Shown here: positions 1 through 64,000 of the stretch, piece by piece | How the letters are laid out: each line of letters begins with the position of its first letter | Position numbering within the stretch: the first letter of the stretch is position 1 | Assembly (NCBI GenBank): GCA_903825105.1 | Contig: CAIJZI010000007.1 | Span: 23,178 to 87,177, forward strand | DNA: 64,000 bases | Origin: an uncultured bacterium | Lineage (GTDB): Bacteria > Patescibacteriota > Minisyncoccia > Phycocordibacterales > Phycocordibacteraceae | Direction of reading: 5' to 3' | Program-made: the position numbers and the translations under genes | The notes under the pieces: generated by a model | Seen by the model: only the letters and a program-made list of their open reading frames with translations | Database searches by the model: none | What the model was told of the DNA's origin: nothing

Positions 1-1444
1 TCCCTCGCTCGAGCTCGTAGCCCTGGCCTTCAAACTTGGCGACGGGGTGATCGGTATCGCTCGCGATACTCGAGAAATAATTGGCCGAGGGGAGGAGGTG
101 ATAGGCGGTTGGAGAATTCTTGGCGAGGCTCTGCATCGTCGAGTTCGAGACGATAGTGAAGATGGATTTATAAATGCCAGCGTTGTAGCCCTCGAGAAGT
201 ACGCCGAGGTCTTCGGGCGCGCCGCTCTGCGGCGCGCCAACCAAAATAACTTTATCCACCAACTTAGGTGTCTCGCCGCTAAGTTGATTCAAGAGTGCCT
301 TGGCGAGGAGGCCGCCATTACTGTGCGCGACGATCGTCACCTTCCCGCTTTTTGAACTCGAGGCCAGCCCTCTAAGGGTCTGCTCGATATAAGGAGTACT
401 CGTGGATTCTTCATAAAATATTTTACCGTCGCGCTCCGCGCCTTTATTTAACAAATCATCGAGCGAGAGCCGCCAGTCATAGGCGACTGACTTCCAATCG
501 TTTATCTCTCCACTCGCTTTTAATCCATTCATCTCATTTATAAATGAAGCGTAGATATTACTGCCGCCAGCCGAGTCGATAATGTCATTTTCTTTTACAT
601 ACACGCTGTCACAGAGGCTCTCGCCACTCGCATCGAGAAATAATTTTTTTACTTTTGTATTCCCGGCGCCAAATAAAACGCCGATGATCGAGCTGTATGG
701 CTCCCATAATTTTTCTTCTGCTCCTGACGCCGTACAGCCGCTCCCTTCATAGAGTCGACTGCCCTCGATGCCGGGTAGAAATAAGACATTTGAGGGTTTT
801 GGGGATGATGGCGGAGCTGTATCATAAAATTGAAAATATGGCTGATCGAGCCCGCTTTGACCCCACACATATCTATCATCAGCGGCTGGGCGATAACCAA
901 AAAGACTGAGTGGTGTGTCCGGAGAGAATGGCTTGCCGCTGAATGAGACCCATCCGGAACTCCCATACATACCGCTCGTAGACATGAAAAAGATATAATG
1001 ATACCCCGTTGATAGTAGGATTGGCGTATCATTATCGTGCTGATCTATCGTCGTATAGTCACAATTTCCACTAGCATCTGGTGTTGTAGAAACAGAAACG
1101 AGACTTGCTATGAACGGGGCGCCACTCCAATTCGTTGGTGGTGTTGAGGTGGCGGTATATCGCATAACAGCCCCAGCTGGACAAATATACTCTCCTCCAC
1201 CGCTTGTGTTCACACGAAAACGAACACCGTAGACATTTATATTTTGTGTGGGCACATATCCCATTGATACATCATTACCCATTGTTACGCGCACTGACCC
1301 GAACCAAAGATATCCATCGGGCGGTTTGGTCGCTTGTGCACTGTCATCCAATTGAGAATCGAGAACCGCTGCACGAACGAGAAAAGGTCTCACAAATATG
1401 AGCGCGATGAGTATAAAAAATAACGCGGGTATTCTTCCACGCAT
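1..1444 (-). CDS. secreted alpha/beta-hydrolase (lipase/esterase-like), 3' end truncated by window edge
   Basis: Continuous minus-strand frame from ATG at 1442-1444 (MRGRIPALFFILIALIFV.. signal-peptide-like) to the window edge; C-terminal region has nucleophile elbow ..TIVAHSNGGLLAK.. (GxSxG-type) typical of lipase/LCAT/PGAP1-like hydrolases; not in ORF track because there is no in-window stop. Confidence 0.55.
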   Translation of the reverse strand, partial: MRGRIPALFFILIALIFVRPFLVRAAVLDSQLDDSAQATKPPDGYLWFGSVRVTMGNDVSMGYVPTQNINVYGVRFRVNTSGGGEYICPAGAVMRYTATSTPPTNWSGAPFIASLVSVSTTPDASGNCDYTTIDQHDNDTPILLSTGYHYIFFMSTSGMYGSSGWVSFSGKPFSPDTPLSLFGYRPAADDRYVWGQSGLDQPYFQFYDTAPPSSPKPSNVLFLPGIEGSRLYEGSGCTASGAEEKLWEPYSSIIGVLFGAGNTKVKKLFLDASGESLCDSVYVKENDIIDSAGGSNIYASFINEMNGLKASGEINDWKSVAYDWRLSLDDLLNKGAERDGKIFYEESTSTPYIEQTLRGLASSSKSGKVTIVAHSNGGLLAKALLNQLSGETPKLVDKVILVGAPQSGAPEDLGVLLEGYNAGIYKSIFTIVSNSTMQSLAKNSPTAYHLLPSANYFSSIASDTDHPVAKFEGQGYELERG

Positions 1445-1462
1445 TACTTCAAGAATAATGCT

Positions 1463-1483
1463 CCCGCGCGCTTCGCGCGCGGG
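1463..1483. other. perfect GC hairpin CCCGCGCGC-TTC-GCGCGCGGG in divergent intergenic region
   Basis: seen directly; 9-bp stem, 3-nt loop. Confidence 0.6.
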
Positions 1484-1494
1484 TTATGCACACG

Positions 1495-1530
1495 CATAGG
1501 AAACTCCTATGTACATAGGAGTTTCCTATG
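1495..1530. promoter_or_regulatory. two adjacent inverted copies of 17-bp palindromic motif CATAGGAAACTCCTATG (operator-like or TIR-like)
   Basis: copies at 1495-1511 and 1514-1530; each is itself ATAGGA-NNN-TCCTAT palindromic; third copy at 2115-2131. Confidence 0.5.
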
Positions 1531-1606
1531 CAATAATTCGACAAATGTTTCTTCTGTGATAAACTATTTTTGGATAGTTTTTTCAATTCTTAATTCGGGG
1601 AGAGAA

Positions 1607-2053
1607 ATGTACACAATAAATGGATATCGCGATTTGCTCGCGAGAAATGGCTTCGAGGAGGTATCTCAGCCGATACCCTTCACGAGCCATGGCACAACCG
1701 AACATCGTCATCTGTACTTCCATCGCGAGCATGCGGTTCTCGTGGTGTTCGAGACGGAGACGGAGAAAAGGCCCGACCGGACATCAATCAGCGGGAAGAT
1801 GTTTTTCAACTTTAAACCTGAAAACACGGACGAAATGTCGCATATTGCCCCGCTTGGTAAACCTGCCGATAAACATCCAGCGATCTGCGTGTGTGGATCC
1901 GGCCGCTTCGCCAATGTCGCCGACGAAATTTCACGGCTTTTAAAAAAAGGAAGCTTCGTGCAACCGTGGGTCGAGAAGCCGGTAGAATTGGCTGGATATG
2001 AAATCATCCACCGCCTGCCTCTCGATGTCCGCACTGCGATCGGCGCAGAATAA
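1607..2053 (+). CDS. hypothetical protein (149 aa), no recognisable family
   Basis: ORF with GGGGAGAG SD 5-6 nt upstream of ATG 1607; followed by strong terminator; flanked by 17-bp palindromic motif copies. Confidence 0.45.
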   Translation: MYTINGYRDLLARNGFEEVSQPIPFTSHGTTEHRHLYFHREHAVLVVFETETEKRPDRTSISGKMFFNFKPENTDEMSHIAPLGKPADKHPAICVCGSGRFANVADEISRLLKKGSFVQPWVEKPVELAGYEIIHRLPLDVRTAIGAE

Positions 2054-2071
2054 TTCCCAAACCATAAACCA

Positions 2072-2108
2072 CCGGCAGGCGCTCCGCGCCTGCCGGTTTT
2101 TGTTTTTT
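2072..2108 (+). terminator. rho-independent terminator
   Basis: CCGGCAGGCGC-TCC-GCGCCTGCCGG followed by TTTTTGTTTTTT. Confidence 0.7.
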
Positions 2109-2114
2109 CAACAG

Positions 2115-2131
2115 CACAGGAAACTCCTATG
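2115..2131. promoter_or_regulatory. third copy of 17-bp palindromic motif (CACAGGAAACTCCTATG)
   Basis: 16/17 match to the reverse complement of copy 2 at 1514-1530. Confidence 0.5.
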
Positions 2132-2136
2132 CAAGA

Positions 2137-3171
2137 TCACTTCGGATACTTCTGTGCGACCGCGGCATACGCCGCGCGCGACATATTTGAAATAATCGTG
2201 TCTGCCGTTTTTACATCCTTCGCGCTCGTCATCACACAGAGGAGATACGGGTGCGATGGATAATAAATAATGCCGCAGTCAGAGAGCTCGACGCCCGTGG
2301 CGACATTATTTTGAGATAGAACATGCTCGCCATATTTGTGCGCGACGACCGTTCCCTCTGGCACACCTGCGACGAGACCATCAGCGAAGGTCGCCTGCGA
2401 CAAGAGTTTCATCGCCTGCTCTGAACTCTCGGGCGAGAGATAGGTCGCATTATAGAGGACACGGAAGAAGAGCCCGAAGGTGCGCGCAGAAATTTGATAA
2501 TTTTGAGAATCGTCTCCCGGATTTTGGATCCCGAGCGCGACATACACCTGATTCAAAAATTCTGAATTAAGATTCGCGAGGAGCGAGAATGTCGCACCAT
2601 TATCTGAATCGACAACCATCTTATTGATGAGATCTTGTACCGAATAACTATGCCCCGCGACGAGTTCAGACGGCGCCACGAACGGCTCTTTCGGTAAAAC
2701 ACTCGGGTTGTAGTCAATTGTTTTTAAAAAGAGTGACGGATCTTGTTCCATCTGTTTGTAATACGCGATCAAGGTCGGCACCTTGAGAAGACTCGCCGGA
2801 TAATAGGTGTCATTCTGATTTATGCCGATCCACCTGCCCGCGTCCAGATCGCGGAAGTAGACTGCCGCGCGCGTCGCGTCACCACTTTTCACCACAGCAT
2901 CAATAATCGTTTGGAAAGAATTATTTAATGGAATGTAATCACCGAGGAGTGTCGCTTCTGGGGTGTGATAGGCGAGGAGTGGGTGCACAAGCGTGTATGG
3001 TGTTCCCTTTTCTTCAATCGGCGCGAATGATTGTTTGATTGAATCCGAAACAGAGTCACCTGCCAATTTGCCAAAAAAATATCCAGCGATACCTCCGACG
3101 ATTAATCCACCCGCGACGAGAGCCGCGAAGGTTAAAAACTTTTTAGATTTCCATTTTGCCAATATATTCAT
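2137..3171 (-). CDS. membrane-anchored class A beta-lactamase-like serine hydrolase (penicillin-binding fold)
   Basis: SxxK (YPASLLKV), SDN (VVDSDNGAT) and KxG (HKYGEH) motifs; N-terminal TM anchor (FLTFAALVAGGLIVGGIAGYFF); likely start MNILAKW. Confidence 0.55.
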   Translation of the reverse strand: MNILAKWKSKKFLTFAALVAGGLIVGGIAGYFFGKLAGDSVSDSIKQSFAPIEEKGTPYTLVHPLLAYHTPEATLLGDYIPLNNSFQTIIDAVVKSGDATRAAVYFRDLDAGRWIGINQNDTYYPASLLKVPTLIAYYKQMEQDPSLFLKTIDYNPSVLPKEPFVAPSELVAGHSYSVQDLINKMVVDSDNGATFSLLANLNSEFLNQVYVALGIQNPGDDSQNYQISARTFGLFFRVLYNATYLSPESSEQAMKLLSQATFADGLVAGVPEGTVVAHKYGEHVLSQNNVATGVELSDCGIIYYPSHPYLLCVMTSAKDVKTADTIISNMSRAAYAAVAQKYPK

Positions 3172-3272
3172 ACTCCAATAATAACCCGACGGAACCGCCC
3201 TAAACAAAGTGTTACACACCGCGTAGTAAGGGTTGGGAGAGCCATATTATTACTTTATCCTCATTATTACGC

Positions 3273-5024
3273 ATGTCTTTTTCTAAAATTTTAAATACCC
3301 TCAAAAACGCGTGGCATTCTGTCTGGTTGTATGCGATGAGTCATAAAATAATCGCGACGATCGCGGTCATTATTATTTTAGTCGGCGGATATTATGGCTA
3401 CAAGACACTCACTTCTTCGACAACGACGAGTTATATAACTTCTTCTGTCGCTTCGAGCACGATCGTCTCAACCTTGACCGAGACAGGCCAAGTGAGCGCC
3501 TCACAACAGATTTCCCTCTCGCCAAAATCTTCGGGCGAAGTGATTGGCGTGTATGTGAAGCCTGGCGACGCGGTGTATGCCGGCCAGCTCGTCGCACAAC
3601 TTGATGCCACCGATGCGCGGCAATCACTTCAAAATGCCGAGCTCGCGCTTAAGAATGCAGAAATCACTTATGCTCAAACCACAGCGACCTCGACGCTCTC
3701 GCTCAATCTGCTTCAAGCTCAAAACGCTGTCACAAATGCAAACATCTCTCTTCAAAAGACACACGACAGCATCTATTCCTCTCTCGCGAGCACCTATAAC
3801 GATTTTTCAACCATCGTAACGGGGATCGACGGCGTGCTCCACAATTCTGATTCTGCCGGTCGCTCGAATCAAGAAAATGTTGATGCGTATTCTGACATTG
3901 TTTCTTCACACGACGACAATATTCTGATGTATAAAAATTCTGCAGAGACTTCGTATACTGCCGCGCTCGCGGCGTACAACAGCGGACTCGCCACCTATAA
4001 AGCAGTCAGCGGTACCACCGCTTCAAACGACGATCTCGTCGCCCTCGCGAAGACGACTTATGCCACTGCACAAATAATCGCCGAAGCAGTAAAAAATTCT
4101 CACGACTTTTATGACCGCGTGAATACTGATTATTCTCTTTATAAAAATCTCGGTTCTTCTTCGACAGTTTCTAACCTCCTTTCTTCGATCAATTCATACA
4201 CCTCGCTCGTTTCAACAAACTTGAACAATGCACTGACCGTCCAGACCGACATTGTCTCGGCAGAACAGTCGCTAGCCCAAGCTAAGAACGCGCTCGAGTC
4301 GAGCGCGCAGGGTTCGAATGCGCTCACCGTTCAATCTGCCACTCTTTCACTTCAAGAAGCGAAGGATGCGGTGACCACCGCACAAGAAAATCTCGCGAAC
4401 TATTCTGTCGTCGCACCATTCGCGGGAACAATCGCTTCTGTCGGCGTGCAGAAATATGATCAGGCTAGCAACAATACATCGGTCGCGACGCTCGTGAGCT
4501 ACAACAAGATCGCGACACTCTCTGTTTCTGAAGCAGACGAGGTGAATATTAAACAAGGACAGAAAGCGATGCTCACCTTCGACGCTCTTCCTGATGTGAC
4601 CATCGCCGGCACCGTCGCATCTATTTCTAGCGCGGGGAGCGTTTCTTCTGGAGTCGTCTCCTACAGCGTCGATGTTTCGCTCGACACCGCAAATAGCGAT
4701 ATTAAGCCGGGGATGTCTGTCGATGCCGACATTATTACCGCGACAGCAGACGGCATCGCTGTGCCAAATAGTGCGATTAAGACTTCGGGCAATATAAATT
4801 ATGTTCTCGTTATGTCAGCGGCAACGCCGACAAAAGTCCCGGTCACTATTGGCATCACTGACGGCACGAACACCATCGTCACGAGCGGGTTAACTGGTAG
4901 CGAGCAGGTTGTGACGAAGACGGTCACGAGTTCTTCTTCATCAACTTCATCATCTGCAACAAAAACTACATCATCAAGCACAAATAGGAGCGGCCCTCCA
5001 GGAGGAATAATGATGGGATTATAA
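3273..5024 (+). CDS. efflux membrane-fusion (periplasmic adaptor) protein, HlyD/MacA family, with Ser/Thr-rich C-terminal tail
   Basis: N-terminal TM, coiled-coil and beta-barrel adaptor architecture (..VIGVYVKPGDAVYAGQLVAQLD..); directly upstream of MacB-like ATPase and permease. Confidence 0.65.
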   Translation: MSFSKILNTLKNAWHSVWLYAMSHKIIATIAVIIILVGGYYGYKTLTSSTTTSYITSSVASSTIVSTLTETGQVSASQQISLSPKSSGEVIGVYVKPGDAVYAGQLVAQLDATDARQSLQNAELALKNAEITYAQTTATSTLSLNLLQAQNAVTNANISLQKTHDSIYSSLASTYNDFSTIVTGIDGVLHNSDSAGRSNQENVDAYSDIVSSHDDNILMYKNSAETSYTAALAAYNSGLATYKAVSGTTASNDDLVALAKTTYATAQIIAEAVKNSHDFYDRVNTDYSLYKNLGSSSTVSNLLSSINSYTSLVSTNLNNALTVQTDIVSAEQSLAQAKNALESSAQGSNALTVQSATLSLQEAKDAVTTAQENLANYSVVAPFAGTIASVGVQKYDQASNNTSVATLVSYNKIATLSVSEADEVNIKQGQKAMLTFDALPDVTIAGTVASISSAGSVSSGVVSYSVDVSLDTANSDIKPGMSVDADIITATADGIAVPNSAIKTSGNINYVLVMSAATPTKVPVTIGITDGTNTIVTSGLTGSEQVVTKTVTSSSSSTSSSATKTTSSSTNRSGPPGGIMMGL

Positions 5025-5031
5025 AAATAAA

Positions 5032-5754
5032 ATGATTGAGATTAAAAACATTCACAAAGTGTATGGTTCGGGAGCAGAAGCCTTTACCGCACTCAACAAT
5101 ATCTCGTTCTCGATTGACGAAGGCGAATTCGTCGCGATTATGGGCCCTTCGGGGAGTGGTAAGTCAACCTTGATGCACATTCTCGGCTGTCTCGATACGC
5201 CAACCTCTGGCACCTATAAGCTCGACAACAAAGATGTCTCGACGATGACCGATGACGAGCTCGCTGATATTCGAAAGGATAAAATTGGTTTCGTCTTCCA
5301 AGCATTCAACCTGCTCCCGCGCACCACAGTGCTGCGCAATGTCGTCCTACCGCTCGTCTACGCCGGAGTGCCGCGCGAAGAGCGCGAGAAGCGCGCGATC
5401 GAATCGCTCGTCGCCGCAGGATTAACAAAAGAACATTTCACTCACCTTTCGAATCAAATATCCGGCGGACAGATCCAGCGCGTCGCGATCGCACGAGCGC
5501 TGGTCAACGATCCGTCGCTTATTCTCGCCGACGAACCAACAGGCAACCTCGACAGCCGCACGAGTCTTATCGTTCTCGAGACACTTCAAGAATTAAATAG
5601 AAAGCACGGGAGAACGATTGTCCTCATCACGCACGAGCCAGACATCGCCGAACATGCTGATCGCATTATTAAACTCCGCGACGGCGACATCGTCTCTGAT
5701 GAAAAAAATCATTCAGTGCGTAACGCAGAAAAAGAAGGAAAACTTTATGAATAA
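5032..5754 (+). CDS. ABC transporter ATP-binding protein (MacB/LolD-like)
   Basis: Walker [10 protein letters not shown], signature LSGGQ, Walker [12 protein letters not shown]. Confidence 0.85.
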
Positions 5755-6979
5755 AAATGACATTTTAGAAGAGACATACGCTGCCCTTCGCGCGAACAAG
5801 GCCCGCTCGGGGCTCACGATGCTCGGCATCGTTATCGGTATCGCTTCAGTGATCGCTCTTATGGCCGTTGGCACAGGCGCGACAAGCTCGATTACTTCGT
5901 CGATCTCTTCGATCGGTTCGAACCTTCTGATCGTGACGCCCGGGGCGACAAAAAACTTCGGCTTCGGCGCCGCCTCGGCGCGAGGATCGGCGCAGACACT
6001 CACCGTCGAAGATGCTACGGCGATTTCTAACAGCATTTCAAATATCAGCGGGATGTCAGTTGTCGTTTCGAGTCGCACACAAGTGACCACGAAAAATTCG
6101 AACACGAACACTTCGATTACCGGCACCGATCCATCCTATCCGGGTGTGCGCAATGTGACGCTCTCGACGGGCAATTTTATTTCAGATGAAAATGTCGCGA
6201 GCATCGCGAAGGTCGCGGTAATTGGCCCGACCGTTCTCACCGACCTCTTCGGCACAGACGCCGTCGACACCGACTCGATTGGGCAAAAAGTTAGGATTAG
6301 CGGATCACAGTACACCGTCATCGGCGTGACGAAGACGAAAGGCAGCTCGGGCTCGAGTAACGCCGATGACATTATTTATATTCCTTACACCACCGCGCAA
6401 CGCTACCTTTCTGGGAATAAATATCTATCACAAATAAATGTTTCGGCAGCGAGTTCTGACTCAATGACGCAGGTTCAAACAGATATAAACGACCTTCTGC
6501 TCACGCGACACAAGATTACCGATTCTACAAAAACTGATTTCTCGATTACTAATCAGGCTGACCTCGTCTCGACATTATCATCCGTCACCTCGACACTCAC
6601 CTATCTTCTCGGCGCGATCGGCGCGATATCGCTCCTCGTCGGCGGCATCGGCATTATGAATATGATGCTCACCAATGTGACCGAGCGCATGCACGAGATC
6701 GGGCTCCGGAAAGCGGTCGGCGCGAAGAAAAAAGATATCAGCATTCAGTTTCTCGCAGAGTCGGTCGCGCTCACTGTCGTCGGCGGCATCATCGGCATTA
6801 TTCTGGGATGCGCAATCGCGTATGTGGTGAATTGGAGTGGTGTGACGAAAACGAGCGTCACCTTATCATCTGTCCTGCTCGCTTTTGGCGTATCAGCAGT
6901 AATCGGTATCGTCTTCGGCTGGTATCCGGCGAAGCGCGCATCAAACTTAAATCCGATTGATGCACTCAGATATGAGTAG
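5747..6979 (+). CDS. ABC transporter permease, FtsX/MacB family
   Basis: N-terminal TM, large periplasmic domain, C-terminal 3-TM FtsX-like region; start MNKNDIL overlaps the ATPase stop. Confidence 0.75.
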   Translation: MNKNDILEETYAALRANKARSGLTMLGIVIGIASVIALMAVGTGATSSITSSISSIGSNLLIVTPGATKNFGFGAASARGSAQTLTVEDATAISNSISNISGMSVVVSSRTQVTTKNSNTNTSITGTDPSYPGVRNVTLSTGNFISDENVASIAKVAVIGPTVLTDLFGTDAVDTDSIGQKVRISGSQYTVIGVTKTKGSSGSSNADDIIYIPYTTAQRYLSGNKYLSQINVSAASSDSMTQVQTDINDLLLTRHKITDSTKTDFSITNQADLVSTLSSVTSTLTYLLGAIGAISLLVGGIGIMNMMLTNVTERMHEIGLRKAVGAKKKDISIQFLAESVALTVVGGIIGIILGCAIAYVVNWSGVTKTSVTLSSVLLAFGVSAVIGIVFGWYPAKRASNLNPIDALRYE

Positions 6980-6988
6980 AGCGCGAGA

Positions 6989-7053
6989 AATTCAAAAAAT
7001 TGATAGCAAGACTTGGCCACTCGAACCGGAGCGCGATCCGTTTTTTGAATTGA
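6989..7053. repeat. palindromic element, family B (AATTCAAAAAA..AAGACTTGGCC..CCGGAGCGC..TTTTTTGAATT)
   Basis: 11-bp perfect terminal inverted arms; core modules shared with in-frame copy in prmC (9275-9332) and dnaE. Confidence 0.6.
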
Positions 7054-7098
7054 TGGGAGGCGCCGCGCGTATTAAAAAATAATCACTAATTAAAAAAT

Positions 7099-7506
7099 AT
7101 GAAAAATAAAAATATAATGATCACGGGAGTTGTAGCTCTTATTATCGGCGTTAGTCTCGGCTACTTCGGCGGGAACGCTCTTCACCCAGCGGCAGCGACA
7201 CCAACACGCGGGAACTTTTCTGGCATGATGGGCGGTGCGGGACGAGCCGGTGGCAATGGGCTTCTCTCAGGCACGGTCGCGGCAAAGGATTCTGACAGCA
7301 TCACTATCGACACGAAGGACGGTAGCTCGCACATTGTTCTCCTCACGCCAAACACGACATTTCAAAAGAGCGTGAGCGGCACAGAGAGCGATGTGGCTAC
7401 CGGCTCGACGATTATTGTCTCGGGCACGACCAATAGCGATGGCTCGGTCTCTGCCACTTCGATCCAATTGCGCCCCGCGATGCCTCCTGCTACAGTACAA
7501 AAATGA
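7099..7506 (+). CDS. hypothetical secreted/membrane-anchored protein (Gly/Ser/Thr-rich)
   Basis: N-terminal TM/signal (ITGVVALIIGVSLGYF); no family recognised. Confidence 0.4.
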   Translation: MKNKNIMITGVVALIIGVSLGYFGGNALHPAAATPTRGNFSGMMGGAGRAGGNGLLSGTVAAKDSDSITIDTKDGSSHIVLLTPNTTFQKSVSGTESDVATGSTIIVSGTTNSDGSVSATSIQLRPAMPPATVQK

Positions 7507-7590
7507 AACGCGCATTTACCATATTTATCGTTCTTATTCTCGCCTTCGGCATGATCGTAATGTTCTTCCCTGCTCTCTTCGCGGGACATT
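7504..7590 (+). CDS. possible 28-aa single-TM peptide (MKRAFTIFIVLILAFGMIVMFFPALFAGH)
   Basis: ATGA overlap with upstream stop; hydrophobic; followed by terminator. Confidence 0.2.
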
Positions 7591-7616
7591 AGAGGTTCTG
7601 TTTAAAGTTTAAAAAA

Positions 7617-7646
7617 TGAGCAAGGGTAACCCTTGCTCATTTTTTG
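7617..7646 (+). terminator. rho-independent terminator with GGTAACC-core hairpin
   Basis: TGAGCAAGGG-TAA-CCCTTGCTCA followed by TTTTTT. Confidence 0.7.
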
Positions 7647-7703
7647 TCTCCAATTAATATCGCATAGTATAAAAAGAAACCGAGCCCATGGGGCTCGGTG
7701 AGA

Positions 7704-7768
7704 GAAACAAATCATCAGGAAGGAGGTGGGGAGGAAAAAGAATGAATGAAAACGGGATGATTTGTTTC
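7704..7768 (+). promoter_or_regulatory. 13-bp perfect-stem hairpin enclosing SD and start codon of small peptide ORF
   Basis: GAAACAAATCATC (7704-7716) pairs with GATGATTTGTTTC (7756-7768); loop carries AGGAAGGAGGTGGGGAGG SD and ATG 7742. Confidence 0.5.
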
Positions 7769-7837
7769 TGGAAAGAGCTGTCGGTTCTGCGACCGACTCC
7801 TGTAGATGAGAGCCATTGCTGTCACCTACACTTATAG
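7742..7837 (+). CDS. 31-aa Cys/His-rich small peptide ORF (MNENGMICFWKELSVLRPTPVDESHCCHLHL)
   Basis: very strong SD GGAGGTGGGGAGG 8-10 nt upstream; immediately upstream of CPBP protease gene. Confidence 0.35.
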   Translation: MNENGMICFWKELSVLRPTPVDESHCCHLHL

Positions 7838-7920
7838 TTTATTCTTTTCTGTCCCTGTGTCAAGAATTGACTTTTGTAATTAATACTGCTAGATTCAATT
7901 CGGATGTTTGGGGGTTCGCA

Positions 7921-8466
7921 ATGAACAAAATGATTGCGTGGCTCCGAGAAGGTGCCACTTTCTGGGAGCTTTTTAAGTACCTCCCCGGGCTGATCCTCCT
8001 ACAAATGTTCTTGATTGTTGTAGGAGTCAAATTCGCGGGTCTGTTCTTTTCAGAAGCGTCGATCAACTCTAATGACGCTGTGATCGACACTGTGATCGCG
8101 CATTCCAACTTGGCAAAACAGTTCTTCATATTTACGGTGAAAGATCCCTTTTATGAAGAGGTGTTTTACCGGTTTACTCCATTCTGCGCGCTTTTGGTGT
8201 TGATGTGGCTAAAAAAGACCAAAGATGAAAAGGGTGCGGCGTGGGATGTTGCCGTGTACATTGTGGTTACCTCTGCATTCTTTGGATATGTGCATGGTCC
8301 TGGAGGTATTTTCATTCAAGGCCTGTCGGGCATTGTGCTCGCGATCGTATTCCTAAAATGGAGCGCGCTCGGTGCGAAACTGTTTAAAGGCCTGCTCGCC
8401 AGCACGATAGTGCATGGCGCGTACAATGGCGCCCTGCTGATCATACTGTTAAGTCTCCATCGCTAA
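7921..8466 (+). CDS. CPBP-family (CAAX protease/Abi) intramembrane metalloprotease
   Basis: motifs EEVFYRF (EExxxR), FGYVH (FxxxH), HGAYN (HxxxN); multi-TM. Confidence 0.7.
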   Translation: MNKMIAWLREGATFWELFKYLPGLILLQMFLIVVGVKFAGLFFSEASINSNDAVIDTVIAHSNLAKQFFIFTVKDPFYEEVFYRFTPFCALLVLMWLKKTKDEKGAAWDVAVYIVVTSAFFGYVHGPGGIFIQGLSGIVLAIVFLKWSALGAKLFKGLLASTIVHGAYNGALLIILLSLHR

Positions 8467-8481
8467 TCCTGTTCTAACTCG

Positions 8482-8513
8482 AGGCCCTGCCGCTTACACG
8501 GCAGGGCTTTTTC
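8482..8513 (+). terminator. rho-independent terminator
   Basis: GGCCCTGCCG-CTTACAC-GGCAGGGC then TTTTTCTATTT. Confidence 0.65.
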
Positions 8514-8674
8514 TATTTAAAACAGACTTATCCACACCCCTTGCTTTTTTTTACAATTTCTGACATACTATTTCTAACTCGCAGAGTATTCGAGCTTCGC
8601 TCGGTTCGTTCGCCAATCTGGTGAATGACCGCAAGTGTTCAGTTTCGGCGAGGTTACTAAGTTAAATCCAATAC

Positions 8675-9043
8675 ATGGACAATCCGCAATCAGTTCAGGG
8701 GAACAAGCTCTATGTGGGCGGTATCCCTTATCGCTCAACAGAAGATGATATGAAGAAGGCCTTTAGCGAGGCTGGTTCAGTCGTTTCTGCGAGCATTATC
8801 AGTGACCGTATGACGGGCCGCTCACGCGGTTTCGGCTTCGTCGAAATGGCGTCTGAAGCAGAGGCTCAGGCGGCTATCGACCGATGGGACGGGAAGGAAA
8901 TGGATGGCCGAACGCTCTCCGTTTCTTTCGCACGCCCACAGGGTGATCGACCTCCTCGCCGCGATGGCGGTTTCGGAGGTGGTGACCGAGGTGGATACGG
9001 AGGCGGCAATAGCCAAGGTGGCTATGGCCGAGGTGGATACTAA
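8675..9043 (+). CDS. RRM-type glycine-rich RNA-binding protein
   Basis: RNP-2 LYVGGI and RNP-1 RGFGFVEM; C-terminal GGYGGG repeats; ~160-nt 5' UTR. Confidence 0.8.
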   Translation: MDNPQSVQGNKLYVGGIPYRSTEDDMKKAFSEAGSVVSASIISDRMTGRSRGFGFVEMASEAEAQAAIDRWDGKEMDGRTLSVSFARPQGDRPPRRDGGFGGGDRGGYGGGNSQGGYGRGGY

Positions 9044-9079
9044 TCCCCTGTCTGCATAATTTGCAGACTTCGCGAAAAC

Positions 9080-9116
9080 AAAAGCGCTCGCCAAATGGCG
9101 AGCGCTTTTGTTTTCT
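9080..9116 (+). terminator. rho-independent terminator
   Basis: AAAAGCGCTCGCC-AAAT-GGCGAGCGCTTTT then GTTTTCT. Confidence 0.75.
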
Positions 9117-9132
9117 GTGGTAACTTTATTTT

Positions 9133-9846
9133 ATGAATAAAGCTGAGGAGCCCGAGGCGTATACAATCGGCTGGCAACCATTTCTCGGATTAAAAATTTA
9201 TTTGGATTCAAAGCCTTTAATCCCCCGCCCAGAAACGGAGTGGTGGAGCGAATGTTTAATAAGCGAGGCGGCGGAAAAATTTTCGGTAGTAAGACTTGGC
9301 CGAGCGGCCCGGAGCGCTACCGAAAATTCTTTCGCCAACGAGCGACCCAGATTCCTCGATCTCTGCGCAGGATCAGGCGCGATTGGCTGTGCAGCACTCA
9401 AAACACTTCCATATATGGAAGTATTTTTTGGCGAGATCGACCCCGCACATGAAAAAACTATTTTAAAAAATATTGCAGAAAATAATTTAGATACTTCGCG
9501 CTCGCATATTTGCATCGGCGACCTATTCCAGCCATTTGAAAATATAAAGTTTGATGTTATCGCCGCCAACCCTCCCTACATCCCCGAAGACCGCGAGCTT
9601 CCTTCAAGCGTCGCCGACTACGAGCCTGCGCTCGCTCTTCGCGCAGGCAGCGACGGCCTCGCTCTTATTCGCCGCATCGCCACTTCCTTAAGGTTTCACC
9701 TTACTCCAAATGGCGTCGCGTGGATCGAGTGCGACTCTGCACATACAGAAGCCGCCCGTGCATTATTTATCGCTGAAGGCTTTGCTGCAGAGATTAAAAA
9801 TGATCACTATGGCGTTCCGCGCATCATTGTAGCTCGCCACGCTTAG
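9133..9846 (+). CDS. prmC: release factor glutamine N5-methyltransferase PrmC/HemK, carrying an in-frame palindromic-element insertion
   Basis: LIPRPETE and NPPY (IAANPPYIP) motifs, SAM-binding LDLCAGSGAIG; ~20-aa insertion KFSVVRLGRAARSATENSFA relative to E. coli HemK. Confidence 0.75.
   Translation: MNKAEEPEAYTIGWQPFLGLKIYLDSKPLIPRPETEWWSECLISEAAEKFSVVRLGRAARSATENSFANERPRFLDLCAGSGAIGCAALKTLPYMEVFFGEIDPAHEKTILKNIAENNLDTSRSHICIGDLFQPFENIKFDVIAANPPYIPEDRELPSSVADYEPALALRAGSDGLALIRRIATSLRFHLTPNGVAWIECDSAHTEAARALFIAEGFAAEIKNDHYGVPRIIVARHA
9275..9332. repeat. palindromic element family B inserted in-frame inside prmC
   Basis: AAAATTTTCGGTAG..TAAGACTTGGCCGAGCGGCCCGGAGCG..CTACCGAAAATT; 14-bp inverted arms; core shared with 6989-7053. 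Confidence 0.6.
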
Positions 9847-9864
9847 GCACGGTATAATGAGCAG

Positions 9865-11091
9865 ATGACTGAGCCACTTTCGACCGACCCGTATAAAGGC
9901 GTCCGCGACTTTTATCCTAGCGATTATGCACGAATGAACGCGATGTTCGCGCGCATCCGCGAGACATTATTTAAGTGGGGTTATGAAGAATACAACGCAT
10001 CGCCCTTGGAACGCGCCGAGATCTACGAAGCGAAGACTTCAGAAGAAATCGTGAATGAGCAGACCTATACTTTCACCGACCGCGGAGAACGCCGCGTGAC
10101 GCTGCGCCCCGAGATGACACCAACCCTCGCGAGAATGGTCTCGGCGAAGCGCCGCGAGCTCGCCTTCCCGCTCCGCTGGTTCTCTATCGGCAATCGCTTC
10201 CGCTATGAGCGTCCACAAAAAGGCAGGCTGCGAGAGTTTTACCAAACCGACATCGACCTTATCGGCCTCCCTGAAGGCGAAGCAGATCTTGAGATTATTA
10301 AAATCGCTTCAGAAATTTTGAAATCTTTTGGTGCTAAAGAAAGTGACTTTATCATTCGCATCAATTCGCGTTCTCTCTTAAACGAAGCGTGTCGCGAGGC
10401 CGGGCTCACGAGTGACGGTGTGCGCCAGTACCTCCGTCTCCTCGATAAAAAAGCGAAAATAACGGTGGAAGAATTTAAAGAAGCACTCGCCGCGATTACT
10501 ACCAAAGATCCGCTCTCTCTTATTCAGACGGAAAAGATGGACGCATTTCTCGCGACTCTCAAAGAACGCGGCGTTATGAATGCGACCTTTGACGCTGGTA
10601 TCACGCGCGGGTTTGATTATTACACCGGGATGGTTTTTGAAATATATGATACAAACCCGACGAATCCGCGCGCACTCTTCGGCGGCGGTCGCTACGACGG
10701 GCTTGTCGCCCTCTTCGGCGGCGACCCGATCCCTGCAGTTGGGTTCGCGCTCGGTGATGTGACGCTTGCCGACTTCCTCGAGACGCACAATCTTGTACCG
10801 AAGTCAGACTTCGGTAAACCGAAACTCTATATCGGTACCCCGTCGGTAGATACGATTCCTGCGGCACAAACATTCGCTAACACACTCCGCGAACAGGGCG
10901 TGTGCGTCTTCGTTAATCTCACGAGCCGCGGGCTCGGCGACCAGATTAAAGATGCGGTGAAGCGCGACATTCCCTTCTTCCTCGCGTACGGCGCTGATGA
11001 AGAAAAAAATAAAACGGTAAAGATGAAAGTGCTCGCGACGGGTGAAGAAAAAAATATCCCTGTTTCTGAAATCATAAGCGTTATCAAATAA
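9865..11091 (+). CDS. hisS: histidyl-tRNA synthetase
   Basis: class II motifs; LRPEMTP, GGRYDGL; length 408 aa. Confidence 0.9.
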   Translation: MTEPLSTDPYKGVRDFYPSDYARMNAMFARIRETLFKWGYEEYNASPLERAEIYEAKTSEEIVNEQTYTFTDRGERRVTLRPEMTPTLARMVSAKRRELAFPLRWFSIGNRFRYERPQKGRLREFYQTDIDLIGLPEGEADLEIIKIASEILKSFGAKESDFIIRINSRSLLNEACREAGLTSDGVRQYLRLLDKKAKITVEEFKEALAAITTKDPLSLIQTEKMDAFLATLKERGVMNATFDAGITRGFDYYTGMVFEIYDTNPTNPRALFGGGRYDGLVALFGGDPIPAVGFALGDVTLADFLETHNLVPKSDFGKPKLYIGTPSVDTIPAAQTFANTLREQGVCVFVNLTSRGLGDQIKDAVKRDIPFFLAYGADEEKNKTVKMKVLATGEEKNIPVSEIISVIK

Positions 11092-11092
11092 T

Positions 11093-11677
11093 ATGCGCGT
11101 CATTACCTTCGATATTGAATCTATTTCTGACTCGGTGGTGCGCGGGCATATCGATGTACGCGAACAAGAACTCACCGTCGTCGCGATTCACGATTCTGAA
11201 ACAGGAGAATATTCTGCCTATTTTAAAGATGAGCTACCTCAGCTCTGGCCGATTATCGAGCGCGCCGATATGCTCGTCGGATTCAATTCTGACTCATTCG
11301 ATATTCCGCTTCTGAATCGCTATTATCCCGGAGACTTGTCGAGTATTCGTTCACTCGACCTCTTAAGCGAAGTACAAAAAGCGCTCGGTCGCCGTATCCG
11401 CCTCCAGTCAATCGCCGAGGGCACTTTGGGTAAAAGTAAGTCAGGCGACGGGCTCACCGCAGGAGAATGGTGGAAGAGTGGCGACCGAGAAAAGGTGCGA
11501 GAATATTGTATCGACGATGTGCGCATCACGAGAGCAATTTATGAATACGCGCTCAAAAATGGCGTATTAAAATATAAAGACCTGCGCGATATCCGCGATA
11601 TTAAAATAGACACCTCGAGCTGGAGCGCCGAGCCAGAACAAAAACCGGCGGTTATGACACACGCACTTCAATTATGA
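11093..11677 (+). CDS. DEDD-family 3'-5' exonuclease
   Basis: Exo I FDIES, Exo II FNSDSFDIPLL, Exo III YCIDDVRITRAIYEY. Confidence 0.6.
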   Translation: MRVITFDIESISDSVVRGHIDVREQELTVVAIHDSETGEYSAYFKDELPQLWPIIERADMLVGFNSDSFDIPLLNRYYPGDLSSIRSLDLLSEVQKALGRRIRLQSIAEGTLGKSKSGDGLTAGEWWKSGDREKVREYCIDDVRITRAIYEYALKNGVLKYKDLRDIRDIKIDTSSWSAEPEQKPAVMTHALQL

Positions 11678-12363
11678 AAACTTCATTCACTGTCCCTATC
11701 GCTATTATTATCGGAGGCATTGTTGTCGCTGGATCAGTTTATTTTTCAATAAAAAAATCGGTCTTCCCGATTTCAAATAATGGGAACCCTGCACTTGTGC
11801 GCCCAGTGAGCGCAAATGATCATCTCCTCGGCAACCCAGCAGCGCCCGTCGTCGTGGTTGAGTATGCAGACTTTGACTGTGAATTTTGTAAAAACTTCAG
11901 CGACACGATGAACCAGATAATCGCGAATGAAGGAGCGAACGGACGAGTCGCTTGGGTCTATCGCGAATTCCCTCTTATCGAGATCCATCCAAACGCCTTC
12001 TCGAGCGCAGAAGCCGCAGAGTGCGCTGCGAAGACTGCGGGGAATGACGCGTTCTGGAAATTTGCTGATGCCCTATTCGCCAGCCAACCAGCCGACCCTT
12101 CGCAGTATGGAACGCTCGCTGCTTCAGCAGGAATCAGGGGCAACGATTTCGCCACCTGTTTTGAAAACGCATCAACAACAGTCGCCACACGCATCAACGC
12201 TGATCGACAAAACGCCCTCGCTTCTGGCGCCGTCGGCACGCCATATTCACTCATTCTCGTAAACGGCCAAACACCTGTCGTAATGACCGGTGCGTATTCT
12301 TATGATGCAGTGAAGCAACTTATTGATCAGGCGCTCGCGACGGTAAACGAAAACGGTAAGTAA
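11674..12363 (+). CDS. DsbA-family thiol:disulfide oxidoreductase, membrane-anchored
   Basis: N-terminal TM, thioredoxin CxxC active site (DCEFCK). Confidence 0.7.
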   Translation: MKTSFTVPIAIIIGGIVVAGSVYFSIKKSVFPISNNGNPALVRPVSANDHLLGNPAAPVVVVEYADFDCEFCKNFSDTMNQIIANEGANGRVAWVYREFPLIEIHPNAFSSAEAAECAAKTAGNDAFWKFADALFASQPADPSQYGTLAASAGIRGNDFATCFENASTTVATRINADRQNALASGAVGTPYSLILVNGQTPVVMTGAYSYDAVKQLIDQALATVNENGK

Positions 12364-12448
12364 TTTTCGGGACTCCACGGCGCGAGGACTGAACAATTTT
12401 TCAGCAGAAAAATTGTGTGCCCGAAAATTACTTACCGCTTTCGTCATC
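12345..12448. repeat. long palindromic element (family B-related) spanning the convergent 3' ends of two genes and supplying both stop codons
   Basis: ACGAAA[AG]CGGTAAGTAATTTTCGGG on both strands (24/25 nt) encodes ..NGK* for dsbA-like and ..SGK* for the nuclease; centre ACGGCGCGAGG..AATTTTTCAGCAGAAAAATT shared with dnaE insertion. Confidence 0.6.
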
Positions 12449-13291
12449 GATTAATCCGAGTCGATAAATATCAAAAGAGTTTTCGCCTTCGAACATATCG
12501 GAGGGATTGGGCAGGAAAATGCGCTGGCGAGAGATCTCTGCTGTCGCATCGTTAATCAAACGCTCGAAGACTTTAAAATCTTCGGCACATTTTTTAAAAT
12601 CAATTTCATATTTTCGAAGCTGTTTCTTCCCATCGCTATTCTTCGTCTTTTTACATTCGTAGACAATAAACTTCCGCACCGGCTTCTCGAAGAGTGCGCT
12701 CACGGTGTAATAATTAAACACCGCCTGCATAATAAAAAGCGTTTTTGTCGCACCGCCCTTACTAAAAGCGGCGACAAATTTATGATCGACAATATCGACT
12801 GCGCCCTTCTCGCTTCGCGACTCGACGACAAGATCTGAAATCGCTTTAATCGGCAGGTCGAGCCCTCGAACGGCGACCGTGCCTTTTACTTCAACACCAA
12901 GCACCTTATGCCGCGGGGGCTTGGCGAGATAAAATGAAATCACTTGAAGATAGTCCTTTTCCATCGAAGCTCTTTTTTCTTTTTTTGCTGCGCGCGTTTT
13001 GGCTCGGCCAAAATCGATATCAGAATCAGAAATCGCGCGGATATAGTCGAGCCCTTTATTAATTGAACCTTCTTTTTTTTCTTTGTACTTCGCAGCGTTA
13101 GCTGCATATGAATTTCTGTAAAAGTTTTCAAGTGCCAAATGCCCCGCGCTGCCGACAATCGACGCTGGCGTTCTAGGTGTGTCATAAATCTTCTCGACAT
13201 AGCGCTTATGCCACGCAAGCGGATTGCGTAAAAATGCCATTAAACTCGAATGGCTCCAGTACTTTATTGGTGGTTTCCTTTTCCCTGTCAT
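12428..13291 (-). CDS. PD-(D/E)XK (RecB/Cas4-like fold) nuclease-family protein, no Fe-S cysteines
   Basis: ..DLVVESRSEKGAVDIVDHKF.. fits D..(D/E)xK core; family assignment tentative. Confidence 0.4.
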   Translation of the reverse strand: MTGKRKPPIKYWSHSSLMAFLRNPLAWHKRYVEKIYDTPRTPASIVGSAGHLALENFYRNSYAANAAKYKEKKEGSINKGLDYIRAISDSDIDFGRAKTRAAKKEKRASMEKDYLQVISFYLAKPPRHKVLGVEVKGTVAVRGLDLPIKAISDLVVESRSEKGAVDIVDHKFVAAFSKGGATKTLFIMQAVFNYYTVSALFEKPVRKFIVYECKKTKNSDGKKQLRKYEIDFKKCAEDFKVFERLINDATAEISRQRIFLPNPSDMFEGENSFDIYRLGLIDDESGK

Positions 13292-13314
13292 CCGTACAGT
13301 ATAGCAACGCAAAA

Positions 13315-13365
13315 GTAGCAAGGGTAACCCTTACTACTTTTCACTTGGAAGTCGGACTTCCAAGT
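13315..13365 (-). terminator. twin hairpins downstream of rpoD: CTTGGAAG..CTTCCAAG hairpin plus GGTAACC-loop hairpin
   Basis: ACTTGGAAGTCGGACTTCCAAGT (13343-13365, abuts rpoD stop) and GTAGCAAGGGTAACCCTTACTAC (13315-13337). Confidence 0.55.
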
Positions 13366-14619
<1,254 letters not shown>

Positions 14620-14638
14620 TTTTAAATGTATGAAATTA

Positions 14639-16324
14639 TTACATTAGTGAAAAAGATGCGAGACGCGCAGAAATTTTCGCGCACTCGGCTTGTGCATTTT
14701 TAATCGCTTCAGAGTCTCCAAGAGCTTCAATTCGGCGTAAGTGTAGAACAGCCTCTTGATACCTCTCGCGAATGACTGTTTCTTCAAAAGCATGAAGAAG
14801 CTCGTCCGCCACATCTTCGTTCGGTTTTTCTCCGAACATTTGTTCAGCGTTAAAGAGCGCTGGCTCTGGAGGTATCCCAGCCGGAAATGACTGGTCCCCA
14901 ATAATTCGACAATACTCCGTTTTGACACGATTGGCAAGTGGTGTCCCCGGGTAAGCATACACCACCGAGAGTAGCTGTTCTGCACGAATATCTCGAGGCA
15001 TCCTTTTATCAGACTTCTCCGCACTATGTGTAGTACGGCTGGCAGGGTCAGGCTGTTTCGCGACCCTTTTCAACGATTCTTTAATCGTCTCATTCGAGAG
15101 GCCGAGCGAGCGCGCGGTAATTTGGGTAAAATGCTCGCGCTCCATCGGGCTCTGCATCGCGGCGATAAGCGGCAGGACGATTCTCTCTGCAGCCGAAACG
15201 AGGCGGTGAGGATCGCGCTCCCTCTCGCTAAGCGAGGCGAGGAAAAAATCGACAATGGGCTTCGCGGCGACAACACATTTTGAAAATTCCTTCGGATCTT
15301 CGGTAATTAAATCAGCCGGGTCCTTCCCGCTAGTGAGTCGCGCAGCCTTTACCTTAAGCCCAGCAGACAAAGCGAGCATCGCGGAGCGCGCGGTCGCGGT
15401 GAGCCCCGCAGTGTCGGAGTCGAGCACGAGCATAAGATTATCGCTGTAGCGCTTGATAAGCGTGATGTGCCTTTCAGAAAGTGCCGTACCGGACAAGGCA
15501 ATAGTGTTTTCAAATCCTGTTTGGTGCGCGAGGAGCGCGTCCATTTGACCTTCAACGAGGAGTGCGAATTTACGCACGCGCATCGCGTCCTTCGCGCGGT
15601 CGATACCAAAAAGAATTTCTGACTTGTGGTAGAGATCAGTCTCGGGGCTGTTGAGATATTTTGCTTCGTCATCGGGAGAAAGGGCGCGGCCGGTAAAGGC
15701 TACGACCTTTCCAGAGCTGTCGCATATCGGGAACATGAGGCGATTACGAAATCGATCATAAAAAGTCCCTTGCTTCCCGTCTGCTTCTTTGATGAGCCCT
15801 GCGGCGAGCAATTCTTGAGTCGTGAAGCCGAGCATCGCCATCGCCTCGAGAAGCGAGCGCCACGCGTCAGGCGCGAAGCCGAGCCGCCATGAAGAAATCG
15901 ACTCTTCACTTAATCCGCGACTCTTCGCATAGTCGAATGCAGGACTATTTTTAATCTTTTCTGCATACCACTCGCTCGCTTTATTCATCAATTCGCGTAA
16001 GCGCTCTTTCCTCGACTGCGCTTCAGTATCGACACTCCCCGAATATTCTATTTTAACGCCCGCTTTTTCTGCGAGAATTTTTAACGCACCCTTGAAGTCG
16101 ACACCTTCGATCTTTTCTATAAAAGAGAATCCGTCGCCGCCGACTCCACAGCCGAAGCAGTGCCAAGTCCCGCGCTCGGGGCTGACATGAAATGATGGCG
16201 TCTTCTCTTTGTGGAATGGACACAATCCGCGAAGCGACCTTCCGGCTTTTGTAAGCTTCACATAGCCGCCAACGATGTCCTGAATCTCGAGGCGGTCTTT
16301 AATCTGTTGTACCGTGTCTGACAT
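14639..16324 (-). CDS. dnaG: DNA primase
   Basis: CHC2 zinc finger ([20 protein letters not shown]), TOPRIM domain; upstream of rpoD (MMS operon order). Confidence 0.9.
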
Positions 16325-16467
16325 CTTTCAATTCTACCTCGCTTTTCGCGAGCTTGACAAATAAGGTGGAGTATGCTAACCTATCAAAGGTGAATTCACA
16401 ACAACACACACAACACCTCCAAGGAGGTCGAGTGCCGAGGTGGCGATACTTCGCCAGGAGAATTTTC

Positions 16468-16629
16468 ATGAAAAAGTCAACGAAGCTTTTCCTTGTAAGT
16501 GCGGTTCTTTTCTTGATCGGCGCGGTGATGCTCGCGAAAGATCACACTGTAGGGTTAGGATCCCTTCTCGGGCTCATAGGGATTCTGAATCTGGTAGTCG
16601 GAATCATAGAACTCCGGCAGCACAACTAA
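16468..16629 (+). CDS. small 2-TM membrane protein (53 aa)
   Basis: AGGAG SD 7 nt upstream of ATG; hydrophobic helices; followed by terminator. Confidence 0.35.
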   Translation: MKKSTKLFLVSAVLFLIGAVMLAKDHTVGLGSLLGLIGILNLVVGIIELRQHN

Positions 16630-16631
16630 CA

Positions 16632-16676
16632 CAAACCCGGCGCGAGCTCTAGCAGCTCGCGCCGATTCTTTTTTAT
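16632..16676 (+). terminator. rho-independent terminator
   Basis: GGCGCGAGCT-CTAGC-AGCTCGCGCC then GATTCTTTTTTAT. Confidence 0.7.
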
Positions 16677-16771
16677 GTTGGACATCGGAAGTCCAACACA
16701 TTTAGGCGTGCGGTTGACAGTGGCGAATATTTATACTAATCTCAATTTGGATAGATTTTTGCGAGGTGCTT

Positions 16772-16945
16772 ATGTTCTCAAAAATAGGGATGGTTGTCTC
16801 CATTTTGACGCTTCTGTGGGGACTCTGGCGCACATGGATGGGCATGGAATTCAGTGAAATTCATGTCATTGTCCTAGTCGTCGCTGGTTTTTTGTTCATC
16901 ATTTCACTCTTCGCGCGGCTCAAGGCGAGCACAGACGAAGAGTAA
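16772..16945 (+). CDS. possible small 2-TM membrane protein (57 aa)
   Basis: TTGACA -35-like box at 16716; hydrophobic; followed by bidirectional terminators. Confidence 0.25.
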   Translation: MFSKIGMVVSILTLLWGLWRTWMGMEFSEIHVIVLVVAGFLFIISLFARLKASTDEE

Positions 16946-16951
16946 AACCAA

Positions 16952-17022
16952 AACGGCGCGAGGTAACCCTCGCGCCGTTTCTCTTTTGACTTGGAGGTCC
17001 GACCTCCAAGTTTTTTGTTTTT
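16952..17022. terminator. bidirectional twin terminator hairpins (GGTAACC-loop and CTTGGAGG..CCTCCAAG) between small ORF and rpoC
   Basis: AACGGCGCGAGG-TAA-CCCTCGCGCCGTT and CTTGGAGGTCCGACCTCCAAG followed by TTTTTTGTTTTT. Confidence 0.65.
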
Positions 17023-20000
17023 ATAATGAACGCGGTGTGCGCGTGTTGTAGTTCTGTCGCGCAGACGATTCTATCACCGGCTGTTCTGCTTGAAGTTTCG
17101 CGATCATCGCATGCTTCTTGCTCCCCGCGAAGCCTGTTCCTGAAGGGATCAATCGCCCGAGAATAATATTCTCTTTAAGCCCGCGCAGACGATCCACACT
17201 GCCGCGAAGTGCCGCGTTGATGAGAATCTTCGTTGTCTGTTCGAATGACGCAGCCGAGAGGAACGAACGGCGCGAGAGCGCACTCTCTTTAATACCGAGG
17301 ACGATATCGTGTGCCGAGGGCGCGATCTTATTCGCTGCTTCCATCTCTGCTACCGCCTTTCCAAATTCCCAATCTTCGACAACATCGCCGACTGAATATT
17401 CGGTGTCGCCCGGATCAGTGATCTTCATACGCGAGAACATCTGCTTCACGATAACTTCGAAGTGCTTTCTAGACACATGAGCGCCCTGGAGTTCATAAAT
17501 CTTCGAGCCTTCGCCGATGATATATTCCTGAACCGCTTCGCGCGTTGCATATTCGAAGAGTTCATCGAGATCTGCTGAACCGTCGGTAAGAATCTGACCC
17601 TTCGAGACGAGGTCACCCTCCTTCACCAGCGCGACGCGTGGATACGGCGCGAGATATTCGTACGAAGAACCATCCTTCTTGCCCTGCCCTTCTTTCGGAG
17701 CGACAACGATAACCTTCTCGCGACCTGACTCTTTTATTTCAGACACAATGCCATCTGACTTCGAGACAACAGCCGGATTCTTCGGTGAACGCTTTTCGAA
17801 GACTTCTTCAACGCGCGGGAGTCCGCCCGTGATGTCTCCACCAACAGAGGCGACGCCTCCGGTGTGGAAGGTGCGGAGCGTGAGCTGTGTGCCCGGTTCA
17901 CCGATCGCTTGTGCAGCGACGGTACCAACGGCTTCACCGAGATCAACCATCTCTTGTGTGGTGAGGTCGACACCGTAGCAGGTCTGACAGATGCCGTAGC
18001 GTGTTTCGCAGGACATCGGCGAGCGCGCGACAATCGACATTACTGGTGAAGCGGCAATGGTATCTGCATCAAGTGCAGAAATATAATGCCCCTTCTTAAA
18101 GAGAACGACCCCGTCCGTATCTGCTACATCTTCGGCGAGAACGCGACCACGAATCGCTTCTGCATAATCGATTTTAATTCCTGATGCGCTGATGCGATTA
18201 ATCTTCACCCCGCGCTTCGTCTTACAATCTTTTTCAGTAATAATTGAGTCCTGCGCAACATCGAAGAGTCGGCGAGTGAGGTAACCCGCCTTCGCTGTGC
18301 CGAGCGCAGTGTCAGCGAGACCCTTTCTCGAGCCGTGCGTTGACATGAAGTATTCAATCGAATTAAGTCCTTCGACAAGCGAAGAAAGAATTGGGACTTC
18401 GATCGTTTCTCCAACGGTGTTCTGCATGAGGCCCTTCATACCTGCCATCTGATTAATCTGCCCGAGAGAACCGCGAGCGCCCGAGGTGATCATGTCAGCT
18501 ACTGAACCCATAGGATTAAGTCCTTCGACAACGAGCTGCTGGATTTCTTGGTTCACACCCTGCCAGATTTCTATCGCCATTCGACGCTTCTCTTCTACCG
18601 AGAGCAATCCTTCTTGGTAATCACTTTCAATCTTAGCTATTTTTTCTGCTGCCACTTCTATAACCTTCGCCTTTTTCTCTGGCACAAGCATGTCGTCGAT
18701 TGCCCACGAGACGCCTGACTTCGTCGCATATTCGAAACCGAAACGCTTCACTTTATTTACAATTGCTGGTACCGAGTCAAGCCCGTAGAGCACGATACAT
18801 TCATCAACGACTCGAGCGAGAACCTTCTTCGTAATCGTTTCGTTAATAAATGGATAATCTTTCGGCAAGACGGTGTTGAAGAGGAGACGACCGACAGTTG
18901 TCTCAAATGGACGGCCATCAAATTTCTCATATTTCTTTTTACCTGCGATAGGCAAGACTTTAATCTTCGCGCGCATATCGATAGCGCCATATTCGGAGGT
19001 GAGAATCGCGGCATTTGGCGAGGCGAAATATTCTCCTTCTCCCTTTGTCTTTTCAGCAACCTTGGTGAGCCAATACACGCCGAGAATAATATCGAGCGGC
19101 TTTCCGGTGAGCACGATCGTGTCGCCCGAGCCCGGCTTCAAGATGTTCTTATTCGCACTCATAATGTTCGCGGCTTCCCACTGTGCTTCTTCAGAGAGCG
19201 GTACATGAACTGCCATTTGGTCACCGTCGAAGTCTGCGTTGAAAGCGTTACAAACGAGCGGGTGCAACTGAATCGCATCTCCTTCAATAAGACGCGGATG
19301 GAATGCTTGAATACCCTGGCGGTGAAGCGTTGGTGCGCGGTTGAGGAGCACATGTTTATCCGCGATAACTTCTTCGAGAATTTCCCAGACTTCTGGCACA
19401 CCGTCGTCAATGAGGCGACCGGCGCCACGGATGTTGAAGGCGAGTTCGCGCTTCAAGAGTCCAGCGATAACGAATGGGCGGAAGAGTTCGAGCGCCATAT
19501 GCTTCGGCAGACCACATTCATTGAGCTCGAGATTCGGGCCGATAACAATAACCGAGCGGCCTGAATAATCGACGCGCTTACCGAGAAGGTTCTGGCGGAA
19601 ATACCCCTGCTTACCCTTAAGATAATCAGCGAGCGACTTGAGCGGTCGGCGCTGGGCGAGCGTTATCGCGCCAGCAGAAGCGCCACTCTTCCTAATTGAA
19701 TTGTCGAGAAGCGCATCAACGGCTTCTTGGAGAATTCTTTTTTCATTTCGAAGAATAACTTCAGGTGCGTGGATGTCGATGAGTTTCTTCAAACGATTAT
19801 TACGATTGATGACACGGCGATAAAGGTCGTTCACATCTGAGGTCGCGTGGCGGCCACCTTCGAGCGCGACCATTGGGCGGAGCGCTGGTGGGATAACCGG
19901 AATGCGCGTGAGGAAGAGCCACTCTGGACGGATGTTTGCCGCGATGAGCCCGGCAATAAGCGAGAGACGCTTCGCGATTTTTTCTTTTTCTGCCGTTCCT

Positions 20001-20752
20001 GCCTTCTCATAACGAGCGAGAAGCGTCTTTTCAAGATCCTTCAGATTAAGAGCGCGAAAAATATCATAAATAGCCTCTGCACCAATGCGTGCTTCGAAGA
20101 GGCCGCCATATTTTACCGAGAAGCGGTGATACTCGAGCTCGTCGAGCACTTTACCCACAACAATGCCTTCGATTTCATTCTTCGCGAAGGTCATCTTCTC
20201 TTTGAGTGCATCGCGTTCAGAATCTTTTTCAAGAGATTTAAACTTCGATTTATATTCGCTCTCGAGTTCTGCGATAAGTCGCTTCTTTTCTTCTTCAGCA
20301 ACCTTCGTGATGATGTGTCCGGCAAAATAAATAACCTTTTCAACATCAGCCGCTGGCGCGCCGAGAATAAGTGCCATGCGCGAAGGAACACTGCGCAAGA
20401 ACCAGATGTGTGCGACCGGAGTACAGAGCTCGATGTGGCCCATTCGCTCTCGTCGAACGATAGAACGCGTAATTTCTACGCCACACTTATCGCAGACAAT
20501 TCCTTTATAACGAATGCCTTTGTACTTCCCGCAGTAACATTCGTAATCCTTTTCAGGGCCGAAGATCTTTTCGTCGAAGAGGCCGTGCTTCTCTGATCGC
20601 TGGGTACGATAATTGATTGTCTCAGGTTTTGTCACTTCGCCTTTACTCCATTCAAGAATCTTTTCTGGAGAAGCGAGTGCGAGGCGGAGACCATTCCATG
20701 TGTCAATCCTGCCCGGAAGAAGAGTGCGTCGTGTTCGTGGTGTAAGTGCCAT
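17021..20752 (-). CDS. rpoC: DNA-directed RNA polymerase subunit beta'
   Basis: 1243 aa; NADFDGD catalytic motif, zinc-binding CxxC clusters. Confidence 0.95.
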   Translation of the reverse strand: MALTPRTRRTLLPGRIDTWNGLRLALASPEKILEWSKGEVTKPETINYRTQRSEKHGLFDEKIFGPEKDYECYCGKYKGIRYKGIVCDKCGVEITRSIVRRERMGHIELCTPVAHIWFLRSVPSRMALILGAPAADVEKVIYFAGHIITKVAEEEKKRLIAELESEYKSKFKSLEKDSERDALKEKMTFAKNEIEGIVVGKVLDELEYHRFSVKYGGLFEARIGAEAIYDIFRALNLKDLEKTLLARYEKAGTAEKEKIAKRLSLIAGLIAANIRPEWLFLTRIPVIPPALRPMVALEGGRHATSDVNDLYRRVINRNNRLKKLIDIHAPEVILRNEKRILQEAVDALLDNSIRKSGASAGAITLAQRRPLKSLADYLKGKQGYFRQNLLGKRVDYSGRSVIVIGPNLELNECGLPKHMALELFRPFVIAGLLKRELAFNIRGAGRLIDDGVPEVWEILEEVIADKHVLLNRAPTLHRQGIQAFHPRLIEGDAIQLHPLVCNAFNADFDGDQMAVHVPLSEEAQWEAANIMSANKNILKPGSGDTIVLTGKPLDIILGVYWLTKVAEKTKGEGEYFASPNAAILTSEYGAIDMRAKIKVLPIAGKKKYEKFDGRPFETTVGRLLFNTVLPKDYPFINETITKKVLARVVDECIVLYGLDSVPAIVNKVKRFGFEYATKSGVSWAIDDMLVPEKKAKVIEVAAEKIAKIESDYQEGLLSVEEKRRMAIEIWQGVNQEIQQLVVEGLNPMGSVADMITSGARGSLGQINQMAGMKGLMQNTVGETIEVPILSSLVEGLNSIEYFMSTHGSRKGLADTALGTAKAGYLTRRLFDVAQDSIITEKDCKTKRGVKINRISASGIKIDYAEAIRGRVLAEDVADTDGVVLFKKGHYISALDADTIAASPVMSIVARSPMSCETRYGICQTCYGVDLTTQEMVDLGEAVGTVAAQAIGEPGTQLTLRTFHTGGVASVGGDITGGLPRVEEVFEKRSPKNPAVVSKSDGIVSEIKESGREKVIVVAPKEGQGKKDGSSYEYLAPYPRVALVKEGDLVSKGQILTDGSADLDELFEYATREAVQEYIIGEGSKIYELQGAHVSRKHFEVIVKQMFSRMKITDPGDTEYSVGDVVEDWEFGKAVAEMEAANKIAPSAHDIVLGIKESALSRRSFLSAASFEQTTKILINAALRGSVDRLRGLKENIILGRLIPSGTGFAGSKKHAMIAKLQAEQPVIESSARQNYNTRTPRSL

Positions 20753-20776
20753 AAGTAAAAATTTAAATATTTAACA

Positions 20777-23700
20777 TTATTCTTCCGGTTCCGGAGGCAG
20801 ATTAAGTGATTCGACATCAAGTCCGAGACCGCGGATCTGATTGGTAAGCACCGAGAACGATGCTGGCGTGTTGGTGTGACTTATCGGCTCGCCCTTCACG
20901 ATAGCGTCGAATGCCGCTGAACGACCTTGAATATCGTCAGACTTAATCGTGAGCATTTCGCGAAGTGTATACGCCGCTCCATAGCCGAGAAGAGCCCAGA
21001 CTTCCATTTCTCCAAATCGTTGCCCGCCGTTTTGCGCCTTTCCGCCAAGCGGCTGTTGGGTAATAAGTGAGTATGGACCAATCGAGCGCATGTGGATCTT
21101 GTCTTCAACCATGTGGTGGAGCTTCAAGATGTACATATAACCAACCGCGATTGTCTGTGCGAACGCTTCGCCAGTGCGACCGTTGAAGAGCTGCATCTTC
21201 CCGCTCTTGTCGAATCCTGCTTTGACCAATTCTTCTCGAATCTCATCAGGCGTCGCGCCCGCAAATGGTGGGATAATCGCCTGATAGCCGAGCGTGTTCG
21301 CGGCGAGTCCGAGGTGCATCTCGAGAATTTGCCCGAGGTTCATACGAGAAGGAACGCCGAGCGGTGTGAGAATGATGTCAACCGGATTGCCGTCTTTGTC
21401 GTATGGCATATCCTCGACGGGCAACACACAACTGATGATACCTTTGTTACCGTGTCGTCCAGCGAGTTTGTCGCCGACAGAAACATTTCTCACCTGTGCG
21501 ACCGTAACCACAATTTTCTTTATAATACCGGTCTCGAGTTGGTCACCACGCTCGCGTGAGAAGATGCGCACACCAATCACGCGCCCACTCTTCCCGCCTT
21601 CCATACGAAGCGAGGTGTCCTTCACATCCTTTGCCTTATCACCAAAGATGCTGCGGAGGAGGCGCTCTTCTGGCGTGAGTTGTGTCTCGCCCTTCGGAGT
21701 CACCTTCCCGACGAGAATATCGCCCGAGCGCACTTCTGCGCCGATGCGGATAATTCCCTCTTCATCAAGATTTTTCAAACGGAGTTCGCCGACATTCGGG
21801 ATGTCGTGCGTCGTCGTCTCGGGGCCGAGCTTGGTATCGCGCACCACACAATCAAAGTCTTCGATGTGCACCGTCGTGAATTTAGAATTCTCAACAAGTC
21901 GTTCAGAAATAATAATCGCGTCTTCATAGTTGGCACCGTACCAACTCATAAAGGCGACGCGTACATTCTGTCCGAGCGAGAGCTGCCCCTTATCCGTCGA
22001 GGAGTTGTCAGCGAGGACATCACCCTTCTTCACAACGGTTCCGACAGAGACCGATGGTCGGTGCATAAATGCAGAGTTTTGGTTTGTTCGCGTGAGCCCT
22101 TGGAGACGATACTCCTTCACCTTTCCTTCTTTATTTTTAACGAGAATCTTTCGCGCTTCGACATGCGTCACTTCGCCTGCTTCTGCTGCGACGATAAGAC
22201 GATTTGTGCTGCGCGCAGCGTGCTCCTCCATACCCGTCGCCACGAGTGGCGCTTCAGGAATAAGAAGGGGAGTCGCTTGCTTCTGCATAGCAGAACCCAT
22301 GAGTGCGCGGTTCGCGTCGTCGTGGTTTACGAACGGAATCATCGAGGTCGAAATCGACAACATCTGGTAGGTCGAAACATCCATAAGCGTAATCAGATCT
22401 CTCTTGACGATAATCGGCTCGCCCATATGTCGTGCTTCGACGAGATCAGAAATAATCTTGCCATCGTCGTTAATCTTCGTTGCCCCGTGTGCAATATATT
22501 CAACTTCTTCATCAAGAGCGCTCATATAGACGATATCGCGCGTTGTCTTCCCTTTTTCTACTTTCAAATACGGCGTTTCGATAACACCGAAATCGTTGGT
22601 GCGCGAGTGCGTCGCCATATGCAGAATAAGACCGATGTTCTGACCTTCAGGTGTGTGAATTGGACAGAGTCTTCCGTAGTGCGAAGGGTGCACATCGCGT
22701 ACCTCGAAGCCGGCGCGTTCACGCGTGAGCCCGCCTGGGCCGAGTGCTGAGAAGAGGCGCATGTGTTCGAGTTCAGCGAGAATGTTCTGCTGATCCATAA
22801 ACTGCGAGAGTTGGTTCGCGGTGAAGAATTCGTGGATCGATGCGTGGAATGGACGCGGGTTGATGAGCTCGGTTGGGAGCGTCGTCTCGCTGCCAGTCGT
22901 CGACATACGATCTTGGATATTGCGCTTCATACGGCTCATACCAACACGCATACGCGACTGGAGGAGTTCGCCAACGAATCGAACGCGGCGGAATCCGAGA
23001 TGATCGATGTCATCAACTTGAGCGGCAGGATCTGCATTTAACTTGGCGATTTCAGAGACGATATTGACGAAATCAGAGAGTGAGAGTGTGTGATTCTCAA
23101 GCGCCTTTGGCGTGGTCGGGAGACCGAAACGCGTGTTGAATCGGTGTCGGCCAACATTGCCGATGTCATAGCGTTCAGGAGAAAAGAGTGATTGGACAAA
23201 GTTTTTCGCATTATCTGGAGTCGCGAGATCGCCATCGCGCATACGACGATGGATCTCGATATACGCGTCTTCGACAGTCTTTGCTTCGTCACGCGCGAGC
23301 GTTGCCTTAATCATCGCGAGCGCGAGTGGATTATTCGCGAAGTGTTTCGCGACTGATTCGCCAATGCCTCCCCCAAAAATCGCGAGGAGTTCGGTAACCG
23401 GGAACTTACGCTTTCGATCAATCTTCACAAACAGTGCACCATCTGCATCAGATTCAAATTCGATCCAGACACCGCGGAGCGGAATAATCTTCGCGCCGAA
23501 GCACGGCTTCCCGCGCAAAAGTTCAGAAACGAAGAATGCACCGAAGCTTCGCGCGAGCTGCGGGACGATAACTCTCTCAACACCAGAAACAATAAAGGAC
23601 CCGTGCGGGGTCATCAGCGGAATGTCCGCGAGGAAAATCTCTTGGCTCTTTTCAGAACCGAAGGTCTTATTAATGAGCTTCACCGTCGCCTTGACCGGCG

Positions 23701-23998
23701 CTTCGTAGGTGCGGAGATTGTCGCGCGCGAAATCCTCATCATATTTCGGTTCGCCAATTTCAAAACTCTCAAATTTTAGTTCAAACTTCTTTCCCGAATA
23801 ATCGGTGACTGGCGAGAACTCTTTGAAGAGTTCCTTTAAACCATCTTTCAAAAGCCAGTCGAACGATCCGTGCTGATGCTTCACCAAATCAGGAAACGGC
23901 ACGACGGGAGCTCGATACGCACCGAATGTTTTCTGAATGAGATTTTTACGCATGTGATGGTGATGAAGTAATAAAAGAAAACCCTCATTTAAATGCAC
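20777..23998 (-). CDS. rpoB: DNA-directed RNA polymerase subunit beta
   Basis: 1073 aa; conserved rifampicin-cluster region and C-terminal motifs; immediately upstream of rpoC. Confidence 0.95.
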   Translation of the reverse strand: MHLNEGFLLLLHHHHMRKNLIQKTFGAYRAPVVPFPDLVKHQHGSFDWLLKDGLKELFKEFSPVTDYSGKKFELKFESFEIGEPKYDEDFARDNLRTYEAPVKATVKLINKTFGSEKSQEIFLADIPLMTPHGSFIVSGVERVIVPQLARSFGAFFVSELLRGKPCFGAKIIPLRGVWIEFESDADGALFVKIDRKRKFPVTELLAIFGGGIGESVAKHFANNPLALAMIKATLARDEAKTVEDAYIEIHRRMRDGDLATPDNAKNFVQSLFSPERYDIGNVGRHRFNTRFGLPTTPKALENHTLSLSDFVNIVSEIAKLNADPAAQVDDIDHLGFRRVRFVGELLQSRMRVGMSRMKRNIQDRMSTTGSETTLPTELINPRPFHASIHEFFTANQLSQFMDQQNILAELEHMRLFSALGPGGLTRERAGFEVRDVHPSHYGRLCPIHTPEGQNIGLILHMATHSRTNDFGVIETPYLKVEKGKTTRDIVYMSALDEEVEYIAHGATKINDDGKIISDLVEARHMGEPIIVKRDLITLMDVSTYQMLSISTSMIPFVNHDDANRALMGSAMQKQATPLLIPEAPLVATGMEEHAARSTNRLIVAAEAGEVTHVEARKILVKNKEGKVKEYRLQGLTRTNQNSAFMHRPSVSVGTVVKKGDVLADNSSTDKGQLSLGQNVRVAFMSWYGANYEDAIIISERLVENSKFTTVHIEDFDCVVRDTKLGPETTTHDIPNVGELRLKNLDEEGIIRIGAEVRSGDILVGKVTPKGETQLTPEERLLRSIFGDKAKDVKDTSLRMEGGKSGRVIGVRIFSRERGDQLETGIIKKIVVTVAQVRNVSVGDKLAGRHGNKGIISCVLPVEDMPYDKDGNPVDIILTPLGVPSRMNLGQILEMHLGLAANTLGYQAIIPPFAGATPDEIREELVKAGFDKSGKMQLFNGRTGEAFAQTIAVGYMYILKLHHMVEDKIHMRSIGPYSLITQQPLGGKAQNGGQRFGEMEVWALLGYGAAYTLREMLTIKSDDIQGRSAAFDAIVKGEPISHTNTPASFSVLTNQIRGLGLDVESLNLPPEPEE

Positions 23999-24151
23999 AA
24001 CAAAAGCGCAAAGATTCGCCTCGCTTTTGCGTTTTTTCTAGTTCCCGTATGTTTGTACCCCGCATTACTCACTCGTATCTATGCACCTATAATGTACCAA
24101 ACCCCCGATTTTTCTGCAACCCCATGTGGGGATAACGAAATTTGGCACTTT

Positions 24152-24193
24152 GGGAAGGTCAGACCTTCCCACTTGGAAGTTGAACTTCCAAGT
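24152..24193 (-). terminator. twin hairpins downstream of ppa (GGGAAGGTC-AGA-CCTTCCC and CTTGGAAGTTGAACTTCCAAG)
   Basis: seen directly; second hairpin abuts ppa stop codon. Confidence 0.5.
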
Positions 24194-24633
24194 TATGAAA
24201 CCGTGCACTCAGCGAGATATTCTAATGCTTCCTCGATATTTTGAACCGTGATTTTATGATGGTAGCCAAAATAATCTATTATTAATTTGCGCTCATCTAC
24301 TAGCACTTCTGAAAACCTTTTATACGAAACTGAATCATCGACTGCGATTATCTTATGATCTTCATCTTCGCGCTCTAATAAGCCGATAACTTCGACATCT
24401 GTTTCATCTCCTGTTTTGAATTGTTTATTTGAAAAAATAATGACATCGACATTATCTTTTTCTTTTTTGTTAATCGCATTTTCTATATATCCGTAAGCTA
24501 TAGGAATAATTCCATCGTTCACTGGGATTTTTTCTTTTATTGGACCAAAATCTTCAAAGCCGCTACCGTCATATTTAAAATGAATCCTTCTGTCGCACCC
24601 TTTTGGAATCTCAATAACGGCTTTGTATTTCAT
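24193..24633 (-). CDS. ppa: family I inorganic pyrophosphatase-like protein (divergent metal-binding residues)
   Basis: AVIEIPKGCDRRIHFKY and IPIAYGYIE..KDNVDVIIF align with PPase motifs; first Asp of DGDPLD is Glu here. Confidence 0.55.
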   Translation of the reverse strand: MKYKAVIEIPKGCDRRIHFKYDGSGFEDFGPIKEKIPVNDGIIPIAYGYIENAINKKEKDNVDVIIFSNKQFKTGDETDVEVIGLLEREDEDHKIIAVDDSVSYKRFSEVLVDERKLIIDYFGYHHKITVQNIEEALEYLAECTVS

Positions 24634-24667
24634 ATTTTGAATTATCCCTTGGAAGTCTCCCGAGTTG

Positions 24668-25204
24668 CTACTTCTGATTATATTTTAACCAGAGCTGCGT
24701 ATCGTAGCCAGTGAGAACTCTGTCTTCTTCGTTTATTCCCAGTTCTTTTAGAAAATCAAAAAGCTCGTTCTGAACTTTTTCTCCATCTTCGTCTGATATT
24801 TTTTCGACTTCGATAAATGAGCCAAGGTCGCGCACTTCGTCGAGACAAATCTCATATCCGCGACAATTCCCTTTTCGTCTCTTTTTATGAACTTCGACCG
24901 TCTGTTCGAATCCAAGTAATTCGATAATATCTTTTAAGATATTTCGATCGCTGACATCGATTTCTTTTTCTATACAATCGAGCTCGCCACCGCGATTCTG
25001 TTTCAAGGTAAAAATAATTCGGTCTCCCTGCTCACGAATCCGCAGAACGGGCGAGTCATGGTGTTTTAAATCTATGCCTTTTTGATTAAAAATATAATCG
25101 TCCTGAATAATTGGTTCGGACAAAGCGCACCCGATTTCAGTTAGTTTCGAACTAATTGCATCAAAATCTTTTACTTTAGCTTTTACTTCTATTTCGTATG
25201 CCAT
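24668..25204 (-). CDS. CYTH-domain protein (class IV adenylate cyclase / triphosphate tunnel metalloenzyme family)
   Basis: N-terminal YEIEVKAKV (ExExK) signature and overall ~180-aa CYTH layout. Confidence 0.6.
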   Translation of the reverse strand: MAYEIEVKAKVKDFDAISSKLTEIGCALSEPIIQDDYIFNQKGIDLKHHDSPVLRIREQGDRIIFTLKQNRGGELDCIEKEIDVSDRNILKDIIELLGFEQTVEVHKKRRKGNCRGYEICLDEVRDLGSFIEVEKISDEDGEKVQNELFDFLKELGINEEDRVLTGYDTQLWLKYNQK

Positions 25205-25231
25205 AAGTAGATTTTAGCATATAACTTCATC

Positions 25232-25255
25232 CAGTTGGAAGTTTCGCTTCCAAGT
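25232..25255 (-). terminator. CTTGGAAG-family hairpin
   Basis: CAGTTGGAAGTTTCGCTTCCAAGT. Confidence 0.45.
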
Positions 25256-25261
25256 TATTTA

Positions 25262-25431
25262 TAAAAAATACAAAGCCCCATGCAGTCTCTTTCAGGAGAA
25301 ACTACACGGGGCTGATTTGTCCGGCGACTGATACCGGAGGGGCCTATTCAAGGCATTGCTCTTGGACAATAAACTTGGCCTTCGTCTACCGATCAGCTGC
25401 TCCTCTGTGACGAGTGGCGCTAAAAGAGAGG
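25262..25431 (-). ncRNA. candidate structured RNA / highly structured 3' UTR downstream of trmD (unassigned family)
   Basis: ~170 nt with no ORF and at least five stem-loops (e.g. CCGGTATCAGTCGCCGG, AGCCCCG..TGGGGCT followed by U-tract); no family recognised by eye. Confidence 0.2.
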
Positions 25432-26154
25432 TTACTTCTCCATCCTCCATTTGTCAATATTCGCATGATGGCCGGTTTGGAGGACTTTTGGCACGCGATA
25501 ATTTTTACCTTTAAATAGAATAGTTTCGGGTCGCGTGTAGACCGCGCTCGAGGCGATGCGGAGCTCTTCAACCGATGTATCTTTGCCGAGAACCCCTGGC
25601 AGGCGGCGCGTAACAGCGTCGATGATCGCGAGCGCCGGCACTTCTCCGCCAGTATAAGTCGCCTCGCCAACAGCAAATTCTTTGACTGTTGCGAGTGTTT
25701 TCAAAATTTTCTTCGCGCGTTCGTCGATGCCTTCATAACGACCGCAGACGAGAATCACATTCTCGTATTCCGCGAGCGCGTCAGCATCTTTATTGGTGAA
25801 TTGTTTGGCGCTGGGCGAGAACCATACGACCAATGCCTTTCGTCCATGTTTGGACTTACGAAATCCCTCATCAGATGATGGATTTCGTAAGTCCCTCATA
25901 CGGCCCAATGCTTTCTGGACAGCCTTAATCACAGGCTCAGCCTGCATCACCATCCCTGGACCACCGCCATAGGGCTTGTCATCTACTTTTTTATAACTTC
26001 CTTCTGGCCCTTTAATAAAATCACGTGGATTCTGATATTTTATTGAAATCTTTTTTTCTTTTTGCGCACGACCAATGATTGATGTGTTCAGGTACGCATC
26101 GCAGGCTTCTGGAAACAATGTAATGAGATTAAATTTCATCGACCACCTGATCAA
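25432..26154 (-). CDS. trmD: tRNA (guanine37-N1)-methyltransferase TrmD with in-frame palindromic-element insertion
   Basis: MKFNLITLFPE N-terminus, SPOUT knot motifs; 15-aa insert DLRNPSSDEGFRKSK encoded by palindrome 25852-25894. Confidence 0.85.
   Translation of the reverse strand: MIRWSMKFNLITLFPEACDAYLNTSIIGRAQKEKKISIKYQNPRDFIKGPEGSYKKVDDKPYGGGPGMVMQAEPVIKAVQKALGRMRDLRNPSSDEGFRKSKHGRKALVVWFSPSAKQFTNKDADALAEYENVILVCGRYEGIDERAKKILKTLATVKEFAVGEATYTGGEVPALAIIDAVTRRLPGVLGKDTSVEELRIASSAVYTRPETILFKGKNYRVPKVLQTGHHANIDKWRMEK
25852..25894. repeat. palindromic element family A inside trmD coding sequence
   Basis: GGACTTACGAAATCC-CTCATCAGATGAT-GGATTTCGTAAGTCC; arms perfectly complementary; preceded by CATGTTTGG as in other copies. 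Confidence 0.8.
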
Positions 26155-26422
26155 CGGTCTTTATATCCCTTTTACCGCCGACGGGTTCATTTATTTTCAA
26201 ATTCACGCGCGCATTCCCTTTCATCCCGATCACGCGAAGAAGAATACGGAGAGCTTCAGCGGTCTTTCCGCTCTTGCCGATAATTTTCCCCATATCGTCT
26301 GGATGGACGGTGAGTGTGAGTAAAACTCCCATCTGGTCGATGGTTCGAGTGGTCTCAACCGACTCTGGATGTTCGGCGAGGGCTTTAACAGCGTATTCGA
26401 GAAATGCCTGATCTGCTTCCAT
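26129..26422 (-). CDS. KH-domain RNA-binding protein (KhpA/YlqC-like)
   Basis: GKIIGKSGKTAEALR (GxxG KH motif); between rpsP and trmD as in many bacteria. Confidence 0.6.
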   Translation of the reverse strand: MEADQAFLEYAVKALAEHPESVETTRTIDQMGVLLTLTVHPDDMGKIIGKSGKTAEALRILLRVIGMKGNARVNLKINEPVGGKRDIKTVDQVVDEI

Positions 26423-26445
26423 ATTTGGTAGGCTCTTTCGAGCGG

Positions 26446-26868
26446 TTATTCTGCTGGGGTTTCTTCTGGAGCTGGTTCTGCTTCTGCGGCTACCTCTTCT
26501 TCAGTTGGTGCCACGACTTCTTCTACCACAGGCGCTGGGGCTGCTGCTGCCGCGGCGGCTGCAGCTTCGGCAGCTACTTTTTTCTCATCGACGATCGGCG
26601 ATTTCTTCGGCAAGACATTTACCTTCTTCCCTTCGATAATCTTCTTCGAGATAAGGAGATTCCTGATCGAGTCAGTTGGCTGTGCGCCCATCGAGATCCA
26701 GTATTTTACACGGTCCTCTTTTATAGTGAGCGCCTTGCTTCTCGGATTATAGGTGCCGAGCTGCTCGTTCACATTACCAGCTTTAGCCGCGCGCTCCTTT
26801 TCTAATAAGACAATGCGGAACGCCGGATCATTGGTCCGGCCGATGCGCTGAAATCGAATCATCAACAT
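26446..26868 (-). CDS. rpsP: 30S ribosomal protein S16 with Ala/Glu-rich C-terminal extension
   Basis: MLMIRFQRIGRTNDPAFRIVL..YNPRS conserved S16 N-terminus. Confidence 0.85.
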   Translation of the reverse strand: MLMIRFQRIGRTNDPAFRIVLLEKERAAKAGNVNEQLGTYNPRSKALTIKEDRVKYWISMGAQPTDSIRNLLISKKIIEGKKVNVLPKKSPIVDEKKVAAEAAAAAAAAAPAPVVEEVVAPTEEEVAAEAEPAPEETPAE

Positions 26869-26917
26869 ATGTGCGAACTATAGCAGAAGACCATTAATAT
26901 TGCTAGAGTAGCTGTAC

Positions 26918-28861
26918 ATGGACACAAATACACTTCTCGAGGGCCCTATAACAATGACGCGTAAAGGCATTGGGTTCTTTAAGGTCGAAGGGGCTGATGA
27001 GGATCTTCTCATTCCCTCCGAGTGGACCAATCACGCGCTCTCGGGCGACATCGTGAAGGTCGCGCCAATGGGTAAATATAACGACCCTGCAGGGAGAATG
27101 CCGCCAAGAGATTCTGGAAAGGTTGTTGAAATAGTTTCGCGCGCGCGCGAGACATTTGTCGGCACGCTTATCGAAGAAAATGGCGTCACATTTCTCCAAC
27201 CTGATTATAAAAAGATGTATGTGCCACTCGTCATTCTTGATAAAGGGAAAGCAGAACTTGGTGACAAGGTGTTGGCGCGTCTCGGTGTCTGGGATACTGA
27301 TAAAGAATACCCGCTCGGCACGATAGAAGAAATAATTGGTCGAGCGGGCATGCACGAGACCGAGATGCGCGCGCTCGCGCTCGGTCAAGGATTCTCGCCA
27401 ACCTTTCCGCCCGGAGTCCTCGCTGAAGCGAAGAATCTTGAAGAAAACGGCGCAGCGATGCTTCTCGAAGAAACGAAAAATCCTGTGCGCAGAGATTTCA
27501 GAAAAATCAGCACTTGCACTATCGACCCAGTTGATGCAAAAGACTTTGACGACGCTCTTTCTGTTCAGAAACTTGAAAATGGCAATATTGAAGTCGGCGT
27601 GCACATCGCCGATGTTTCTTTCTTCGTGAAGCCCGGAAACGAACTCGACAAAGAAGCTCGCGAGCGAGCGACGAGTGTTTACCTTGTTGATCGCACGATC
27701 CCGATGCTCCCCGAGATCCTCTCGACTGATCTATGCTCGCTGATCCCCAATCAAGATCGTTTGGCTGTCTCTGCGGTCTTCACCCTCGACAAAGAGGCGA
27801 ACATTCTCGACTCGTGGTTTGGCGAAACGGTGATTCATTCTGACAAGCGCTTCACCTATGAAAATGCTCAAGAAGTTTTAGATAATGGAAGCGGGACTTT
27901 GCACGAAGAGCTCTCCACCCTTCTCGAACTCTCTAAAAAAATTCGTGCGAAGCGCCAAGCGAAGGGCGCGATTGAGTTCGACACGGCAGAAGTGAAGGTT
28001 GAATTAAATGCTGAAGGCGCTCCAATCGCGATTCATTTAAAAGAACGAAAGGCGACGAATCTTCTGATCGAAGATTTCATGCTGCTCGCCAACGAAGCGG
28101 TCGCGAAGCATCTTTCTAAATTAACCAGCGACGGCGGAGCCTCATTTGAATCGCTCTACCGAATTCACGATGCACCTGATGCTGACCGCATCGAGAATCT
28201 CGCGAACCTGCTCCGCGTGATGGGCTATAACTTAAAGACTGCGAGCGGGCGAGTCACGGGCGCAGAATTAAACAGGATGCTCGAATCGGTAAAAGGAAAG
28301 CCAGAAGAATATTTAGTAAAGACGGCGACCCTGCGCTCGATGAGTAAAGCGATTTATACGACACGCAATATCGGTCACTTCGGTCTCGCCTTCGACTACT
28401 ACACACACTTCACCTCGCCGATTCGCCGCTATCCAGACCTCATTATCCATCGCCTCGTGAAGTCGCACAGTGGCGGTGATCCGATTTCAAAACAAGAAAT
28501 GAGCGAATTCGATGCGCTCGCGCGCCACGCTTCAGAACGCGAAGTCGCCGCGGCTGATGCTGAACGCGATTCGATAAAAATGAAGCAAGTCGAATTCTTA
28601 ATCGGCAAAATCGGTGAAGAATTCGATGCAGTGATTTCTGGTGTGACCGATCGCGGGCTCTATGTTGAAGAACAATCAACGCATGCTGACGGAATGATAA
28701 ACATTCGCGCCGTGGGCGATGATTATTTTGAATATGACGAAAAGCATTATCGACTCGTCGGTCGCCGCACCCATAAAGCGTTTCAACTCGGCGACCCCAT
28801 CCGCGTGAAGCTCGCCGCCGCCCGCATCGCAGAAAAGGAATTGGATTTTGTACCGGTGTAA
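26918..28861 (+). CDS. rnr: ribonuclease R (RNB family 3'-5' exoribonuclease)
   Basis: cold-shock/OB N-terminus, RNB catalytic domain (..CTIDPVDAKDFDDALSV..), C-terminal S1 domain. Confidence 0.85.
   Translation: MDTNTLLEGPITMTRKGIGFFKVEGADEDLLIPSEWTNHALSGDIVKVAPMGKYNDPAGRMPPRDSGKVVEIVSRARETFVGTLIEENGVTFLQPDYKKMYVPLVILDKGKAELGDKVLARLGVWDTDKEYPLGTIEEIIGRAGMHETEMRALALGQGFSPTFPPGVLAEAKNLEENGAAMLLEETKNPVRRDFRKISTCTIDPVDAKDFDDALSVQKLENGNIEVGVHIADVSFFVKPGNELDKEARERATSVYLVDRTIPMLPEILSTDLCSLIPNQDRLAVSAVFTLDKEANILDSWFGETVIHSDKRFTYENAQEVLDNGSGTLHEELSTLLELSKKIRAKRQAKGAIEFDTAEVKVELNAEGAPIAIHLKERKATNLLIEDFMLLANEAVAKHLSKLTSDGGASFESLYRIHDAPDADRIENLANLLRVMGYNLKTASGRVTGAELNRMLESVKGKPEEYLVKTATLRSMSKAIYTTRNIGHFGLAFDYYTHFTSPIRRYPDLIIHRLVKSHSGGDPISKQEMSEFDALARHASEREVAAADAERDSIKMKQVEFLIGKIGEEFDAVISGVTDRGLYVEEQSTHADGMINIRAVGDDYFEYDEKHYRLVGRRTHKAFQLGDPIRVKLAAARIAEKELDFVPV
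28812..28861 (+). repeat. copy 1 (native) of rnr 3'-terminal repeat
   Basis: ..CGCATCGCAGAAAAGGAATTGGATTTTGTACCGGTGTAA; reiterated at 29391-29440 and 29783-29818. Confidence 0.8.
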
Positions 28862-28899
28862 AAGTAGTTTCTTTAAACTATTTCCGTGTGAAAATATAG

Positions 28900-29286
28900 T
28901 TGATGGATAAAAATTTTGACGAATGGAACGAGTGTAAAAAGAACCGTGACAAAAATGATATTGATATTTATTTTTACGAGCGTGAGATTTGGTGGTGCGC
29001 CATTGGTGTAAATGTAGGATTTGAACAAGATGGGAAAGGTGAGAGATTCGCCCGACCAGTGCTTATAATAAGAAAATTCAGCAAAAATGTATTTCTCGGC
29101 GTTCCACTTACAACAACAAAAAGAGAAAGTAAATATCATCATTCGTTTCCTTTTCTTGAAGCAGAGAGTACTGCGCTTCTTTCGCAAGTACGACTTTTTG
29201 ATTCAAAGAGATTACTTGTAAAAATGGGTAAAGTTTCAGAAAAAATACTTGAGGATGTGCGAGAAAGAGTACGAAAGATCGTCTAG
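28900..29286 (+). CDS. MazF/PemK-family toxin-like endoribonuclease, no adjacent MazE-like gene
   Basis: ..GFEQDGKGERFARPVLIIRKFSKNVFLGVPLTTTKRE.. aligns with MazF core (GSEQ..RPAVVLS....VPCTT). Confidence 0.5.
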   Translation: MMDKNFDEWNECKKNRDKNDIDIYFYEREIWWCAIGVNVGFEQDGKGERFARPVLIIRKFSKNVFLGVPLTTTKRESKYHHSFPFLEAESTALLSQVRLFDSKRLLVKMGKVSEKILEDVRERVRKIV

Positions 29287-29390
29287 AAATTGTTTGAGCC
29301 GCTCTTGCGAGCGGCTCGAGCCCGAAGGCCATTTGTTCAGTTAGTATATACGCCACGCATTGAAAGTCAAATGATGTGTGTGGACAGTCA

Positions 29391-29440
29391 CTGCCGCCGC
29401 GCGCATCGCAGAAAAGGAATTTGATTTTGTTCCTGTGTAA
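29391..29440 (+). repeat. copy 2 of rnr 3'-terminal repeat (47/50 identical to copy 1, keeps stop codon)
   Basis: CTGCCGCCGCGCGCATCGCAGAAAAGGAATTTGATTTTGTTCCTGTGTAA. Confidence 0.8.
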
Positions 29441-29530
29441 TTTATTTTTTATTTGGCAGAGAAATACCTAAATCTTTACAAATCTTGCGCGCCATAAAAG
29501 AATCTATTTCAGAGTGCCGCGGAACAGTGC

Positions 29531-29758
29531 TTATACAATCATTTTTTGGATTCCAAAATATCGTTCACGAACAAGTGAATTACTGCGAGAATTTGTGCGC
29601 TTTGTGAGCGCGCGTCGTGCGAGTAGAAATTCAGAAAGCGCATCTGATAAATTTTCTTTTGCTTCTTTCTTCGAAGAACCCTGCGTATTTACGCCAGGAA
29701 TTTCTTCAAGCCATGCGATATATCCCGTGCGGACTTTTTTATAAATGGCTGTATACAT
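29531..29758 (-). CDS. HicB-family antitoxin-like protein (UPF0150/RNase H-like fold)
   Basis: MYTAIYKKVRTGYIAWLEEIPGVNTQGSSKKEAKENLSDALSEFL matches HicB N-domain consensus (Y.A....dGgY.a..Pe.PG..tqG.T.eEA..n..eA). Confidence 0.45.
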   Translation of the reverse strand: MYTAIYKKVRTGYIAWLEEIPGVNTQGSSKKEAKENLSDALSEFLLARRALTKRTNSRSNSLVRERYFGIQKMIV

Positions 29759-29782
29759 ATCTGAAAGTATACCACACCACAA

Positions 29783-29818
29783 ATTGCCGAAAAAGAATTG
29801 GATTTTGTTCCGGTATAG
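29783..29818 (+). repeat. copy 3 of rnr 3'-terminal repeat (short; encodes IAEKELDFVPV*)
   Basis: ATTGCCGAAAAAGAATTGGATTTTGTTCCGGTATAG. Confidence 0.7.
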
Positions 29819-29820
29819 CC

Positions 29821-29843
29821 AGTGAGAGACTAAAGCTCTCACT
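29821..29843. repeat. hairpin motif AGTGAGAG-NCTAAAG-CTCTCAC, copy 1 of 3
   Basis: AGTGAGAGACTAAAGCTCTCACT; other copies at 32547-32568 and 33072-33093. Confidence 0.6.
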
Positions 29844-29860
29844 ACAAAATTATAAAAGCA

Positions 29861-32122
29861 CTATTTCGCCACGGCGACGGCTTCGTCGAACTTAATCGAC
29901 AGGAGTTTGGAAACGCCATCGCCGCCCATCGTGACGCCGTAGAGAATGTTGGTGCGGCTCATCGTCTCGCGGTTGTGTGTGATGACAATCAGCTGTGATT
30001 TCTTCGCGAGATTTTCTATCATATCGCCATAGCGACGACTGTTCGCTTCGTCGAGCGCCGCGTCGGTCTCGTCGAGAATGAGGAATGGTGGCGGGTTCAC
30101 CTGATTCATCGCGAAGATAAGCGCGATCGAAGTGAGTGCGCGTTCACCGCCCGAGAGCTGCATCAACGAGCGTATTTTCTTTTTCGGCAGACTGATCGTA
30201 ACTTCGATGCCAGCGCGCTGTTTCTCTTTTACTTCGTCAGCTGATTCCTCAGCATCTTCGGACTCATCTAATGAGTCCTCGACTTCCGGCTCCGGTTCTT
30301 CAAGAATGAGTCGCGCGGAGCCTCCGCCAAACATAAGAGCGAAATATTCACTGAAGGAGGCGTTCACGCGTGCGAGTCCATCACTAAAATATTTCGCGAG
30401 TTCGGTATCCAAATCGTGAATGAGCGCGCGAAGCCCCGCCGCCGACTTCGCGAGATCGTCGAGCTCGACTGCGAGGAATGTCTCTCTCTGCGAGACTTCT
30501 TTATGTTCCTGCCGAATATCCTCGCCGCTCCCGCCCGCTTCTTCGAGACGAATTTTATTTCGTTCCAATTTATGCTTGCGTTCCTCCTGCTCACGGCGTT
30601 CTTTCAATTCTTGATCTGAAAGGGTAATCGGTTCATACACCACTGCTTCTGTCCCAGCGACAGCGATTACCTCCCTCTTATTTCTTTCGAGATCTTCTGC
30701 AAAAACGGTCAATTCATATTCACGCGCTTCTGCCTTCGCGACCTCGCCTTCTTGATGTGCCTTTTCTTGTGCAACATCTAGAATGCGGCGGCGGATCTCG
30801 CGCCCCGTTTCTTCAAGCACGACCATCGCCTCGCGCGCTTTCGCGCGTGCTACTTCTGCCTTACCGAGCGCGTCAGACGCTTCTTCATATTTCTTCGCGA
30901 GCTCTGCGCGCTCTGCTTCAAGTTTAAAGGCTGCATTTTCTTCTTCAGAGAAATAATCGTCGCGTGGCGCGCCGTGTCGGGTGAAAAAGAATTTTATCGC
31001 CGAGCGAATCGCAGTCAGCGCGGCGCGCAATGCCTCGGGAGTAACCTCGGCACCTCCGGCGCCCAAAGCGCCTTCGGCTTGTTCGATTTGCTTCTCGATT
31101 TCTTGATGAAGAGACTCGATTTCTTCCCGTGGCACTTTCGCGTACGGCTCGTTCGCGACCCGCGTCGCGCGACGCTTTACCTCCGCGAGAGCACCTTCGA
31201 CGCGGCCGATCTCCCTAGAGAGCGCCGCGCGTGCCGCTGCGAGTTCTGACACTTCTTTTTCTGCATTTCGCAGCGTTTCAGTTCTCTTCATCGTCTCGCT
31301 ATCAGCCGACTGCGAATCGGTAATATGATCAAGCTCTTTATTCGCGGTAGCGAGATTCTCGGCCGCACGCATTTTTTCTTCAGCGACTTTTATTTTTTCG
31401 TGTGCGAGATACGCGTCTTCAATCGAGAAGTAAGTTTGCGCCGCGCTGATTAATTCTTTTCGCAGGTTTTCTGCTTTATCTAATTTTTCAACCTGCTTTT
31501 CTAGAAATTTTAGATGCGGCGCGAGCTCGCGACGCAGAGAATTGACTTGTGCGATATTTTCTTCAGTCTTTATGAGTTTTTTCTCAGCTTCTTGTTTTTT
31601 AAATTCGTAGAGTTTTAATCCGAGAGCATCCTCGAGCATCTCTCTGCGTTCGCGAGGGCTCGCGATAAGGATTCGATCTGCTTCGCCCTGCGAAATGATG
31701 TGGTGACCGGTCTCGCCGATGTTCGCGCCCGCGAGCAATTCTTCGATATCACGCAGGCGCACCCTTGACCCATTAATCGAATATTCACTCGTCCCGTCAC
31801 GGAAGACGGCGCGCTCGATCGTCACTTCATCAAAATCAATTTTGAACGCTCGACGCGAATTGTCGAAAATAACTGCCACCGCCGCGCGCGACGCGCGCGG
31901 CACCGAATGCGAACCGTTCCAAATTAAGTCTTCAGCGCGCTTGCCGCGCATACTCTTCATCGACTGTTCGCCCAGCGCGAAGCGAAAAGCTTCGGCGACA
32001 TTACTCTTCCCTGAGCCGTTGGGCCCCACGATCGCGGTCGCCGCGCTCGGGAAATCTAAAATCGTCTTCTTGGCGAATGACTTAAATCCGACGATCTCGA
32101 GTCGCTTTAACATTACCCTCAT
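29861..32122 (-). CDS. smc: SMC chromosome-segregation ATPase, short hingeless form (753 aa)
   Basis: canonical SMC N-terminal head (LKRLEIVGFKSFAKKT..IVGPNGSGKSNVAEAFRFALGEQSMKSMRG), long coiled coil, C-terminal LSGGERALTSIALIFA..ILDETDAALD; no hinge-like G-rich segment; rnc nearby as in rnc-smc operons. Confidence 0.7.
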   Translation of the reverse strand: MRVMLKRLEIVGFKSFAKKTILDFPSAATAIVGPNGSGKSNVAEAFRFALGEQSMKSMRGKRAEDLIWNGSHSVPRASRAAVAVIFDNSRRAFKIDFDEVTIERAVFRDGTSEYSINGSRVRLRDIEELLAGANIGETGHHIISQGEADRILIASPRERREMLEDALGLKLYEFKKQEAEKKLIKTEENIAQVNSLRRELAPHLKFLEKQVEKLDKAENLRKELISAAQTYFSIEDAYLAHEKIKVAEEKMRAAENLATANKELDHITDSQSADSETMKRTETLRNAEKEVSELAAARAALSREIGRVEGALAEVKRRATRVANEPYAKVPREEIESLHQEIEKQIEQAEGALGAGGAEVTPEALRAALTAIRSAIKFFFTRHGAPRDDYFSEEENAAFKLEAERAELAKKYEEASDALGKAEVARAKAREAMVVLEETGREIRRRILDVAQEKAHQEGEVAKAEAREYELTVFAEDLERNKREVIAVAGTEAVVYEPITLSDQELKERREQEERKHKLERNKIRLEEAGGSGEDIRQEHKEVSQRETFLAVELDDLAKSAAGLRALIHDLDTELAKYFSDGLARVNASFSEYFALMFGGGSARLILEEPEPEVEDSLDESEDAEESADEVKEKQRAGIEVTISLPKKKIRSLMQLSGGERALTSIALIFAMNQVNPPPFLILDETDAALDEANSRRYGDMIENLAKKSQLIVITHNRETMSRTNILYGVTMGGDGVSKLLSIKFDEAVAVAK

Positions 32123-32150
32123 TGTACCAAATAAAATGATGTGCTATTCT
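32122..32150 (+). promoter_or_regulatory. putative sigma70-like promoter for 32190 ORF (TTGTAC-17-TATTCT)
   Basis: spacing 17 nt; ~40 nt upstream of the start codon. Confidence 0.3.
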
Positions 32151-32189
32151 CCCAATCGGAAAAGACTGTTTAGAAAACTGGAGGAACAC

Positions 32190-32468
32190 ATGCCAATTAA
32201 CATCAGTGACCACGCAAAAGCAGAGGCAGAGGCAACGAGAATGGCTGTTGATAGACTCAGTCTTGAGCTCTTGGCATATGTGCGTGTGGATCGGCGCACA
32301 TTTACCTCTTATCTGAGGAAGTACGCGGAAAAGATCGACGATCAAACGGATGAGGATTTTGCGACTGGCTACAGCAATTCGGCACGGAGACTTCGCAGGG
32401 CGAGCTTCGCTCAAGGAGACCTTCCGCCCAGCGTCCGAGCCCCCGAACGGATGGATCCACGCGATTAA
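32190..32468 (+). CDS. hypothetical protein (92 aa), orphan
   Basis: GGAGG SD 6 nt upstream of ATG; followed by strong terminator; no family recognised. Confidence 0.35.
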   Translation: MPINISDHAKAEAEATRMAVDRLSLELLAYVRVDRRTFTSYLRKYAEKIDDQTDEDFATGYSNSARRLRRASFAQGDLPPSVRAPERMDPRD

Positions 32469-32483
32469 ACCACGCAACACCAC

Positions 32484-32522
32484 GGGCCGCCTGAAATCAG
32501 GCGGCCCGATTCTTTTTATTTT
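32484..32522 (+). terminator. rho-independent terminator (module duplicated at 33007-33046)
   Basis: GGGCCGCCTGAAATCAGGCGGCCC then GATTCTTTTTATTTT. Confidence 0.75.
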
Positions 32523-32523
32523 A

Positions 32524-32568
32524 CTTAGGTGTCTCGCCGCTAAGTTAGTGAGAGCCTAAAGCTCTCGC
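32524..32568. repeat. 24-bp sequence identical to lipase CDS (262-285) followed by AGTGAGAG..CTCTCGC hairpin (copy 2)
   Basis: ACTTAGGTGTCTCGCCGCTAAGTT exact at both loci. Confidence 0.7.
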
Positions 32569-32645
32569 TTGGGGGCCGGACACCCAAGCTGCCAACTCGC
32601 TTGTGTAGCAAGGTTAAACCTCGCTAAAACGACCCCTCGAAAAAC

Positions 32646-32674
32646 TTGACTGATAACATTAGATGTGATATTGT
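32646..32674 (+). promoter_or_regulatory. putative sigma70-like promoter (TTGACT-17-TATTGT)
   Basis: seen directly, ~27 nt upstream of ATG 32701. Confidence 0.4.
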
Positions 32675-32700
32675 ATTCCCCAGAAAGGAAAGGGTGGCAA

Positions 32701-32991
32701 ATGCCAAACATTGTTATTGTTGGATTCAAACCTGGGGAGCTTCCAATTGTGAGAGGCCGGATTTCAATCATTGTCACAGGACTTGGAATTGCCGGGGCTG
32801 ATGGTGTTATCACTTGTTTCCAAAACGCATCAGCCGTAGATATAACAAAAGAACACAACGACGCCCCGTACGTCATCGTCCGCGACACAGAAGAAAATCG
32901 TGCAATGTTGATCGCGAGGGAGATCAACCTCAAACTGAATGTCGATGTCGAACTGGAAGTTCTCCACGCATTCTTGCCGAAGAGACATTGA
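32701..32991 (+). CDS. hypothetical protein (96 aa), orphan
   Basis: SD AAAGGAAAGGGTGG; followed by terminator near-identical to 32484-32522. Confidence 0.35.
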   Translation: MPNIVIVGFKPGELPIVRGRISIIVTGLGIAGADGVITCFQNASAVDITKEHNDAPYVIVRDTEENRAMLIAREINLKLNVDVELEVLHAFLPKRH

Positions 32992-33006
32992 GCATGTCCG
33001 CACCAC

Positions 33007-33046
33007 GAGCCGCCTGAACAAGGCGGCTCGATTCTTTTTACTTTTT
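33007..33046 (+). terminator. rho-independent terminator (duplicate of 32484 module)
   Basis: GAGCCGCCTGAACAAGGCGGCTC then GATTCTTTTTACTTTTTT. Confidence 0.75.
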
Positions 33047-33047
33047 T

Positions 33048-33093
33048 ACCGAAGTTTAACTTCGGTATTTTAGTGAGAGTCTAAAGCTCTCAC
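33048..33093. repeat. hairpin ACCGAAGTT-TAA-CTTCGGT plus AGTGAGAG-TCTAAAG-CTCTCAC hairpin (copy 3) overlapping rnc stop codon
   Basis: seen directly. Confidence 0.6.
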
Positions 33094-33779
33094 CAATTCA
33101 TTTTTTTAAGACCTGCTTCGGCGGCGAGCTGTTCGGCTTCTTGCTTACTCTGCCCTTCGCCCCGAGCGATTTCTTTTTCACCAATAAAAACACCGACGGT
33201 AAAGGTGCGTGCATGGTCCGGCCCCACTTCTGAAAGGGTTTCGTAGCGCGGCGTGATGCTCTTCTTTTCTTGTGACAATTCTTGGAATCGACTCTTCGCG
33301 TCCTGGTGTGCACCTTTTGAAATTATTTCGTCAATTTTTATATATACATTTTTTGCAATAAAAGCTTCTGCTTTTTCATATCCAGAATCCAAATAAATCG
33401 CGCCGATAATCGCTTCAAATGCGTCAGCGAGAATCACATCGCGCGCGCGGCCCGTGTCCTTCGACTCGCCTTTTGAAAGCAACATATAATCATTCACGCC
33501 AAGCGCCTTCGCGCTCTCGGCGAGCGACACCGTGTTTACCAAGGCCGCGCGATAGCTCGTGAGCTCGCCTTCTGATTTCGCGGGGAATTTTTTAAAAAGA
33601 AAATCCGTCACGACCAGTTCAAGCACAGCGTCACCGAGGAATTCTAATCGCTCATTATGACTGCCCACATAGTCGCGGTGTTCGTTTAGGTACGAACGAT
33701 GCGTCAAAGCCTCGATGAGAAGGTTTTGATTATTAAATTTGATATTGAGTTCGTTAGAAAATTGAAGAAAATCAGGCAT
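33090..33779 (-). CDS. rnc: ribonuclease III
   Basis: RNase III signature ERLEFLGDAVLELVV, C-terminal dsRBD. Confidence 0.9.
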   Translation of the reverse strand: MPDFLQFSNELNIKFNNQNLLIEALTHRSYLNEHRDYVGSHNERLEFLGDAVLELVVTDFLFKKFPAKSEGELTSYRAALVNTVSLAESAKALGVNDYMLLSKGESKDTGRARDVILADAFEAIIGAIYLDSGYEKAEAFIAKNVYIKIDEIISKGAHQDAKSRFQELSQEKKSITPRYETLSEVGPDHARTFTVGVFIGEKEIARGEGQSKQEAEQLAAEAGLKKMNW

Positions 33780-34719
33780 GTGCGCGTGGGAGCGTAGTCG
33801 TTACATTCGCGTGGTCGAGCAGCTTCTGTACCGCCTCCGTCACGATTGGGAGCATATCATCATAGAAGTTAAGGTCAATGATGTCCTTCAGCCGAAACCA
33901 CTTCGCGTCGTCGAGCCCGCCTTTACCCTGCTGGAGATGGAGCTGCTCGAATTCGGCACGCGCGAGGAAGTAGGTCACATGCTTTCGATACTTCCCCTTC
34001 TCCGGATGCGAAGCGACATACTCGTTTTCGCCGATCTTTCCTTCGAGTTTTATATCGATGCCGATTTCTTCTTTTACTTCGCGAATCGTGCCCTCTTCTG
34101 TAGTCTCGTGCGCGATAGTAGGATTGTCGCCAATCTTACCTTTTGAAAGAGTCCAGTGACCGAAAACATCGTGAACGAGAGCGAGATAATACTGCCCATC
34201 GTGTTTACAATAAACGACCGCGCCGCCGAGTCGCTGTATCGGAATGTCTTCATACTTCACTTTGGTACTCTTCTTTTCTGCCTGCTCATTCTTCCCTGGT
34301 TCGCCGAGCTCTTTGTAGACGGCACCCAAAACGCCGTTGACGAATCTGCCACTCGATTCTCCGCCAAAAGTCTTCGCGAGTTCGATCGCTTCATTAATCG
34401 CCACCTTCGCGGGCACTTGTGTTCGATCGGCGAAAAGGAGCTCGTAGAGCCCGATGCGCAGAATATTTCTATCCACAGGAGCGATGCGCTCCATCGACCA
34501 TTCAGGCGCAGCTTTTTCAATAACTAAATCGATGTCTTCTTTTTTTGATAACACGCCGAGCAGAAGCTTCTCCATAAACGGCCGGTCTGCATCATCACCA
34601 CAAAACTCTTTTACATTTCTTTCGAGAATAATGGCTGAATCTTTTTCTTGTGCATTTGTTGTGTCCCACTCAAAAAGTGTTTGGAGAACAACTGATCGGG
34701 CTAGGTGTCGGTTCGCCAT
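33772..34719 (-). CDS. nusB: NusB antitermination factor fused to C-terminal Nudix hydrolase domain
   Basis: NusB region (..VDRNILRIGLYELLF..AINEAIELAKTFGGESSGRFVNGVLG); Nudix box GKIGDNPTIAHETTEEGTIREVKEEIGI (Gx5Ex7REVxEExGI). Confidence 0.6.
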   Translation of the reverse strand: MANRHLARSVVLQTLFEWDTTNAQEKDSAIILERNVKEFCGDDADRPFMEKLLLGVLSKKEDIDLVIEKAAPEWSMERIAPVDRNILRIGLYELLFADRTQVPAKVAINEAIELAKTFGGESSGRFVNGVLGAVYKELGEPGKNEQAEKKSTKVKYEDIPIQRLGGAVVYCKHDGQYYLALVHDVFGHWTLSKGKIGDNPTIAHETTEEGTIREVKEEIGIDIKLEGKIGENEYVASHPEKGKYRKHVTYFLARAEFEQLHLQQGKGGLDDAKWFRLKDIIDLNFYDDMLPIVTEAVQKLLDHANVTTTLPRAHA

Positions 34720-34839
34720 GTAAAGATCTTATAAATTGAGTATAGCAGATATATACAAGTGGTAAGGGACAAGGTGTTAGTAACAAAAAAATCCCTTGCG
34801 GGATTTTCTTAAACCTTAAACCTTTTAGCTTAAACCTAA

Positions 34840-35190
34840 TTAGGCGCCGCCACCAAAACCACTGCGCGCTTTTGGACGACTCGTTGAAGAAACTTTTTTA
34901 GAAACTTTTGTTGCTTTTACATCTGCGTTCGCGTGCTCTTCTTTCGCATGATCGTGCGCGTGCTTCGCTACTGGCTCTGTGTTTGGGCCCTTCACTTTTA
35001 CCTCTTTCTGCGCTTTTGCCTTTGGAGTAAAGATCTGCTTCCCGCGGTACATACCGGTCTTTTCATCGAGACGGTGAGGCAAGCGGAGATTGCCGCTTTC
35101 TTTATCCTTAACGATAACCATATTCTTGAGCGCGTGATGCGACCGGCGATTACCGGTGTGCCCGCTCGTGTGACGCATTCGAATTGACAT
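34840..35190 (-). CDS. rpmF: 50S ribosomal protein L32 with ~60-aa Lys-rich C-terminal extension
   Basis: N-terminus ..GNRRSHHAL..DKESGNLRLPHRL..YRGKQIF parallels E. coli L32 (RRSHDAL..DKTSGEKHLRHHI..YRGRKV). Confidence 0.6.
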   Translation of the reverse strand: MSIRMRHTSGHTGNRRSHHALKNMVIVKDKESGNLRLPHRLDEKTGMYRGKQIFTPKAKAQKEVKVKGPNTEPVAKHAHDHAKEEHANADVKATKVSKKVSSTSRPKARSGFGGGA

Positions 35191-35279
35191 ACGGCTACCT
35201 TATCACACGCTGTGAAAAAAGAAAAGGACTCTCCTCTGCCGCGCAATTTCTGCGAAGCATTAGAGAGTCCTCAACATAT

Positions 35280-35465
35280 CTAGCTCAGATACACATGACC
35301 CGAGCAGCTTACCTTCACCACTCCGGCGTTGCTGACTTTCATGACTTCGAGTTCGTGGCATGCGACGCAACAATCAGTGTCCGGGACGAAGTCTCTGACT
35401 TCTTTCAATTCGTGACAACGATAACATTCTTTCTCTTCCGGCTCTGTAGATGTGTTGGTGGGCAT
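35280..35465 (-). CDS. small Cys-rich zinc-ribbon-like protein (61 aa)
   Basis: CYRC..CCVAC clusters; directly upstream of rpmF where yceD/DUF177 usually sits. Confidence 0.3.
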   Translation of the reverse strand: MPTNTSTEPEEKECYRCHELKEVRDFVPDTDCCVACHELEVMKVSNAGVVKVSCSGHVYLS

Positions 35466-35523
35466 AAGCTCCTCCTGTTCATGTTAAAACAACAATCCAT
35501 TTGGATAATACACCGAATATTAT

Positions 35524-36111
35524 TTAAATCAAATGTAAAAACGACTTGCGATGAATCGCGCAGGGGCCGTATTTTTTAAGCATTTCATAATGCAGTTTGG
35601 TGCCATAACCTTTGTGCTTCTCGAAGCCGTATTCAGGATATTTGATCGCGAGCTCGAGCATTAAACGATCGCGCAGAACCTTCGCCACGATAGAGGCGAG
35701 CGAGATAATCGGCACGAGGTCATCGCCGTTGATTATGGTCTCCTGTGAATATTCTTTTGGCGCATGTAACCCGCCATCGAGTAAAATGATGGATTTCGTA
35801 AACCCATCATTCGGCGCGAGTTTGTTCACACCGCGCGCGAGCGCTTTATTTATCGCCGGGACAATTCCCTCTTTATCAATCATTTCTGCACTCTCGAATT
35901 CAACAGCGAAACGCGCGTCGCCAAGGGCGACGCGTGCTTCCAGCATTTCAAAAATCTCCTCTCTTTTCTTCTCTGATAGCTTTTTAGAATCCGCGACACC
36001 CTTGAATTCTTTCATTACATCAAATCCCTCTGCCACTACCGCTACCCCAACAGCCACCGGCCCCGCGAGTGGTCCTCGCCCTGCCTCGTCAACTCCAATT
36101 AGAAACTTCAT
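35524..36111 (-). CDS. rnhB: ribonuclease HII
   Basis: GVDEAGRGPLAGPV active-site motif. Confidence 0.85.
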   Translation of the reverse strand: MKFLIGVDEAGRGPLAGPVAVGVAVVAEGFDVMKEFKGVADSKKLSEKKREEIFEMLEARVALGDARFAVEFESAEMIDKEGIVPAINKALARGVNKLAPNDGFTKSIILLDGGLHAPKEYSQETIINGDDLVPIISLASIVAKVLRDRLMLELAIKYPEYGFEKHKGYGTKLHYEMLKKYGPCAIHRKSFLHLI

Positions 36112-36133
36112 CTAGAAAGTATATACTGAATGT

Positions 36134-39100
36134 ATGGCTTCACGATTTATCCATCTCCACGCCCACAGCCACTACTCCTTCCTCCAGGCATTGCCGAAGA
36201 TTGATGAATTGGTAGAAAAAGCGAAGAAAGAAGGAATGGAGGCGATCGCGCTCACCGACGCCGGCAATATGCACGGCGCGATCGAATTCTACAAAGCCGC
36301 GATGAAGGCAGAGATTAAACCGATTCTCGGCGTCGACGCCTATCTCGCCCACCATTCGCGACACGACAAAGACGGCGACAGCTCGAAGCGTTCGCGCATC
36401 GTCCTCCTCGCAGAAAATAATGCGGGATATAAAAACTTACTCGAGCTTGTGACCAAGTCCTGGACTGAAGGCTTCTCTGATAAGCCGCGAATGGATAAAG
36501 AATTATTGCGCGAATATAGCGGCGGCATCATAGCGATTATTCCCTCGTTTGCTGGCGACATCGCACAAATGCTTCGCGCTGGTGACGAGAACGGCGCAGC
36601 TGCTGCGCTCGCAGAATTTAAAAATATTTTTGGAGAAAATAATGTGTTTCTAGAAATCACCCATCACCCCAAAGTGGCTGGCCACGAAGAATTACAGAAA
36701 AAAATAATCGCCCTCGCCCACTCGAGCGACACACCACTTGTCGCCCAGCACGATGTCTATTATCTGAGCCCTAATGATCGTGAAGCGACCGAGACGATGC
36801 GCCGTATCCAACAGGGCTCCCGCGGTAGAAATGAAGATGAGGACTTCTCTTTTATAAATGAATCAACGGCTAAAAAACTTTTTAAAGAAACTCCAGAGGC
36901 GATAGATAATTCAAAACTTATCGCAGACCGATGCTCGGTCGAACTCACGCTGGGAAAATTTGTCTTCCCACAATTCCCTCTTCCTCCGGGAAAAACGGCT
37001 GACGAGGTACTCCGCGAATTAAGCTTAAAAGGATTACAAAAACGCGGGCTCGCCGGAAGAGCCGATGTTATGGAACGCTTTGAATATGAGCTCGGCGTTA
37101 TTAAGATGAAGGGTTACGCCGCCTATTTCCTCGTCGTCGAAGACCTCGTGCGCTTCGCGCGCGAAAATAATATTTACACCAACATTCGAGGCTCGGTCGC
37201 CGGATCTTTGATTACTTATGTATTACAAATCACCAAAGTCGATCCCCTCGAATATAAAATCCCGTTCGAACGATTCCTTAACCCAGAACGCCCCTCAGCT
37301 CCCGATATTGATATGGACTTTGCCGACAATCGTCGCGACGAAGTAATCGAATACGCACGCAGTAAATATGGCAAGGATCATGTCGCGCAGATCGGTACCT
37401 TCGGCACAATGATGGCGCGAGCAGCAGTGCGCGATGTCGCACGCGCGCTCGGCCACTCCTATAGCACTGGAGATCGCATCGCCAAACTTATCCCGATGGG
37501 GTCACAAGGATTCCCGATGACGATCGACAAAGCGCTCAAGCTCGAACCAGAGTTAAAAACGCTCTACCAAGAAGACGACACTTCGCACGAAGTAATCGAT
37601 CTTGCGAAAAGTATCGAGGGCTGTGTGCGACATGTCGGTGTGCACGCCGCGGGCGTTGTGATCGCGCCAACGCCAGTGGTCGAGTGGACGCCGATTCAGC
37701 CCGATCCAAAAGGCACCGGGAAAATTATCACTCAATATGATATGTACTCCGTCGGTGAAGATGGCGTAGGGCTTACCAAATTCGATTTCCTCGGTATTAA
37801 AAATCTCTCGATTCTCGCTGATGTCGTCTCGCGCGTAGAAAAAAGTCGCAATATAAAATTCGACATCGAGGCGATTCCTCTCGATGATAAAAAGACCTTT
37901 GAGATGCTCGCGCGCGGCGAGACTGAAGGAACCTTCCAGCTCAACGGTTCGGGTATGACGCGCTGGCTCAAAGAGCTACGACCAACCACGATTCACGACA
38001 TCAACGCGATGGTCGCCTTATATCGCCCGGGCCCTATGGAAACGATTCCCCAATATATCGAACGAAAAAATAATCCAAAAATGATTCGCTATGTCGACGA
38101 GCGAATGAAAGAGTATCTCGATTTTTCTTACGGGCTGATTGTGTACCAAGACGATGTCCTCCTCACAGCGATTAAACTCGCCGGCTATTCGTGGCTTCAA
38201 GCAGACGCACTGCGTAAAGCGATGGGTAAAAAAATTCCAGCAGTTATGCAGAAGGAAAAAGAAAAACTGCTCACTGGCTTTGCTGAATACGGAAAACTGA
38301 AGAAAGAAACGGCGGACAAACTCTGGTCACTCATCGAGCCCTTCGCGGCGTACGGATTCGGCAAGGCACACGCCGCCTCCTACGGTCGTGTGTCGTATCA
38401 AACAGCGTATATGAAAGCAAATTATCCGGTCGAATACCTCGCCGCACTTCTCACCGCTGACTCGGGCGACACAGAACAAATTTCTATTTTCGTCGCCGAA
38501 GCGAAAAGAATGGGCATCACGATTCTCCCGCCCGATGTCAACGAAAGTGGCACAGACTTCACGGTGATTAAAAACGACGAGAGTGAACTTTTTGAGGAAG
38601 CTCCGGAGCGCGACGGCGCGAGGCCGAGCAAATTTTCAGCAGAAAATTATGCGTCTTCCGAAAAAAGCTCACCGAGTCGTGGCTTTATCCGATTCGGCCT
38701 CTCTTCAATTAAAAACTTCGGCGACGGCATCTCTGAAGCAATTATCGCTGAACGAGAAAAGAATGGCGCTTTCACTTCTCTTTCTGACTTTTTATCTCGC
38801 ATTGGTTCAAAGAACCTAAATCGCAAATCACTCGAATCACTTATTAAGTGTGGAGCACTCGATTCATTAAGCAATCAGATAGGCGGTAGAGGTACCCTCC
38901 TCGAAAATATCGAGAAGCTTCTCACTTTTCATCGCGAGTCAACCGCATCAGCACCACAAGATTCTCTCTTCGCCACCTTCGCGCCACCGTCACTCGTCCT
39001 GCCTGAAGGAAAGCAGATATCCCTTTTTGAAAAATTAATGTGGGAAAAAGAGCTGCTCGGCATTTATGTCTCTGGACACCCACTCGACGCTCACGAAAAG

Positions 39101-39400
39101 TTTGTAGAAAAAACGAAATTCCCTATTTCAAAAATAAAAGAGAATCCAAAAAATGGCATGCCGATTATTCTACCCGTTTTAATTATTTCTCTTCGCGCCT
39201 TTCTCACCAAGAGCGGCGAGAAAATGGCATTTATAAAACTCGAGGACAAAACAGATTCGATCGAAGCGGTCATATTCCCAAAGTTGTTCAAAGAACATTC
39301 GCTCATCCTCGCGCCGGGGAACTGTATTTTGGTAAAAGGAAAAGTCTCGATTAGAAATGGCGAGACAACGCTCGCGATCGACGAACTCAAACCGATTTAA
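36134..39400 (+). CDS. dnaE: DNA polymerase III alpha subunit with a low-complexity in-frame insertion carrying family-B repeat modules
   Basis: PHP domain (HLHAHSHYS), polymerase core, OB fold; ~35-aa insert ..ELFEEAPERDGARPSKFSAENYASSEKSSPSRGF.. between DFTV and IRFGL. Confidence 0.9.
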   Translation: MASRFIHLHAHSHYSFLQALPKIDELVEKAKKEGMEAIALTDAGNMHGAIEFYKAAMKAEIKPILGVDAYLAHHSRHDKDGDSSKRSRIVLLAENNAGYKNLLELVTKSWTEGFSDKPRMDKELLREYSGGIIAIIPSFAGDIAQMLRAGDENGAAAALAEFKNIFGENNVFLEITHHPKVAGHEELQKKIIALAHSSDTPLVAQHDVYYLSPNDREATETMRRIQQGSRGRNEDEDFSFINESTAKKLFKETPEAIDNSKLIADRCSVELTLGKFVFPQFPLPPGKTADEVLRELSLKGLQKRGLAGRADVMERFEYELGVIKMKGYAAYFLVVEDLVRFARENNIYTNIRGSVAGSLITYVLQITKVDPLEYKIPFERFLNPERPSAPDIDMDFADNRRDEVIEYARSKYGKDHVAQIGTFGTMMARAAVRDVARALGHSYSTGDRIAKLIPMGSQGFPMTIDKALKLEPELKTLYQEDDTSHEVIDLAKSIEGCVRHVGVHAAGVVIAPTPVVEWTPIQPDPKGTGKIITQYDMYSVGEDGVGLTKFDFLGIKNLSILADVVSRVEKSRNIKFDIEAIPLDDKKTFEMLARGETEGTFQLNGSGMTRWLKELRPTTIHDINAMVALYRPGPMETIPQYIERKNNPKMIRYVDERMKEYLDFSYGLIVYQDDVLLTAIKLAGYSWLQADALRKAMGKKIPAVMQKEKEKLLTGFAEYGKLKKETADKLWSLIEPFAAYGFGKAHAASYGRVSYQTAYMKANYPVEYLAALLTADSGDTEQISIFVAEAKRMGITILPPDVNESGTDFTVIKNDESELFEEAPERDGARPSKFSAENYASSEKSSPSRGFIRFGLSSIKNFGDGISEAIIAEREKNGAFTSLSDFLSRIGSKNLNRKSLESLIKCGALDSLSNQIGGRGTLLENIEKLLTFHRESTASAPQDSLFATFAPPSLVLPEGKQISLFEKLMWEKELLGIYVSGHPLDAHEKFVEKTKFPISKIKENPKNGMPIILPVLIISLRAFLTKSGEKMAFIKLEDKTDSIEAVIFPKLFKEHSLILAPGNCILVKGKVSIRNGETTLAIDELKPI
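38590..38690. repeat. family-B-related repeat modules inside dnaE
   Basis: CCGGAGCGCGACGGCGCGAGGCCGAGCAAATTTTCAGCAGAAAATTATG shares ~40 nt pattern with intergenic 12385-12418. Confidence 0.5.
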
Positions 39401-39403
39401 ATT

Positions 39404-41197
39404 GTGTTATATTCTGAATATATGGCAAAAATCACACCAGAAAACGATCTCGAAATAAGGCGGAAGCATAGTGGCAGCCACATCATGACCGCTGCGGTTC
39501 AGAAGATCTACGGCGATTCAGTCGGCCTCGGCGTAGGCCCGTGGACGGACGAGGGATTCTATCAAGACTTCGACTTCGGCGCGACGACCCTCGCCGAAAA
39601 TGATTTGGCAAAAATAGAAAAAGAAATGGGTGAAATAGTGAAGAAGAATTTGCCGATTATAAAAGTCGAGATGAATGCTGACGAAGCACGCAAGATCTGT
39701 AAAGGTGACCCGTATAAAACGGAGCTGGTTGAAGAGATTATCGCGCGCGGCGATTTAATTAGTTTTTATTATATCGGCGAGTCACTCGACAAAGCGATCA
39801 GCGTGAACCTCTGCGCAGGGCCACACTTAGAAAAAACGGGCGAGCTCGGCGCATTTAAATTGATGCGTATCGCGGGCGCCTACTGGCGCGGAGATGAAAA
39901 AAATAAAATGCTCACGCGCATATACGGCATCGCTTTCCCGACTCAAGAAGAACTTGATGCTTATTTAAAACAGCGCGAAGAAGCAGAAAAAAGAGATCAT
40001 AAAAAAATCGGCAAAGAGATGGGACTCTTCACCGTCTCTGACCTAGTCGGCAAAGGCCTCCCGATGTATCTGCCCAAAGGCAATATTATCCGCACCGAGC
40101 TCGAGAATTTCATTCGCCATGAGAAAGAAGCGCTCGGCTATTCATTCGTCACGATTCCCCACATTGCAAAAAAGGAATTGTATATTCGCTCCGGACATCT
40201 CGGGAAATATGACGCGATGATGCCGATAATGAAAGATGAAAATGGCGAGGAATTTGTCCTCAAAGCAATGAATTGTCCTCACCATTTCGAACTCTATAAT
40301 GCGCAGCCGCATAGCTATAAAGACTTGCCCTTTCGCATCGCAGAAAATACGGTTGTATACAGAAATGAAAAAAGTGGCGAGCTCTCGGGGCTTCTGCGCG
40401 TCAAAGGTCTCTGTCAAGACGACACGCACCATGTCATTCGATTGGACCAAATCGAATCAGAAATAAAAATGATTCATGGGCTGATGCAGAAGGTGTACAG
40501 CATCTTCGGCTTCGATGATTATAAAGTTGAAATATCGATTCGCGATCCAAAAAATAAAGAGAAATATTTCGGCAGTGATGAAGTCTGGCAAAACGCGGAA
40601 AATATTTTGATTGAGCAGGTGAAGACTTGGGGAGTGCCGTTTTCAATCGAAGAAGGTGAAGCGGCATTTTATGGGCCAAAAATTGATATCCGCGTGAAGG
40701 ACTGTATCGGTCGCGAATGGCAGCTCACCACCATTCAGCTCGACTTCAATCAGCCAGAAAACTTCGATATGGATTATACCGGCGAAGACGGCAAGAAGCA
40801 TCGCGTCGTCGTCCTCCATGTCGCCATCTTTGGCTCCTTCGAGAGATTCTTCGGCATTTTAATCGAACACTACGCGGGTGCATTCCCACTCTGGCTCTCG
40901 CCTACCCAAGTAAAAGTCTTGAGCGTTTCTGAAAAGCACGCGGAGTATGCAAAAGAAGTCGTCGGTGAGTTAAAAGCTGCGGGCATTCGCGCCGAGACCG
41001 ATGATTCAAACGAATCACTGGGGAAAAAGATCCGTGCAGGCAAGATGGAAAAAGTTCCCTACCTCCTCGTCGTCGGCGATAAAGAGGTTGAAGCAAAAAC
41101 CGTTTCTGTCGAAAGCCGCGATGCGGGCAAACTCGACATCAATAAATTGGACGACTTCATCGTGCGCGCAAGTGAGGAAATTAAGAATAAGAAATAG
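39404..41197 (+). CDS. thrS: threonyl-tRNA synthetase
   Basis: class II core with zinc site (..CPHHFELY.., ..CQDDTHHV..), C-terminal anticodon-binding domain. Confidence 0.9.
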   Translation: MLYSEYMAKITPENDLEIRRKHSGSHIMTAAVQKIYGDSVGLGVGPWTDEGFYQDFDFGATTLAENDLAKIEKEMGEIVKKNLPIIKVEMNADEARKICKGDPYKTELVEEIIARGDLISFYYIGESLDKAISVNLCAGPHLEKTGELGAFKLMRIAGAYWRGDEKNKMLTRIYGIAFPTQEELDAYLKQREEAEKRDHKKIGKEMGLFTVSDLVGKGLPMYLPKGNIIRTELENFIRHEKEALGYSFVTIPHIAKKELYIRSGHLGKYDAMMPIMKDENGEEFVLKAMNCPHHFELYNAQPHSYKDLPFRIAENTVVYRNEKSGELSGLLRVKGLCQDDTHHVIRLDQIESEIKMIHGLMQKVYSIFGFDDYKVEISIRDPKNKEKYFGSDEVWQNAENILIEQVKTWGVPFSIEEGEAAFYGPKIDIRVKDCIGREWQLTTIQLDFNQPENFDMDYTGEDGKKHRVVVLHVAIFGSFERFFGILIEHYAGAFPLWLSPTQVKVLSVSEKHAEYAKEVVGELKAAGIRAETDDSNESLGKKIRAGKMEKVPYLLVVGDKEVEAKTVSVESRDAGKLDINKLDDFIVRASEEIKNKK

Positions 41198-41217
41198 TGA
41201 ATTGTGTAAAAGAAAAA

Positions 41218-41250
41218 GTAGCAAAGGTAACCCTTGCTACTTTTTCTTTT
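41218..41250. terminator. GGTAACC-loop terminator hairpin between thrS and gyrB
   Basis: GTAGCAAAGG-TAA-CCCTTGCTAC then TTTTTCTTTT. Confidence 0.7.
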
Positions 41251-41263
41251 TGAAATTTTTATT

Positions 41264-43372
41264 TTACAAATCCACGGTCGCGAGTTTGGCGTTACTTTGA
41301 ATGAAGGATTTGCGCGCGGCGACATCGGTGCCCATAAGAATATCGAAGATGCGGTCTGCCGCTTCGGCGTCGTCAATGCTCACTTGTTTTAGAATTCGTC
41401 GTGCAGGATTCATCGTCGTCTCCCAGAGCTCGCTCGGATTCATTTCGCCCAAACCTTTGTAGCGTTGGACATTTACCTTTGCTGGCTTGGCCGGCTTTGC
41501 GGACTTGCCAGCGTCCTCCGTAGCCTCGGCGGAGGAGGATTCGTTCGTTAATTCATTCAAATCATCCCCTTCACTAACCACCGCGACTTCGTCTGGTGCG
41601 ACGCCAAACTCTTTTAACACTGCATCTTTTTCATTATCAGAATAGGCATACGCCATCGACTTGCCCTTCGTGATTTTATACAGCGGTGGTTGAGCGATAT
41701 AAATAAATCCGCCGTCGATAATCGGTTTAAAATGTCGATAGAGAAGCGTGAGAAGAAGCGTGCGAATGTGCGCGCCATCGACATCGGCGTCAGTCGCGAT
41801 AATAATCTTGTGATAGCGAAGTTTTGAGAGATCGAAGACATCGCCAATCGCGGTGCCCATCGCGACGATGAGGGCGCGGATTTCTATCGAGGCAAGCATC
41901 TTGTCGAGGCGTGCGCGTTCGACATTTAAGATTTTTCCTTTGAGCGGAAGCACCGCCTGCGTGCGGCGGTCTCTGCCCTGTTTCGTCGAGCCACCGGCTG
42001 ACTCTCCTTCTACAATAAAGAGTTCTGCTTCTTCAGCGCTCTTGGTCTGACAGTCAGCGAGCTTGCCAGGCAAGGTCATTCCCTCCAAAGCGCCTTTACG
42101 CAAAACTGAATCCTTCGCGGCTTTTGCCGCCTTACGCGCTTTAAGCGCGAGTAATACTTTATTAATAATCGCGCGCGCATCATCAGGATTTTCTTCGAGG
42201 AAGGTGCCAAGTGCTTCGCCAAAGACGGTCGAGACCGCGCTCTGGGCTTCAACGCTCCCGAGTTTCGCCTTCGTCTGCCCTTCAAATTGAATTTCTGGGA
42301 GCTTTACTGAAATGACTGCTGTGATGCCTTCGAGCACATCGTCACCGGTAAAGTTCTCATCTTTTTCTTTCAAAATGTTTGCATTGCGACCATAAGTATT
42401 AAGCGAGCGTGTGAGTGCTGTTTTAAATCCGGTGACATGCGTGCCGCCTTCGGCATTGTAGGTATTGTTGGCGAAGGCGGTGATGCGTGCTGTGATGTCG
42501 TCGACATATTGAAAGGCGACTTCAACCGCAACATTGTCGATCTCGCGATCGACATAAAAGATATTTTTATGTGCGGGAGTCTGATGACGATTATAGAAAG
42601 CGACGAGCGATTTGAGCCCGCCTTCGAAGTAGAAAGTCATCGACGGACACCCGAGATTTTTCTCACGCAAGAAGACGGTCTCTGTTTCAAATGCTTTTTT
42701 GTCAGAAGTGCGCGCGTCGATTACAGAAATGCGCACACCTTTTACCAAATACGCTTGCTGACGAAGGTGAGAGACGATGCGCTCCAAGTTAAATTCAATT
42801 CCTTCTTTAAAGATTTCTGCATCCGGCTTGAAGAGAACGATGGTGCCATGCTCTTGAGTCGTGCCAATCTTTTTTACGCGTGCAAGTGGCTTGCCGATTT
42901 CATAATCCTGTACATGCATCCCGCCGTCTTGGTGCACCACCACCTTCGTTTCTTTTGAAAGCGCGTTCACCACCGACGCACCGACACCGTGGAGCCCGCC
43001 AGAAACTTTGTACGCATCGTGATCGAACTTACCTCCGGCGTGGAGTGTCGTCATAATCGTCTCGAGCGCAGAGACTTTTGTCTTCGGGTGAATGCCAACG
43101 GGGATACCGTTGCCGTTGTCCGCAACGCGCACGAAGTTGTCTGGGAGAAGAGCGACTTCTATATCGTTACAACGCCCTGCCATCGCTTCATCGCGCGCAT
43201 TGTCGAAGATCTCCCACACGAGGTGGTGGAGACCGTCAGGACCCGTTGTACCGATGTACATCCCGGGGCGTTTACGCACCGGTTCAAGCCCTTCAAGGAC
43301 GGTAATAGAAGAGGCGTCATACGCCTTGGTTTTGGGGTCTTTACCCTGGGGTTTTTGGGCCATTTTAGCCAT
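41264..43372 (-). CDS. gyrB: DNA gyrase subunit B (type IIA topoisomerase ATPase; ParE not excluded)
   Basis: GHKL ATPase (..LHHLVWEIFDNARDEAMAG..), TOPRIM (..EGESAGGS..), C-terminal ..KGLGEMN.. Confidence 0.8.
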   Translation of the reverse strand: MAKMAQKPQGKDPKTKAYDASSITVLEGLEPVRKRPGMYIGTTGPDGLHHLVWEIFDNARDEAMAGRCNDIEVALLPDNFVRVADNGNGIPVGIHPKTKVSALETIMTTLHAGGKFDHDAYKVSGGLHGVGASVVNALSKETKVVVHQDGGMHVQDYEIGKPLARVKKIGTTQEHGTIVLFKPDAEIFKEGIEFNLERIVSHLRQQAYLVKGVRISVIDARTSDKKAFETETVFLREKNLGCPSMTFYFEGGLKSLVAFYNRHQTPAHKNIFYVDREIDNVAVEVAFQYVDDITARITAFANNTYNAEGGTHVTGFKTALTRSLNTYGRNANILKEKDENFTGDDVLEGITAVISVKLPEIQFEGQTKAKLGSVEAQSAVSTVFGEALGTFLEENPDDARAIINKVLLALKARKAAKAAKDSVLRKGALEGMTLPGKLADCQTKSAEEAELFIVEGESAGGSTKQGRDRRTQAVLPLKGKILNVERARLDKMLASIEIRALIVAMGTAIGDVFDLSKLRYHKIIIATDADVDGAHIRTLLLTLLYRHFKPIIDGGFIYIAQPPLYKITKGKSMAYAYSDNEKDAVLKEFGVAPDEVAVVSEGDDLNELTNESSSAEATEDAGKSAKPAKPAKVNVQRYKGLGEMNPSELWETTMNPARRILKQVSIDDAEAADRIFDILMGTDVAARKSFIQSNAKLATVDL

Positions 43373-43421
43373 ATTATTTATACCTCCATTGTATCATAAA
43401 ATGTGATATTCTGAAACAATT

Positions 43422-44564
43422 ATGGAGATAAAAATACCGCGAAATGAGGAGAGAGAGCTCCGCGCCAAGCTCGACGCCAGAACCGACGCAGATGCCGCCA
43501 GAATGAAGCGTTATTTGGCGATGCCCGACCTCTCGAGAACGGTCGGCAACCCGCTGTATGAGCTTGTACAGCGCATTGTAGCGATACCGGATTTTAAAAA
43601 GTACGATGTGATAGAAGTGCCAGAAATAATGGACACAAGCATCGTATTCGACCTCTTCGACTTCCCTAAAGATCACCCTGCTCGCTCGACCTCTGATTCG
43701 TATTTCGTTGATGAAAAAAATGTGCTCCGCACCCACACGACCGTGATGTGGTACTACTGGCTTAAACAGGAACAGGTTCGAAAACAGATTGAAGCAGGAG
43801 AAGCAGTCGGCGCACTATCATTTGGAAAAGTGTATAGAAAAGATGAAATCGACCGAAAGCATATGAATGTCTTCCATCAGATTGATGGCTGGTACCTCGC
43901 GCGCAAAGAAGAAAAAATAATTACGATTGAGGATTTGAAAAAAGTGCTCTCTGACATCGCGAAGGCAGCCTTCGGTCCTGAAGTAAAATATCGATTTAAT
44001 GTCGACACATTCCCCTACACTGATCCCTCGCTCGAAATGGAAATCGACAAAGACGGGAACGACACTTGGGTTGAAGTCTTGGGCGCCGGCGTCGTGAAAG
44101 GAAAAGTGCTCGACAATCTTGGCGTTGATTCTTCAGTTTGGAATGGCTGGGCATTCGGCTTCGGGCTCGAGCGACTCGCGATTATCTCGATGGAGCTACC
44201 CGACATCCGCCTTCTCTGGTCAGATGATGAGCGCGTAAAAAAACAACTCGTCTTGGGCCAACATTTTAAAGAAGTGAGTAAGTACCCGCCGGTGGTGCGT
44301 GACATTTCATTTATCGTGAACAACGATTTCGTGCCCAATAACTATTTTGACCTCGTGCGCGATGTCATCGGCGATATGGCTGAGGAGATGGCACTGCTCG
44401 ATAAATATGAAAATGAAGAAAAACTAGGGGCAGGGAAAGTAAGTTATGCCTATCGAATCACCTATCGCAGTGTTAACAAAACGCTCACGAACGAAGAGGT
44501 AAATACACTCCATAAAGAGCTCGAGGAGGCAACGAAGCGCGTTTTTGAGGCGACCATACGATAA
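43422..44564 (+). CDS. pheS: single-chain (mitochondrial-type) phenylalanyl-tRNA synthetase: PheS catalytic core fused to FDX-ACB anticodon-binding domain
   Basis: class II motif 2 ..FPYTDPS.. and motif 3 ..GWAFGFGLERLAII..; C-terminal ~95 aa ..YPPVVRDISFIV..KVSYAYRITYRSVNKTLTNEEVN.. resembles PheT B8/FDX-ACB domain. Confidence 0.6.
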   Translation: MEIKIPRNEERELRAKLDARTDADAARMKRYLAMPDLSRTVGNPLYELVQRIVAIPDFKKYDVIEVPEIMDTSIVFDLFDFPKDHPARSTSDSYFVDEKNVLRTHTTVMWYYWLKQEQVRKQIEAGEAVGALSFGKVYRKDEIDRKHMNVFHQIDGWYLARKEEKIITIEDLKKVLSDIAKAAFGPEVKYRFNVDTFPYTDPSLEMEIDKDGNDTWVEVLGAGVVKGKVLDNLGVDSSVWNGWAFGFGLERLAIISMELPDIRLLWSDDERVKKQLVLGQHFKEVSKYPPVVRDISFIVNNDFVPNNYFDLVRDVIGDMAEEMALLDKYENEEKLGAGKVSYAYRITYRSVNKTLTNEEVNTLHKELEEATKRVFEATIR

Positions 44565-44593
44565 CGAGATTTTGTGCTATACTATCGCGTGTT

Positions 44594-45829
44594 ATGAGCC
44601 CGCAAATGTTGGCGTACCCTTTCCTTTTCCTCGCGATTTTTTTTGAATCGTTTGTTCTTGTTACCCTCCTTTCGAAGCCTGCTCGGGCTGCCCTAAACCG
44701 CAAAAATAGCGCACTTAACCCGTCTGTCGCGGTTATTGTGCCTTGTTATAACGAATGCGAAACCGTGGCGAAAACCTGCGAATCTCTCCTCGCTCTCGAT
44801 TATCCAAAAGATAAGCTCGAGATCATTCTTGTCGATGATGGATCGACCGACAACACGCCTATAGAGATGGCGCATTTCGCCGATAATCCACAAGTAAAAA
44901 TTATTAGAAAAGAAAATGGCGGAAAGCATACCGCGCTCAATGCGGGAATCGCCGCAACACAAGCAGAAATTGTCGGCTGTCTCGATGCAGACTCATTTGT
45001 CGAACCAAGCGCACTCCTCGAAATCGTCCCCTGCTTTTCTGATCCAAAAACTGCCGCGGTTACCGCAGCGATGTCGATACACCAACCAGAAAGCCTCATC
45101 CAACATATGCAAAACGCTGAATACATTTTCGGCATAACGATGCGCCACACCCTCGCTTCAATAAATGGACTCTATGTGACGCCAGGGCCTTTTTCTTTTT
45201 ATAAACGAGCTATTGTCGAAGAGCTCGGCGGGTTCAGACACGGGCACCAAACCGAGGATATGGAAATGGCACTGTGCATTCAGCAAGCGGGTTATAGAAT
45301 AGAAAACGCCATTCTCGCGCGCGTGTATACCAAATCTCCAAAGACTGTTCTCGCCCTTATCAAACAGCGCACACGCTGGACAACAGGCTTTATGCGAAAT
45401 GTGCTCGGCGAATACCGCGGACTTATCGGCAATAAGCGCTACAGCGTTCTCGGTATGCTGGTGCTCCCCTGCGCTCTTATCGCGATAGTGAGTGGCATAC
45501 TCCTTTTCTTAATGACCGTCTTCACCTTCTTAAAAAATCTGGTCTCTGCCCTTGAGATCCGCGCCGGGATTCCGCTCTCTTACTCGCTCCTGCCACACAC
45601 CTCATTTAGCTGGTTCTACTTCCCCGTGAGCGCGTATATATTCCTCGGCTTCGCGACGCTTATCGCCTCACTCTTTCTTATTGCCGTCGGGAAATATATT
45701 TCTAAAACGCCGGGGAATTTAACTCTTGGACTTATTTCATATACATTTTTGTACGGGATTATCGCACCGCTCTGGCTTATCCGCGCCACCAGCGATGTGG
45801 TATTCGGCAGGCATCGTCGTTGGAAATAA
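44594..45829 (+). CDS. family 2 glycosyltransferase, membrane-integrated processive type (NodC/HasA/PgaC-like)
   Basis: VIVPCYNE, ILVDDGSTD, GCLDADS (DxD) and QRTRW (QxxRW) motifs; multiple TM helices. Confidence 0.7.
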   Translation: MSPQMLAYPFLFLAIFFESFVLVTLLSKPARAALNRKNSALNPSVAVIVPCYNECETVAKTCESLLALDYPKDKLEIILVDDGSTDNTPIEMAHFADNPQVKIIRKENGGKHTALNAGIAATQAEIVGCLDADSFVEPSALLEIVPCFSDPKTAAVTAAMSIHQPESLIQHMQNAEYIFGITMRHTLASINGLYVTPGPFSFYKRAIVEELGGFRHGHQTEDMEMALCIQQAGYRIENAILARVYTKSPKTVLALIKQRTRWTTGFMRNVLGEYRGLIGNKRYSVLGMLVLPCALIAIVSGILLFLMTVFTFLKNLVSALEIRAGIPLSYSLLPHTSFSWFYFPVSAYIFLGFATLIASLFLIAVGKYISKTPGNLTLGLISYTFLYGIIAPLWLIRATSDVVFGRHRRWK

Positions 45830-45844
45830 ATAATTAAAAAAAAT

Positions 45845-46510
45845 ATGTCACTCATCGCTCGTAATGTACTCATCGCTCTTGGTATCACCATCGTGCTTTC
45901 AGGCACCGTCGTCTATGCGGTTAATTATTTAAATCGCGAACGCGTCGCTGAACTTGGCGCGATAGAAAATCAAATCTCTATCGAGACGCTCTCTCTTGAT
46001 ACACAATTTTCTCTTCTCGCCGCCACGCCGTGCGACAGCATCGCTTCTTCTACGGCGCTCACGGGTGAGCTCGCCGATCTCGGCAATCGCCTTGCGTATG
46101 CAGAAGGTCAGCTCGGCACCGATAATGCTCAAGTGGTACAACTTAAGAAACAATACTCACTCCTCGAAATACGCGATTATCTCATCACGAAACAGCTCGC
46201 TGCCGCCTGTGGTACCAAGCCAGTGACGGTTCTTTATTTCTACAGCAATGCGGGCGACTGTAGCGACTGTGACAAAGCTGGCTACGCACTCTCCTACCTC
46301 CGCACCGCCTATCCAACGCTTCGTGTTTACTCCTTTGACTACAACTTGAACCTCGGCGCACTCAAGACATTTGAGGCGGTGACAAAAGTAAAAGATGATC
46401 TCCCTGCCTTCGTGGTAAATGGTAAGCATTCATACGGCTTCACCTCCCTCGCCGACTTCGAAAAGCAGTTTCCGAAGGGTGCGCTGGCGACAACGACTAG
46501 CAGTAACTAG
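45845..46510 (+). CDS. hypothetical membrane-anchored protein with CxxC (CSDC)
   Basis: N-terminal TM; no family recognised. Confidence 0.35.
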   Translation: MSLIARNVLIALGITIVLSGTVVYAVNYLNRERVAELGAIENQISIETLSLDTQFSLLAATPCDSIASSTALTGELADLGNRLAYAEGQLGTDNAQVVQLKKQYSLLEIRDYLITKQLAAACGTKPVTVLYFYSNAGDCSDCDKAGYALSYLRTAYPTLRVYSFDYNLNLGALKTFEAVTKVKDDLPAFVVNGKHSYGFTSLADFEKQFPKGALATTTSSN

Positions 46511-46521
46511 AAACCAAATTT

Positions 46522-46596
46522 GGAGCCGCCTCCCAGACTCGGACTGGGGACCTTCACTTTACAAAAGTGTTGCTCTACCAACTGAGCTAAGGCGGC
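46522..46596 (-). tRNA. tRNA-Thr (anticodon UGU)
   Basis: hand-folded: acceptor GCCGCCU/AGGCGGC, D-arm GCUC..GAGC, anticodon loop UUUGUAA, T-arm CCCAG-UCCGAGU-CUGGG, discriminator U + CCA encoded. Confidence 0.7.
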
Positions 46597-46611
46597 ACTA
46601 TTTATTCTTCC

Positions 46612-47022
46612 CTACTCTAACACATCGGGAACTTCGGGCACAGTCTCCTTCAACTGGTCTTTAAAATCAGAAAGGGTCTTCACAAACTCGCGGGCATTCT
46701 CCCGCGTGCTCGTATCGACGGTCCGCTCCATACGGATGCGCTTGACGAGTCGCGTGAGGAATCGCTCGGCAGAGCGTACGATGGTCAGAGAAATATGCGC
46801 GACTGTGTGCATCACTTTTTGATAGATGCGATGAAGTTCTTCGCGCGCAAACGATTTAAAATCAACATTAACCAAAACAAATTCGATCTGTTCAACCTGT
46901 GCATCGAGCACTCCGCGTTTTTCTCCGAATACCCGCACACCCCGGCGTTCCTCATAATTAGTGAGAACAAAGAATCCTGCGAGAAGCACAAGTGTTATTA
47001 CAACGAAAATAAGGTGCCCCAT
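46612..47022 (-). CDS. hypothetical membrane-anchored protein
   Basis: N-terminal TM; ORF only. Confidence 0.3.
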   Translation of the reverse strand: MGHLIFVVITLVLLAGFFVLTNYEERRGVRVFGEKRGVLDAQVEQIEFVLVNVDFKSFAREELHRIYQKVMHTVAHISLTIVRSAERFLTRLVKRIRMERTVDTSTRENAREFVKTLSDFKDQLKETVPEVPDVLE

Positions 47023-47028
47023 AATCTG

Positions 47029-47610
47029 CTAGCGCAGAGAGATGCGAGCGAACTGGCTTACTTCTACGCGTTCGCCGAACTTCTGTGTTGCTTCGTTCAC
47101 GAGATCGCGGACCTTCTTTGATTCATCTCGAATAAAAGGCTGATCGAGAAGCACCTGCTCTTGGAAGTAGCTCGCGAGTTTCCCTTCCATAATCTTTTCT
47201 CGCATCTCGACAGGCTTTCCTTCAACTTCTTTTTCAAAAACGGTAACGGCTGCCTGCTTCACTTCTCTTGGAATTTCATCGGCTGTTGTATATTTTGGGC
47301 TGGTCGCTGCGACCTGCATCGCGATCAAGCGCGCGAGTTCTCCGAACTCTGGGTTCTTCGAGACGAAGTCGGTCTCAGTCGAGAGAAGTACCATCGCGCC
47401 GATAACGCCTTCGTGTGTATAGACTCCTATCGTCCCCGCCTTAAGCGTTCTCTCTGCCTTCTTTTCAGCGGCTTCTGCTGAACGCTTCTTGAGAATGACT
47501 TCAGCCTGTGCGAGGTCGCCGTTTGCCTCTTCGAGAGCTTTTTTACACTGCATTACCGACACGCTCGTCTTCTCTCGGAGTTCTTTTATTTGTTCAGTAG
47601 TAATTTCCAT
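47029..47610 (-). CDS. tsf: elongation factor Ts
   Basis: UBA-like N-terminus ..EQIKELREKTSVSVMQCKKALEEANGDLAQA.. Confidence 0.9.
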   Translation of the reverse strand: MEITTEQIKELREKTSVSVMQCKKALEEANGDLAQAEVILKKRSAEAAEKKAERTLKAGTIGVYTHEGVIGAMVLLSTETDFVSKNPEFGELARLIAMQVAATSPKYTTADEIPREVKQAAVTVFEKEVEGKPVEMREKIMEGKLASYFQEQVLLDQPFIRDESKKVRDLVNEATQKFGERVEVSQFARISLR

Positions 47611-47638
47611 AGTAATTAAATTATAACACGCGGATGTT

Positions 47639-47683
47639 TGGATTTCGTCATCCCATCACTAATGATGGGTTTACGAAATCCAT
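47639..47683. repeat. palindromic element family A, intergenic copy (imperfect)
   Basis: GGATTTCGTCATCCC-ATCACTAATGAT-GGGTTTACGAAATCC preceded by ATGTTTGG as in the coding copies. Confidence 0.7.
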
Positions 47684-47690
47684 CACATTC

Positions 47691-48389
47691 CTACGATGTT
47701 TGGCCTTTTTTAAATGCTGAAGTAAGTTCAGCGAGAATAAGCTTCACTGTATCGCGAGATGCATCATTCGCGACAATCGGATACTGCGCATCGCGCACAT
47801 CGCAGTCAGAGCTCATAAGAGCGATGACTGGGATACCTGCGTCCTTCGCTTCCTTTACCGCGTATTTCTCGTGTTTCGAGTCAATAACGAGAAGAGCGTC
47901 AGGGCGCTTCGCGAGTGTCGTGATCCCATCGAGGCGCTGCTCGAGTCGTTTCTTCTCGCGATCGAGATACACGAGTTCAAGCTTTGTATGCTGTTTTGCT
48001 CGAATGCCTGCAGCAGACTTTTCAGAGAGTTCTGCGAGACGATCGATACGCTTCTTAATTTCTACCCAGTTCGAGATCGTCCCACCGAGCCAACGAGTCG
48101 CGACATAAGGAGCGGCGATTTCTTGAGCAGCCTTTTTAACCAGGTCGGCTATTTCGACTTTTCCACCAACAAAAAGCACTGTTTTCCCTTCTTTTGCGAG
48201 AGTAGACATTACTGCCTTCGCCGCGTCGAGCTGTTCGGCGGTTTGTACCAAATCGATGATTTCACTGCGGCCCTTGGTACCCATGACAAAAGGCTTCATC
48301 GACGGGTGTCGACGGCTTTTTACCTGCGCGAAATGAGCCCCTGCGCCAAAGAGGTTTTTTAATTCTGCCGAATCAGTTACTGATGTCAT
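47691..48389 (-). CDS. rpsB: 30S ribosomal protein S2
   Basis: conserved S2 N-terminal and central motifs; upstream of tsf. Confidence 0.9.
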
Positions 48390-49189
48390 TCCGATACTTT
48401 ACCTGAATCTTCGAGACTCTGCAACTGTATCTCTTCGATTATGTCGTCGATGCCCCCGGCTACGATCTTCGGCAGATTGTGCCACGACTTCTGTATCCGG
48501 TGATCAGTCACGCGATCTTGGAGGTAGTTATAGGTGCGAATTTTCTCTGACCGGTCTCCGGTGCCTATTTGTGCCTTCCGATTCGCCGCATGCTCCTTAG
48601 CCTCTTTTTCTTCCTGAAGCTGTTCGAGCTTCGCGGAGAGAATCTGCATCGCCTTCTCGCGGTTCGAGAGTTGACTCCGCTCGGAGGACGAGCGTACTTC
48701 GATGCCGGTAGGGATATGGACGAGCCGGACAGCCGTCTCAACCTTGTTCACATTCTGTCCGCCGGCGCCGCCGCTTCTCGAGAATTCCATCTTGAGATCT
48801 GCTGGATTTATTTCCATTTTTGACTTCGTACGAATCGGCAATACGGCAATCGAAGCAGTTGAGGTGTGGACTCTCCCCGATTTTTCGGTAAGGGGCACGC
48901 GTTGGACACGATGTACACCTGTCTCATAACGGAGTGCATCGTATGCGTCGGGGCTAGAAATTTCTATGGTTAAATCGTCGAGAACGCGCGTCTTCCAGCC
49001 GCGGTGTTCGGCATACTTCTGATACATTTCTTTTAAATCTCGTGCGAAGATAGCGGCCTCAGAGCCGCCCGCGCCGGCGCGCAGCTCCATCACCACAGAA
49101 CTCGGACGATCGTCCGATTGCTCTTCTGCTTTACCTTGTGCACCGTATTTTAAATATTCTGCGTAGTCCATATATTTATTAAAGCACAA
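48386..49189 (-). CDS. prfA: class I peptide chain release factor, RF1-like (PxT), short form lacking N-terminal domain 1
   Basis: GGQ ([11 protein letters not shown]), RVQRVPLTE (PxT-type), aligns to E. coli RF1 from ~residue 110; only 267 aa. Confidence 0.7.
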
Positions 49190-49195
49190 AATTCG

Positions 49196-49256
49196 AATAT
49201 CGAAATACGAAACAAATCCAAATTTATTTCGGATTTCGTGCTTCGTACTTCGAATT
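49196..49256. repeat. degenerate family-A-like imperfect palindrome in rpmE-prf intergenic region
   Basis: ACGAAACAAATCCAAAT..ATTTCGGATTTCGT. Confidence 0.35.
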
Positions 49257-49501
49257 TACTTCTTCTGTGCAGCACGCTTCTTGAAGCGTTCGACGCGACC
49301 GGTCTTGTCGAGCATACGGTCTTCACCAGTATAAAACGGGTGTGACTTACTCGAGATTTCTACCGTTACCTTTGGGTATTCTTTACCTTCAAACTTTGTC
49401 GTCTCATTGGTCACCATTGTTGAACCAATCAGAAACTGCCCGCCAGAGGCGAGATCTTCAAAAACGACGGGTCGATACCCTTCTGGGTGAATTTCCTTTT
49501 T
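49256..49501 (-). CDS. rpmE: 50S ribosomal protein L31 (type B, no zinc motif)
   Basis: [27 protein letters not shown]. Confidence 0.8.
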
Positions 49502-49570
49502 CATTCCACAGATACTACCATGCCACTTCGCCAAGTACAAATTCACTTGGCTTCGCGGCACGCAGCACTC

Positions 49571-51760
49571 TTAGAATTCTTGGAATGCAGGGATGATGTT
49601 TACGGTGACTGATTTTACGGCAGTCGTACCTGAATTAGTACTACAGTCAATAGTAAAGGTAGACTGACTATTTATCGTAGCTGTGTACCCACTACTCTTT
49701 GAGAAGTTGCCATTAAAATCAGCGGCCCCGCTCGCGAGTGTGTTACCAGACGAGTCTTTCACCTGACAAGAGCTCACATTAACTGCCTTCCACGAGATTA
49801 TTGATGTCCCGCCACTTTGAACACGCGCAGGATCTGCACTAATCGAAACACTTGGAGAAATAACCGTAACCGTAGCAAAGGCCGGAGTAGAAGTGGCTCC
49901 TTGTGCATTGGCACAAACCACTTGATAATTCTGCGGGCCGACGGTATTCAACTTACCTGTCGAGACATTCCCTGAAGCCGCGCCGCTCGTAGAAAATCCT
50001 GTGCCAGTACAACGCGTCGCACCAGTAGAACTCCAGCGTAGCGTTGTCGAGTAACCCTGATCAACGGTAGAAGAATCTGCAGAAAGCGTCGCGGTCGGGG
50101 CTGGATTGGTACTACAAGCCGGCGGATTCGTCGCTCCATTGTTACAAGTAATTGGCGGGGCACAAAGCGGGTTTGTTGGGCTCCCTCCACAGCCCGTACA
50201 TCCGGTGCCACCGCACGGCGAACAAGTGCCATTCACATATGCTTGATTATTCGGACACTGCGACACGGTAGTACAAGCACTCCCGTCCCAAGTCAGGCCA
50301 GAAGGACAGACGACAGGGCCAACATCCATAGCGACATTAAGCGGTGTACAGCGAGTAGAGAGCGGGCGAGGATCGACTTGTCCATAAATATCAGCGCAGA
50401 AGGCAATGAGGTTTGTCCCTGTAGGCAGACCTCCTGTCGATCCTGTTGGGCTGTATGCATTAATTCGTATTGTTGTGCCCGAATCTACTGTGCTATTAGC
50501 CGCTATTCCAGTAAAATCAGCCATAGCAGACACACCGGTAGAAGGTACTACCGAGTTTAAATCCCAGCTATTTATCCAAGCGTCGCTCGCAGGATCGCCC
50601 TTTTTTAAGACAGGGGGGTAACTAGTTATACCGTTATTTTTACCAACATCTACGAAATAGGCATTTGTGAACGAAGCCTTGGTTTCTACGCCTGAATTGG
50701 TTATTGGTGTTGATAGTTTAAGAGGCTCTCCTGCCGACGGGGCAGTCTGTGCGTATGTCTCTGGCGAGATAATTGATCGAACGAGGTTCATTCCTTTTTC
50801 AAAGAGCTCCGCATACCACGCGAGATGAGATGGCTTATCGAGAACAGCGACATTTTGAGCACTCATAGAACCAACAATAAGAATGGGATATAAAGGATCG
50901 AATTTAATATCGAATTCGGTTGTTGATCCCGCTAATAGAGTCTGTACCAAAGCCGGGTAAACATCAACTGCTAAAGCGGATGGGCCAAAAATATTTTTTA
51001 TAAATGCGAGAATAGGATCTTGTCTAACACTTCTTTCAGAAGGAACGATCTTTATTGAATTTATTGTATAACCTGAAGGGGCTATAATACTTTGTAAGGG
51101 TATGCTATATGGACCCGCTTGTTGATTCGTATAGGTCGTCGAGGTGCCCGTCCCTTGTAGATCGACCATAGTGGTCGTATTTGGTATTGTAGGACCAATA
51201 ATCTCCCATGTGGAACTGACTGGTGCTCCCGTCGCTGAATCTGTCGAGGTGACGACGACCGTACCCGTTGATGGAGTTGGCGTTTGAGCGCGACTTATAG
51301 TGAATGTCTGACTCGTAGAAGATTCGCCATCAGAAACAGTTATTGTATAGGTGCCATTTGACAGAGACGAAACATCTAGATTGAGAGAAAAATTATTTGA
51401 GAAAGGACTGCAGGAACCGCCTGTATTAAATCCATTGCAGTTCATATATTCATTACAACTTTCTCCTGTGCCATCTGTGTTCGTACTCCCCGACAAACTG
51501 CTCGAACCGGTGATATCCCAATCAACCGACATTATTTCTAATGAAAGTTCAGTATATCCTTGCCGTAAACATTTATTGAAATAGACTCCGCTTGTAGTGC
51601 TGCCAGTCGCTGTAAGTGTTGATTGTGTAGAATCTAGCGCGGGACTACTTAAGGTAATGCTCCCGGGCCTATTTTGAGGCAGGGATATTGCATGCGCCAC
51701 TACCGTCGGGATGAAACAAAAAACTGTGGTCAATACTATGATTCCAAAATATTTTTTCAT
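49571..51760 (-). CDS. large secreted Ser/Thr/Gly/Cys-rich surface protein with tandem Ig-like repeats
   Basis: signal peptide; C-terminal ~80-aa repeats (..ATLSADSSTVDQGYSTTLRWSSTG.. / ..VSISADPARVQSGGTSIISWKAVN..). Confidence 0.55.
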   Translation of the reverse strand: MKKYFGIIVLTTVFCFIPTVVAHAISLPQNRPGSITLSSPALDSTQSTLTATGSTTSGVYFNKCLRQGYTELSLEIMSVDWDITGSSSLSGSTNTDGTGESCNEYMNCNGFNTGGSCSPFSNNFSLNLDVSSLSNGTYTITVSDGESSTSQTFTISRAQTPTPSTGTVVVTSTDSATGAPVSSTWEIIGPTIPNTTTMVDLQGTGTSTTYTNQQAGPYSIPLQSIIAPSGYTINSIKIVPSERSVRQDPILAFIKNIFGPSALAVDVYPALVQTLLAGSTTEFDIKFDPLYPILIVGSMSAQNVAVLDKPSHLAWYAELFEKGMNLVRSIISPETYAQTAPSAGEPLKLSTPITNSGVETKASFTNAYFVDVGKNNGITSYPPVLKKGDPASDAWINSWDLNSVVPSTGVSAMADFTGIAANSTVDSGTTIRINAYSPTGSTGGLPTGTNLIAFCADIYGQVDPRPLSTRCTPLNVAMDVGPVVCPSGLTWDGSACTTVSQCPNNQAYVNGTCSPCGGTGCTGCGGSPTNPLCAPPITCNNGATNPPACSTNPAPTATLSADSSTVDQGYSTTLRWSSTGATRCTGTGFSTSGAASGNVSTGKLNTVGPQNYQVVCANAQGATSTPAFATVTVISPSVSISADPARVQSGGTSIISWKAVNVSSCQVKDSSGNTLASGAADFNGNFSKSSGYTATINSQSTFTIDCSTNSGTTAVKSVTVNIIPAFQEF

Positions 51761-51761
51761 A

Positions 51762-52217
51762 TTATTTAACTACGACGGTTATGATTATGTGCGAGCCTTT
51801 ATCTCTTGTACTCACAACCACTTGGAGCTGTTCCGTACCTTTTGTAGCATTTAAGGCATCGAACATCGGGCGTGTCGTGAGCGTGCTGGTAATCGTCCAG
51901 CCATTTTTTGAGAGATAAGACTGGTAGTCGGCGAAGAGCGCTTTAACCGTATTCGAAGAATCGTATTCGGCGGTGTATTGATTCAATGTTGGAGAATAAT
52001 TAATAGCGTAGCTATTATTCACTGCGACGGTCGTGTCGAGAATGAGCTCTTTGGGGAACTGCGGCGTGAGCTGGCCCTTCGGCGCATAGACTGGCTTCCC
52101 TACTTCAGAATTTTTTGGATAAAACTTCCAGACCAAAATTCCTGCAACTGCGATTATTATAATAATTATGACTAGCGCGAGAATAGGCCGCGCGACAGAG
52201 CGTTTATTTTTCTTCAT
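51762..52217 (-). CDS. hypothetical membrane-anchored protein
   Basis: N-terminal TM (ILALVIIIIIIAVAGILVW). Confidence 0.4.
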   Translation of the reverse strand: MKKNKRSVARPILALVIIIIIIAVAGILVWKFYPKNSEVGKPVYAPKGQLTPQFPKELILDTTVAVNNSYAINYSPTLNQYTAEYDSSNTVKALFADYQSYLSKNGWTITSTLTTRPMFDALNATKGTEQLQVVVSTRDKGSHIIITVVVK

Positions 52218-52358
52218 AGGTTAATGATAGCAGACGCGCGAGCGATAAAGAGTGTATAAAAATCTAAAAGTGGAAATCTGAATTTATGTATTTAGATTTT
52301 TCGAATAGAAAACGCCCCTCGATTGCTCGAGGGGCGTTGAAAGAACAACAATTAAAAA

Positions 52359-54149
52359 CTAGCCTTTGCCGCCGATGAGCGGAAAACATGCGGTTCCGTC
52401 AGACGGACAGGCCCAGAAGTCCATACTCCCGCCGTCTGCAGGTACTGCCGGTGCAATTGCGGGGAGGAACGGTATCCCCGGTGTTACCACATTGGCGCTG
52501 CTATCAGAGAGCTTCACTTCCGTGAAGTCCCCGCTATCGTTGCCAATTATGATAACTGTCCCTAAAGCGATCGCGCTGACCGGTTTTTCCCCGGGAGGCA
52601 GTGCGATTACCCCATGGTTGCCGTATGCCGCCACTGGTTTCAAATCGTTCTGACTCAAGACATTGGCGATGTTATCGCCATACGAGATGAGCACGAGGAC
52701 TCCCAAAGAGTCGACTGGGAGGATCTCTGTCCCCTTCGGTGCACCGGCTGTTATGCCGGTGACAGACTGCGACAGAACGAGATTGCAGTTGGTGTCCGAT
52801 TTGGTAAGTGTTAGCCCGCTCGCGTCGAAGACATAGCCGAAGGTATTGCCCCCGACAGTCCCGACACCAAGGGACTGGTTGTTTGTCCCGGCGTTGAGTG
52901 TGTATATCGGATTGGTTGAATTCGGCCCCCCAAGCCAAGAGGTACAGTTTACCGTGTTTTTAGTGATGTACAAAAGTTGGCCATTTCCGGCCTTCACCCC
53001 TACCTTTGTACCAGGATCTCCGCCGCCGCCCATACTAGGGGCGTTAAGAGGGCTCGTGCAGGTAGCGGGATCGATTGGGCTAGGCCCATTCGAAAACCAC
53101 CCCGTCGTACTGTCTGCGGCGATCGCCGCGACCGCGGGCCCAAGGAAGCAGTGCACGCCATTGGGCACTCCTGTTACGGGAGAAAATTCGTCAACATAGC
53201 CCGGCCTTGGTACACCATTGAGCATGTTCTGCCCGGGGATCCTTTCCGCCGAATTCAGCCGAAGCTTTATCCCGGATGGGACAACGACAGCTGGGTTCGG
53301 CCCGTAGAGACCAAACTTAACGGTTGCTGAACACCCGGTCAGATCGGCCGTAAGACAAATCTTGCAGTAACGATTGTCAAAGCCCATATGGCTTTGATCA
53401 AAAGCAAATGCTACCGTCACTTGCGTTGACGAATCCAGCGTAACAGCCATTATGTTGGTGTTTGTTGTACAGCTTAATGTCTGCGAGCCAGCAAATCCTG
53501 ACCCACTAAACACTGCATTCACGGACCCCTGGCCAATGAGCCAGAAAGGTCCGTTGATTGCGGTGAGTGTCGGCGTGACAAGAACCGTCACACTGACCGT
53601 AGCCGTCGTGTAGTTGGCGGTATCCGTCGGGGTGAAGGTCACGCTTTCAGAAACCGATGCTCCGGCGGCGGGGATGGTGCTTGGCGCGGCCCAGGCGAAT
53701 GTGCCCGGCACCGAAGCCACGCCGCCCGAGAGCGTTGACGAGGCGAGTGTTTGACCACTCGTGATCGCCGTCGCAGTCGGGGGCGTCGTAATTGTTGGTG
53801 TTGCTTTGTTTACTGTCAGCTGCACACTTCCACTAGCAGTGTTGTAGTTTGCAGTGTCCGCCGCCGAAGGAGTGAATACCACCGAGAGCGTCTGCGTTCC
53901 CGCCGCGAGCACGGTGCCCGAGGCCGGAGTGTAGACGAAGCTTCCGCCGGCGATGCTCGCTGTCGCGTTCAACTGCGTTGAGCTCAGCGCGATGCCATAG
54001 GTTATGGCGGCCGGCGTAGCCCAGGTGATGGTCGGGGTTGTTTTCGAGGGCGGGGTGTACCCGCCACTAGTCCCTTTACCGCCGCACCCGGAAAGGGTGG
54101 CGGCGAGGAGGACGACGAAGCAAAAAGCAAAAAACCGATTCTTTTTCAT
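52359..54149 (-). CDS. surface lipoprotein with Ig-like/MBG-like repeats
   Basis: lipobox LLAATLSGCGG; repeated ..TPTITWATPAAITYGIALSSTQLNAT..YTP..GTQTLSVVFTPSAADTANY.. units. Confidence 0.5.
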   Translation of the reverse strand: MKKNRFFAFCFVVLLAATLSGCGGKGTSGGYTPPSKTTPTITWATPAAITYGIALSSTQLNATASIAGGSFVYTPASGTVLAAGTQTLSVVFTPSAADTANYNTASGSVQLTVNKATPTITTPPTATAITSGQTLASSTLSGGVASVPGTFAWAAPSTIPAAGASVSESVTFTPTDTANYTTATVSVTVLVTPTLTAINGPFWLIGQGSVNAVFSGSGFAGSQTLSCTTNTNIMAVTLDSSTQVTVAFAFDQSHMGFDNRYCKICLTADLTGCSATVKFGLYGPNPAVVVPSGIKLRLNSAERIPGQNMLNGVPRPGYVDEFSPVTGVPNGVHCFLGPAVAAIAADSTTGWFSNGPSPIDPATCTSPLNAPSMGGGGDPGTKVGVKAGNGQLLYITKNTVNCTSWLGGPNSTNPIYTLNAGTNNQSLGVGTVGGNTFGYVFDASGLTLTKSDTNCNLVLSQSVTGITAGAPKGTEILPVDSLGVLVLISYGDNIANVLSQNDLKPVAAYGNHGVIALPPGEKPVSAIALGTVIIIGNDSGDFTEVKLSDSSANVVTPGIPFLPAIAPAVPADGGSMDFWACPSDGTACFPLIGGKG

Positions 54150-54254
54150 TTTAGTACCCTCTCCTGACACGGTGCTTTACTCGCCACCAATGTCAAAGAA
54201 CTGTTGATTCCCGTTTATTAATATACCCCTTAATACCTCTATTTGTCAAGGCTT

Positions 54255-55607
54255 TTATGACCCGCTTAAAATGTCAATTTCATCTTGGAAGTCGGCTGCG
54301 AAGCGCATCACGCTATCGCCGTAGGGCGCGAATGCGGGGTTGGTGTAGTAGCTACCGGCAAAATATTTCAAAGCTGCGTTTCTTTCTGCAGTCGCTGTTT
54401 GTTTCCCTGCTCCAATATCAGTCATATAGAGCGCGATGGCGGTAAAAGCATCGAGATTGTTCCAAGGATTTGCCTGAACGCCAGAATGCCCAGCTAGTTT
54501 TGCTATACGATTCTGATACATCACCCAAGTTGATGGGATAAATTGTGCTGGGCCCATCGCGCCACCATAGCCAGTCGATTGTGGACAAGAAACGGGCATC
54601 GAATACGGGTCGAGCCCGAGCGCACTCGTTATATCCATAAAAGGGTCGACATCGCGCGAAGGCTTCATCACACGACTAAAGGGCGTGCCGGTATTTTTCC
54701 CTTTTCCATTACCTTTACTTGGAGAATTAGTGAGAAGACACTGCCCCACATTCGCGCCGAGATTCGTCTCTTGTTTCAAAATGCCGAGAATGAATGCTGG
54801 GCGAACCCCTGTCGCCGCGCCAGCCTGCTTCGCGAGAAGGATCGCCGAAGGAAGCGAGATTTGCCCCGCGCCACCGGCGAGATTAAATAATTCTGCGCGA
54901 ATCTGCCCTGCTGTTTTCTGATTATTCGCGATGAGTTTCTGGAAATTCGCTTCGATACCTTTTGTATCGGCGAGGAGTTTTTTCTTATCGGCTTCTTGTG
55001 TCTTCACCGACTGTTCTGCGACTTGTGCCACTTGTCGCAGTTGCTCTTGTTCTGCGAGCCTCGTTTGAAGAGCCTCCTTTTCTGCCTCTGTCGAAGAGCT
55101 CGTCGTCTTTATTTGGCTAAAAGAATCTGCGAGCGAGCTCTTTATAGAAGCGAATGCGTCGAGATCACTAAAGAAGTCTGAGACGCCCTGTGAGCCGAGC
55201 GCGACCGACACGGCAGAATAATTATCGATTACTTCTGTCTGGCGCAGTATCTGTGCGAGAGATTCTTTTTCTGCAGAGAGTTGGCTCGAGAGCGATGAGA
55301 GCGTCTTGTTGTGCGTACTAATATCTCCACTTAATTGTGTTATAGCTATAGTAATCGCTTTTATCTGGAGCTCGGCTTTATTAATTTCTGCATTAAAAGC
55401 ATTGATCTGCGTTTGAAGTGTTTGGTGCTGATTTTGTGCCTGATCCAATAAACCTTGTTGAACTGCGATTTGGCTCTCGAGCTGATCGAGCTGGCTTTGG
55501 AGTTGTTGTTGCCGATTCGCTACCGATTGAGAAATATCCTGTGCATACGCCCCGAACGGCATCGCCGCAAAAATGAATAGAGATAAACAAAAAATAAACC
55601 GGCGCAT
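54255..55607 (-). CDS. secreted MltB-like lytic transglycosylase with N-terminal Gln-rich coiled coil
   Basis: signal peptide; coiled coil; ..ILGILKQETNLG.. (catalytic Glu) and ..GAMGPAQFIPSTW.. MltB-type motif. Confidence 0.55.
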   Translation of the reverse strand: MRRFIFCLSLFIFAAMPFGAYAQDISQSVANRQQQLQSQLDQLESQIAVQQGLLDQAQNQHQTLQTQINAFNAEINKAELQIKAITIAITQLSGDISTHNKTLSSLSSQLSAEKESLAQILRQTEVIDNYSAVSVALGSQGVSDFFSDLDAFASIKSSLADSFSQIKTTSSSTEAEKEALQTRLAEQEQLRQVAQVAEQSVKTQEADKKKLLADTKGIEANFQKLIANNQKTAGQIRAELFNLAGGAGQISLPSAILLAKQAGAATGVRPAFILGILKQETNLGANVGQCLLTNSPSKGNGKGKNTGTPFSRVMKPSRDVDPFMDITSALGLDPYSMPVSCPQSTGYGGAMGPAQFIPSTWVMYQNRIAKLAGHSGVQANPWNNLDAFTAIALYMTDIGAGKQTATAERNAALKYFAGSYYTNPAFAPYGDSVMRFAADFQDEIDILSGS

Positions 55608-55640
55608 TACCGGTTCATTTTATCACAGCTTTGATTATTT

Positions 55641-56288
55641 TTAATTCGCTTCTGCTTCAGCACCTTCGGCATCCTCCGTTTTACCCTTCTTCTCGACTTC
55701 AATCGCAGACAAGTCTGCTGGAGCAACTTCTTCCACCTTCTCTTCGACTACTTCTTGTACAAGAGCGACGATCTCATCCGGATCTGCGACAAGAGTAACA
55801 CCAGACGGGAGCACGAGATCTGCTGTGCGAATTTTATCGCCAACTTTTTCTAGTACTGAAAGATTCACCTCGATATCGTGCGGGAGATTCATCGGATCAG
55901 CCTCCACCTCGAGTTCGTGAAGCACCTTCACCAAGTTCGCGCCAGATTCGACAGCAGCTGATTCGCCAACGAAATTAAGCGGGATCGCGACTTCGACTTT
56001 TTCACCCTTCGTAACCGCATAGAAATCTGCGTGTTCAGGAATATTTGTCATTGGGTCATACACTACTTCGTGGATGAGGGTCGGGAGCGATGCACCGATT
56101 CCTTCAAGCGAGACAATCGTCGCTTCGCCAGCTTCGTGAAGAATCTTGCTGAATTCTTTTGCAGAAATAACAATCGGCGTCGCTTCGTGGTGCGCACCAT
56201 ACACAACAGCTGGGATAAAGCCGTCACGACGCAGCTGTGCTGCGGTTGCACCATCTTCTGCGCGCTTTTCAACTTTGAGTGTAAGCAT
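55641..56288 (-). CDS. rplY: 50S ribosomal protein L25/general stress protein Ctc
   Basis: N-terminal L25 domain plus acidic C-terminal tail. Confidence 0.85.
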   Translation of the reverse strand: MLTLKVEKRAEDGATAAQLRRDGFIPAVVYGAHHEATPIVISAKEFSKILHEAGEATIVSLEGIGASLPTLIHEVVYDPMTNIPEHADFYAVTKGEKVEVAIPLNFVGESAAVESGANLVKVLHELEVEADPMNLPHDIEVNLSVLEKVGDKIRTADLVLPSGVTLVADPDEIVALVQEVVEEKVEEVAPADLSAIEVEKKGKTEDAEGAEAEAN

Positions 56289-56291
56289 ATC

Positions 56292-57335
56292 TCACGAATA
56301 TACTGGAAATGTCGAAATTATGCAATTGTCAGCAAGCACTTTCGCTTTACAAGCAACCGAGACCTTCTCAAGACGCGAGAGGAATGCTTCACGCGCGGCG
56401 GAGACATTTTCTTCTTTTCCTTTCCAAATTGACAATGCCTCATCCTGCAACGCGCGTGCATACGAGAATGAAAGAGGCCACGGTGTGCCGACTTTCTTCG
56501 CCTGCTGAACAATCGCTGCGAGATTTTCTGTCGCCTGATCGGGCGTCTGCCCTCCCGACAAGAAAACAATTCCCGCGATCTGTTTTGGCACCACTTTTAG
56601 CAATGCAGAAATCGTATCTTCTGCCACTTCTTCAGGTGTATCCTTTTTCCCACTTTTTTCTCCCGAGAGCACCATTGATGTTTTTAAAATAACGCTCGCA
56701 CGGTCAACCGCATATTCATTCAGCATAGAGAAAAGTACTTCGAGCGATTCTTCTACCACCGCCTTCGTGCGCGCGCGACCGTGTTTCCCTTCATACAACA
56801 CTTCTGATTCAACAATTGGCACGAGCCCCGCCGCCTGAGACTCCTTCGCATAGCTCGCGAGACGCTTCGCGTTCTCGTGGAGCGCTGTATTCGAAGGCAG
56901 TCTGTCCCCTTCGATAGTCGCGACTGCGCGCCACTTTGTAAACTCTGCGCCCTGCTTTTTATATTCAACGAGTCGCTCGGGCAAATCGAGTAATCCTTGC
57001 GTGATTAACTCACGCGGGCTTTCTGGAAATGGCTCGGTACCGAGATCAACTTTAATCCCCGCTGCGATACCACGAGCGGCAAGAGATTTAGAAAACAGTT
57101 TTTTATCATTCCCTTTTTCAAGCAGCGTCTCGCTAAAAAGAATGATGCCAGAGAGATAGTCTTCGATGCCTTTTGTGCCAATAAACAAGTCGCGATACTG
57201 CCGGCGCATCTCGGCACTCGTCGAGATCCCATGCTCTGCGAGGCGTTCCGTCGCTGTGTGCACACTCTCGTCCGCAGCGAGAATCCCTTTGCCGTCGACA
57301 AAAAGTGAGCGCGCAATCGCGACAAGATCAGTCAT
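56292..57335 (-). CDS. fba: fructose-bisphosphate aldolase class I
   Basis: GILAADES, Schiff-base Lys region, LSGGQ. Confidence 0.8.
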   Translation of the reverse strand: MTDLVAIARSLFVDGKGILAADESVHTATERLAEHGISTSAEMRRQYRDLFIGTKGIEDYLSGIILFSETLLEKGNDKKLFSKSLAARGIAAGIKVDLGTEPFPESPRELITQGLLDLPERLVEYKKQGAEFTKWRAVATIEGDRLPSNTALHENAKRLASYAKESQAAGLVPIVESEVLYEGKHGRARTKAVVEESLEVLFSMLNEYAVDRASVILKTSMVLSGEKSGKKDTPEEVAEDTISALLKVVPKQIAGIVFLSGGQTPDQATENLAAIVQQAKKVGTPWPLSFSYARALQDEALSIWKGKEENVSAAREAFLSRLEKVSVACKAKVLADNCIISTFPVYS

Positions 57336-57378
57336 CCCTTTATGGTAGCACGGTAGTAGCATGATAGAATGTGGATAT

Positions 57379-58365
57379 ATGGACTTTATTGCAATTGGTG
57401 ACACGGTAGTTGATGAATTTATTCGGCTTGAAAAGGCGGAGGTACAGTGCGATGAAAAAAATGAGAATTGCACAGTGACTCTGCCATGGGGTGATAAGAT
57501 TCCCTACGACTTTTCGGTGATGGTGCCGGGCGTTGGGAACGCGGCGAACGCCGCGGTCGCCGCCGCGCGCCTCGGTTTATCCACTGCATTCGTTTCAAAT
57601 GTTGGCGACGATCATTACGGCGCAGAAACGCTCGCGATGTTTAAAAATGAAGGTGTCGATACAAAATATATTGCAGTGAATGAAGGGGTGCCAACGAATC
57701 ATCACTATGTCCTCTGGTATAACGCCGAGCGTACGATTCTTATCCGCCACGAAGTGTACCCATGCATTATCCCCGAAAATTTTGACGCGCCGAAGTGGCT
57801 CTATCTTTCTTCGATTGGTAAGCACGCCGGTGAAGATTTTTATAATCAGCTCGCCGCATGGCTTGGAGAACACACAGATACAAAACTCGCCTTCCAGCCC
57901 GGTACTTTTCAGATTGATCTCGGCATTGAAAAATTAAAAAATCTCTACGCACACACCGAACTCGTCGCTTGTAATAAAGAAGAGGCAGAAAAGATTCTCG
58001 GCACCGGTCCTATCGAAATAAAAAGTCTCTTAGAAAAAATGCATGCCATTGGTCCAAAAATTGTTTTGATAACTGACGGGCCGCAGGGTGCCTACGCGAG
58101 CGATGGCGAGAAGATGTATAAAGTGCCGATGTATCCTGACCAAAAAACTCCCTATGACCGCACCGGCGCAGGCGACGCGACCACTTCTACTATCGTAGCC
58201 GCACTCGCTCTTGGAAAATCACTCGACGAAGCACTGCTCTGGGGACCAATTAATGCGATGGCTGTTGTACAAGAAATCGGCGCACAAAAAGGGCTTCTTA
58301 AAAGCGAACAATTAGAAAAATATTTATCCGAAGCACCAGAAGATTATCGCGTTGAATTATTTTAA
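57379..58365 (+). CDS. PfkB-family carbohydrate/nucleoside kinase
   Basis: N-terminal GG motif (..IAIGDTVVDEF..), C-terminal DRTGAGD anion-hole motif. Confidence 0.7.
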   Translation: MDFIAIGDTVVDEFIRLEKAEVQCDEKNENCTVTLPWGDKIPYDFSVMVPGVGNAANAAVAAARLGLSTAFVSNVGDDHYGAETLAMFKNEGVDTKYIAVNEGVPTNHHYVLWYNAERTILIRHEVYPCIIPENFDAPKWLYLSSIGKHAGEDFYNQLAAWLGEHTDTKLAFQPGTFQIDLGIEKLKNLYAHTELVACNKEEAEKILGTGPIEIKSLLEKMHAIGPKIVLITDGPQGAYASDGEKMYKVPMYPDQKTPYDRTGAGDATTSTIVAALALGKSLDEALLWGPINAMAVVQEIGAQKGLLKSEQLEKYLSEAPEDYRVELF

Positions 58366-58527
58366 AATGGATTTCTGAAGTTCGTGATAGTGAGAACCTC
58401 CGCTGACGAAGGTAGTTGCGAGTGTGCTGTCATTTGCAACATGAATAATAAGTAGTGCTGCACACGCGCCGGCGATGGTGATAAGCAGCGTGGCGAAGTA
58501 GGCATTTACCGTATGAGTATAGGTCAT
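58357..58527 (-). CDS. possible small 1-TM protein (56 aa) translationally coupled to tktB (TAATG overlap)
   Basis: ORF only; hydrophobic core ATLLITIAGACAALLII. Confidence 0.2.
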   Translation of the reverse strand: MTYTHTVNAYFATLLITIAGACAALLIIHVANDSTLATTFVSGGSHYHELQKSILK

Positions 58528-59537
58528 TATCTGATTCTATCAGCAAGAAAATCTTTTATTGCATTTTCTATGTGGAGAGCGTCGAGTCCATAATGAGCAA
58601 GTAATTCATCCGGAGTTCCTGATTGCCCAAATTCGTCATTTATACCAAGTCGAAGAACTGGCACCGGATGTGCCGTTGATAAAAATTCTGAGATCGCGCT
58701 CCCGAAACCGCCAGCGATTTGATGTTCTTCAATCGTAACGACGCGACCGGCGAGCACTGCTGCGTCGAGTACCATTTTTTCATCAAGAGGCTTAATGGTG
58801 GGTATATGTAAAACGATAGATTCTACGCCATTTTTTAGCAAATTTTCTGCTACTAAAAGAGCGGTGTGACTGAGCGAGCCGGTTGATAAAATCGCGACTT
58901 TGGGTGCAGGGGATTCCCAAAGCGTGAGCGCCTTCCCAATAGAAAACGGCGTTTCTACTGTGGTGAAAACGGGCGTCGCTGCGCGTCCGAAGCGAATGTA
59001 TACCGGCCCGTTCGTTTTTGCCGCTTCTATAACCGCCTTTCGCGCCTCTTCGCTATCGCCAGGATTAATCACCGTCATATTCGGTAACACACGCATCATA
59101 CTGATATCTTCGAGCATCTGATGCGTCGCACCATCAGGCCCAACAGAGACGCCCGCGTGCATCCCGCAGATCTTCACCGGCATCTGGTTGAGCGCAATCG
59201 TGGTGCGAATTTGTTCATAATTTCTCCCCGGAGAAAACGCCGCATAGCTCGCGATAAAAGGGATTTCCCCTGCTGCTGCCATTCCTGCCGCGACTGTCGC
59301 CATATTTTGTTCAGCGACGCCCATTTCTATAAATCGTTCAGGAAATACTTTTTCAAATTCTTCTGCGCGTGTTGACTCTTTTACATCTGCGCACAAAACA
59401 ACAACGCGCGAGTCATTCTTCCCCGCTTCAACAATGCCTCTGCCAAAGCCGTCGCGCGTCGGTTCTTTTTTATTATTCTCTTCAAAAATATCACTTGCTA
59501 GATTCGCATCCGCAGACACCATATTACTTATATGCAC
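58527..59537 (-). CDS. tktB: transketolase, C-terminal subunit (split enzyme)
   Basis: pyrimidine-binding and C-terminal transketolase domains (..FIEMGVAEQNM..). Confidence 0.85.
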   Translation of the reverse strand: MHISNMVSADANLASDIFEENNKKEPTRDGFGRGIVEAGKNDSRVVVLCADVKESTRAEEFEKVFPERFIEMGVAEQNMATVAAGMAAAGEIPFIASYAAFSPGRNYEQIRTTIALNQMPVKICGMHAGVSVGPDGATHQMLEDISMMRVLPNMTVINPGDSEEARKAVIEAAKTNGPVYIRFGRAATPVFTTVETPFSIGKALTLWESPAPKVAILSTGSLSHTALLVAENLLKNGVESIVLHIPTIKPLDEKMVLDAAVLAGRVVTIEEHQIAGGFGSAISEFLSTAHPVPVLRLGINDEFGQSGTPDELLAHYGLDALHIENAIKDFLADRIR

Positions 59538-60016
59538 TGAGTTGCGCCGGCAACCATTGCTGCCGTTTCCTGCCGCGAATTACCACTATTGTCCACACAC
59601 CAATATTTCGTATTGTCTGAAACGAGTTGCACCTGAATCGCGTAGGCACTTGTTGAATTATTGCAGGTGACAGTTCCCGAGCCATTTGCAGAGTCTGCCG
59701 CAGCAACAGCCTTCGCGACTGTAGTGTCAACAACAAAGACAGAGCCGGCAACAGCACAAGAGTTGGTCGCTCCAGCGGTACCATAACTATTGTTCCCGCC
59801 GCTTGAATAAAAGATCTCTGCTTGTGTCTGCGCAGAATGCAGGTCTGACTTGATCGCCGCATCACTCCCTTTCGATCTTGCCGTATTAAGAGAAGCAAGC
59901 ACCACGGCGGAGAGAATGCCAATAATGGCGATAACGACGAGTAATTCAATAAGGGTAAACCCAGCACTAACAGTTAGTGCTCGGGTGAAGCCGTTTTTAT
60001 TTATATTATATTTCAT
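59528..60016 (-). CDS. type IV pilin / pseudopilin
   Basis: class III signal/N-methylation motif ..RALTVSAGFTLIELLVVIAIIGIL.. Confidence 0.75.
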   Translation of the reverse strand: MKYNINKNGFTRALTVSAGFTLIELLVVIAIIGILSAVVLASLNTARSKGSDAAIKSDLHSAQTQAEIFYSSGGNNSYGTAGATNSCAVAGSVFVVDTTVAKAVAAADSANGSGTVTCNNSTSAYAIQVQLVSDNTKYWCVDNSGNSRQETAAMVAGATQCI

Positions 60017-60028
60017 AATTATATTGTA

Positions 60029-60892
60029 TCAGATGTAAAGAGCTTTTATAAACTTTTCACCCTCTTCTTTTGCTGGAACTTTCCCGTGCCAACGGTAGTC
60101 ATTTTCTATTTCTGTAACGCCTTTACCAGGGATAGTGCGCGCGACAATAAGCGTGGGCTTATCTTGTACTGATTTTGCCTTTTCAACAGCATCGATAAAA
60201 ATCTGTATGTCATTCCCGTCTATTTCAATCACATGCCAATTAAATGCCCTATATTTATCTGCGAGCGATTCTAACGGCATCACTTTTTCTGTCGTTCCGT
60301 CAATTTGAATATTGTTACGATCTATAATCGCAGTGAGGTTTGATAATTTATTTTTCCCGATGAACATTACTGCCTCCCAGGTATTTCCTTCTTCCTGCTC
60401 GCCATCGCTCATCACGCAGTACACCCTCCGCCCATGTTTGGACTTCGTAAATCCATCATCAGATGATGGATTTACGAAGTCCCTCAATACAAGTGCCATT
60501 CCTGCTGCTTGTGAGAGACCTTCGCCCAAAGGGCCAGAGGTAGTTTCGAGACCTGGTAATCGAATGCGCTCTGGATGCCCTTGCAGCCTGCTGCCAAATT
60601 TTCTTAAAGTTAAACATTCTTCAACAGGAAAATAGCCTGCGTGTGCCATAGCCGCATAAAGAACAGGACAAATGTGCCCATTACTTAAAACAAGCCGATC
60701 GCGCTCCTCCCACTCTGGGTTTTTTGGATCATGTTTCAGAATGTGAAAATAAAGAGCGGTAAAAATATCTGCCATGCCAAGCGCGCCTGCAGTGTGCCCG
60801 CTCCCCGCTTCAACAAGCATTCTGATAATCGTCTCGCGAATCATGCGCGCCTTTTCTTTGAGCGCGGTGATTTCTTCTTCAGTACATTTCAT
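60029..60892 (-). CDS. tktA: transketolase, N-terminal subunit (split enzyme) with in-frame palindromic-element insertion
   Basis: TPP-binding ..GSGHTAGALG.., ..SDGEQEEG..; 17-aa insert RDFVNPSSDDGFTKSKH encoded by palindrome 60440-60482. Confidence 0.85.
   Translation of the reverse strand: MKCTEEEITALKEKARMIRETIIRMLVEAGSGHTAGALGMADIFTALYFHILKHDPKNPEWEERDRLVLSNGHICPVLYAAMAHAGYFPVEECLTLRKFGSRLQGHPERIRLPGLETTSGPLGEGLSQAAGMALVLRDFVNPSSDDGFTKSKHGRRVYCVMSDGEQEEGNTWEAVMFIGKNKLSNLTAIIDRNNIQIDGTTEKVMPLESLADKYRAFNWHVIEIDGNDIQIFIDAVEKAKSVQDKPTLIVARTIPGKGVTEIENDYRWHGKVPAKEEGEKFIKALYI
60440..60482. repeat. palindromic element family A inside tktA coding sequence (perfect 43-bp palindrome)
   Basis: GGACTTCGTAAATCC-ATCATCAGATGAT-GGATTTACGAAGTCC, preceded by CATGTTTGG. 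Confidence 0.85.
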
Positions 60893-60906
60893 CTTCTTAT
60901 TGTACC

Positions 60907-61644
60907 TTATACACCATACGGGCTCTCGAGATTTTCGAATACTGCGAATGCCTCAAGCGGGTCTGTCGCGCGTAAGATGCCTGATCCTATAACCAAATTT
61001 GATACGCCAAGCGCAACAAGTTTTTTAGCGGTATCAAAAGAAATCCCGCCATCAATCTGTAAAGGGATCTTTGGGTGCCGTTCGCGAAAAATGCGCACCT
61101 TTTCTAAAACGCGTGTATCAAATGGCTGTCCCTGTTTACCGATTTGTGCGATGCCCATAAACTGTACAAAATCTATTTCGCCTAGACACTGCTCGATGAG
61201 TGCGAGTTTACTTTCTATATTAAGAGCAAGCCCGAAAGAAATCATAGATGAAAATCCGTTCGCGCCAAACTTCTTCCGTGCCGAAGAAAGAAGCTTTGAC
61301 ACATCACTGACTGATTCGGCGTGAAATAAAATGCGTGTCGCTCCGGACTCTATCCAAGAGTGCGCGACCTGTTCTGGATCAAAACACATCAGATCAATTT
61401 CATATTCTATTCTATCAAGATTGGGTAACATTGCCCCATCTTGCATCATCATTTCAAGTTCTGTTTGACTGCCTTTCGCAGCTTCAGGAGATACGTTGTA
61501 GGGCCAAGTTGGTGGTAATGCAAATTTGCCGTCGACGACATCAATCTGCACACGATTAACTGAAGAGATCTGTGAGAAAAGCGCAAGCTCTTCCTCAAAT
61601 TCTTTTTTTGAGTAGGGAAGGACGGCCGGTATAACAAGGCCCAT
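60907..61644 (-). CDS. rpe: ribulose-phosphate 3-epimerase-like TIM-barrel protein
   Basis: ..IDVVDGKFA.. and ..IDGGIS.. parallel Rpe motifs; assignment by similarity pattern only. Confidence 0.6.
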   Translation of the reverse strand: MGLVIPAVLPYSKKEFEEELALFSQISSVNRVQIDVVDGKFALPPTWPYNVSPEAAKGSQTELEMMMQDGAMLPNLDRIEYEIDLMCFDPEQVAHSWIESGATRILFHAESVSDVSKLLSSARKKFGANGFSSMISFGLALNIESKLALIEQCLGEIDFVQFMGIAQIGKQGQPFDTRVLEKVRIFRERHPKIPLQIDGGISFDTAKKLVALGVSNLVIGSGILRATDPLEAFAVFENLESPYGV

Positions 61645-61686
61645 TCGTATAGTATAGAACGAAAAATCGTTAATAATATGCTTTTC

Positions 61687-62187
61687 CTACAAGCCCTGTG
61701 CGTTCGTAGTATATACCGCACAAGCAGAAGTCGATCGGTTAGGATCGCCAAGTCCACTACCCGCTTCGGTACTTCCATAACACGCTAGTGAAGACGGGCA
61801 GTTATAGAACATATATTTATAATCAGCTCCGCCAATAGGGCTGTCATAGGCATAGCAACAGAGAGAACCTCCATCTGTTTGAGAATCAAGAGGAAGTTGT
61901 TTAATGTAATTAGGGACAAGTCCTGGTATCGCACCATTTTGTGTCGTTTGTGTACCGAGAGTTGAGCAGGCGCTATACCAAACACCATTGGTACTTGGAT
62001 ATTTACCCCCATTATCATTCGCATACATCTCAATCGCCATTTGTACGGATCGAAGATTTGAAACACGCTGTGCGTCATACCCCTTCACGCGAGCAGAGTT
62101 AATCGAAACAATCACAACCGAAGACAATACGCTAATGATTGATATAACGACGAGCAACTCTATCATTGTGAAGCCACGATTTTTCAT
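61687..62187 (-). CDS. type IV pilin / pseudopilin
   Basis: ..KNRGFTMIELLVVISIISVL.. Confidence 0.7.
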   Translation of the reverse strand: MKNRGFTMIELLVVISIISVLSSVVIVSINSARVKGYDAQRVSNLRSVQMAIEMYANDNGGKYPSTNGVWYSACSTLGTQTTQNGAIPGLVPNYIKQLPLDSQTDGGSLCCYAYDSPIGGADYKYMFYNCPSSLACYGSTEAGSGLGDPNRSTSACAVYTTNAQGL

Positions 62188-62195
62188 AGTGTTAT

Positions 62196-62459
62196 TCATT
62201 GTGAAATTGCCCGCGGCCACGAAGCGCTCCAAGGCGTTTGGGGTGCGAGGCTTGAACTACCGAAAATAAACGGAAGAGCAACGGCAATAATAATGAAAAA
62301 AATGGCGACCACAAGCAACACATATTTTGCCTGTTCGTCTGTAGAAACAATTTTCGTAGAGAGCACGAGCCGTATGAAAAATGGCTTCAGCTCAGCCTCC
62401 CAAGAGGCAGTGGCACTTTTCTGCCCCTCATCCTCATCAAAGGTAATTTCTCCTTCCAT
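62196..62459 (-). CDS. hypothetical small membrane protein
   Basis: ORF with TM helix (VLLVVAIFFIIIAVALPFIF). Confidence 0.25.
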   Translation of the reverse strand: MEGEITFDEDEGQKSATASWEAELKPFFIRLVLSTKIVSTDEQAKYVLLVVAIFFIIIAVALPFIFGSSSLAPQTPWSASWPRAISQ

Positions 62460-62480
62460 AAGTATTCATATTATAACACT

Positions 62481-62942
62481 TTAAAATTTAGCCAAGCGAC
62501 GCGTGTGGCGCGCCACGTTTGAGAACGGCGTCTCGATAAACTCTTTCACAGCGATCCGTGCTTCCTCTTCAGAAAGAAAAGCTGCGCCGAGCGAGAGCAT
62601 ATTTGCGTTATTGTGCTCGCGCATAAGCTGTATGATCTCTTCATTCTGCCCTGTCGAAGATTTAATTGAGTTAGGAGTATAAAGCACTCCCGCGCGAATC
62701 CCCCTCACTCGATTCGCACACATCGCCTCGCCCTCGCCCGTTTTTCCGATAATAATTCCAAAAGAATTTTCTTGCGAGGCAACTTCTTGTGCACAAGGCG
62801 TCACGAAGTCTGGATAATCATCCTCCACATTAAACGAATACGGTCCGCAATCTTCGGTCGCATACCCGAGCTCCTGCAGATACACGATAAGTTTTTTCTT
62901 TAATTCAAATCCTTCATGATCAGAAGCGAGAAATATTTTCAT
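62481..62942 (-). CDS. rpiB: ribose-5-phosphate isomerase B (RpiB/LacAB family)
   Basis: MKIFLASDHEGFELKKKL.. and ..GIIIGKTGEGEAMCANRV.. Confidence 0.8.
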   Translation of the reverse strand: MKIFLASDHEGFELKKKLIVYLQELGYATEDCGPYSFNVEDDYPDFVTPCAQEVASQENSFGIIIGKTGEGEAMCANRVRGIRAGVLYTPNSIKSSTGQNEEIIQLMREHNNANMLSLGAAFLSEEEARIAVKEFIETPFSNVARHTRRLAKF

Positions 62943-62970
62943 TTGAAGATTAAGACTGCGCGGCTTTAAT

Positions 62971-64000
62971 TTACGCAGAATCCGCTGACGGATTCTGCGT
63001 GATCGCGCGAGACGCTGCAATCACATGTTGTATGAGTGATTCTGTGTACCCCATCTCATTGTCATACCACGCGAGGACCTTTACCAGATTCCCGTCGACC
63101 ACGCGCGTCATACCGAGATCCGCGATTGAGGCATACGGCTCGCCAACAATGTCACTCGACACGAGCTCTTCGTCCGTCGTTTTAAAAATGCTGGACCAGC
63201 GCGGCGCGGCTGCCGCGCCGCGCAATATCGTATTTATTTCTTCAACGGTCGTTGGGCGCTTCGCAATAAAAGTAATGTCAGCGATTGAACCAGCAGCGAC
63301 CGGCACACGAAGCGAGATACCATCAAATTTCCCTGCGAGCTTTTCATACGCCATTGTCACCGCTGTAGCAGCGCCCGTCGAGGTCGGCACAATATTCTGC
63401 GCCGCAGCTCTACCCTCTTTAAAATCTTTTTTCGAAGGACCGTCAACAATCGCCTGACTCGCAGTGTATGCGTGTGTTGTCGAGAGAATCGCTTTTTCTA
63501 TACCAATTGCTTCGTCGAGAATAGTGATAACCGGACTCGCGGCATTTGTCGTGCAAGACGCATTTGAAGAAATCTTACAGCTGGAGAGCTTTTCTTCGTT
63601 CAATCCCATCAGAACGGTAGCCCCGAGAGCGCTTCCAGAACTGCCGTGCGCAAACGGAGCAGTAATGACAACTCTTTTTGCACCTGCATTTATGTGCCCT
63701 TGCGCTTTTTCGAGGTCGGTAAAAAGCCCCGTTGATTCGACGACGACATCAATAACCAAATCCTTCCACGGCAATACGCTCGGATCTTTTTCTGAAAAGA
63801 ATTTCACTTCCTTCCCGTCTATTAAAAGCATCTTGCTTCCGTCTGCCTCCTGCGAACTACTTACGGCGAACTCAGTTTTTCCATATACCGTGTCATGCTT
63901 GAGGAGGTAGGCGAGATTTTCGACCGAAGCGAGGTCGTTTATCGCGACAATCTCTATTTCTCCAGAATGAGCATACGCCCGTCGTACAAAAGCTCGTCCA
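62971..64000 (-). CDS. gap: glyceraldehyde-3-phosphate dehydrogenase, 5' end beyond window
   Basis: catalytic ..SNASCTTN.., ..WYDNEMGY..; frame continues upstream of listed Met to window edge (..IEIVAINDL..ENLAYLLKHDTVYGK..). Confidence 0.85.
   Translation of the reverse strand, partial: GRAFVRRAYAHSGEIEIVAINDLASVENLAYLLKHDTVYGKTEFAVSSSQEADGSKMLLIDGKEVKFFSEKDPSVLPWKDLVIDVVVESTGLFTDLEKAQGHINAGAKRVVITAPFAHGSSGSALGATVLMGLNEEKLSSCKISSNASCTTNAASPVITILDEAIGIEKAILSTTHAYTASQAIVDGPSKKDFKEGRAAAQNIVPTSTGAATAVTMAYEKLAGKFDGISLRVPVAAGSIADITFIAKRPTTVEEINTILRGAAAAPRWSSIFKTTDEELVSSDIVGEPYASIADLGMTRVVDGNLVKVLAWYDNEMGYTESLIQHVIAASRAITQNPSADSA

Follow-up and report, generated by a model that had tools for sequence, protein, structure and literature searches.

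The Rickettsia palindromic elements RPE-1 to RPE-8, reportedly described by Ogata et al. in 2000 and 2002, are the closest counterparts of the element presented here. Both are short hairpin repeats without an open reading frame, situated both between genes and, in frame, within housekeeping genes, retained at orthologous sites across species, tolerated as surface loops, and represented by several families per genome in reduced, host-dependent bacteria. Our element nevertheless differs in several respects. It is not known to be related to the RPEs in sequence, and it is shorter (~70-85 nt). It conserves a 29-nt tip across class-level lineages while its arms are free to vary, and the tip is under purifying selection at the nucleotide level, visible at synonymous sites, with arm mismatches that are strand-asymmetric. 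Its organisms, moreover, are Patescibacteria, outside the host range of the Rickettsia elements.

Other hairpin systems offer partial parallels. REPs are 20-40 nt long, extragenic and high in copy number, with conserved stems and a GTAG or CGTC tag. The REP/BIME and RAYT systems resemble our element in their imperfect palindromes at gene 3' ends and between convergent genes, in both orientations, and in strand-specific recognition of ssDNA hairpins. The present stems, however, are variable (~22 bp per arm), GTAG is occasional, some 25% of the copies are genic, copies are few and no RAYT was seen in their vicinity, such that the short, tagged, extragenic palindrome with a conserved stem does not describe it. 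MITEs such as Correia, ERIC and Nezha are likewise non-autonomous (80-150 bp) and fold into hairpins when transcribed, but their hallmarks, namely conservation of the terminal inverted repeats, duplication of the target site and a related IS, were not found here; the arm columns of our element vary freely among at least 119 copies and only pairing is kept. Integron attC sites are also gene 3'-end hairpins of variable sequence, recognised by structure and functional on one strand. Their conserved boxes, however, lie at the base of the hairpin rather than its tip, and they occur in cassette arrays with an integrase, neither of which was seen for our element. Finally, the hairpin-associated minute inversions of chloroplast non-coding DNA, reportedly the subject of work by Kelchner and Wendel in 1996, share an arm-flanked loop found in both orientations at orthologous sites, but represent a mutational event of ordinary hairpins rather than a repeat family with a conserved loop.

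A hairpin element within prmC

The window analysed here, a stretch of 64,000 nt from an uncultured patescibacterium, contains on its + strand an open reading frame (9133-9846) whose 237-aa product is a short PrmC/HemK-type N5-glutamine methyltransferase (TIGR03534, E = 2e-47; PF05175 also matched). The protein is without the N-terminal domain, its alignment covering residues 65-271 of E. coli HemK (2b3t), and the alignment has a gap of ~17 aa that falls after the RPETE segment and before the SAM motif. Compared with short-linker homologs the linker is extended by 19 aa (35 vs 16 aa). As a net figure, the insertion of ~20 aa reported in an earlier note on this DNA is thus correct.

The linker contains a 67-nt hairpin (9270-9336, + strand) which spans 22 codons of the reading frame, or 27-28 if the weak outer pairs obtained by folding the linker DNA are included (9263-9345, approximately residues E45-R71). 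Perfect 12-nt arms, AATTTTCGGTAG (9278-9289) and CTACCGAAAATT (9317-9328), can be read directly from the sequence, and a repeat search stretches them to 20 nt each at 90% complementarity (9270-9289 / 9317-9336). Repeat search and MFE structure support a 5' arm, GGCGGAAAAATTTTCGGTA (9270-9288), which encodes part of AAEKFSV, and a 3' arm, TACCGAAAATTCTTTCGCC (9318-9336), which encodes TENSFA. Between them, the 29-nt tip GTAAGACTTGGCCGAGCGGCCCGGAGCGC (9289-9317) encodes V53-A62 (VRLGRAARSA) in frame. At the outer limit, the flanks GAG...GAGCGA agree with the outer-arm consensus GAGCCGGCA...TGCCGGCGA of other copies. The RNA fold (-36.7 kcal/mol, z = -5.4) was equalled by none of 200 shuffles. 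Arms, fold energy and reading frame together confirm the in-frame palindromic insertion that the earlier note had proposed. In the AlphaFold model of the protein (mean pLDDT 86.9), the sole stretches with a pLDDT under 50 are residues 54-68 and 1-3, and the rest of the fold is confident; the peptide of the tip and 3' arm is thus predicted to be a poorly ordered loop, with the PrmC fold intact around it.

The same core occupies the same site in 46 of 109 scorable PrmC homologs (60-78% identity; 44 sense, 2 antisense), and ~7 further homologs contain degenerate versions of it. The insertion is therefore old, neither recent nor private to this genome. Twenty-two of the 109 are insertion-free, with linkers of 13-24 aa, and E. 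coli HemK also lacks the insert. The element is a true insertion in that it is missing from some orthologs. By the refuting condition set in the earlier note, describing it as an insertion relative to orthologs fails for close relatives, which have the core; the description is valid when the comparison is with E. coli or with CPR orthologs that are insertion-free.

Exactly two occurrences of the combined core AAGACTTGGCC-N7-CCGGAGCGC are present in the window (7008-7034 and 9291-9317, both + strand), with none expected from shuffles, while the half-cores taken singly show no enrichment. The other occurrence marks a second, intergenic copy (6989-7051, + strand), supported by repeat search, core match and covariance model, which begins 10 nt past the stop codon of a MacB/FtsX permease gene. 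The apical 9 nt of its tip, GCAAGACTTGGCCACTCGAACCGGAGCGC (7006-7034), deviate from the family consensus, and its arms (6989-7007 / 7033-7051) are unlike those of the prmC copy, bearing out the claim that the core recurs with unrelated arms. The wider-family covariance model scores the prmC copy at 70.4 bits and the second copy at 38.0 bits (E = 2.5e-7), with no further significant copies in the 64-kb window. Plain terminator-like palindromes at 9074-9115, 41208-41250 and 7611-7645 match the arm part of this model.

Distribution across Patescibacteria

A scan of genome contigs by core pattern returned at least 119 distinct copies. Among the matches listed, almost all belong to Patescibacteria (CPR), comprising Saccharibacteria, Paceibacteria, Kaiser-, Adler- and Nomurabacteria, Minisyncoccia, Peregrini- and Peribacteria; the three non-CPR matches among them are without arms. 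The hairpin at 9270-9336 is, then, one copy of a low-copy family found across Patescibacteria, with several copies in genomes such as clean1825, FK3.bin18 and OY970216. Patescibacteria account for much of bacterial diversity, and their tiny, mostly coding genomes are under strong deletion pressure. To our knowledge, almost no non-coding RNAs or repeat biology of their own have been described.

The tip of the prmC copy is identical or near-identical in more than 100 CPR copies. This invariance is partly a product of the search pattern, and evidence free of that bias is confined to the prmC genes and to the GTAA and the arms, which the pattern left unconstrained. Most copies have GTAA as the tetranucleotide in front of GAC; its fourth position is G in only 15%. 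Rfam 15, applied at gathering and permissive thresholds to the window, eight loci and an isolated copy, gave no family, its best scores being noise-level, miRNA-like and far under gathering scores (E = 0.014 to 6.7). Neither the core sequence nor a description of the element was found in the searchable literature, and the family is apparently undescribed.

Most copies lie after stop codons or in operon spacers. Approximately 25% (27/108 among the matches listed) lie within ORFs, in either orientation and always stop-free and in frame. Their housekeeping hosts include PrmC together with class I aaRS, IF-2, UvrC, MiaA and Wzy-like proteins, the latter five confirmed as genuine host genes by Pfam (the last as Wzy_C). 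Host genes differ in how they read the tip, four frames or orientations being represented, as VRLGLAARSA, KTWPSGPER, ALRAARPSLT and RSGPLGQVL; the element accounts for the first three of these as recurrent odd peptides of CPR proteins, and annotators and structure predictors should be wary of such non-homologous inserts. Multi-copy, in frame within intact genes and absent from some orthologs, the element belongs to the class of in-frame palindromic repeats. Its compact covariance model and clade-specific signature also make it a candidate marker for CPR DNA.

Structure and selection

The tip module is a near-invariant 29 nt, G-U-A-A-G-A-C-U-U-G-G-C-C-N-A-G-C-G-G-C-C-C-G-G-A-G-C-G-C. It is modelled with closing G-C and U.G pairs and an AAGA/AGC internal loop, followed inwards by C-G and U.G pairs and a GGCC/GGCC helix with an NAGC cap. 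Beside it lie an A-rich tract (5') and a T-rich tract (3'), and beneath it a stem of ~22 bp that is free in sequence but kept in pairing. Over the model's 22 pairs, the proportion of paired cells is 85.5% as opposed to 65.9% in shuffles and 38-55% in slid controls, two-sided changes affect 531 cells compared to 184 in shuffles, and 14 of the 16 stem pairs tested covary. RNAalifold independently recovered the arms and the GGCC helix, and the apical helix of one copy features a compensatory GGGC/GCCC change. These comparisons indicate that the stem is upheld by compensatory change, and the conserved core with variable inverted arms, first remarked on in two copies, is a general property of the family.

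Third-codon positions offer a view of the tip that is largely independent of the scan. For four prmC genes that were chosen with no regard to the core, identity at these positions is 51/54 in the tip and 428/861 elsewhere (Fisher p = 5e-12); in seven prmC genes the corresponding figures are 186/192 and 1292/2757. Expressed as synonymous-site identity among orthologs, the tip stands at 94-97% against 47-50% in the rest of the gene, while the overall nucleotide identity of tip, arms and remaining gene is 96%, 57% and 68%, respectively. The constancy of the tip reflects selection on the nucleic acid and not on the peptide.

The selected strand appears to be a particular one. Among the matches listed, G.T mismatches in the arms outnumber A.C by 80 to 13 (p = 6e-13) and, with the closing position excluded, G.A outnumber C.T by 63 to 2. 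The bias is present in every context class and follows the tip rather than the direction of the upstream gene. Such strand asymmetry implies that one specific single strand is under selection, the mismatches being of kinds tolerated only on the strand with the tip in GUAAGAC... sense. In 33 of 44 independent synteny groups (p = 0.0013), this tip-sense strand coincides with the strand that is locally richer in C, a preference for which gene orientation does not account and which points to a replication-linked, DNA-level effect.

Relative to host genes, orientation is unbiased: among the matches listed, 17 copies are sense and 9 antisense in ORFs, and 19 and 18, respectively, in co-directional spacers. 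The same site holds the tip in either orientation in different genomes, as in the inverted element of the L051 prmC, read as ALRAARPSLT, and in a pair of Wzy_C genes (L056/L035). In some lineages (P0004, P0039, P0075, L023) the tip has decayed. The earlier suggestion of modular, recombining elements is not required by these patterns, since the variation of the arms fits compensatory lineage change together with flips of the whole hairpin; the differing tip modules at the one PrmC site do leave some room for exchange.

Origin and function of the element

A tip that is conserved and widespread, and that features in neither Rfam nor the searchable literature, must be either a new functional motif or a parasite with an unknown means of self-maintenance. 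It is more conserved than the synonymous sites of essential host genes and is common to Saccharibacteria, Paceibacteria and Peregrinibacteria. On balance, we favour an RPE-like element whose tip acts as a structured RNA or ssDNA module. Such an element would have entered prmC in an ancestor of a Paceibacteria clade, at the permissive linker that joins the helix following RPETEWW to the SAM-binding strand, and would have been inherited vertically with the gene thereafter. The ribosome would read through the insert to yield a poorly ordered surface loop, as with the Rickettsia elements, and the coding insertion in PrmC may be a tolerated by-product rather than the function. The object of selection would be a single-stranded hairpin of GUAAGAC polarity, most simply RNA and less likely ssDNA, with the internal loop of the tip as a putative recognition site for a conserved CPR factor. 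Several observations count against this reading. A cis-acting mRNA element fits awkwardly with the lack of orientation bias towards host genes, and would require antisense or independent transcription; no conserved promoter was found flanking the element. The preference for the C-rich strand, the share of the search pattern in the invariance of the tip and the decay of the tip in some lineages weigh in the same direction.

A bolder version, which we advance only tentatively, holds that the 29-nt tip on its two-turn stem serves for recognition in an RNA (or ssDNA) system, so far undescribed, across Patescibacteria. The hairpins could, for example, form an RNA family that a conserved factor binds or processes much as pre-miRNAs are processed, and selection would retain them whichever way they point and even where the surrounding gene is essential. 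Were this so, the element would constitute a new class of structured non-coding element and not a decaying parasite.

Of the alternatives, a purely selfish, non-autonomous hairpin (REP/RAYT-, IS200/IS605- or MITE-like), moved by a trans-acting enzyme that recognises the loop of ssDNA hairpins, is unlikely but survives best. Conservation of the tip would in that case reflect a requirement of mobility or repeated gene conversion rather than a host function. Movement is suggested by a presence/absence polymorphism, the spacer orthologous to that of the second copy being empty in L125, with no hairpin; no direct repeat is evident between the two sites, whose divergence is high. It is further suggested by the crowding of hairpins, with at least six other families at the PrmC linker and at least three families within this window. 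Yet no transposase, reverse transcriptase or integrase was found in 150 flanking proteins or in recurrent neighbour clusters, including no Y1 transposase (RAYT) among the 150 neighbours in loci of 8-20 kb, and viral contigs (2.9 M), phage records and plasmid records held no matches. Inner arms are alike and outer arms different within a genome (e.g. L018/L020, and the subfamily of WY3.bin51 and FK3.bin18), but variation falls on the arms, the reverse of what classical MITEs and REPs show, and target-site duplication is not visible. Copies favour neutral positions and are depleted in ORFs, yet their number is low, with only four non-seed copies in the 800 kb scanned. While the mismatch asymmetry and the orientation bias with respect to GC skew resemble replication-coupled ssDNA transposition, the near-identity of old orthologous tips amid saturated synonymous sites is unexpected for dead parasite copies.

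That the copies, with their specialised loop, serve the host as intrinsic terminators acting in both directions or as hairpins at mRNA 3' ends, and were occasionally duplicated into genes, we regard as quite improbable. The succession of A-tract, GC-rich structured hairpin and T-tract after the inner stem would fit, but the U-tract is not free, being paired with the A-tract in the 22-bp stem. Most intergenic copies do lie 0-50 nt downstream of a stop codon, with convergent gene pairs enriched (22) and divergent pairs depleted (7) among the matches listed; copies also lie, however, in co-directional spacers (adk-map, greA-lysS) and in frame within essential genes, locations in which termination would do harm. 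The plain palindromes of the window share the arm part of the covariance model, but a terminator has no need of an invariant 29-nt loop with conserved G.U pairs, and the mismatch asymmetry tracks the tip instead of the direction of the upstream gene.

Derivation from the D-arm of a Ser/Leu tRNA, raised in the earlier note, is very remote. Although the window copy, through TGGCCGAGCGG, has a match to the D-arms of class II tRNAs, and the L124 insert begins with GUCUGGCCGAGCG, the diagnostic position in the family consensus is T (72%) and not the G (10%) that yields TGGCCGAGCGG, and CPR tRNA-Ser, -Leu and -Tyr agree, by eye, at only ~13/21 positions. The GGCC/GGCC helix with its 4-nt loop is not a D-arm, ARAGORN called no tRNA on any copy (56 loci scanned), Rfam gave no tRNA match, and no intermediates between full tRNA genes and the tip were seen. 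Weakest of all is a lineage-specific, adaptive loop of PrmC with an incidental palindrome, which is effectively refuted: the peptide SVV(R/G)LG(L/R)AARSAT is conserved in many orthologs, but synonymous sites are conserved as strongly as the amino acids, the same DNA occurs in four frames or orientations of other proteins and between genes, it is inverted in the PrmC of L051, and the loop is predicted to be disordered and is dispensed with by 22 homologs.

Several further candidates were set aside. A likeness to 5S rRNA (L011, by eye) was not convincing, and we know of no convincing likeness to SRP RNA, the sarcin-ricin loop, RNase P, the K-turn, box C/D or loop E. TIGR-Tas arrays are ruled out, the element consisting of isolated 70-85-nt hairpins rather than 36-nt tandem arrays. 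An origin of the arms by inverted target duplication is rejected because insertion-free PrmC linkers have no homology to either arm. Insertion into terminator loops already present is likewise rejected, since both arms accompany the in-gene copies and the A/T tracts lie inside the outer arms rather than outside them. Splicing or ribosome bypass of the insert is unsupported, in-gene copies being stop-free and in frame. The four tightest same-strand candidates for split genes are in fact pairs of separate genes, namely adk/map, greA/lysS, an unnamed gene/pnp and a thioredoxin gene/thrS.

The hairpin in prmC

The palindrome that an earlier note had placed within prmC is present at 9275-9332, with perfect 12-nt arms (AATTTTCGGTAG and CTACCGAAAATT) around AAGACTTGGCCGAGCGGCCCGGAGCG. 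An inverted-repeat search extended these arms to 20 nt at 90% complementarity (9270-9289 and 9317-9336), and the RNA fold, at -36.7 kcal/mol (z = -5.4), was matched in stability by 0 of 200 shuffles. The host ORF (9133-9846) encodes a short PrmC/HemK methyltransferase (TIGR03534, E = 2e-47; PF05175) alignable to residues 65-271 of E. coli HemK, and the extra residues reported relative to that protein appear as a gap of ~17 aa exactly where the hairpin falls. AlphaFold yielded a confident methyltransferase fold (mean pLDDT 86.9), with pLDDT <50 only at residues 1-3 and at residues 54-68, the peptide of the tip and 3' arm, which sits between a helix (33-55) and a strand (73-76).

As the alignment start at HemK residue 65 reflects, this protein is without the N-terminal helical domain of its E. 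coli counterpart; its TIGR03534 score (161.8 bits) falls below the cut-off of 199.1 bits. Many PrmC homologs share this short form; in others the N terminus is longer by 30-50 residues.

The core, AAGACTTGGCC-N7-CCGGAGCGC, does recur with other arms, as had been claimed: it occurs twice in the window (7008-7034 and 9291-9317), with 0 occurrences expected by chance. Taken singly, the half-cores AAGACTTGGCC and CCGGAGCGC, proposed as search terms in their own right, show no enrichment in the window. The second copy, with arms (6989-7007 and 7033-7051) unrelated to those of the prmC copy, begins 10 nt past the stop codon of a MacB/FtsX permease gene. The orthologous spacer in a fetched genome locus, L125, is 48 nt long and hairpin-free, and the DUF5666 protein flanking it is 64% identical to its window counterpart.

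A family confined to Patescibacteria

The element belongs to a large family restricted to Patescibacteria. A degenerate version of the core, searched against a single genome for each species, returned at least 119 stretches; the matches listed, in which the taxon labels of some third-party assemblies may be loose, were nearly all from Saccharibacteria, Paceibacteria, Kaiser-, Adler- or Nomurabacteria, Minisyncoccia, and Peregrini- or Peribacteria, and their genomes frequently hold several copies. Protein homologs of the window PrmC likewise carry the names Patescibacteria, Paceibacteria or Kaiserbacteria. The core pattern had 0 matches in 2.9 M viral contigs and none in phage or plasmid collections, no Rfam family matches the element, and the searched literature describes neither the core sequence nor any such element in the CPR. 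Three matches in other phyla were set aside as chance occurrences, their arms being absent.

Alignment of 119 distinct copies (A3) gave the tip consensus GT(A/t)(A/g)GACT(T/c)GGCC(T/a/g)AGCGGCCCGGAGCGC, the invariance of which in this sample owes partly to the search pattern itself. The GTAA positions are conserved at 99, 98, 79 and 81% although they lie outside that pattern. The tip-closing pair is, as a rule, a purine-purine mismatch. The tip-proximal arms follow a loose consensus (arm position 4 is G in 89% of copies), beyond which the 5' arm carries an A-rich and the 3' arm a T-rich tract; farther out, arm sequence is free. Full hairpins of 70-85 nt are the most common, and the arms measure ~22 bp.

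Pairing was present in 85.5% of cells across the 22 modelled pairs, versus 65.9% in shuffles and 38-55% with the partner slid, while cells changed on both sides numbered 531 versus 184 in shuffles. Covariation was detected in 14 of 16 stem pairs, and RNAalifold independently recovered the arms and an apical GGCC/GGCC helix. The copies added by a covariance model include one with a compensatory GGGC/GCCC swap in the apical helix, one with a 16-nt palindrome in place of that helix, and one with intact arms and a decayed tip. A shorter subfamily, GTTGAATTGGCCTAGCGGCC-N-GAGCGC, has one nucleotide fewer on either side of the internal loop.

Members of a further subfamily, aligned in A2 (loci L007, L011, L021, L029, L040, L057, L076 and L121), have arms that are conserved and more elaborate (CCUCCGAACGAGG...CCGAGCUGAGGAGG), including an internal loop and tandem G.A pairs, and form discrete ~76-nt hairpins with unrelated flanks. 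At least three such copies occur in each of WY3.bin51 and FK3.bin18, frequently near tRNA, RNase P or 5S genes. Locus L052 (1792-1932) features two tips 84 nt apart that share a 5' arm, with a matching 3' arm at the second tip only, and is a partial tandem duplication of the element.

Genomic positions of the copies

Long ORFs that extend 30 or more codons to either side enclose 27 of 108 main-type copies (26 under a stricter test). Besides PrmC, the hosts assigned by Pfam are a class I aaRS (3 genomes, same site), MiaA (two genomes, same site), Wzy_C-type proteins, IF-2 and UvrC. Four or five of the six tip frames are stop-free, and four are used: VRLGLAARSA, KTWPSGPER, ALRAARPSLT and RSGPLGQVL. 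Most intergenic copies sit 0-50 nt away from a stop codon. Gene context is convergent for 22 copies, co-directional for 19 sense and 18 antisense copies, and divergent for 7; co-directional spacers such as adk-map and greA-lysS are filled by copies antisense to the genes. In the 8-20-kb stretches inspected, the flanking genes are ordinary housekeeping genes, with no recurrent transposase, reverse transcriptase or integrase among them. Copy number is low, at two in the 64-kb window and, beyond the seeded copies, only four more in 800 kb of fetched loci.

Age and selection at the PrmC site

The linker was scored in 109 of 120 PrmC homologs with 60-78% identity to the window protein. The canonical tip peptide occurs in 46 of these (44 sense, 2 antisense); ~7 have a degenerate tip, 22 a short linker (13-24 aa), and the remainder different inserts. 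Three loci picked by protein identity only (L001-L003), in which RRM-prmC-hisS synteny is kept, all have the tip, with 0-2 differences. Across these three prmC genes and that of the window, third-codon identity at identical amino acids was 51/54 in the tip versus 428/861 elsewhere (Fisher p = 5e-12) and, with three more orthologs found through the core pattern, 186/192 versus 1292/2757, these pairwise counts not being independent of one another. Among the orthologs, the tip shows 96% nucleotide identity, compared with 68% for the remainder of the gene and 57% for the arms: the arms outpace the gene yet stay complementary, and the tip is nearly fixed. The copy in prmC is an old one, with selection acting on its tip at the nucleotide level. 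This conservation is not at the protein level: other frames are used elsewhere, and the PrmC site of L051 holds the tip inverted, encoding ALRAARPSLT. In two Wzy_C orthologs the tip occupies the same alignment position in opposite orientations, the inner-arm asymmetry having flipped with it, which is consistent with occasional inversion of the whole hairpin.

Four homologs (P0002, P0003, P0044 and P0060) contain a second, independent insert, (G/S)P(A/T)FA(K/E)AS(S/A)GK, after the NNLD motif (columns ~237-252 of alignment A1), which looks like another short palindrome-encoded peptide.

Strand asymmetry and interpretation

Relative to tip orientation, arm mismatches comprise 80 G.T versus 13 A.C (p = 6e-13) and, with the closing position left out, 63 G.A versus 2 C.T and 14 G.G versus 1 C.C. 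The bias is present in ORF sense and antisense copies and in the ++, -- and +- spacer classes, and the modelled tip structure contains two invariant U.G pairs. These strand-asymmetric mismatches indicate that the selected structure is a single strand of GUAAGAC... polarity. RNA is the simplest reading, with the caveat that ssDNA hairpins also best tolerate G.T and G.A mismatches. The element shows no orientation bias relative to genes and no conserved flanking promoter was seen at its copies, which argues against a simple cis-acting mRNA role.

Unexpectedly, the locally C-rich strand is the tip-sense strand in 63 of 94 copies (loci L004-L122), or in 33 of 44 groups once synteny is collapsed (p = 0.0013). 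Gene orientation is even (46 versus 47), so this bias is not due to it. We infer that the bias may possibly stem from survival: should hairpins provoke deletion more often on the lagging-strand template, copies with the more stable hairpin on that template would be lost oftener. A replication-linked function is the alternative.

The prmC hairpin is an RPE-like in-frame hairpin insertion and part of a CPR-wide family. In that family the tip is conserved and constrained at the nucleotide level, the arms covary, structural constraint is specific to one strand, and copies have been gained, lost and flipped. The tip may be the module that a putative conserved factor recognises on an RNA (or ssDNA) hairpin, and the PrmC peptide would be a tolerated by-product. 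A purely selfish element, mobilised as ssDNA, would agree with the turnover and the strand biases, but is at odds with in-situ conservation, low copy number and the absence of a mobilising gene at the examined loci. The A/T tracts and the placement after stop codons agree with a specialised bidirectional terminator, a reading difficult to square with the in-gene and co-directional-spacer copies and the invariant loop. An adaptive PrmC protein loop is effectively excluded by tip DNA read in several frames and by conserved synonymous sites, as is the tRNA origin of the core that the earlier note had raised, given that no element copy among the matches listed overlaps a tRNA gene.

The window (8675-11677), L001-L003 and L124-L127 (Paceibacteria) share one gene order: RRM-domain RNA-binding protein, prmC, hisS and RNase H-like. 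The RRM protein is a candidate RNA binder.

Other hairpin families

Hairpin insertion or replacement has a hot spot in the PrmC linker, where different lineages carry different ones of at least six unrelated hairpin families (120 homologs; L123-L127), examples being FSATGCPKAKPGPEGAEKS, VSQRDGARPSKFSAENY, MKKVWPSEAKGPEDFLK, SASDGERHEQIFSRKLCV, RSATAREEAIFQQKNT and SEWSGRPKGGGPRIFARGAE. Five homologs with other inserts (L123-L127) all have long in-frame hairpins (MFE -43 to -89 kcal/mol) with differing tips.

The window holds at least two further families besides the element. One is represented by an intergenic hairpin of 98 nt (12347-12444), with arms of ACGAAAACGGTAAGTAATTTTCGGG and its complement and a tip with GCGCGAGGA...AATTTTTCAGCAGAAAAATT; its TTTTTCAGCAGAAAAA tip recurs in L125 and L127, and its TTTTCAGCAGAAAA module makes up the tip of in-frame PrmC-linker inserts in L125, L126 and L127, with peptides ...FSAEKY... 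or ...IFSRKL.... Another, GGACTTCGTAAATCCATCATC and its complement (60440-60482, 25852-25894 and 47639-47682), is probably the 'first' family of the earlier note. Two of its copies lie in frame on the - strand, at 60440-60482 within a transketolase N-terminal subunit ORF (60032-60952) and at 25852-25894 within TrmD (25435-26160), both encoding RD(F/L)(V/R)NPSSD(D/E)GF(T/R)KSKHGR.

Perfect palindromes with arms of 17-21 nt and loops of 0-2 nt occur at 1494-1531, 7611-7645, 9074-9115 and 41208-41250. The first is at noise level against the element covariance model (E = 1.1); the other three match its arm half only (E = 0.04-0.2) and, with their A-tract/T-tract flanks, resemble plain bidirectional terminators.

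Follow-up and report, generated by a model that had tools for sequence, protein, structure and literature searches.

CPR bacteria (Patescibacteria) have very small genomes, in which repeats and mobile DNA are usually said to be scarce. Correia elements (CREE/NEMIS) are hosted by Neisseria at more than 100 copies per genome, and some IS elements insert into palindromes, as IS1397 does into the loops of REP sequences. RPEs are palindromic repeats of ~100-150 nt, which can lie in frame within essential protein-coding genes, where translation yields an extra surface peptide of conserved sequence (PMC10969869). Correia elements have conserved terminal inverted repeats of ~26 bp, duplicate a TA at their target and contain an IHF site (see also PMC10969869). 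REP sequences are palindromes that are conserved as such and bear a GTAG or CGTC tag (PMC3733652).

The window, by which we mean the whole 64-kb stretch of DNA that was analysed, carries a long palindrome between two convergent genes. On the + strand, the gene of a DsbA-like thioredoxin-fold protein of 229 aa (11674..12363; DsbA/Thioredoxin_4) runs toward a PD-(D/E)XK nuclease family gene on the - strand (12428..13321; 297 aa as an ORF from a TTG start, 270 aa in the public gene calls), and the distance between the two stop codons is only 64 nt. An inverted-repeat search gave two arms of 25 nt each, at 12347..12371 (ACGAAAACGGTAAGTAATTTTCGGG) and 12420..12444, with 24 of 25 positions complementary (96%) and 48 nt between them, so that arms and centre make up 98 nt. 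With up to three mismatches allowed, the 25-mer arm had no occurrence in 100 dinucleotide shuffles of the window, and the single long inverted repeat that the first-pass annotation had noticed at this junction is therefore real. The arms form an outer stem, denoted as P1. The centre (12372..12419, + strand) contains an inner hairpin, denoted as P3, of 10 nt with 100% complementarity (12393-12402 / 12407-12416). Several perfect palindromes of 19-21 bp with loops of 0-2 nt are present elsewhere in the window.

The ends of both genes lie within the arms. The left arm encodes (N)ENGK and the TAA at 12361-12363 of the DsbA-like gene (GAA AAC GGT AAG TAA), whose protein ends ..ATVNENGK, and the minus strand of the right arm encodes (D)ESGK and the TAA at 12428-12430 of the nuclease gene (GAA AGC GGT AAG TAA), whose protein ends ..LGLIDDESGK. 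Since the arms are inverted copies of each other, both proteins end E-(N/S)-G-K. The arms do supply the last codons and the TAA of both genes, as had been proposed, although the strict extent is two nucleotides of the N/D codon, four codons and the TAA rather than the six codons claimed. The Pfam domain of the DsbA-like protein ends at residue 218 of 229, which places the tail outside the domain, and among 120 homologues of each protein the NENGK and ESGK tails were present in the window organism only.

A 181-nt region covering the junction showed 100% identity across seven contigs, which come from different ENA and Logan assemblies, so an assembly artefact was ruled out. As RNA, the junction is predicted to fold at -49.7 kcal/mol on the + strand (z = -6.4) and at -55.4 kcal/mol on the - strand (z = -6.7). 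We also considered an intrinsic (Rho-independent) terminator, which consists of a GC-rich hairpin and a U-tract; no U-tract or T-run follows either arm and the terminator scan made no call at the palindrome, with the reservation that terminator rules may differ in CPR bacteria.

The junction palindrome clearly belongs to a dispersed repeat family, of which we found ~25 copies on ~20 Paceibacterota (CPR) contigs. A pattern search with the core gave nine loci in nine GTDB species genomes, all of them CPR MAGs, and a second core pattern matched eight metagenome contigs; the titled records that contain the core are all Paceibacterota or Minisyncoccia MAGs, or a MAG labelled Saccharibacteria, and core searches of phages, plasmids and IMG/VR gave zero matches. 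The family core is nearly invariant over ~57 nt, (G)CTCCGCAGCGCGACGGCGCGAGG-CC-GAGCAAATTTTCAGCAGAAAATTATGCGT, and folds into two small hairpins, P2 (GCGC-GACG-GCGC) and P3 (GCAAATTTTC-AGCA-GAAAATT(A)TGC). P1, of 15-35 bp, closes the core, and its sequence differs in each copy while its complementarity stays. We aligned 16 sequences, excluding the intergenic copy of the window, and found pairing in 83% of cells; column shuffles gave 69% (none of 500 attained 83%) and slid partners 29-55%. In this alignment, 17 of the 18 P1 pairs are changed on both sides, and the P2 pair 31-36 changed from C-G to U-A two times. Compensatory swaps in P3 are seen in L031 and also in the further, second copies of L014 and L028, e.g., AAAAAATC/GATTTTT.

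A covariance model built from this alignment, denoted as R1, matched the left-out junction copy at 12353..12446 on the + strand with 65.8 bits (E=1.8e-18), compared with just 17.5 bits on the - strand. Compared with the family consensus, the junction copy kept P3 via two compensatory changes (ACAATTTTTC/GAAAAATTGT in the cmsearch alignment). Eight model positions of P2 are deleted in it, and the copy in the sister contig L009 retains them; because of this loss we regard the window copy as a degenerate family member. With filters off, R1 found no third copy in the 64-kb window, which holds two in total. The model also found second copies in L014, L016 and L028, and truncated copies at the contig ends of L009 and L024, and the copy in L021 contains a nested insertion of ~60 nt in the P2 loop.

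The stem is strand-biased in its mismatches as well as in its stability. P1 mismatches comprise 40 G.A/A.G and 6 C.T/T.C, whereas G.T (19) and A.C (16) are balanced without a wobble asymmetry, so that only G.A is biased. Tandem G.A mismatches recur on one strand only, and in 14 of 17 copies the + strand gives the more stable of the two folds. Considering positions relative to genes, the stop codon of an ORF of at least 150 aa lies inside or within ~12 nt of the element in 10 of the 17 copies outside dnaE, two of them between convergent pairs, which indicates that gene-end capping is typical of the family. The orientation of the copies relative to flanking genes is mixed, with sense, antisense and convergent arrangements.

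The family did not resemble structured RNAs in Rfam 15. At E<=10, the junction element matched only miRNA and snoRNA models with 12-18 bits (E>=0.18), none of them relevant, and in eight other loci the only hit passing the gathering threshold was a tRNA. The conserved nucleotides do not fit a hammerhead, a twister or group II domain V, and these candidates were rejected. In the literature on palindromic repeats or MITEs of CPR/Patescibacteria we found no description of such a family, and this core-in-hairpin repeat of Paceibacterota has apparently been undescribed so far.

The second copy in the window is well preserved and lies in frame in dnaE (Pol III alpha, 1088 aa; 36134..39400, + strand), at 38581..38682 on the + strand, where it scores 100.2 bits with R1. 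The first-pass annotation had stated that the centre of the junction palindrome recurs inside dnaE. The recurrence was borne out and extends over the whole element rather than the centre alone: ACGGCGCGAGG recurs at 38613, a second motif, TTTTCAGCAGAAAA, lies at 38630-38649 with three mismatches, and the local alignment of the two copies scored 51, compared with at most 31 in shuffles (n=30). The dnaE segment is an imperfect palindrome around the shared core, CTTTTTGAGGAAG ... CTTCCGAAAAAAG, reaching ~38573-38690. The copy reads in frame as ..SELFEEAPERDGARPSKFSAENYASSEKSSPSR.., with the translated segment ..KNDESELFEEAPERDGARPSKFSAENYASSEKSSPSRGF... The insert of ~38 residues in DnaE maps between residues 884 and 887 of Thermus aquaticus Pol III alpha, a tight loop, and the element would be translated there as part of a surface loop, the ORF being intact.

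When we surveyed 120 DnaE fragments, many had only 4-8 residues between FTV(I/V) and IRFGL, e.g., FTVISNETIRFGL, and others were longer by 33-47 residues, which include the conserved peptide (E/G)APQRDGAR(PSKFSAENYAS / TEQFSSKKIAY). The loop peptide APQRDGARPSKFSAENYAS is conserved across genomes, and dnaE orthologues that are filled with the insert of ~35 aa are interleaved with empty ones when the flanking sequence is placed in an NJ tree. In the window, L017, L031 and L032, the filled site consists of the core with arms of ~25-32 nt, which vary between genomes and pair within each, and both arms often carry CCGAGG, giving a tandem G.A mismatch. The empty site in L030 has only ~12 nt where filled sites have arms of ~30 nt, which suggests that arms can arrive with the element. 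Among the window, L017 and L031, the core has 17-18 of its 19 third codon positions in common, and identity at third positions is only 35-50% across 88 flanking codons. As the flanking third positions are saturated and those of the core are kept, the dnaE core is constrained, or refreshed, as nucleotides and not as a peptide. A phmmer search of the 39-aa DnaE insert against 1.84 billion representatives returned only compositional matches to giant repeat proteins and one spurious ORF, and this peptide search revealed no in-frame copy in proteins other than DnaE. The spurious match is a 157-aa ORF over an intergenic element copy.

We then compared the DsbA-like/nuclease junction among relatives, where the gene pair shows four forms. 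In L010 and L011, whose proteins are 85-87% identical to those of the window, the element and all intergenic DNA are absent, and the genes overlap tail to tail by 46 nt and 34 nt, respectively; L012 has the same element-free junction and tail, e.g., ...TCTACGGTTTCGTCATCAACC.... In these closest element-free relatives, the DsbA-like protein ends ..STLSSSTSPSL and the nuclease ends ..DDE(T/S)VESA or ..IDESA. Tails of the overlap type (..NPSR / ..NPSL), which are the antisense reading of the conserved ..YRLGLVDD of the nuclease, are frequent in more distant relatives, and their wide distribution in outgroups suggests that the overlap is the deeper ancestral state. The sister contig L009 (82% identical) carries the element, with the DsbA-like protein ending ..TVTESEK* followed by TAATTTTCGAGGCTCCGCAGCGTGACGACGCGAGGACTGAGCA, and stops inside it. 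In L001 a homologue of the left arm is kept (..TVNETNR* TAATTTTC), but an amino-acid permease gene comes next. L033 has a perfect palindrome with 22-bp arms at the same junction, without the core, and these arms encode the ..STR* with which its two proteins end. By our own reading of the window against L012, ~95 extra nt (12345-12439) appear to lie between ACGGT and TTCGTCATC.

An element between convergent genes that remodelled both 3' ends had been suggested from the window, with the C-termini of orthologues lacking the repeat named as the point on which the idea could fail. The residues in question were not found in those orthologues, whose genes overlap by 34-46 nt in the closest cases and encode other tails; thus, the comparison of sequences supports remodelling of both C-termini by a palindromic insertion. 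In the NJ tree of DsbA, the window and L009 are together sister to (L001, (L010, L011)), and the NJ tree of the nuclease disagrees, both being displayed without bootstrap values. Owing to this conflict, the empty sites of L010-L012 may be primary or secondary, and a secondary deletion of the element in these three is a possible alternative to primary empty sites.

Several pairs of loci bear on whether the family is mobile. L020 and L025, which are otherwise unrelated, have in common a unit of ~89 nt, GTGCGATTTTTGAGG..core..CCTCAAAAATCGCAC, with two mismatches; the near-identity ends abruptly, and the locus-specific flanks beyond it still form inverted repeats of 7-9 bp. The likewise unrelated loci L014 and L016 have in common a unit of ~126 nt, in which the core carries ~35 nt of each arm along, and L015 and L026 have the core and inner arms in common at non-syntenic positions. 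Together with presence or absence among close relatives at two loci, the DsbA/nuclease junction and dnaE, these near-identical units in unrelated loci argue for non-autonomous mobility, as do the loci with two copies and the nested insertion in L021. In orthologous copies (L023/L027, L018/L020 and the dnaE set), the core is identical and the stem stays paired while its sequence diverges, which, with the kept third positions of the core, looks more like long-term purifying selection on a nucleic-acid structure with a function than like transposon junk. The mixed orientation of copies speaks against a simple element that acts in cis on the mRNA, and it agrees with an intermediate that is single-stranded and strand-specific.

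Common marks of transposition were also sought. Across family copies there is no conserved terminal inverted repeat and no consistent target-site duplication, with GCGAG-like direct motifs flanking one subfamily (L014, L016 and L028), and no transposase lay between or beside copies at the few loci inspected. The ORF between the inverted copies in L014 and L016, which runs through a copy at its 3' end, encodes a small membrane protein and was rejected as a transposase. ACGAAAC is present in the dnaE empty site (AAACGAAACA) and, on the - strand, in the junction (GACGAAACC); we considered it as a target motif and rejected it, since other copies do not end ACGA...TCGT. Copy number is low, with two in 64 kb.

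Considering these observations, we regard it as reasonably probable that the junction palindrome represents, in decayed form, a small non-coding Paceibacterota repeat, a non-autonomous mobile element of the MITE/RPE kind, which remodelled both gene ends. The ancestral DsbA-like and PD-(D/E)XK genes would have overlapped tail to tail, and insertion of the palindrome would have pushed them apart, and each ORF now runs four to five codons into one arm and ends at its TAA. The family would spread as a non-autonomous element of the same kind. The centre is conserved and the termini are not, so the recognised part is presumably the centre, and the strand-biased G.A excess in P1 suggests that the relevant form is a folded single strand, either ssDNA or RNA. 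At present, the junction would probably give neutral C-terminal tails and place a strong hairpin at the 3' end of each convergent transcript.

The resemblance of the junction centre to dnaE could also be explained by a local inverted duplication or template switch, with the centre gene-converted from dnaE and no repeat family involved; the outermost bases of the arms (TTCGT on the right and ACGAA on the left) do contain coding sequence of the ancestral nuclease gene together with an inverted copy of it. This explanation is contradicted by the core shared by the ~25 copies on ~20 contigs, in many genomes and contexts, and by the L009 core, which is fuller than that of the window and resembles another dnaE subtype (ARTEQ), and we consider it highly improbable. 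A two-step origin, in which a simple long palindrome, a type of sequence common in these genomes, first gave the tails and stops and a core with short inner arms was inserted into its centre later, would mean that the mobile unit itself did not remodel the proteins. The coreless palindrome of L033 also provides tails for both proteins, so the arms of the window could pre-date the core, and the abrupt end of identity between L020 and L025 inside locus-specific inverted repeats, as well as the perfect palindromes elsewhere in the window, are consistent with this order of events. However, the L033 arms are unrelated in sequence to those of the window, no relative was found with the window arms minus the core, and a search of all loci with 12-mers of the outer arms for such a coreless palindrome returned noise only. 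Moreover, arms move with the core between unrelated loci in the L014/L016 subfamily, and the short empty site in dnaE stands against the ~30-nt arms of filled sites. We consider the two-step origin rather doubtful.

The family may instead be a host-functional structured nucleic acid and not selfish DNA, maintained by purifying selection at each locus and occasionally duplicated to new sites; it might, for instance, serve in the processing, stability or termination of RNA, or present an ssDNA/RNA motif for a protein to bind at the end of a long stem. Such a function is favored by the kept third positions of the dnaE core, the strong covariation of P1 including orthologous copies, the tandem G.A mismatches confined to one strand and the more stable + strand fold, and also by the preference of copies for gene 3' ends and by the P3 hairpin, which even the decayed window copy keeps through compensatory changes. 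On the other hand, the orientation to flanking genes is mixed, one copy lies within an essential ORF, close relatives differ in presence or absence at two loci, Rfam gave no relevant match at E<=10, and the window copy has lost eight positions of P2. We consider this explanation unlikely. A more speculative proposal, which we would hold only tentatively, is that the element is a structured module under long-term purifying selection, with a three-way-junction core of ~57 nt and a stem of free sequence with conserved tandem G.A pairs, which some Paceibacterota enzyme or RNA-binding protein would read as ssDNA or RNA. Such a module would build or target gene-end palindromes and would be kept in frame in dnaE, in many lineages, for its nucleic acid and not for its peptide.

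With the core consensus and the covariance model, a searchable family of small palindromic elements in the CPR radiation is now defined, and its architecture of an invariant centre with freely covarying arms is unusual. Under the preferred explanation of a MITE/RPE-like mobile element, the junction would be a clean natural example of an insertion that un-overlaps two convergent genes and gives both a new, matching C-terminal tail and stop codon, while the dnaE copy would be an RPE-like in-frame resident of a replicative polymerase. The conservation at the nucleotide level within an ORF suggests that some specific machinery or function recognises the folded single strand. There are practical consequences too: the L009 contig ends within the element, and gene callers carry ORFs into it or across it.

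The likeness to Correia elements and RPEs, drawn when the palindrome was first noticed, is apt as an analogy, but, judged by the defining features of Correia elements, the junction element is not one of them. Its termini vary between copies, neither a TA nor another direct repeat flanks it (..GGTAA|ACGAA.. and ..TTCGT|CATCG..), and the host is a Paceibacterota/Kaiserbacteria-like MAG with two copies in 64 kb. Like Correia elements and MITEs, the element is small, non-coding and dispersed, has inverted-repeat ends, often lies at gene boundaries, can form strong transcript hairpins and is present or absent between strains; as in MITEs generally, it is a small, non-coding, multi-copy sequence with terminal inverted repeats. 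It differs from them in the low copy number of its family and in that no parent IS was found, and from classical MITEs in its conserved centre and variable, covarying arms. As for RPEs, the element is likewise a palindromic repeat of ~100 nt, in frame in an essential gene and with a conserved peptide in DnaE, which is a functional resemblance only. RPEs are hosted by Rickettsia and our element by Paceibacterota, with no sequence relationship known, and, in contrast to RPEs, the element was seen in frame in dnaE only, most copies lying at gene ends or between genes, and has a conserved centre with variable arms. Because the host phylum differs, sequence membership in an RPE family is very unlikely.

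Membership among REP/REPIN sequences was rejected as well, as the arms are not conserved and carry no GTAG/CGTC tag. No RAYT or Y1 transposase was seen beside copies at the few loci inspected. The element nonetheless resembles REP/REPIN sequences and palindrome-targeting IS elements in being tied to extragenic palindromes at gene 3' ends, and some copies are flanked by locus-specific inverted repeats as if they lay inside a pre-existing hairpin. The strand-specific fold suggests a single-stranded intermediate, as for HUH enzymes of the RAYT or IS200 type. Finally, plain palindromes that contain stop codons, such as that of L033, which are candidate bidirectional terminators, have the same geometry as the window element, and the window element is distinguished from them by a structured centre of 48 nt from a dispersed family.

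At the junction of the DsbA-like and PD-(D/E)XK nuclease genes, relatives carry other sequences at the same gene ends. Between the orthologous gene pair of one relative (L033), a perfect palindrome with 22-bp arms, TCCACGAGGTGACACCTTACGG-TT(T)-CCGTAAGGTGTCACCTCGTGGA, lies at 2664-2710 and supplies the tail ..STR* to both the DsbA-like and the nuclease proteins. This junction is the same phenomenon as that in the window, without the conserved core. A C-terminal extension, ..L(A/T)(S/D)EP(E/K)NGRAPGR*, recurs in several nuclease orthologues (P0137, P0146, P0147, P0151, P0160 and others), and looks as if, in other lineages, this gene end had run into a different repeat. In a further relative (L001), a 483-aa amino-acid permease gene is located between the DsbA-like and nuclease genes at 2223-3674, where it directly adjoins what remains of the left arm of the element.

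Copies of the element were also observed in other loci. In the locus L014, the copy at 7622-7725 lies within the gene of a 157-aa predicted membrane protein (7279-7752), and the ORF traverses the whole copy in a different frame (..SFAARRREKERIFSRKLRDPGE..) and then stops. The second copy of this locus is inverted, 420 nt off, and located directly past a PilC/GspF-like gene. In another locus (L021, about 4990-5050), the P2 loop of the copy has a nested insertion of approximately 60 nt that is itself a hairpin, and extra residues were found at the matching place in the DnaE inserts of two homologues, P0247 and P0263. In L031, where the dnaE site is filled, dnaE (1-1984) was called as two ORFs of 595 and 327 aa, the reading frame being interrupted some 120 nt upstream of the in-frame element; a frameshift, a misassembly or a genuine split may explain the interruption.

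Besides the element, the window contains several further families of short intergenic palindromes, with groups at 25852-25894, 60440-60482, 35780-35815 and 47661-47692; at 7611-7645, 13306-13342 and 41208-41250; at 13341, 16987, 24169 and 25231; and at 29821, 32547 and 33072, as well as at 9074-9115 and at 1494-1531. Examples are GGACTTACGAAATCC..GGATTTCGTAAGTCC, AAAAGTAGCAAGGGT-a-ACCCTTGCTACTTTT, ACTTGGAAGT..ACTTCCAAGT and AGTGAGAGnCTAAAGCTCTCAC, and part of these palindromes are perfect, with arms of 19-21 bp and loops of 0-2 nt. None of the seven long window palindromes tested overlapped the stop codon of an ORF of at least 120 aa. Directly past a stop codon, the hairpin AAACGGCGCGAGG-taac-CCTCGCGCCGTTT (16951-16980) has the 11-mer ACGGCGCGAGG in common with the core of the element; together with its one-mismatch variants, this 11-mer occurs 8 times in the window versus 1.7 expected. 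A further repeat lies at 28814-29818, where a 48-nt sequence ending in a stop codon (GCCGCCGC.CGCATCGCAGAAAAGGAATT.GATTTTGT.CC.GTGTAA) is present in three copies spaced by 579 and 378 nt. This arrangement suggests small paralogous genes in tandem whose C-terminus is conserved.

Follow-up and report, generated by a model that had tools for sequence, protein, structure and literature searches.

A palindromic repeat translated within trmD of a Kaiserbacteria-like CPR bacterium is probably a REPIN-like REP doublet

The trmD gene of the 64-kb stretch of CPR DNA analysed here (the window) carries a palindromic repeat that is translated as part of the enzyme. The most probable reading, held with a probability of roughly 0.7, is that a REP doublet resembling a REPIN has become fixed, in the reading frame, within a loop of TrmD, as a non-autonomous element moved by a RAYT-like Y1 (HUH) transposase. 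The doublets of this kind, of about 54 nt, consist of two inverted hairpin units of 25-26 nt that are linked by a C-W-G joint and can fold into a single hairpin of 21-26 bp.

The first-pass annotation had placed a palindrome in frame within trmD, and this is confirmed. The 43-nt sequence, located at window positions 25852-25894 in a minus-strand gene, reads GGACTTACGAAATCC-CTCATCAGATGAT-GGATTTCGTAAGTCC, and inverted-repeat scoring gives arms that are 95% complementary and separated by 1 nt (Table 1). It constitutes the core of a 54-nt doublet, in which two inverted hairpin units of 25-26 nt, following the scheme ATG..GGAC..GTCC..CAT, are joined by C-A-G (25872-25874). The annotation had described the core correctly, and had overlooked the ~54-nt extent of the element (ATG...CAT), the mini-palindromic arms, the copy of the rpsB-tsf spacer and the singlet of rnhB. 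The boundaries of the units were set by comparison with the singlets of the window and with those flanking the RAYT genes of relatives. The 15-nt arms are mini-hairpins in their own right (GGACTT-NNN-AAGTCC), with a 3-nt loop that differs between trmD and tktA, one copy having ACG where the other has CGT. The complete hairpin has a fold energy of -30.8 kcal/mol as RNA (z -6.3) and -20.9 as DNA, with z values of about -6 to -8 overall. Its identification as an intrinsic terminator was rejected, since the hairpin is not followed by a run of U: the gene strand continues with AAACAUGGACG and the other strand with CUCAUACGG. An Rfam 15 scan of the whole window left the hairpin unmatched, a single tRNA being the sole element to reach the gathering threshold.

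Table 1. Positions, in window coordinates, of the trmD element, its host gene and the related copies.
Feature	Position	Strand	Description
Host gene trmD, tRNA m1G37 methyltransferase	25432..26139	-	235 aa, intact; ORF, homologues
Full REP doublet in trmD	25846..25899	-	54 nt, ATGTTTGG...CCCTCAT on + strand; gene-strand translation MRDLRNPSSDEGFRKSKH
Palindromic core	25852..25894		21-nt arms, centre A at 25873, one mismatch (25867 C vs 25879 T)
Doublet unit 1	25846..25871		ATGTTTGGACTT-ACG-AAATCCCTCAT
Doublet unit 2	25875..25899		ATGATGGATTT-CGT-AAGTCCCTCAT
Second doublet, in tktA (transketolase N-terminal subunit gene, 60029..60892, -)	60434..60488	-	In frame, reads LRDFVNPSSDDGFTKSKH
Third doublet, degenerate, rpsB-tsf spacer	47634..47688		20-nt arms, 2 mismatches, 4-nt loop
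Single REP unit in rnhB (35524..36111, -)	35786..35810	-	ATGATGGATTTCGTAAACCCATCAT, in frame, reads NDGFTKSII
Intergenic singlet, sister flavour	16675..16701		ATGTTGGACATCGGAAGTCCAACACAT

The element belongs to a repeat family with five related copies in the 64 kb: doublets in trmD, tktA and the rpsB-tsf spacer, and singlets in rnhB and in one spacer. Three of the five (trmD, tktA, rnhB) lie in frame within intact ORFs and two are intergenic. This excess of copies in the window goes beyond chance. The 15-mer of the arm, allowed up to 3 mismatches, matched 12 times against 1.83 expected, a number reached by none of 100 shuffles; nhmmer retrieved three full copies (E 2e-17 to 3e-14) and a partial copy in rnhB; and hairpin units of the ATG..CAT type occur 4 times, against 0.2 in shuffles, three of them belonging to the doublet family. 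The fourth, at 7616, is terminator-like and was left outside the family. The single-unit palindromes GGAC-N7-GTCC were likewise rejected as a family of their own, being either singlets of the same or sister flavour or ordinary terminators. In tktA the core (60440-60482) is palindromic without a mismatch, in a 21+1+21 arrangement. As the annotation had described, the two coding doublets differ at the centre (ATCATC in tktA, CTCATC in trmD) and have TTCGTAA and TTACGAA swapped. The nested inversion proposed to explain this swap has to be abandoned, because an inversion centred on the palindrome axis restores the identical sequence; the ACG/CGT loop change has altered both arms in a compensating manner. 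Both cores are preceded by CATGTTTGG, as had been pointed out, and this sequence represents the outer part of the repeat unit rather than a target motif. The spacer copy is preceded by GATGTTTGG, a 9-mer that flanks it on both sides (47633-47641 and 47695-47703), and a doublet apparently occupies the same rpsB-tsf spacer in the LacPavin Kaiserbacteria MAG (L003). At the position of the rnhB singlet, the genes of L092 and L093 encode DAALVR and are 2 aa shorter. Judging from peptides such as DIGSPTSDVGLPIS, the stem of the sister-flavour singlet may be that of the doublet arms of some relatives.

The family extends well beyond the window. The same doublet is found in differing genes and spacers of Kaiserbacteria, Paceibacterota and Ryanbacteria MAGs, in both orientations, and one MAG has identical doublets at five different loci (5 exact matches). 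The host genes, assigned by sequence motifs, encode P0121-related, TatD-like and TsaD-like proteins and a 476-aa protein, and the genic doublets of these MAGs always read D/G-F-V-N-P-S-S-D-D/E-G-F-T-K-S/P. Such DNA-level similarity between the element and copies lodged in a spacer and in unrelated genes bears out the initial view of a dispersed, RPE-like element inserted in frame. A profile of the window translations (four) produced 3 hits at E up to 0.001 among 1.84 billion representatives, whose clustering at 50% hides short inserts. Scans of viral contigs with centres of the window type and of the GTAG type gave no match and no sign of a phage vector. A Planctomycetota locus (L005) with the same 23-nt centre was set aside, as its arms are unrelated.

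Pfam PF01746 is recognised in all the TrmD homologues, PDB TrmD entries are matched at E 1e-42 and the exact window protein is present in public metagenome assemblies. The doublet is read as ..GRMRDLRNPSSDEGFRKSKHGRK.. in the ORF. The protein is 17 aa longer than the empty-site orthologues of L011 and L012 and than the TrmD of H. influenzae, with respect to which the 17-aa insertion falls a little ahead of the strand ..KVIYLSPQG. Residues 79-101 of the AlphaFold model form a coil of low pLDDT between the helix 61-78 and the strand 102-107. The comparison with H. influenzae TrmD and this model place the insert in a loop, best read as a tolerant one, directly before the strand that enters the SPOUT knot. 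The "17-18" added residues are hydrophilic and turn-rich, and the peptide would be neutral for the protein. The doublet would have landed in the loop that follows the helix with the end ..AVQKAL and precedes VVWFSP, the strand leading into the knot; it is translated and leaves TrmD intact because it counts a whole number of codons and contains no stop in the frame that is read. The frame bias that had been expected does exist as a restriction, and for the tktA type it amounts to TGA and TAA closing two of the three frames on either strand.

The same loops are filled, half filled or empty in related genomes. Among 120 TrmD homologues (71-100% identity), the loop has its minimal length of 8-11 aa in 37 cases, is intermediate in 49 and is at least 13 aa longer in 34; many of the intermediate loops, for instance HVGRRTSHMKK, resemble half copies. 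At the tktA site the three classes number 25, 42 and 53, respectively. The close homologues of both proteins, which belong to Kaiserbacteria-like CPR genomes, display nothing, half copies or full doublets at these loops, and the full, partial and empty states are interleaved in a weakly resolved NJ tree of TrmD. The trmD site is empty at the DNA level in L011 and L012. When metagenomes were scanned with the TrmD alignment, most of the matches listed were distant TrmD loci, and the close ones among them were L011, L012 and L014. The absence of the insert from many close TrmD orthologues, together with its DNA similarity to the other copies, disposes of the alternative, raised in the annotation, of a conserved lineage-specific TrmD segment.

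The palindromic symmetry is a property of the DNA. In an alignment of 8 doublets, 97.6% of the cells are paired and 12 of the 21 pairs have changed on both sides, none on one side only, so that no G-U pair exists among the 168 pair cells. None of 500 shuffles reaches the observed pairing, and slid controls give 32-45%. The stems vary between genomes yet remain strictly Watson-Crick complementary: at the trmD site of L092 and L093, the 21-nt arms are perfect despite at least five differing positions per arm. Across copies, CATCwGATG at the apex and GGAC/GTCC at the base are retained, and the mid-stem is variable. The outer portion of the unit is ATGTTTGG in the window and ATGTAGG or ATGTTGG in relatives, and the window units read GATG or GAGG where the copies of L092, L094 and L008 read GTAG; the window units may thus be poor substrates or relics. 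The symmetry would be preserved at the DNA level by the hairpin requirement of the transposase, by templated correction from arm to arm, or by both, and would owe nothing to selection acting on the peptide or an mRNA hairpin. The trmD copies of the window, L091, L092 and L093 have in common the ACG...CGT loop state and the ..KH-GR flanks, and a comparison of these sequences indicates that ACG...CGT is an old state specific to the trmD site. The trmD element is 72% and 61% identical at the nucleotide level to those of L092 and L095, the gene itself being at 70-73%. The tktA doublet, for its part, is identical over 54/54 nt to the copy in the orthologue of L008 (Paceibacterota STC_91), the rest of the gene showing 72% identity; at third codon positions, identity is 18/18 in the doublet, compared with 46% for the remainder of the gene. 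An old insertion in simple neutral decay does not account for this identity.

Related genomes also provide a candidate transposase. Y1_Tnp genes encoding proteins of about 210-231 aa, located via the Pfam annotation of the contigs that carry homologues, occur in L094, L096, L008, L014 and L099, the last having two. The four proteins scanned (L094, L096, L008, L014) exceed the Pfam Y1_Tnp cut-off and have a single NCBIfam match, NF047646 (REP-associated tyrosine transposase, E 1e-8 to 1e-12); it is from these sub-threshold scores (32-45 bits for a cut-off of 80) that the RAYT assignment derives. The L099 pair bears only a precomputed weak Pfam Y1_Tnp mark; both proteins align with the other four, and the H-x-H residues are invariant in all six. 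A genome-specific hairpin singlet adjoins each of the six genes, and is found on each side of the gene in L094, in L096, in L014 and for both genes of L099. In three related genomes the in-frame doublets match the unit that flanks the RAYT gene. The tktA doublet of L094 agrees with the flanking singlet at 23/25 positions per unit (manual count); in GCA_041642995.1, the doublets of trmD (L095) and tktA (L099) are both composed of the unit ATGAAAGACATCnGATGTCTTTCAT, which flanks RAYT2; and the tktA doublet of the LacPavin MAG (L096) agrees at ~22/25 positions (manual count) with the unit flanking its own RAYT. L008 and the LacPavin MAG possess the identical tktA-type doublet, and the RAYT genes seen there are flanked by other unit flavours; no cognate RAYT of the exact window flavour was seen among the genomes examined.

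No Y1 or RAYT gene was detected in the 64-kb window with tblastn and HMM searches. The window ends inside the gene gap, just upstream of which a RAYT is located in L096 and L099, and the other assemblies covering this end break inside gap as well. A RAYT-like profile built from the six proteins retrieved no solved structure from the PDB sequences at E up to 1, tblastn with approximate IS200 TnpA and E. coli RAYT sequences gave no match in the loci searched, and in the loci with gene tables the called genes include transposases of the Y1_Tnp family only. The repeat family would be non-autonomous: in Kaiserbacteria-like relatives (Paceibacteria, CPR) its members would be the cognate repeats of Y1 (HUH) genes of RAYT type, of which there are one or two. 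If these enzymes act as IS200/IS605 and RAYT transposases do, they would recognise the hairpin into which single-stranded DNA folds and either cut and paste it or copy it, and the trmD copy of the window would have been mobilised in this manner.

In the IS200/IS605 family, a Y1 enzyme of the HUH superfamily (PMC6006769) recognises folded ssDNA hairpins and no target-site duplication is generated. The present elements, whose Y1 enzymes would act on hairpins in this way, resemble that family; the Y1 genes differ in being low-copy and flanked by identical palindromic singlets, like RAYTs, instead of lying within multi-copy IS with distinct left and right ends. The closest system is that of REP doublets, or REPINs, with a RAYT-type transposase, rather than the RPEs proper of Rickettsia. 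REPINs are hairpin-forming REP doublets associated with RAYT transposases, extragenic by definition and numbering hundreds per genome in some cases (Bertels & Rainey 2011, PMC3116915, PMC3337134; Bertels et al. 2017, PMC5581495). The resemblance covers the repeated short imperfect palindrome (25-26 nt, for a REP unit of ~20-40 nt), the inverted arrangement of two such units around a short spacer to give one long hairpin, the dispersal and over-representation of a doublet family without encoded enzyme, the one or two low-copy Y1/HUH genes of relatives flanked by the same unit (L094, GCA_041642995.1 and the LacPavin MAG) and the agreement of each genome-specific flavour with the flanks of the transposase. 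The differences are the genic and translated state of the trmD, tktA and rnhB copies, three of the five in the window; the great compactness of the window doublet (54 nt with a 3-nt joint); the few copies seen (5 in 64 kb, 5 exact matches in one MAG); and the divergence of the Y1 proteins, which lie below the NCBIfam RAYT cut-off.

Di Nocera et al. 2013 (PMC3733652) have described REPs, single or dimeric, that lie wholly within ORFs of known proteins, the dimers encoding 20-30 aa and the insertions, in loops or linkers, being considered possibly neutral. The GTAG-REPs of that study have stems of 5-13 bp, loops of 2-20 nt and the degenerate tags GYAG, GYRG, GTRG, GTMG and GTGG. The units of the window and its relatives are similar in their stems (6-12 bp), their loops (1-3 nt) and their occurrence as dimers, and GTAG stands beside the stem in L092, L094 and L008. 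In contrast, the window tag is GATG or GAGG, absent from these degenerate forms; the tag is base-paired (GTAG with CTAC in L092, L094 and L008) instead of forming an unpaired end; and the host belongs to the CPR, not to Proteobacteria, Opitutus or Rickettsia. RPEs, in the summary of Ogata et al. (2000, 2002) given by PMC10969869, are Rickettsia-specific elements of ~100-150 bp with no known transposase. As portrayed there, they are likewise palindromic selfish DNA found in frame in unrelated housekeeping genes of a reduced genome, encoding a conserved peptide that was considered to suit the protein fold; the present element departs from them by its 54 nt, its two REP units and the candidate transposase of relatives.

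Several other explanations were weighed against a mobile REP doublet. An unlikely one is that an ancestor received a single palindrome in its trmD loop (and in that of tktA), which has since been passed on by vertical descent and has lost its mobility. Only template switching within a strand, as the DNA is replicated, would keep the quasi-palindromes symmetrical, and the flavours would arise by drift followed by arm-to-arm copying. Orthologous descent fits the loop state and ..KH-GR context common to the window and L091-L093, and the same view is favoured by an element no more conserved than its gene in trmD, the strictly Watson-Crick covariation, the decay to half copies in many lineages, and a window with degenerate tags and no transposase. 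It leaves unexplained the identical doublets at five loci of one MAG and the 54/54 identity in tktA despite saturated synonymous sites, and it is at odds with the three genomes whose trmD or tktA doublets carry exactly the unit flanking their own RAYT at another locus, as well as with the interleaved states of the weakly resolved TrmD tree. A more tentative possibility, somewhat doubtful as well, is that the trmD and tktA loops are more than insertion scars of old date and are repeatedly re-written, by site-specific re-insertion or by RAYT-driven conversion of a hairpin already in place, with the REP flavour that the RAYT of each genome currently recognises. Re-writing would explain why doublets at the same codon have unrelated stems between genomes yet match the RAYT flanks of each, why one flavour is 100% identical across genomes saturated at the synonymous sites of the host gene, and why full, half and empty states are interleaved.

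Selection for a structured element, recruited repeatedly either as an mRNA hairpin (RNase III site, translational pause, stability) or as a DNA site for a dimeric protein, is improbable. The very stable RNA fold, the conservation of apex and base around a variable mid-stem, the complete conservation of the tktA copy between genomes and the RNase III encoded in L091-L093 could be cited in its favour. RNA structures, however, normally use G-U pairs, which are entirely missing here; the element occurs in both orientations relative to transcription, in spacers and in functionally unrelated genes, and has no Rfam match; and the insert is absent from about one third of the close TrmD and one fifth of the close TktA homologues, with many more remnants, so that it is dispensable. 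Very improbable too is a classical MITE or RPE-type element that is moved by a DDE transposase, is bounded by terminal inverted repeats between target-site duplications and has no relation to Y1 enzymes. Small, palindromic, dispersed and in-frame like Rickettsia RPEs, the repeat does show GATGTTTGG on both sides of the spacer copy; this is the exception among 13 copies examined, the other 12 (trmD, tktA and 10 copies of relatives) lacking direct flanking repeats. Its ~54 nt compare with 70-300 bp given for MITEs and ~150 bp for RPEs, no parent IS was seen, which together with the missing flanking repeats of these 12 copies led to the rejection of a MITE identity, and Y1_Tnp, flanked by the unit, is the one transposase family listed in the gene-tabled loci. 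Finally, it is scarcely credible that the loop D-x3-P-S-S-D-x-G-x3-S is the selected module and the DNA palindrome incidental. The peptide frame is the same wherever the doublet is genic, and its residues are hydrophilic and rich in turn formers; for the tktA type, however, stop codons in the other two frames force this choice, and LacPavin reads the tktA doublet in another frame. The same DNA lies in spacers, synonymous positions are conserved (the third positions of tktA), the variable residues change freely while the arms stay complementary, and the structure model leaves the segment as low-confidence coil.

REP, REPIN and RAYT systems are described as extragenic and mostly proteobacterial, and in-frame palindromes are best known from Rickettsia. 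Within the set of papers searched, none combined RAYT or REPIN with CPR/Patescibacteria. The in-frame REP doublet of the CPR is a newly found case of an established type of selfish DNA (REP/RAYT, RPE-like) and does not constitute a new mechanism. It reveals a compact doublet family in streamlined Kaiserbacteria-like CPR genomes, residing largely within essential genes, with candidate RAYTs adjoining the pentose-phosphate and trmD neighbourhoods. Such a family explains the odd 17-18-aa inserts and the length heterogeneity of CPR housekeeping proteins, and cautions against taking these inserts as functional lineage-specific loops. As hundreds of orthologous filled, half-filled and empty sites exist in public metagenomes, REPIN turnover and RAYT specificity could be studied by comparison alone. 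If the loops are indeed re-written, the in-frame doublets of essential genes would constitute a natural, alignable record of REPIN-RAYT co-evolution and a handle on how REPINs move.

The palindrome GGACTTACGAAATCC-CTCATCAGATGAT-GGATTTCGTAAGTCC that the first-pass annotation had placed in trmD was recovered with exactly that position and sequence, an inverted-repeat search returning it as two 21-nt arms, 95% complementary, with one central base between them. The host gene is indeed trmD: the ORF (25432..26139, minus strand) encodes 235 aa, PF01746 is found on 120 of the 120 listed close homologues, and in the PDB the top-scoring entries are TrmD structures (E 1e-42). Independent metagenome assemblies contain the exact protein, which rules out an artefact of the local assembly. 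Read on the gene strand, the element gives the peptide MRDLRNPSSDEGFRKSKH. The differences announced between this copy and the one in tktA, encoding the transketolase N-terminal subunit, namely one change in the centre and an inverted 7-mer, are exact, as is the presence of CATGTTTGG before both. Five related copies can be observed in the window, three doublets and two singlets consisting of one unit (Table). Arm matches with at most 3 mismatches number 12 for 1.83 expected, a value reached by none of 100 shuffles; nhmmer retrieves three full copies in the window (E 2e-17 to 3e-14) and the hairpin folding z-scores are -6 to -8. A chance origin of the repeats is excluded.

Table. Repeat copies and other hairpins in the window, and Y1 transposase genes (Y1_Tnp) of related loci with their flanking hairpin singlets. 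RAYT, REP-associated Y1 (HUH) tyrosine transposase.
Feature	Locus	Coordinates	Sequence or remark
Doublet in trmD	window	25852-25894 (core)	in frame; gene on minus strand
Doublet in tktA	window	60440-60482 (core)	in frame; perfect palindrome
Doublet in rpsB-tsf spacer	window	47634-47688	degenerate
Singlet in rnhB	window	35786-35810	ATGATGGATTTCGTAAACCCATCAT; in frame
Singlet of sister flavour, in spacer	window	16675-16701	ATGTTGGACATCGGAAGTCCAACACAT
Y1_Tnp gene	L096 (LacPavin Kaiserbacteria MAG)	5072-5731	ATGTCCAACACtcgGTGTTGGACAT
Y1_Tnp gene	L094	14639-15295	CATGTAGGACCTCgGAGGTCCTACATG
Y1_Tnp gene, RAYT1	L099 (GCA_041642995.1)	528-1208	
Y1_Tnp gene, RAYT2	L099	7629-8324	ATGAAAGACATCnGATGTCTTTCAT
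Y1_Tnp gene	L008 (Paceibacterota STC_91)	6821-7447	ATGTAGGGTCTnnnAGACCCTACAT; by tblastn
Y1_Tnp gene	L014	6395-7030	AAGTTAGGACATCnGATGTCCTAACTT; by tblastn
Hairpin followed by T-run	window	16989-17011	ACTTGGAGGtccgaCCTCCAAGT
Terminator-like hairpins	window	7611-7645; 13311-13341; 41208-41250	stem (A)GTAGCAAGGGT-a-ACCCTTGCTAC(T)
Terminator-like hairpin	L093	18492-18520	same stem
Long imperfect inverted repeat	window	49182-49264	CGAAAT/ATTTCG-rich
Inverted repeat, arms 25 nt	window	12347-12444	ACGAAAACGGTAAGTAATTTTCGGG and CCCGAAAATTACTTACCGCTTTCGT

Comparison of all copies extends the repeat beyond the 43-nt core to 54-55 nt, with the consensus ATGTTTGG-ACTT(ACG/CGT)AAATCC-nTCAT-C-W-G-ATGAn-GGATTT(CGT/ACG)AAGT-CCCTCA(A)T. 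It is best described as two inverted hairpin units of 25-26 nt (ATG ... CAT) meeting at a C-W-G joint. Each of the 15-nt arms is palindromic in its own right, GGACTT-NNN-AAGTCC, and the inverted 7-mer corresponds to the 3-nt loop of this mini-hairpin, which reads ACG in one of the trmD and tktA copies but CGT in its counterpart; because the two arms carry matching changes, the long hairpin remains perfect. The nested inversion initially proposed as the source of this difference does not hold: since a palindrome inverts into itself, one inversion centred on the element cannot produce the loop change, which requires either two loop flips or, in each arm, three compensated substitutions. The ACG...CGT state is common to the TrmD-site copies of three other genomes and is thus an old property of this site. 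In the rpsB-tsf spacer, the 9-mer GATGTTTGG flanks the doublet on both sides (47633-47641 and 47695-47703), the second occurrence overlapping the final codons and stop codon of rpsB (GGCCAAACATCGTAG, gene strand); this pair could be a target duplication, the remnant of a third unit, or a coincidence.

With respect to the H. influenzae TrmD, the window protein contains a 17-aa insertion between ..AIHTA and KAAAGEGAKVIYLSPQG, and close CPR orthologues whose site is empty are 17 aa shorter at this position (KTLRNKRGKKVIIWF in locus L011, KILKGKKGKTVAIWF in L012). In an AlphaFold model produced with 35 homologues as input (mean pLDDT 70), residues 79-101 form a low-confidence coil flanked by helix 61-78 and strand 102-107. 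In TrmD structures, the YLSP segment past this strand is the first AdoMet-binding loop of the trefoil knot, which places the insert a few residues upstream of the SPOUT knot and not within it. The remainder of the protein is intact, including the motifs invariant among homologues.

The length of this loop was compared across the 120 closest TrmD homologues, at 71-100% identity: 37 have a minimal loop of 8-11 aa, 34 a loop longer by at least 13 aa, and the remaining 49 fall in between; the corresponding tktA loop is minimal in 25, intermediate in 42 and long in 53. The long-loop peptides are symmetric, D-abc-P-[ST]-S-D-[VDE]-G-c'b'a'-S with a hypervariable abc (for example DVRRPTSDVGRRTS, DIGCPTSDVGHPMS, DLGGPTSDVGPPRS and DIRCLSSDERHRMS), and many intermediate loops resemble a single arm (HVGRRTSHMKK in TrmD, MSGRTTSRH in TktA). 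Empty, half and filled states are interleaved in a poorly resolved neighbor-joining tree of TrmD. At the trmD site of a 73%-identical orthologue (L014 10229-10257), only a small hairpin is present, ACCGTAAGGCaacGCCTTACGGT (peptide KTVRQRLTV), which could represent the remains of a collapsed element or else a separate, unrelated flavour; a RAYT-like gene lies 3 kb upstream of trmD in this locus.

A scan of one genome per species for the tktA-type centre detected it in MAGs of Ca. Kaiserbacteria, Paceibacterota and Ryanbacteria, from which the doublet family has so far been obtained, one MAG containing five copies. The copies are found in differing genes and spacers and in both orientations, the host genes being P0121-related, TatD-like, TsaD-like and that of a 476-aa protein (identity from sequence motifs only). 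All coding copies read D/G-F-V-N-P-S-S-D-D/E-G-F-T-K-S/P, and in the tktA type no other frame is available, the remaining two being closed by TGA and TAA on either strand. The database protein P0121 (342 aa) holds two in-frame doublets, ADMRDIVSPSSDDGLTMSEH and CMGFVNPTSDVGFTKPKL, and appears to be a fusion or a mis-call, similar in its N-terminal part to the host protein of loci L004 and L006 and further on to a tRNA-guanine transglycosylase. A palindrome that has the 23-nt centre of the element but differing arms, CCATGAAAATCCGTCATCAGATGATGGATTCTCATGG, lies inside a long ORF of a Planctomycetota MAG (JBGPOP010000002.1, L005 3015-3037); about 0.03 chance matches to this centre are expected in the collection by our estimate.

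The symmetry was examined on the DNA of eight doublets from four gene sites, their 43-nt cores aligned gap-free. Folded as a single long hairpin, 97.6% of the cells are paired, both sides are changed in 12 of the 21 pairs and one side only in none, and G-U pairs are absent (0/168 cells). Any of five pairing measures is reached by 0/500 shuffles, and sliding the partner by 1-3 columns lowers pairing to 32-45%. Support is found as well for an alternative fold of two mini-hairpins and an apical stem, in which 94% of the cells pair and 8 pairs are compensated. Together, the strictly Watson-Crick covariation and the occurrence of copies in both orientations and in spacers favour a hairpin or cruciform formed by the DNA, or a symmetrisation templated by replication, over a selected mRNA structure. 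Conservation does not reside in the peptide: between the window and locus L092, amino acid identity is 44% in the element and 77% in the rest of TrmD, yet both palindromes remain essentially perfect.

Genes of the PF01797 (Y1_Tnp) family, encoding about 210-231 aa, can be observed near the tkt operon or trmD in related loci, in the gene tables or, for two of them, by tblastn. All four proteins scanned (L094, L096, L008, L014) pass the Pfam cut-off, and their sole NCBIfam match is NF047646, 'REP-associated tyrosine transposase' (E 1e-8 to 1e-12, under the equivalog cut-off); the two L099 proteins were outside this set, their precomputed Pfam match is marked weak, and both can be aligned with the four scanned. 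Invariant in 6/6 aligned proteins are the histidine pair of an H-x-H motif and the tyrosine of a Y-[IL/V]-H/N-x-N motif, the latter resembling the RAYT catalytic helix. A genome-specific hairpin singlet adjoins each of the six genes, on both sides in five, an arrangement described for RAYTs (PMC3733652, PMC5581495, PMC3337134).

In three genomes, the in-frame doublets are made of the unit that flanks the genome's own RAYT. The tktA doublet of L094 is ATGTTGGACCTCGGAGGTCCCACATC-t-GATGTAGGACCTCCGAGGTCCAACAT; in GCA_041642995.1, ATGAAAGACATCnGATGTCTTTCAT makes up the doublet of trmD (L095 4113-4167) as well as that of tktA (L099); and that of tktA in the LacPavin MAG comes from the GTCCAACAC unit, read in a different frame. 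This sequence match is the decisive point for a link with the transposase. The window tktA doublet occupies the same TktA loop, to within about two codons given its ambiguous limits, and has in common with that of L094 the outer ATGTT(T)GGAC ... GTCC ... A(A)T ends and the CATCwGATG apex; it belongs therefore to the same class. The RAYT2-like genes of L008 (6960-6984) and L099 (~8127-8167) contain their own flanking singlet, in frame and at the same protein position (..HDVGSTRPYI.. and ..GMKDIGGLSFRR.. respectively); those of L094 and L014 are without it.

No Y1 gene was detectable across the 64-kb window, whose end falls inside the gene gap. A RAYT lies directly upstream of the gap gene in L096 and L099, a position beyond the window, and between fba and the L25 gene in L094 and L099; at this latter position, the window organism (L097) is without a RAYT. 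Its sequence starts at the same base of the gap gene, around window position 63616, in three independent assemblies (L097, L100 and one ENA contig), suggesting that a repeat or strain variation exists a short distance upstream, close to the position of the relatives' RAYT. The tag position reads GATG/GAGG in the window units against GTAG in the copies of L092, L094 and L008. An identical tktA-type doublet is present in L008 and the LacPavin MAG, yet the RAYTs seen there have flanking units of other flavours, and the trmD copy of the window may thus be a relic. The tktA doublets of the window and L008 are identical at 54/54 nt, against 72% in the rest of the gene and 46% at third codon positions, which argues against plain decay; any one of three processes would explain this identity: a recent insertion into one and the same site of both genomes, conversion by other copies, or a sequence-specific constraint.

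Other hairpins were met in the window. The 9-bp stem of ACTTGGAGGtccgaCCTCCAAGT is that of the hairpins flanking RAYT1, ACTTGGAGGcttttCCTCCAAGT and ACTTGGAGGaaaagCCTCCAAGT, and may represent a second REP family or just a terminator. The GTAGCAAGGGT-a-ACCCTTGCTAC hairpins, distinct from the REP family, could be bidirectional terminators because A/T runs are found on both sides. The CGAAAT/ATTTCG-rich repeat has a similar counterpart in the rpsB-tsf spacer of L099 (12270-12390), with which it forms a further hairpin family. The longest inverted repeat of the window has arms 96% complementary, 48 nt apart.

Several known systems were considered for the trmD element. A MITE was rejected, with no target-site duplication and no parent IS, as were a terminator, the trmD hairpin being without a U-run, and a curated RNA family (no Rfam match). 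Rickettsia RPEs have the in-frame behaviour in common, but their length is two to three times greater and no enzyme is known for them. REPINs, the REP doublets forming hairpins, and their RAYTs are alike in function and architecture, and relatives carry a RAYT-type partner; a strict definition, under which REPINs are extragenic, does not admit the element, three of the five window copies lying inside ORFs, and the window copies fall outside the GTAG-tagged REP superfamily of Di Nocera et al. because of their tag. That study had already described, in Opitutus terrae and Rickettsia conorii, singlets and dimers of REPs located within the ORFs of known proteins (20-30 aa; PMC3733652). In the library searched, no paper joined RAYT or REPIN with CPR, Patescibacteria or Parcubacteria, and nothing relevant was met on in-frame palindromes in CPR. 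The idea of an RPE-like in-frame palindromic element was right in spirit, its more precise identity being a REPIN-like REP doublet tolerated in the loop ahead of the SPOUT knot. The greatest interest for the specialist resides in the cross-genome pattern, more than in the trmD copy itself: the same two loops of two essential enzymes hold doublets whose stems track the RAYT of each genome.
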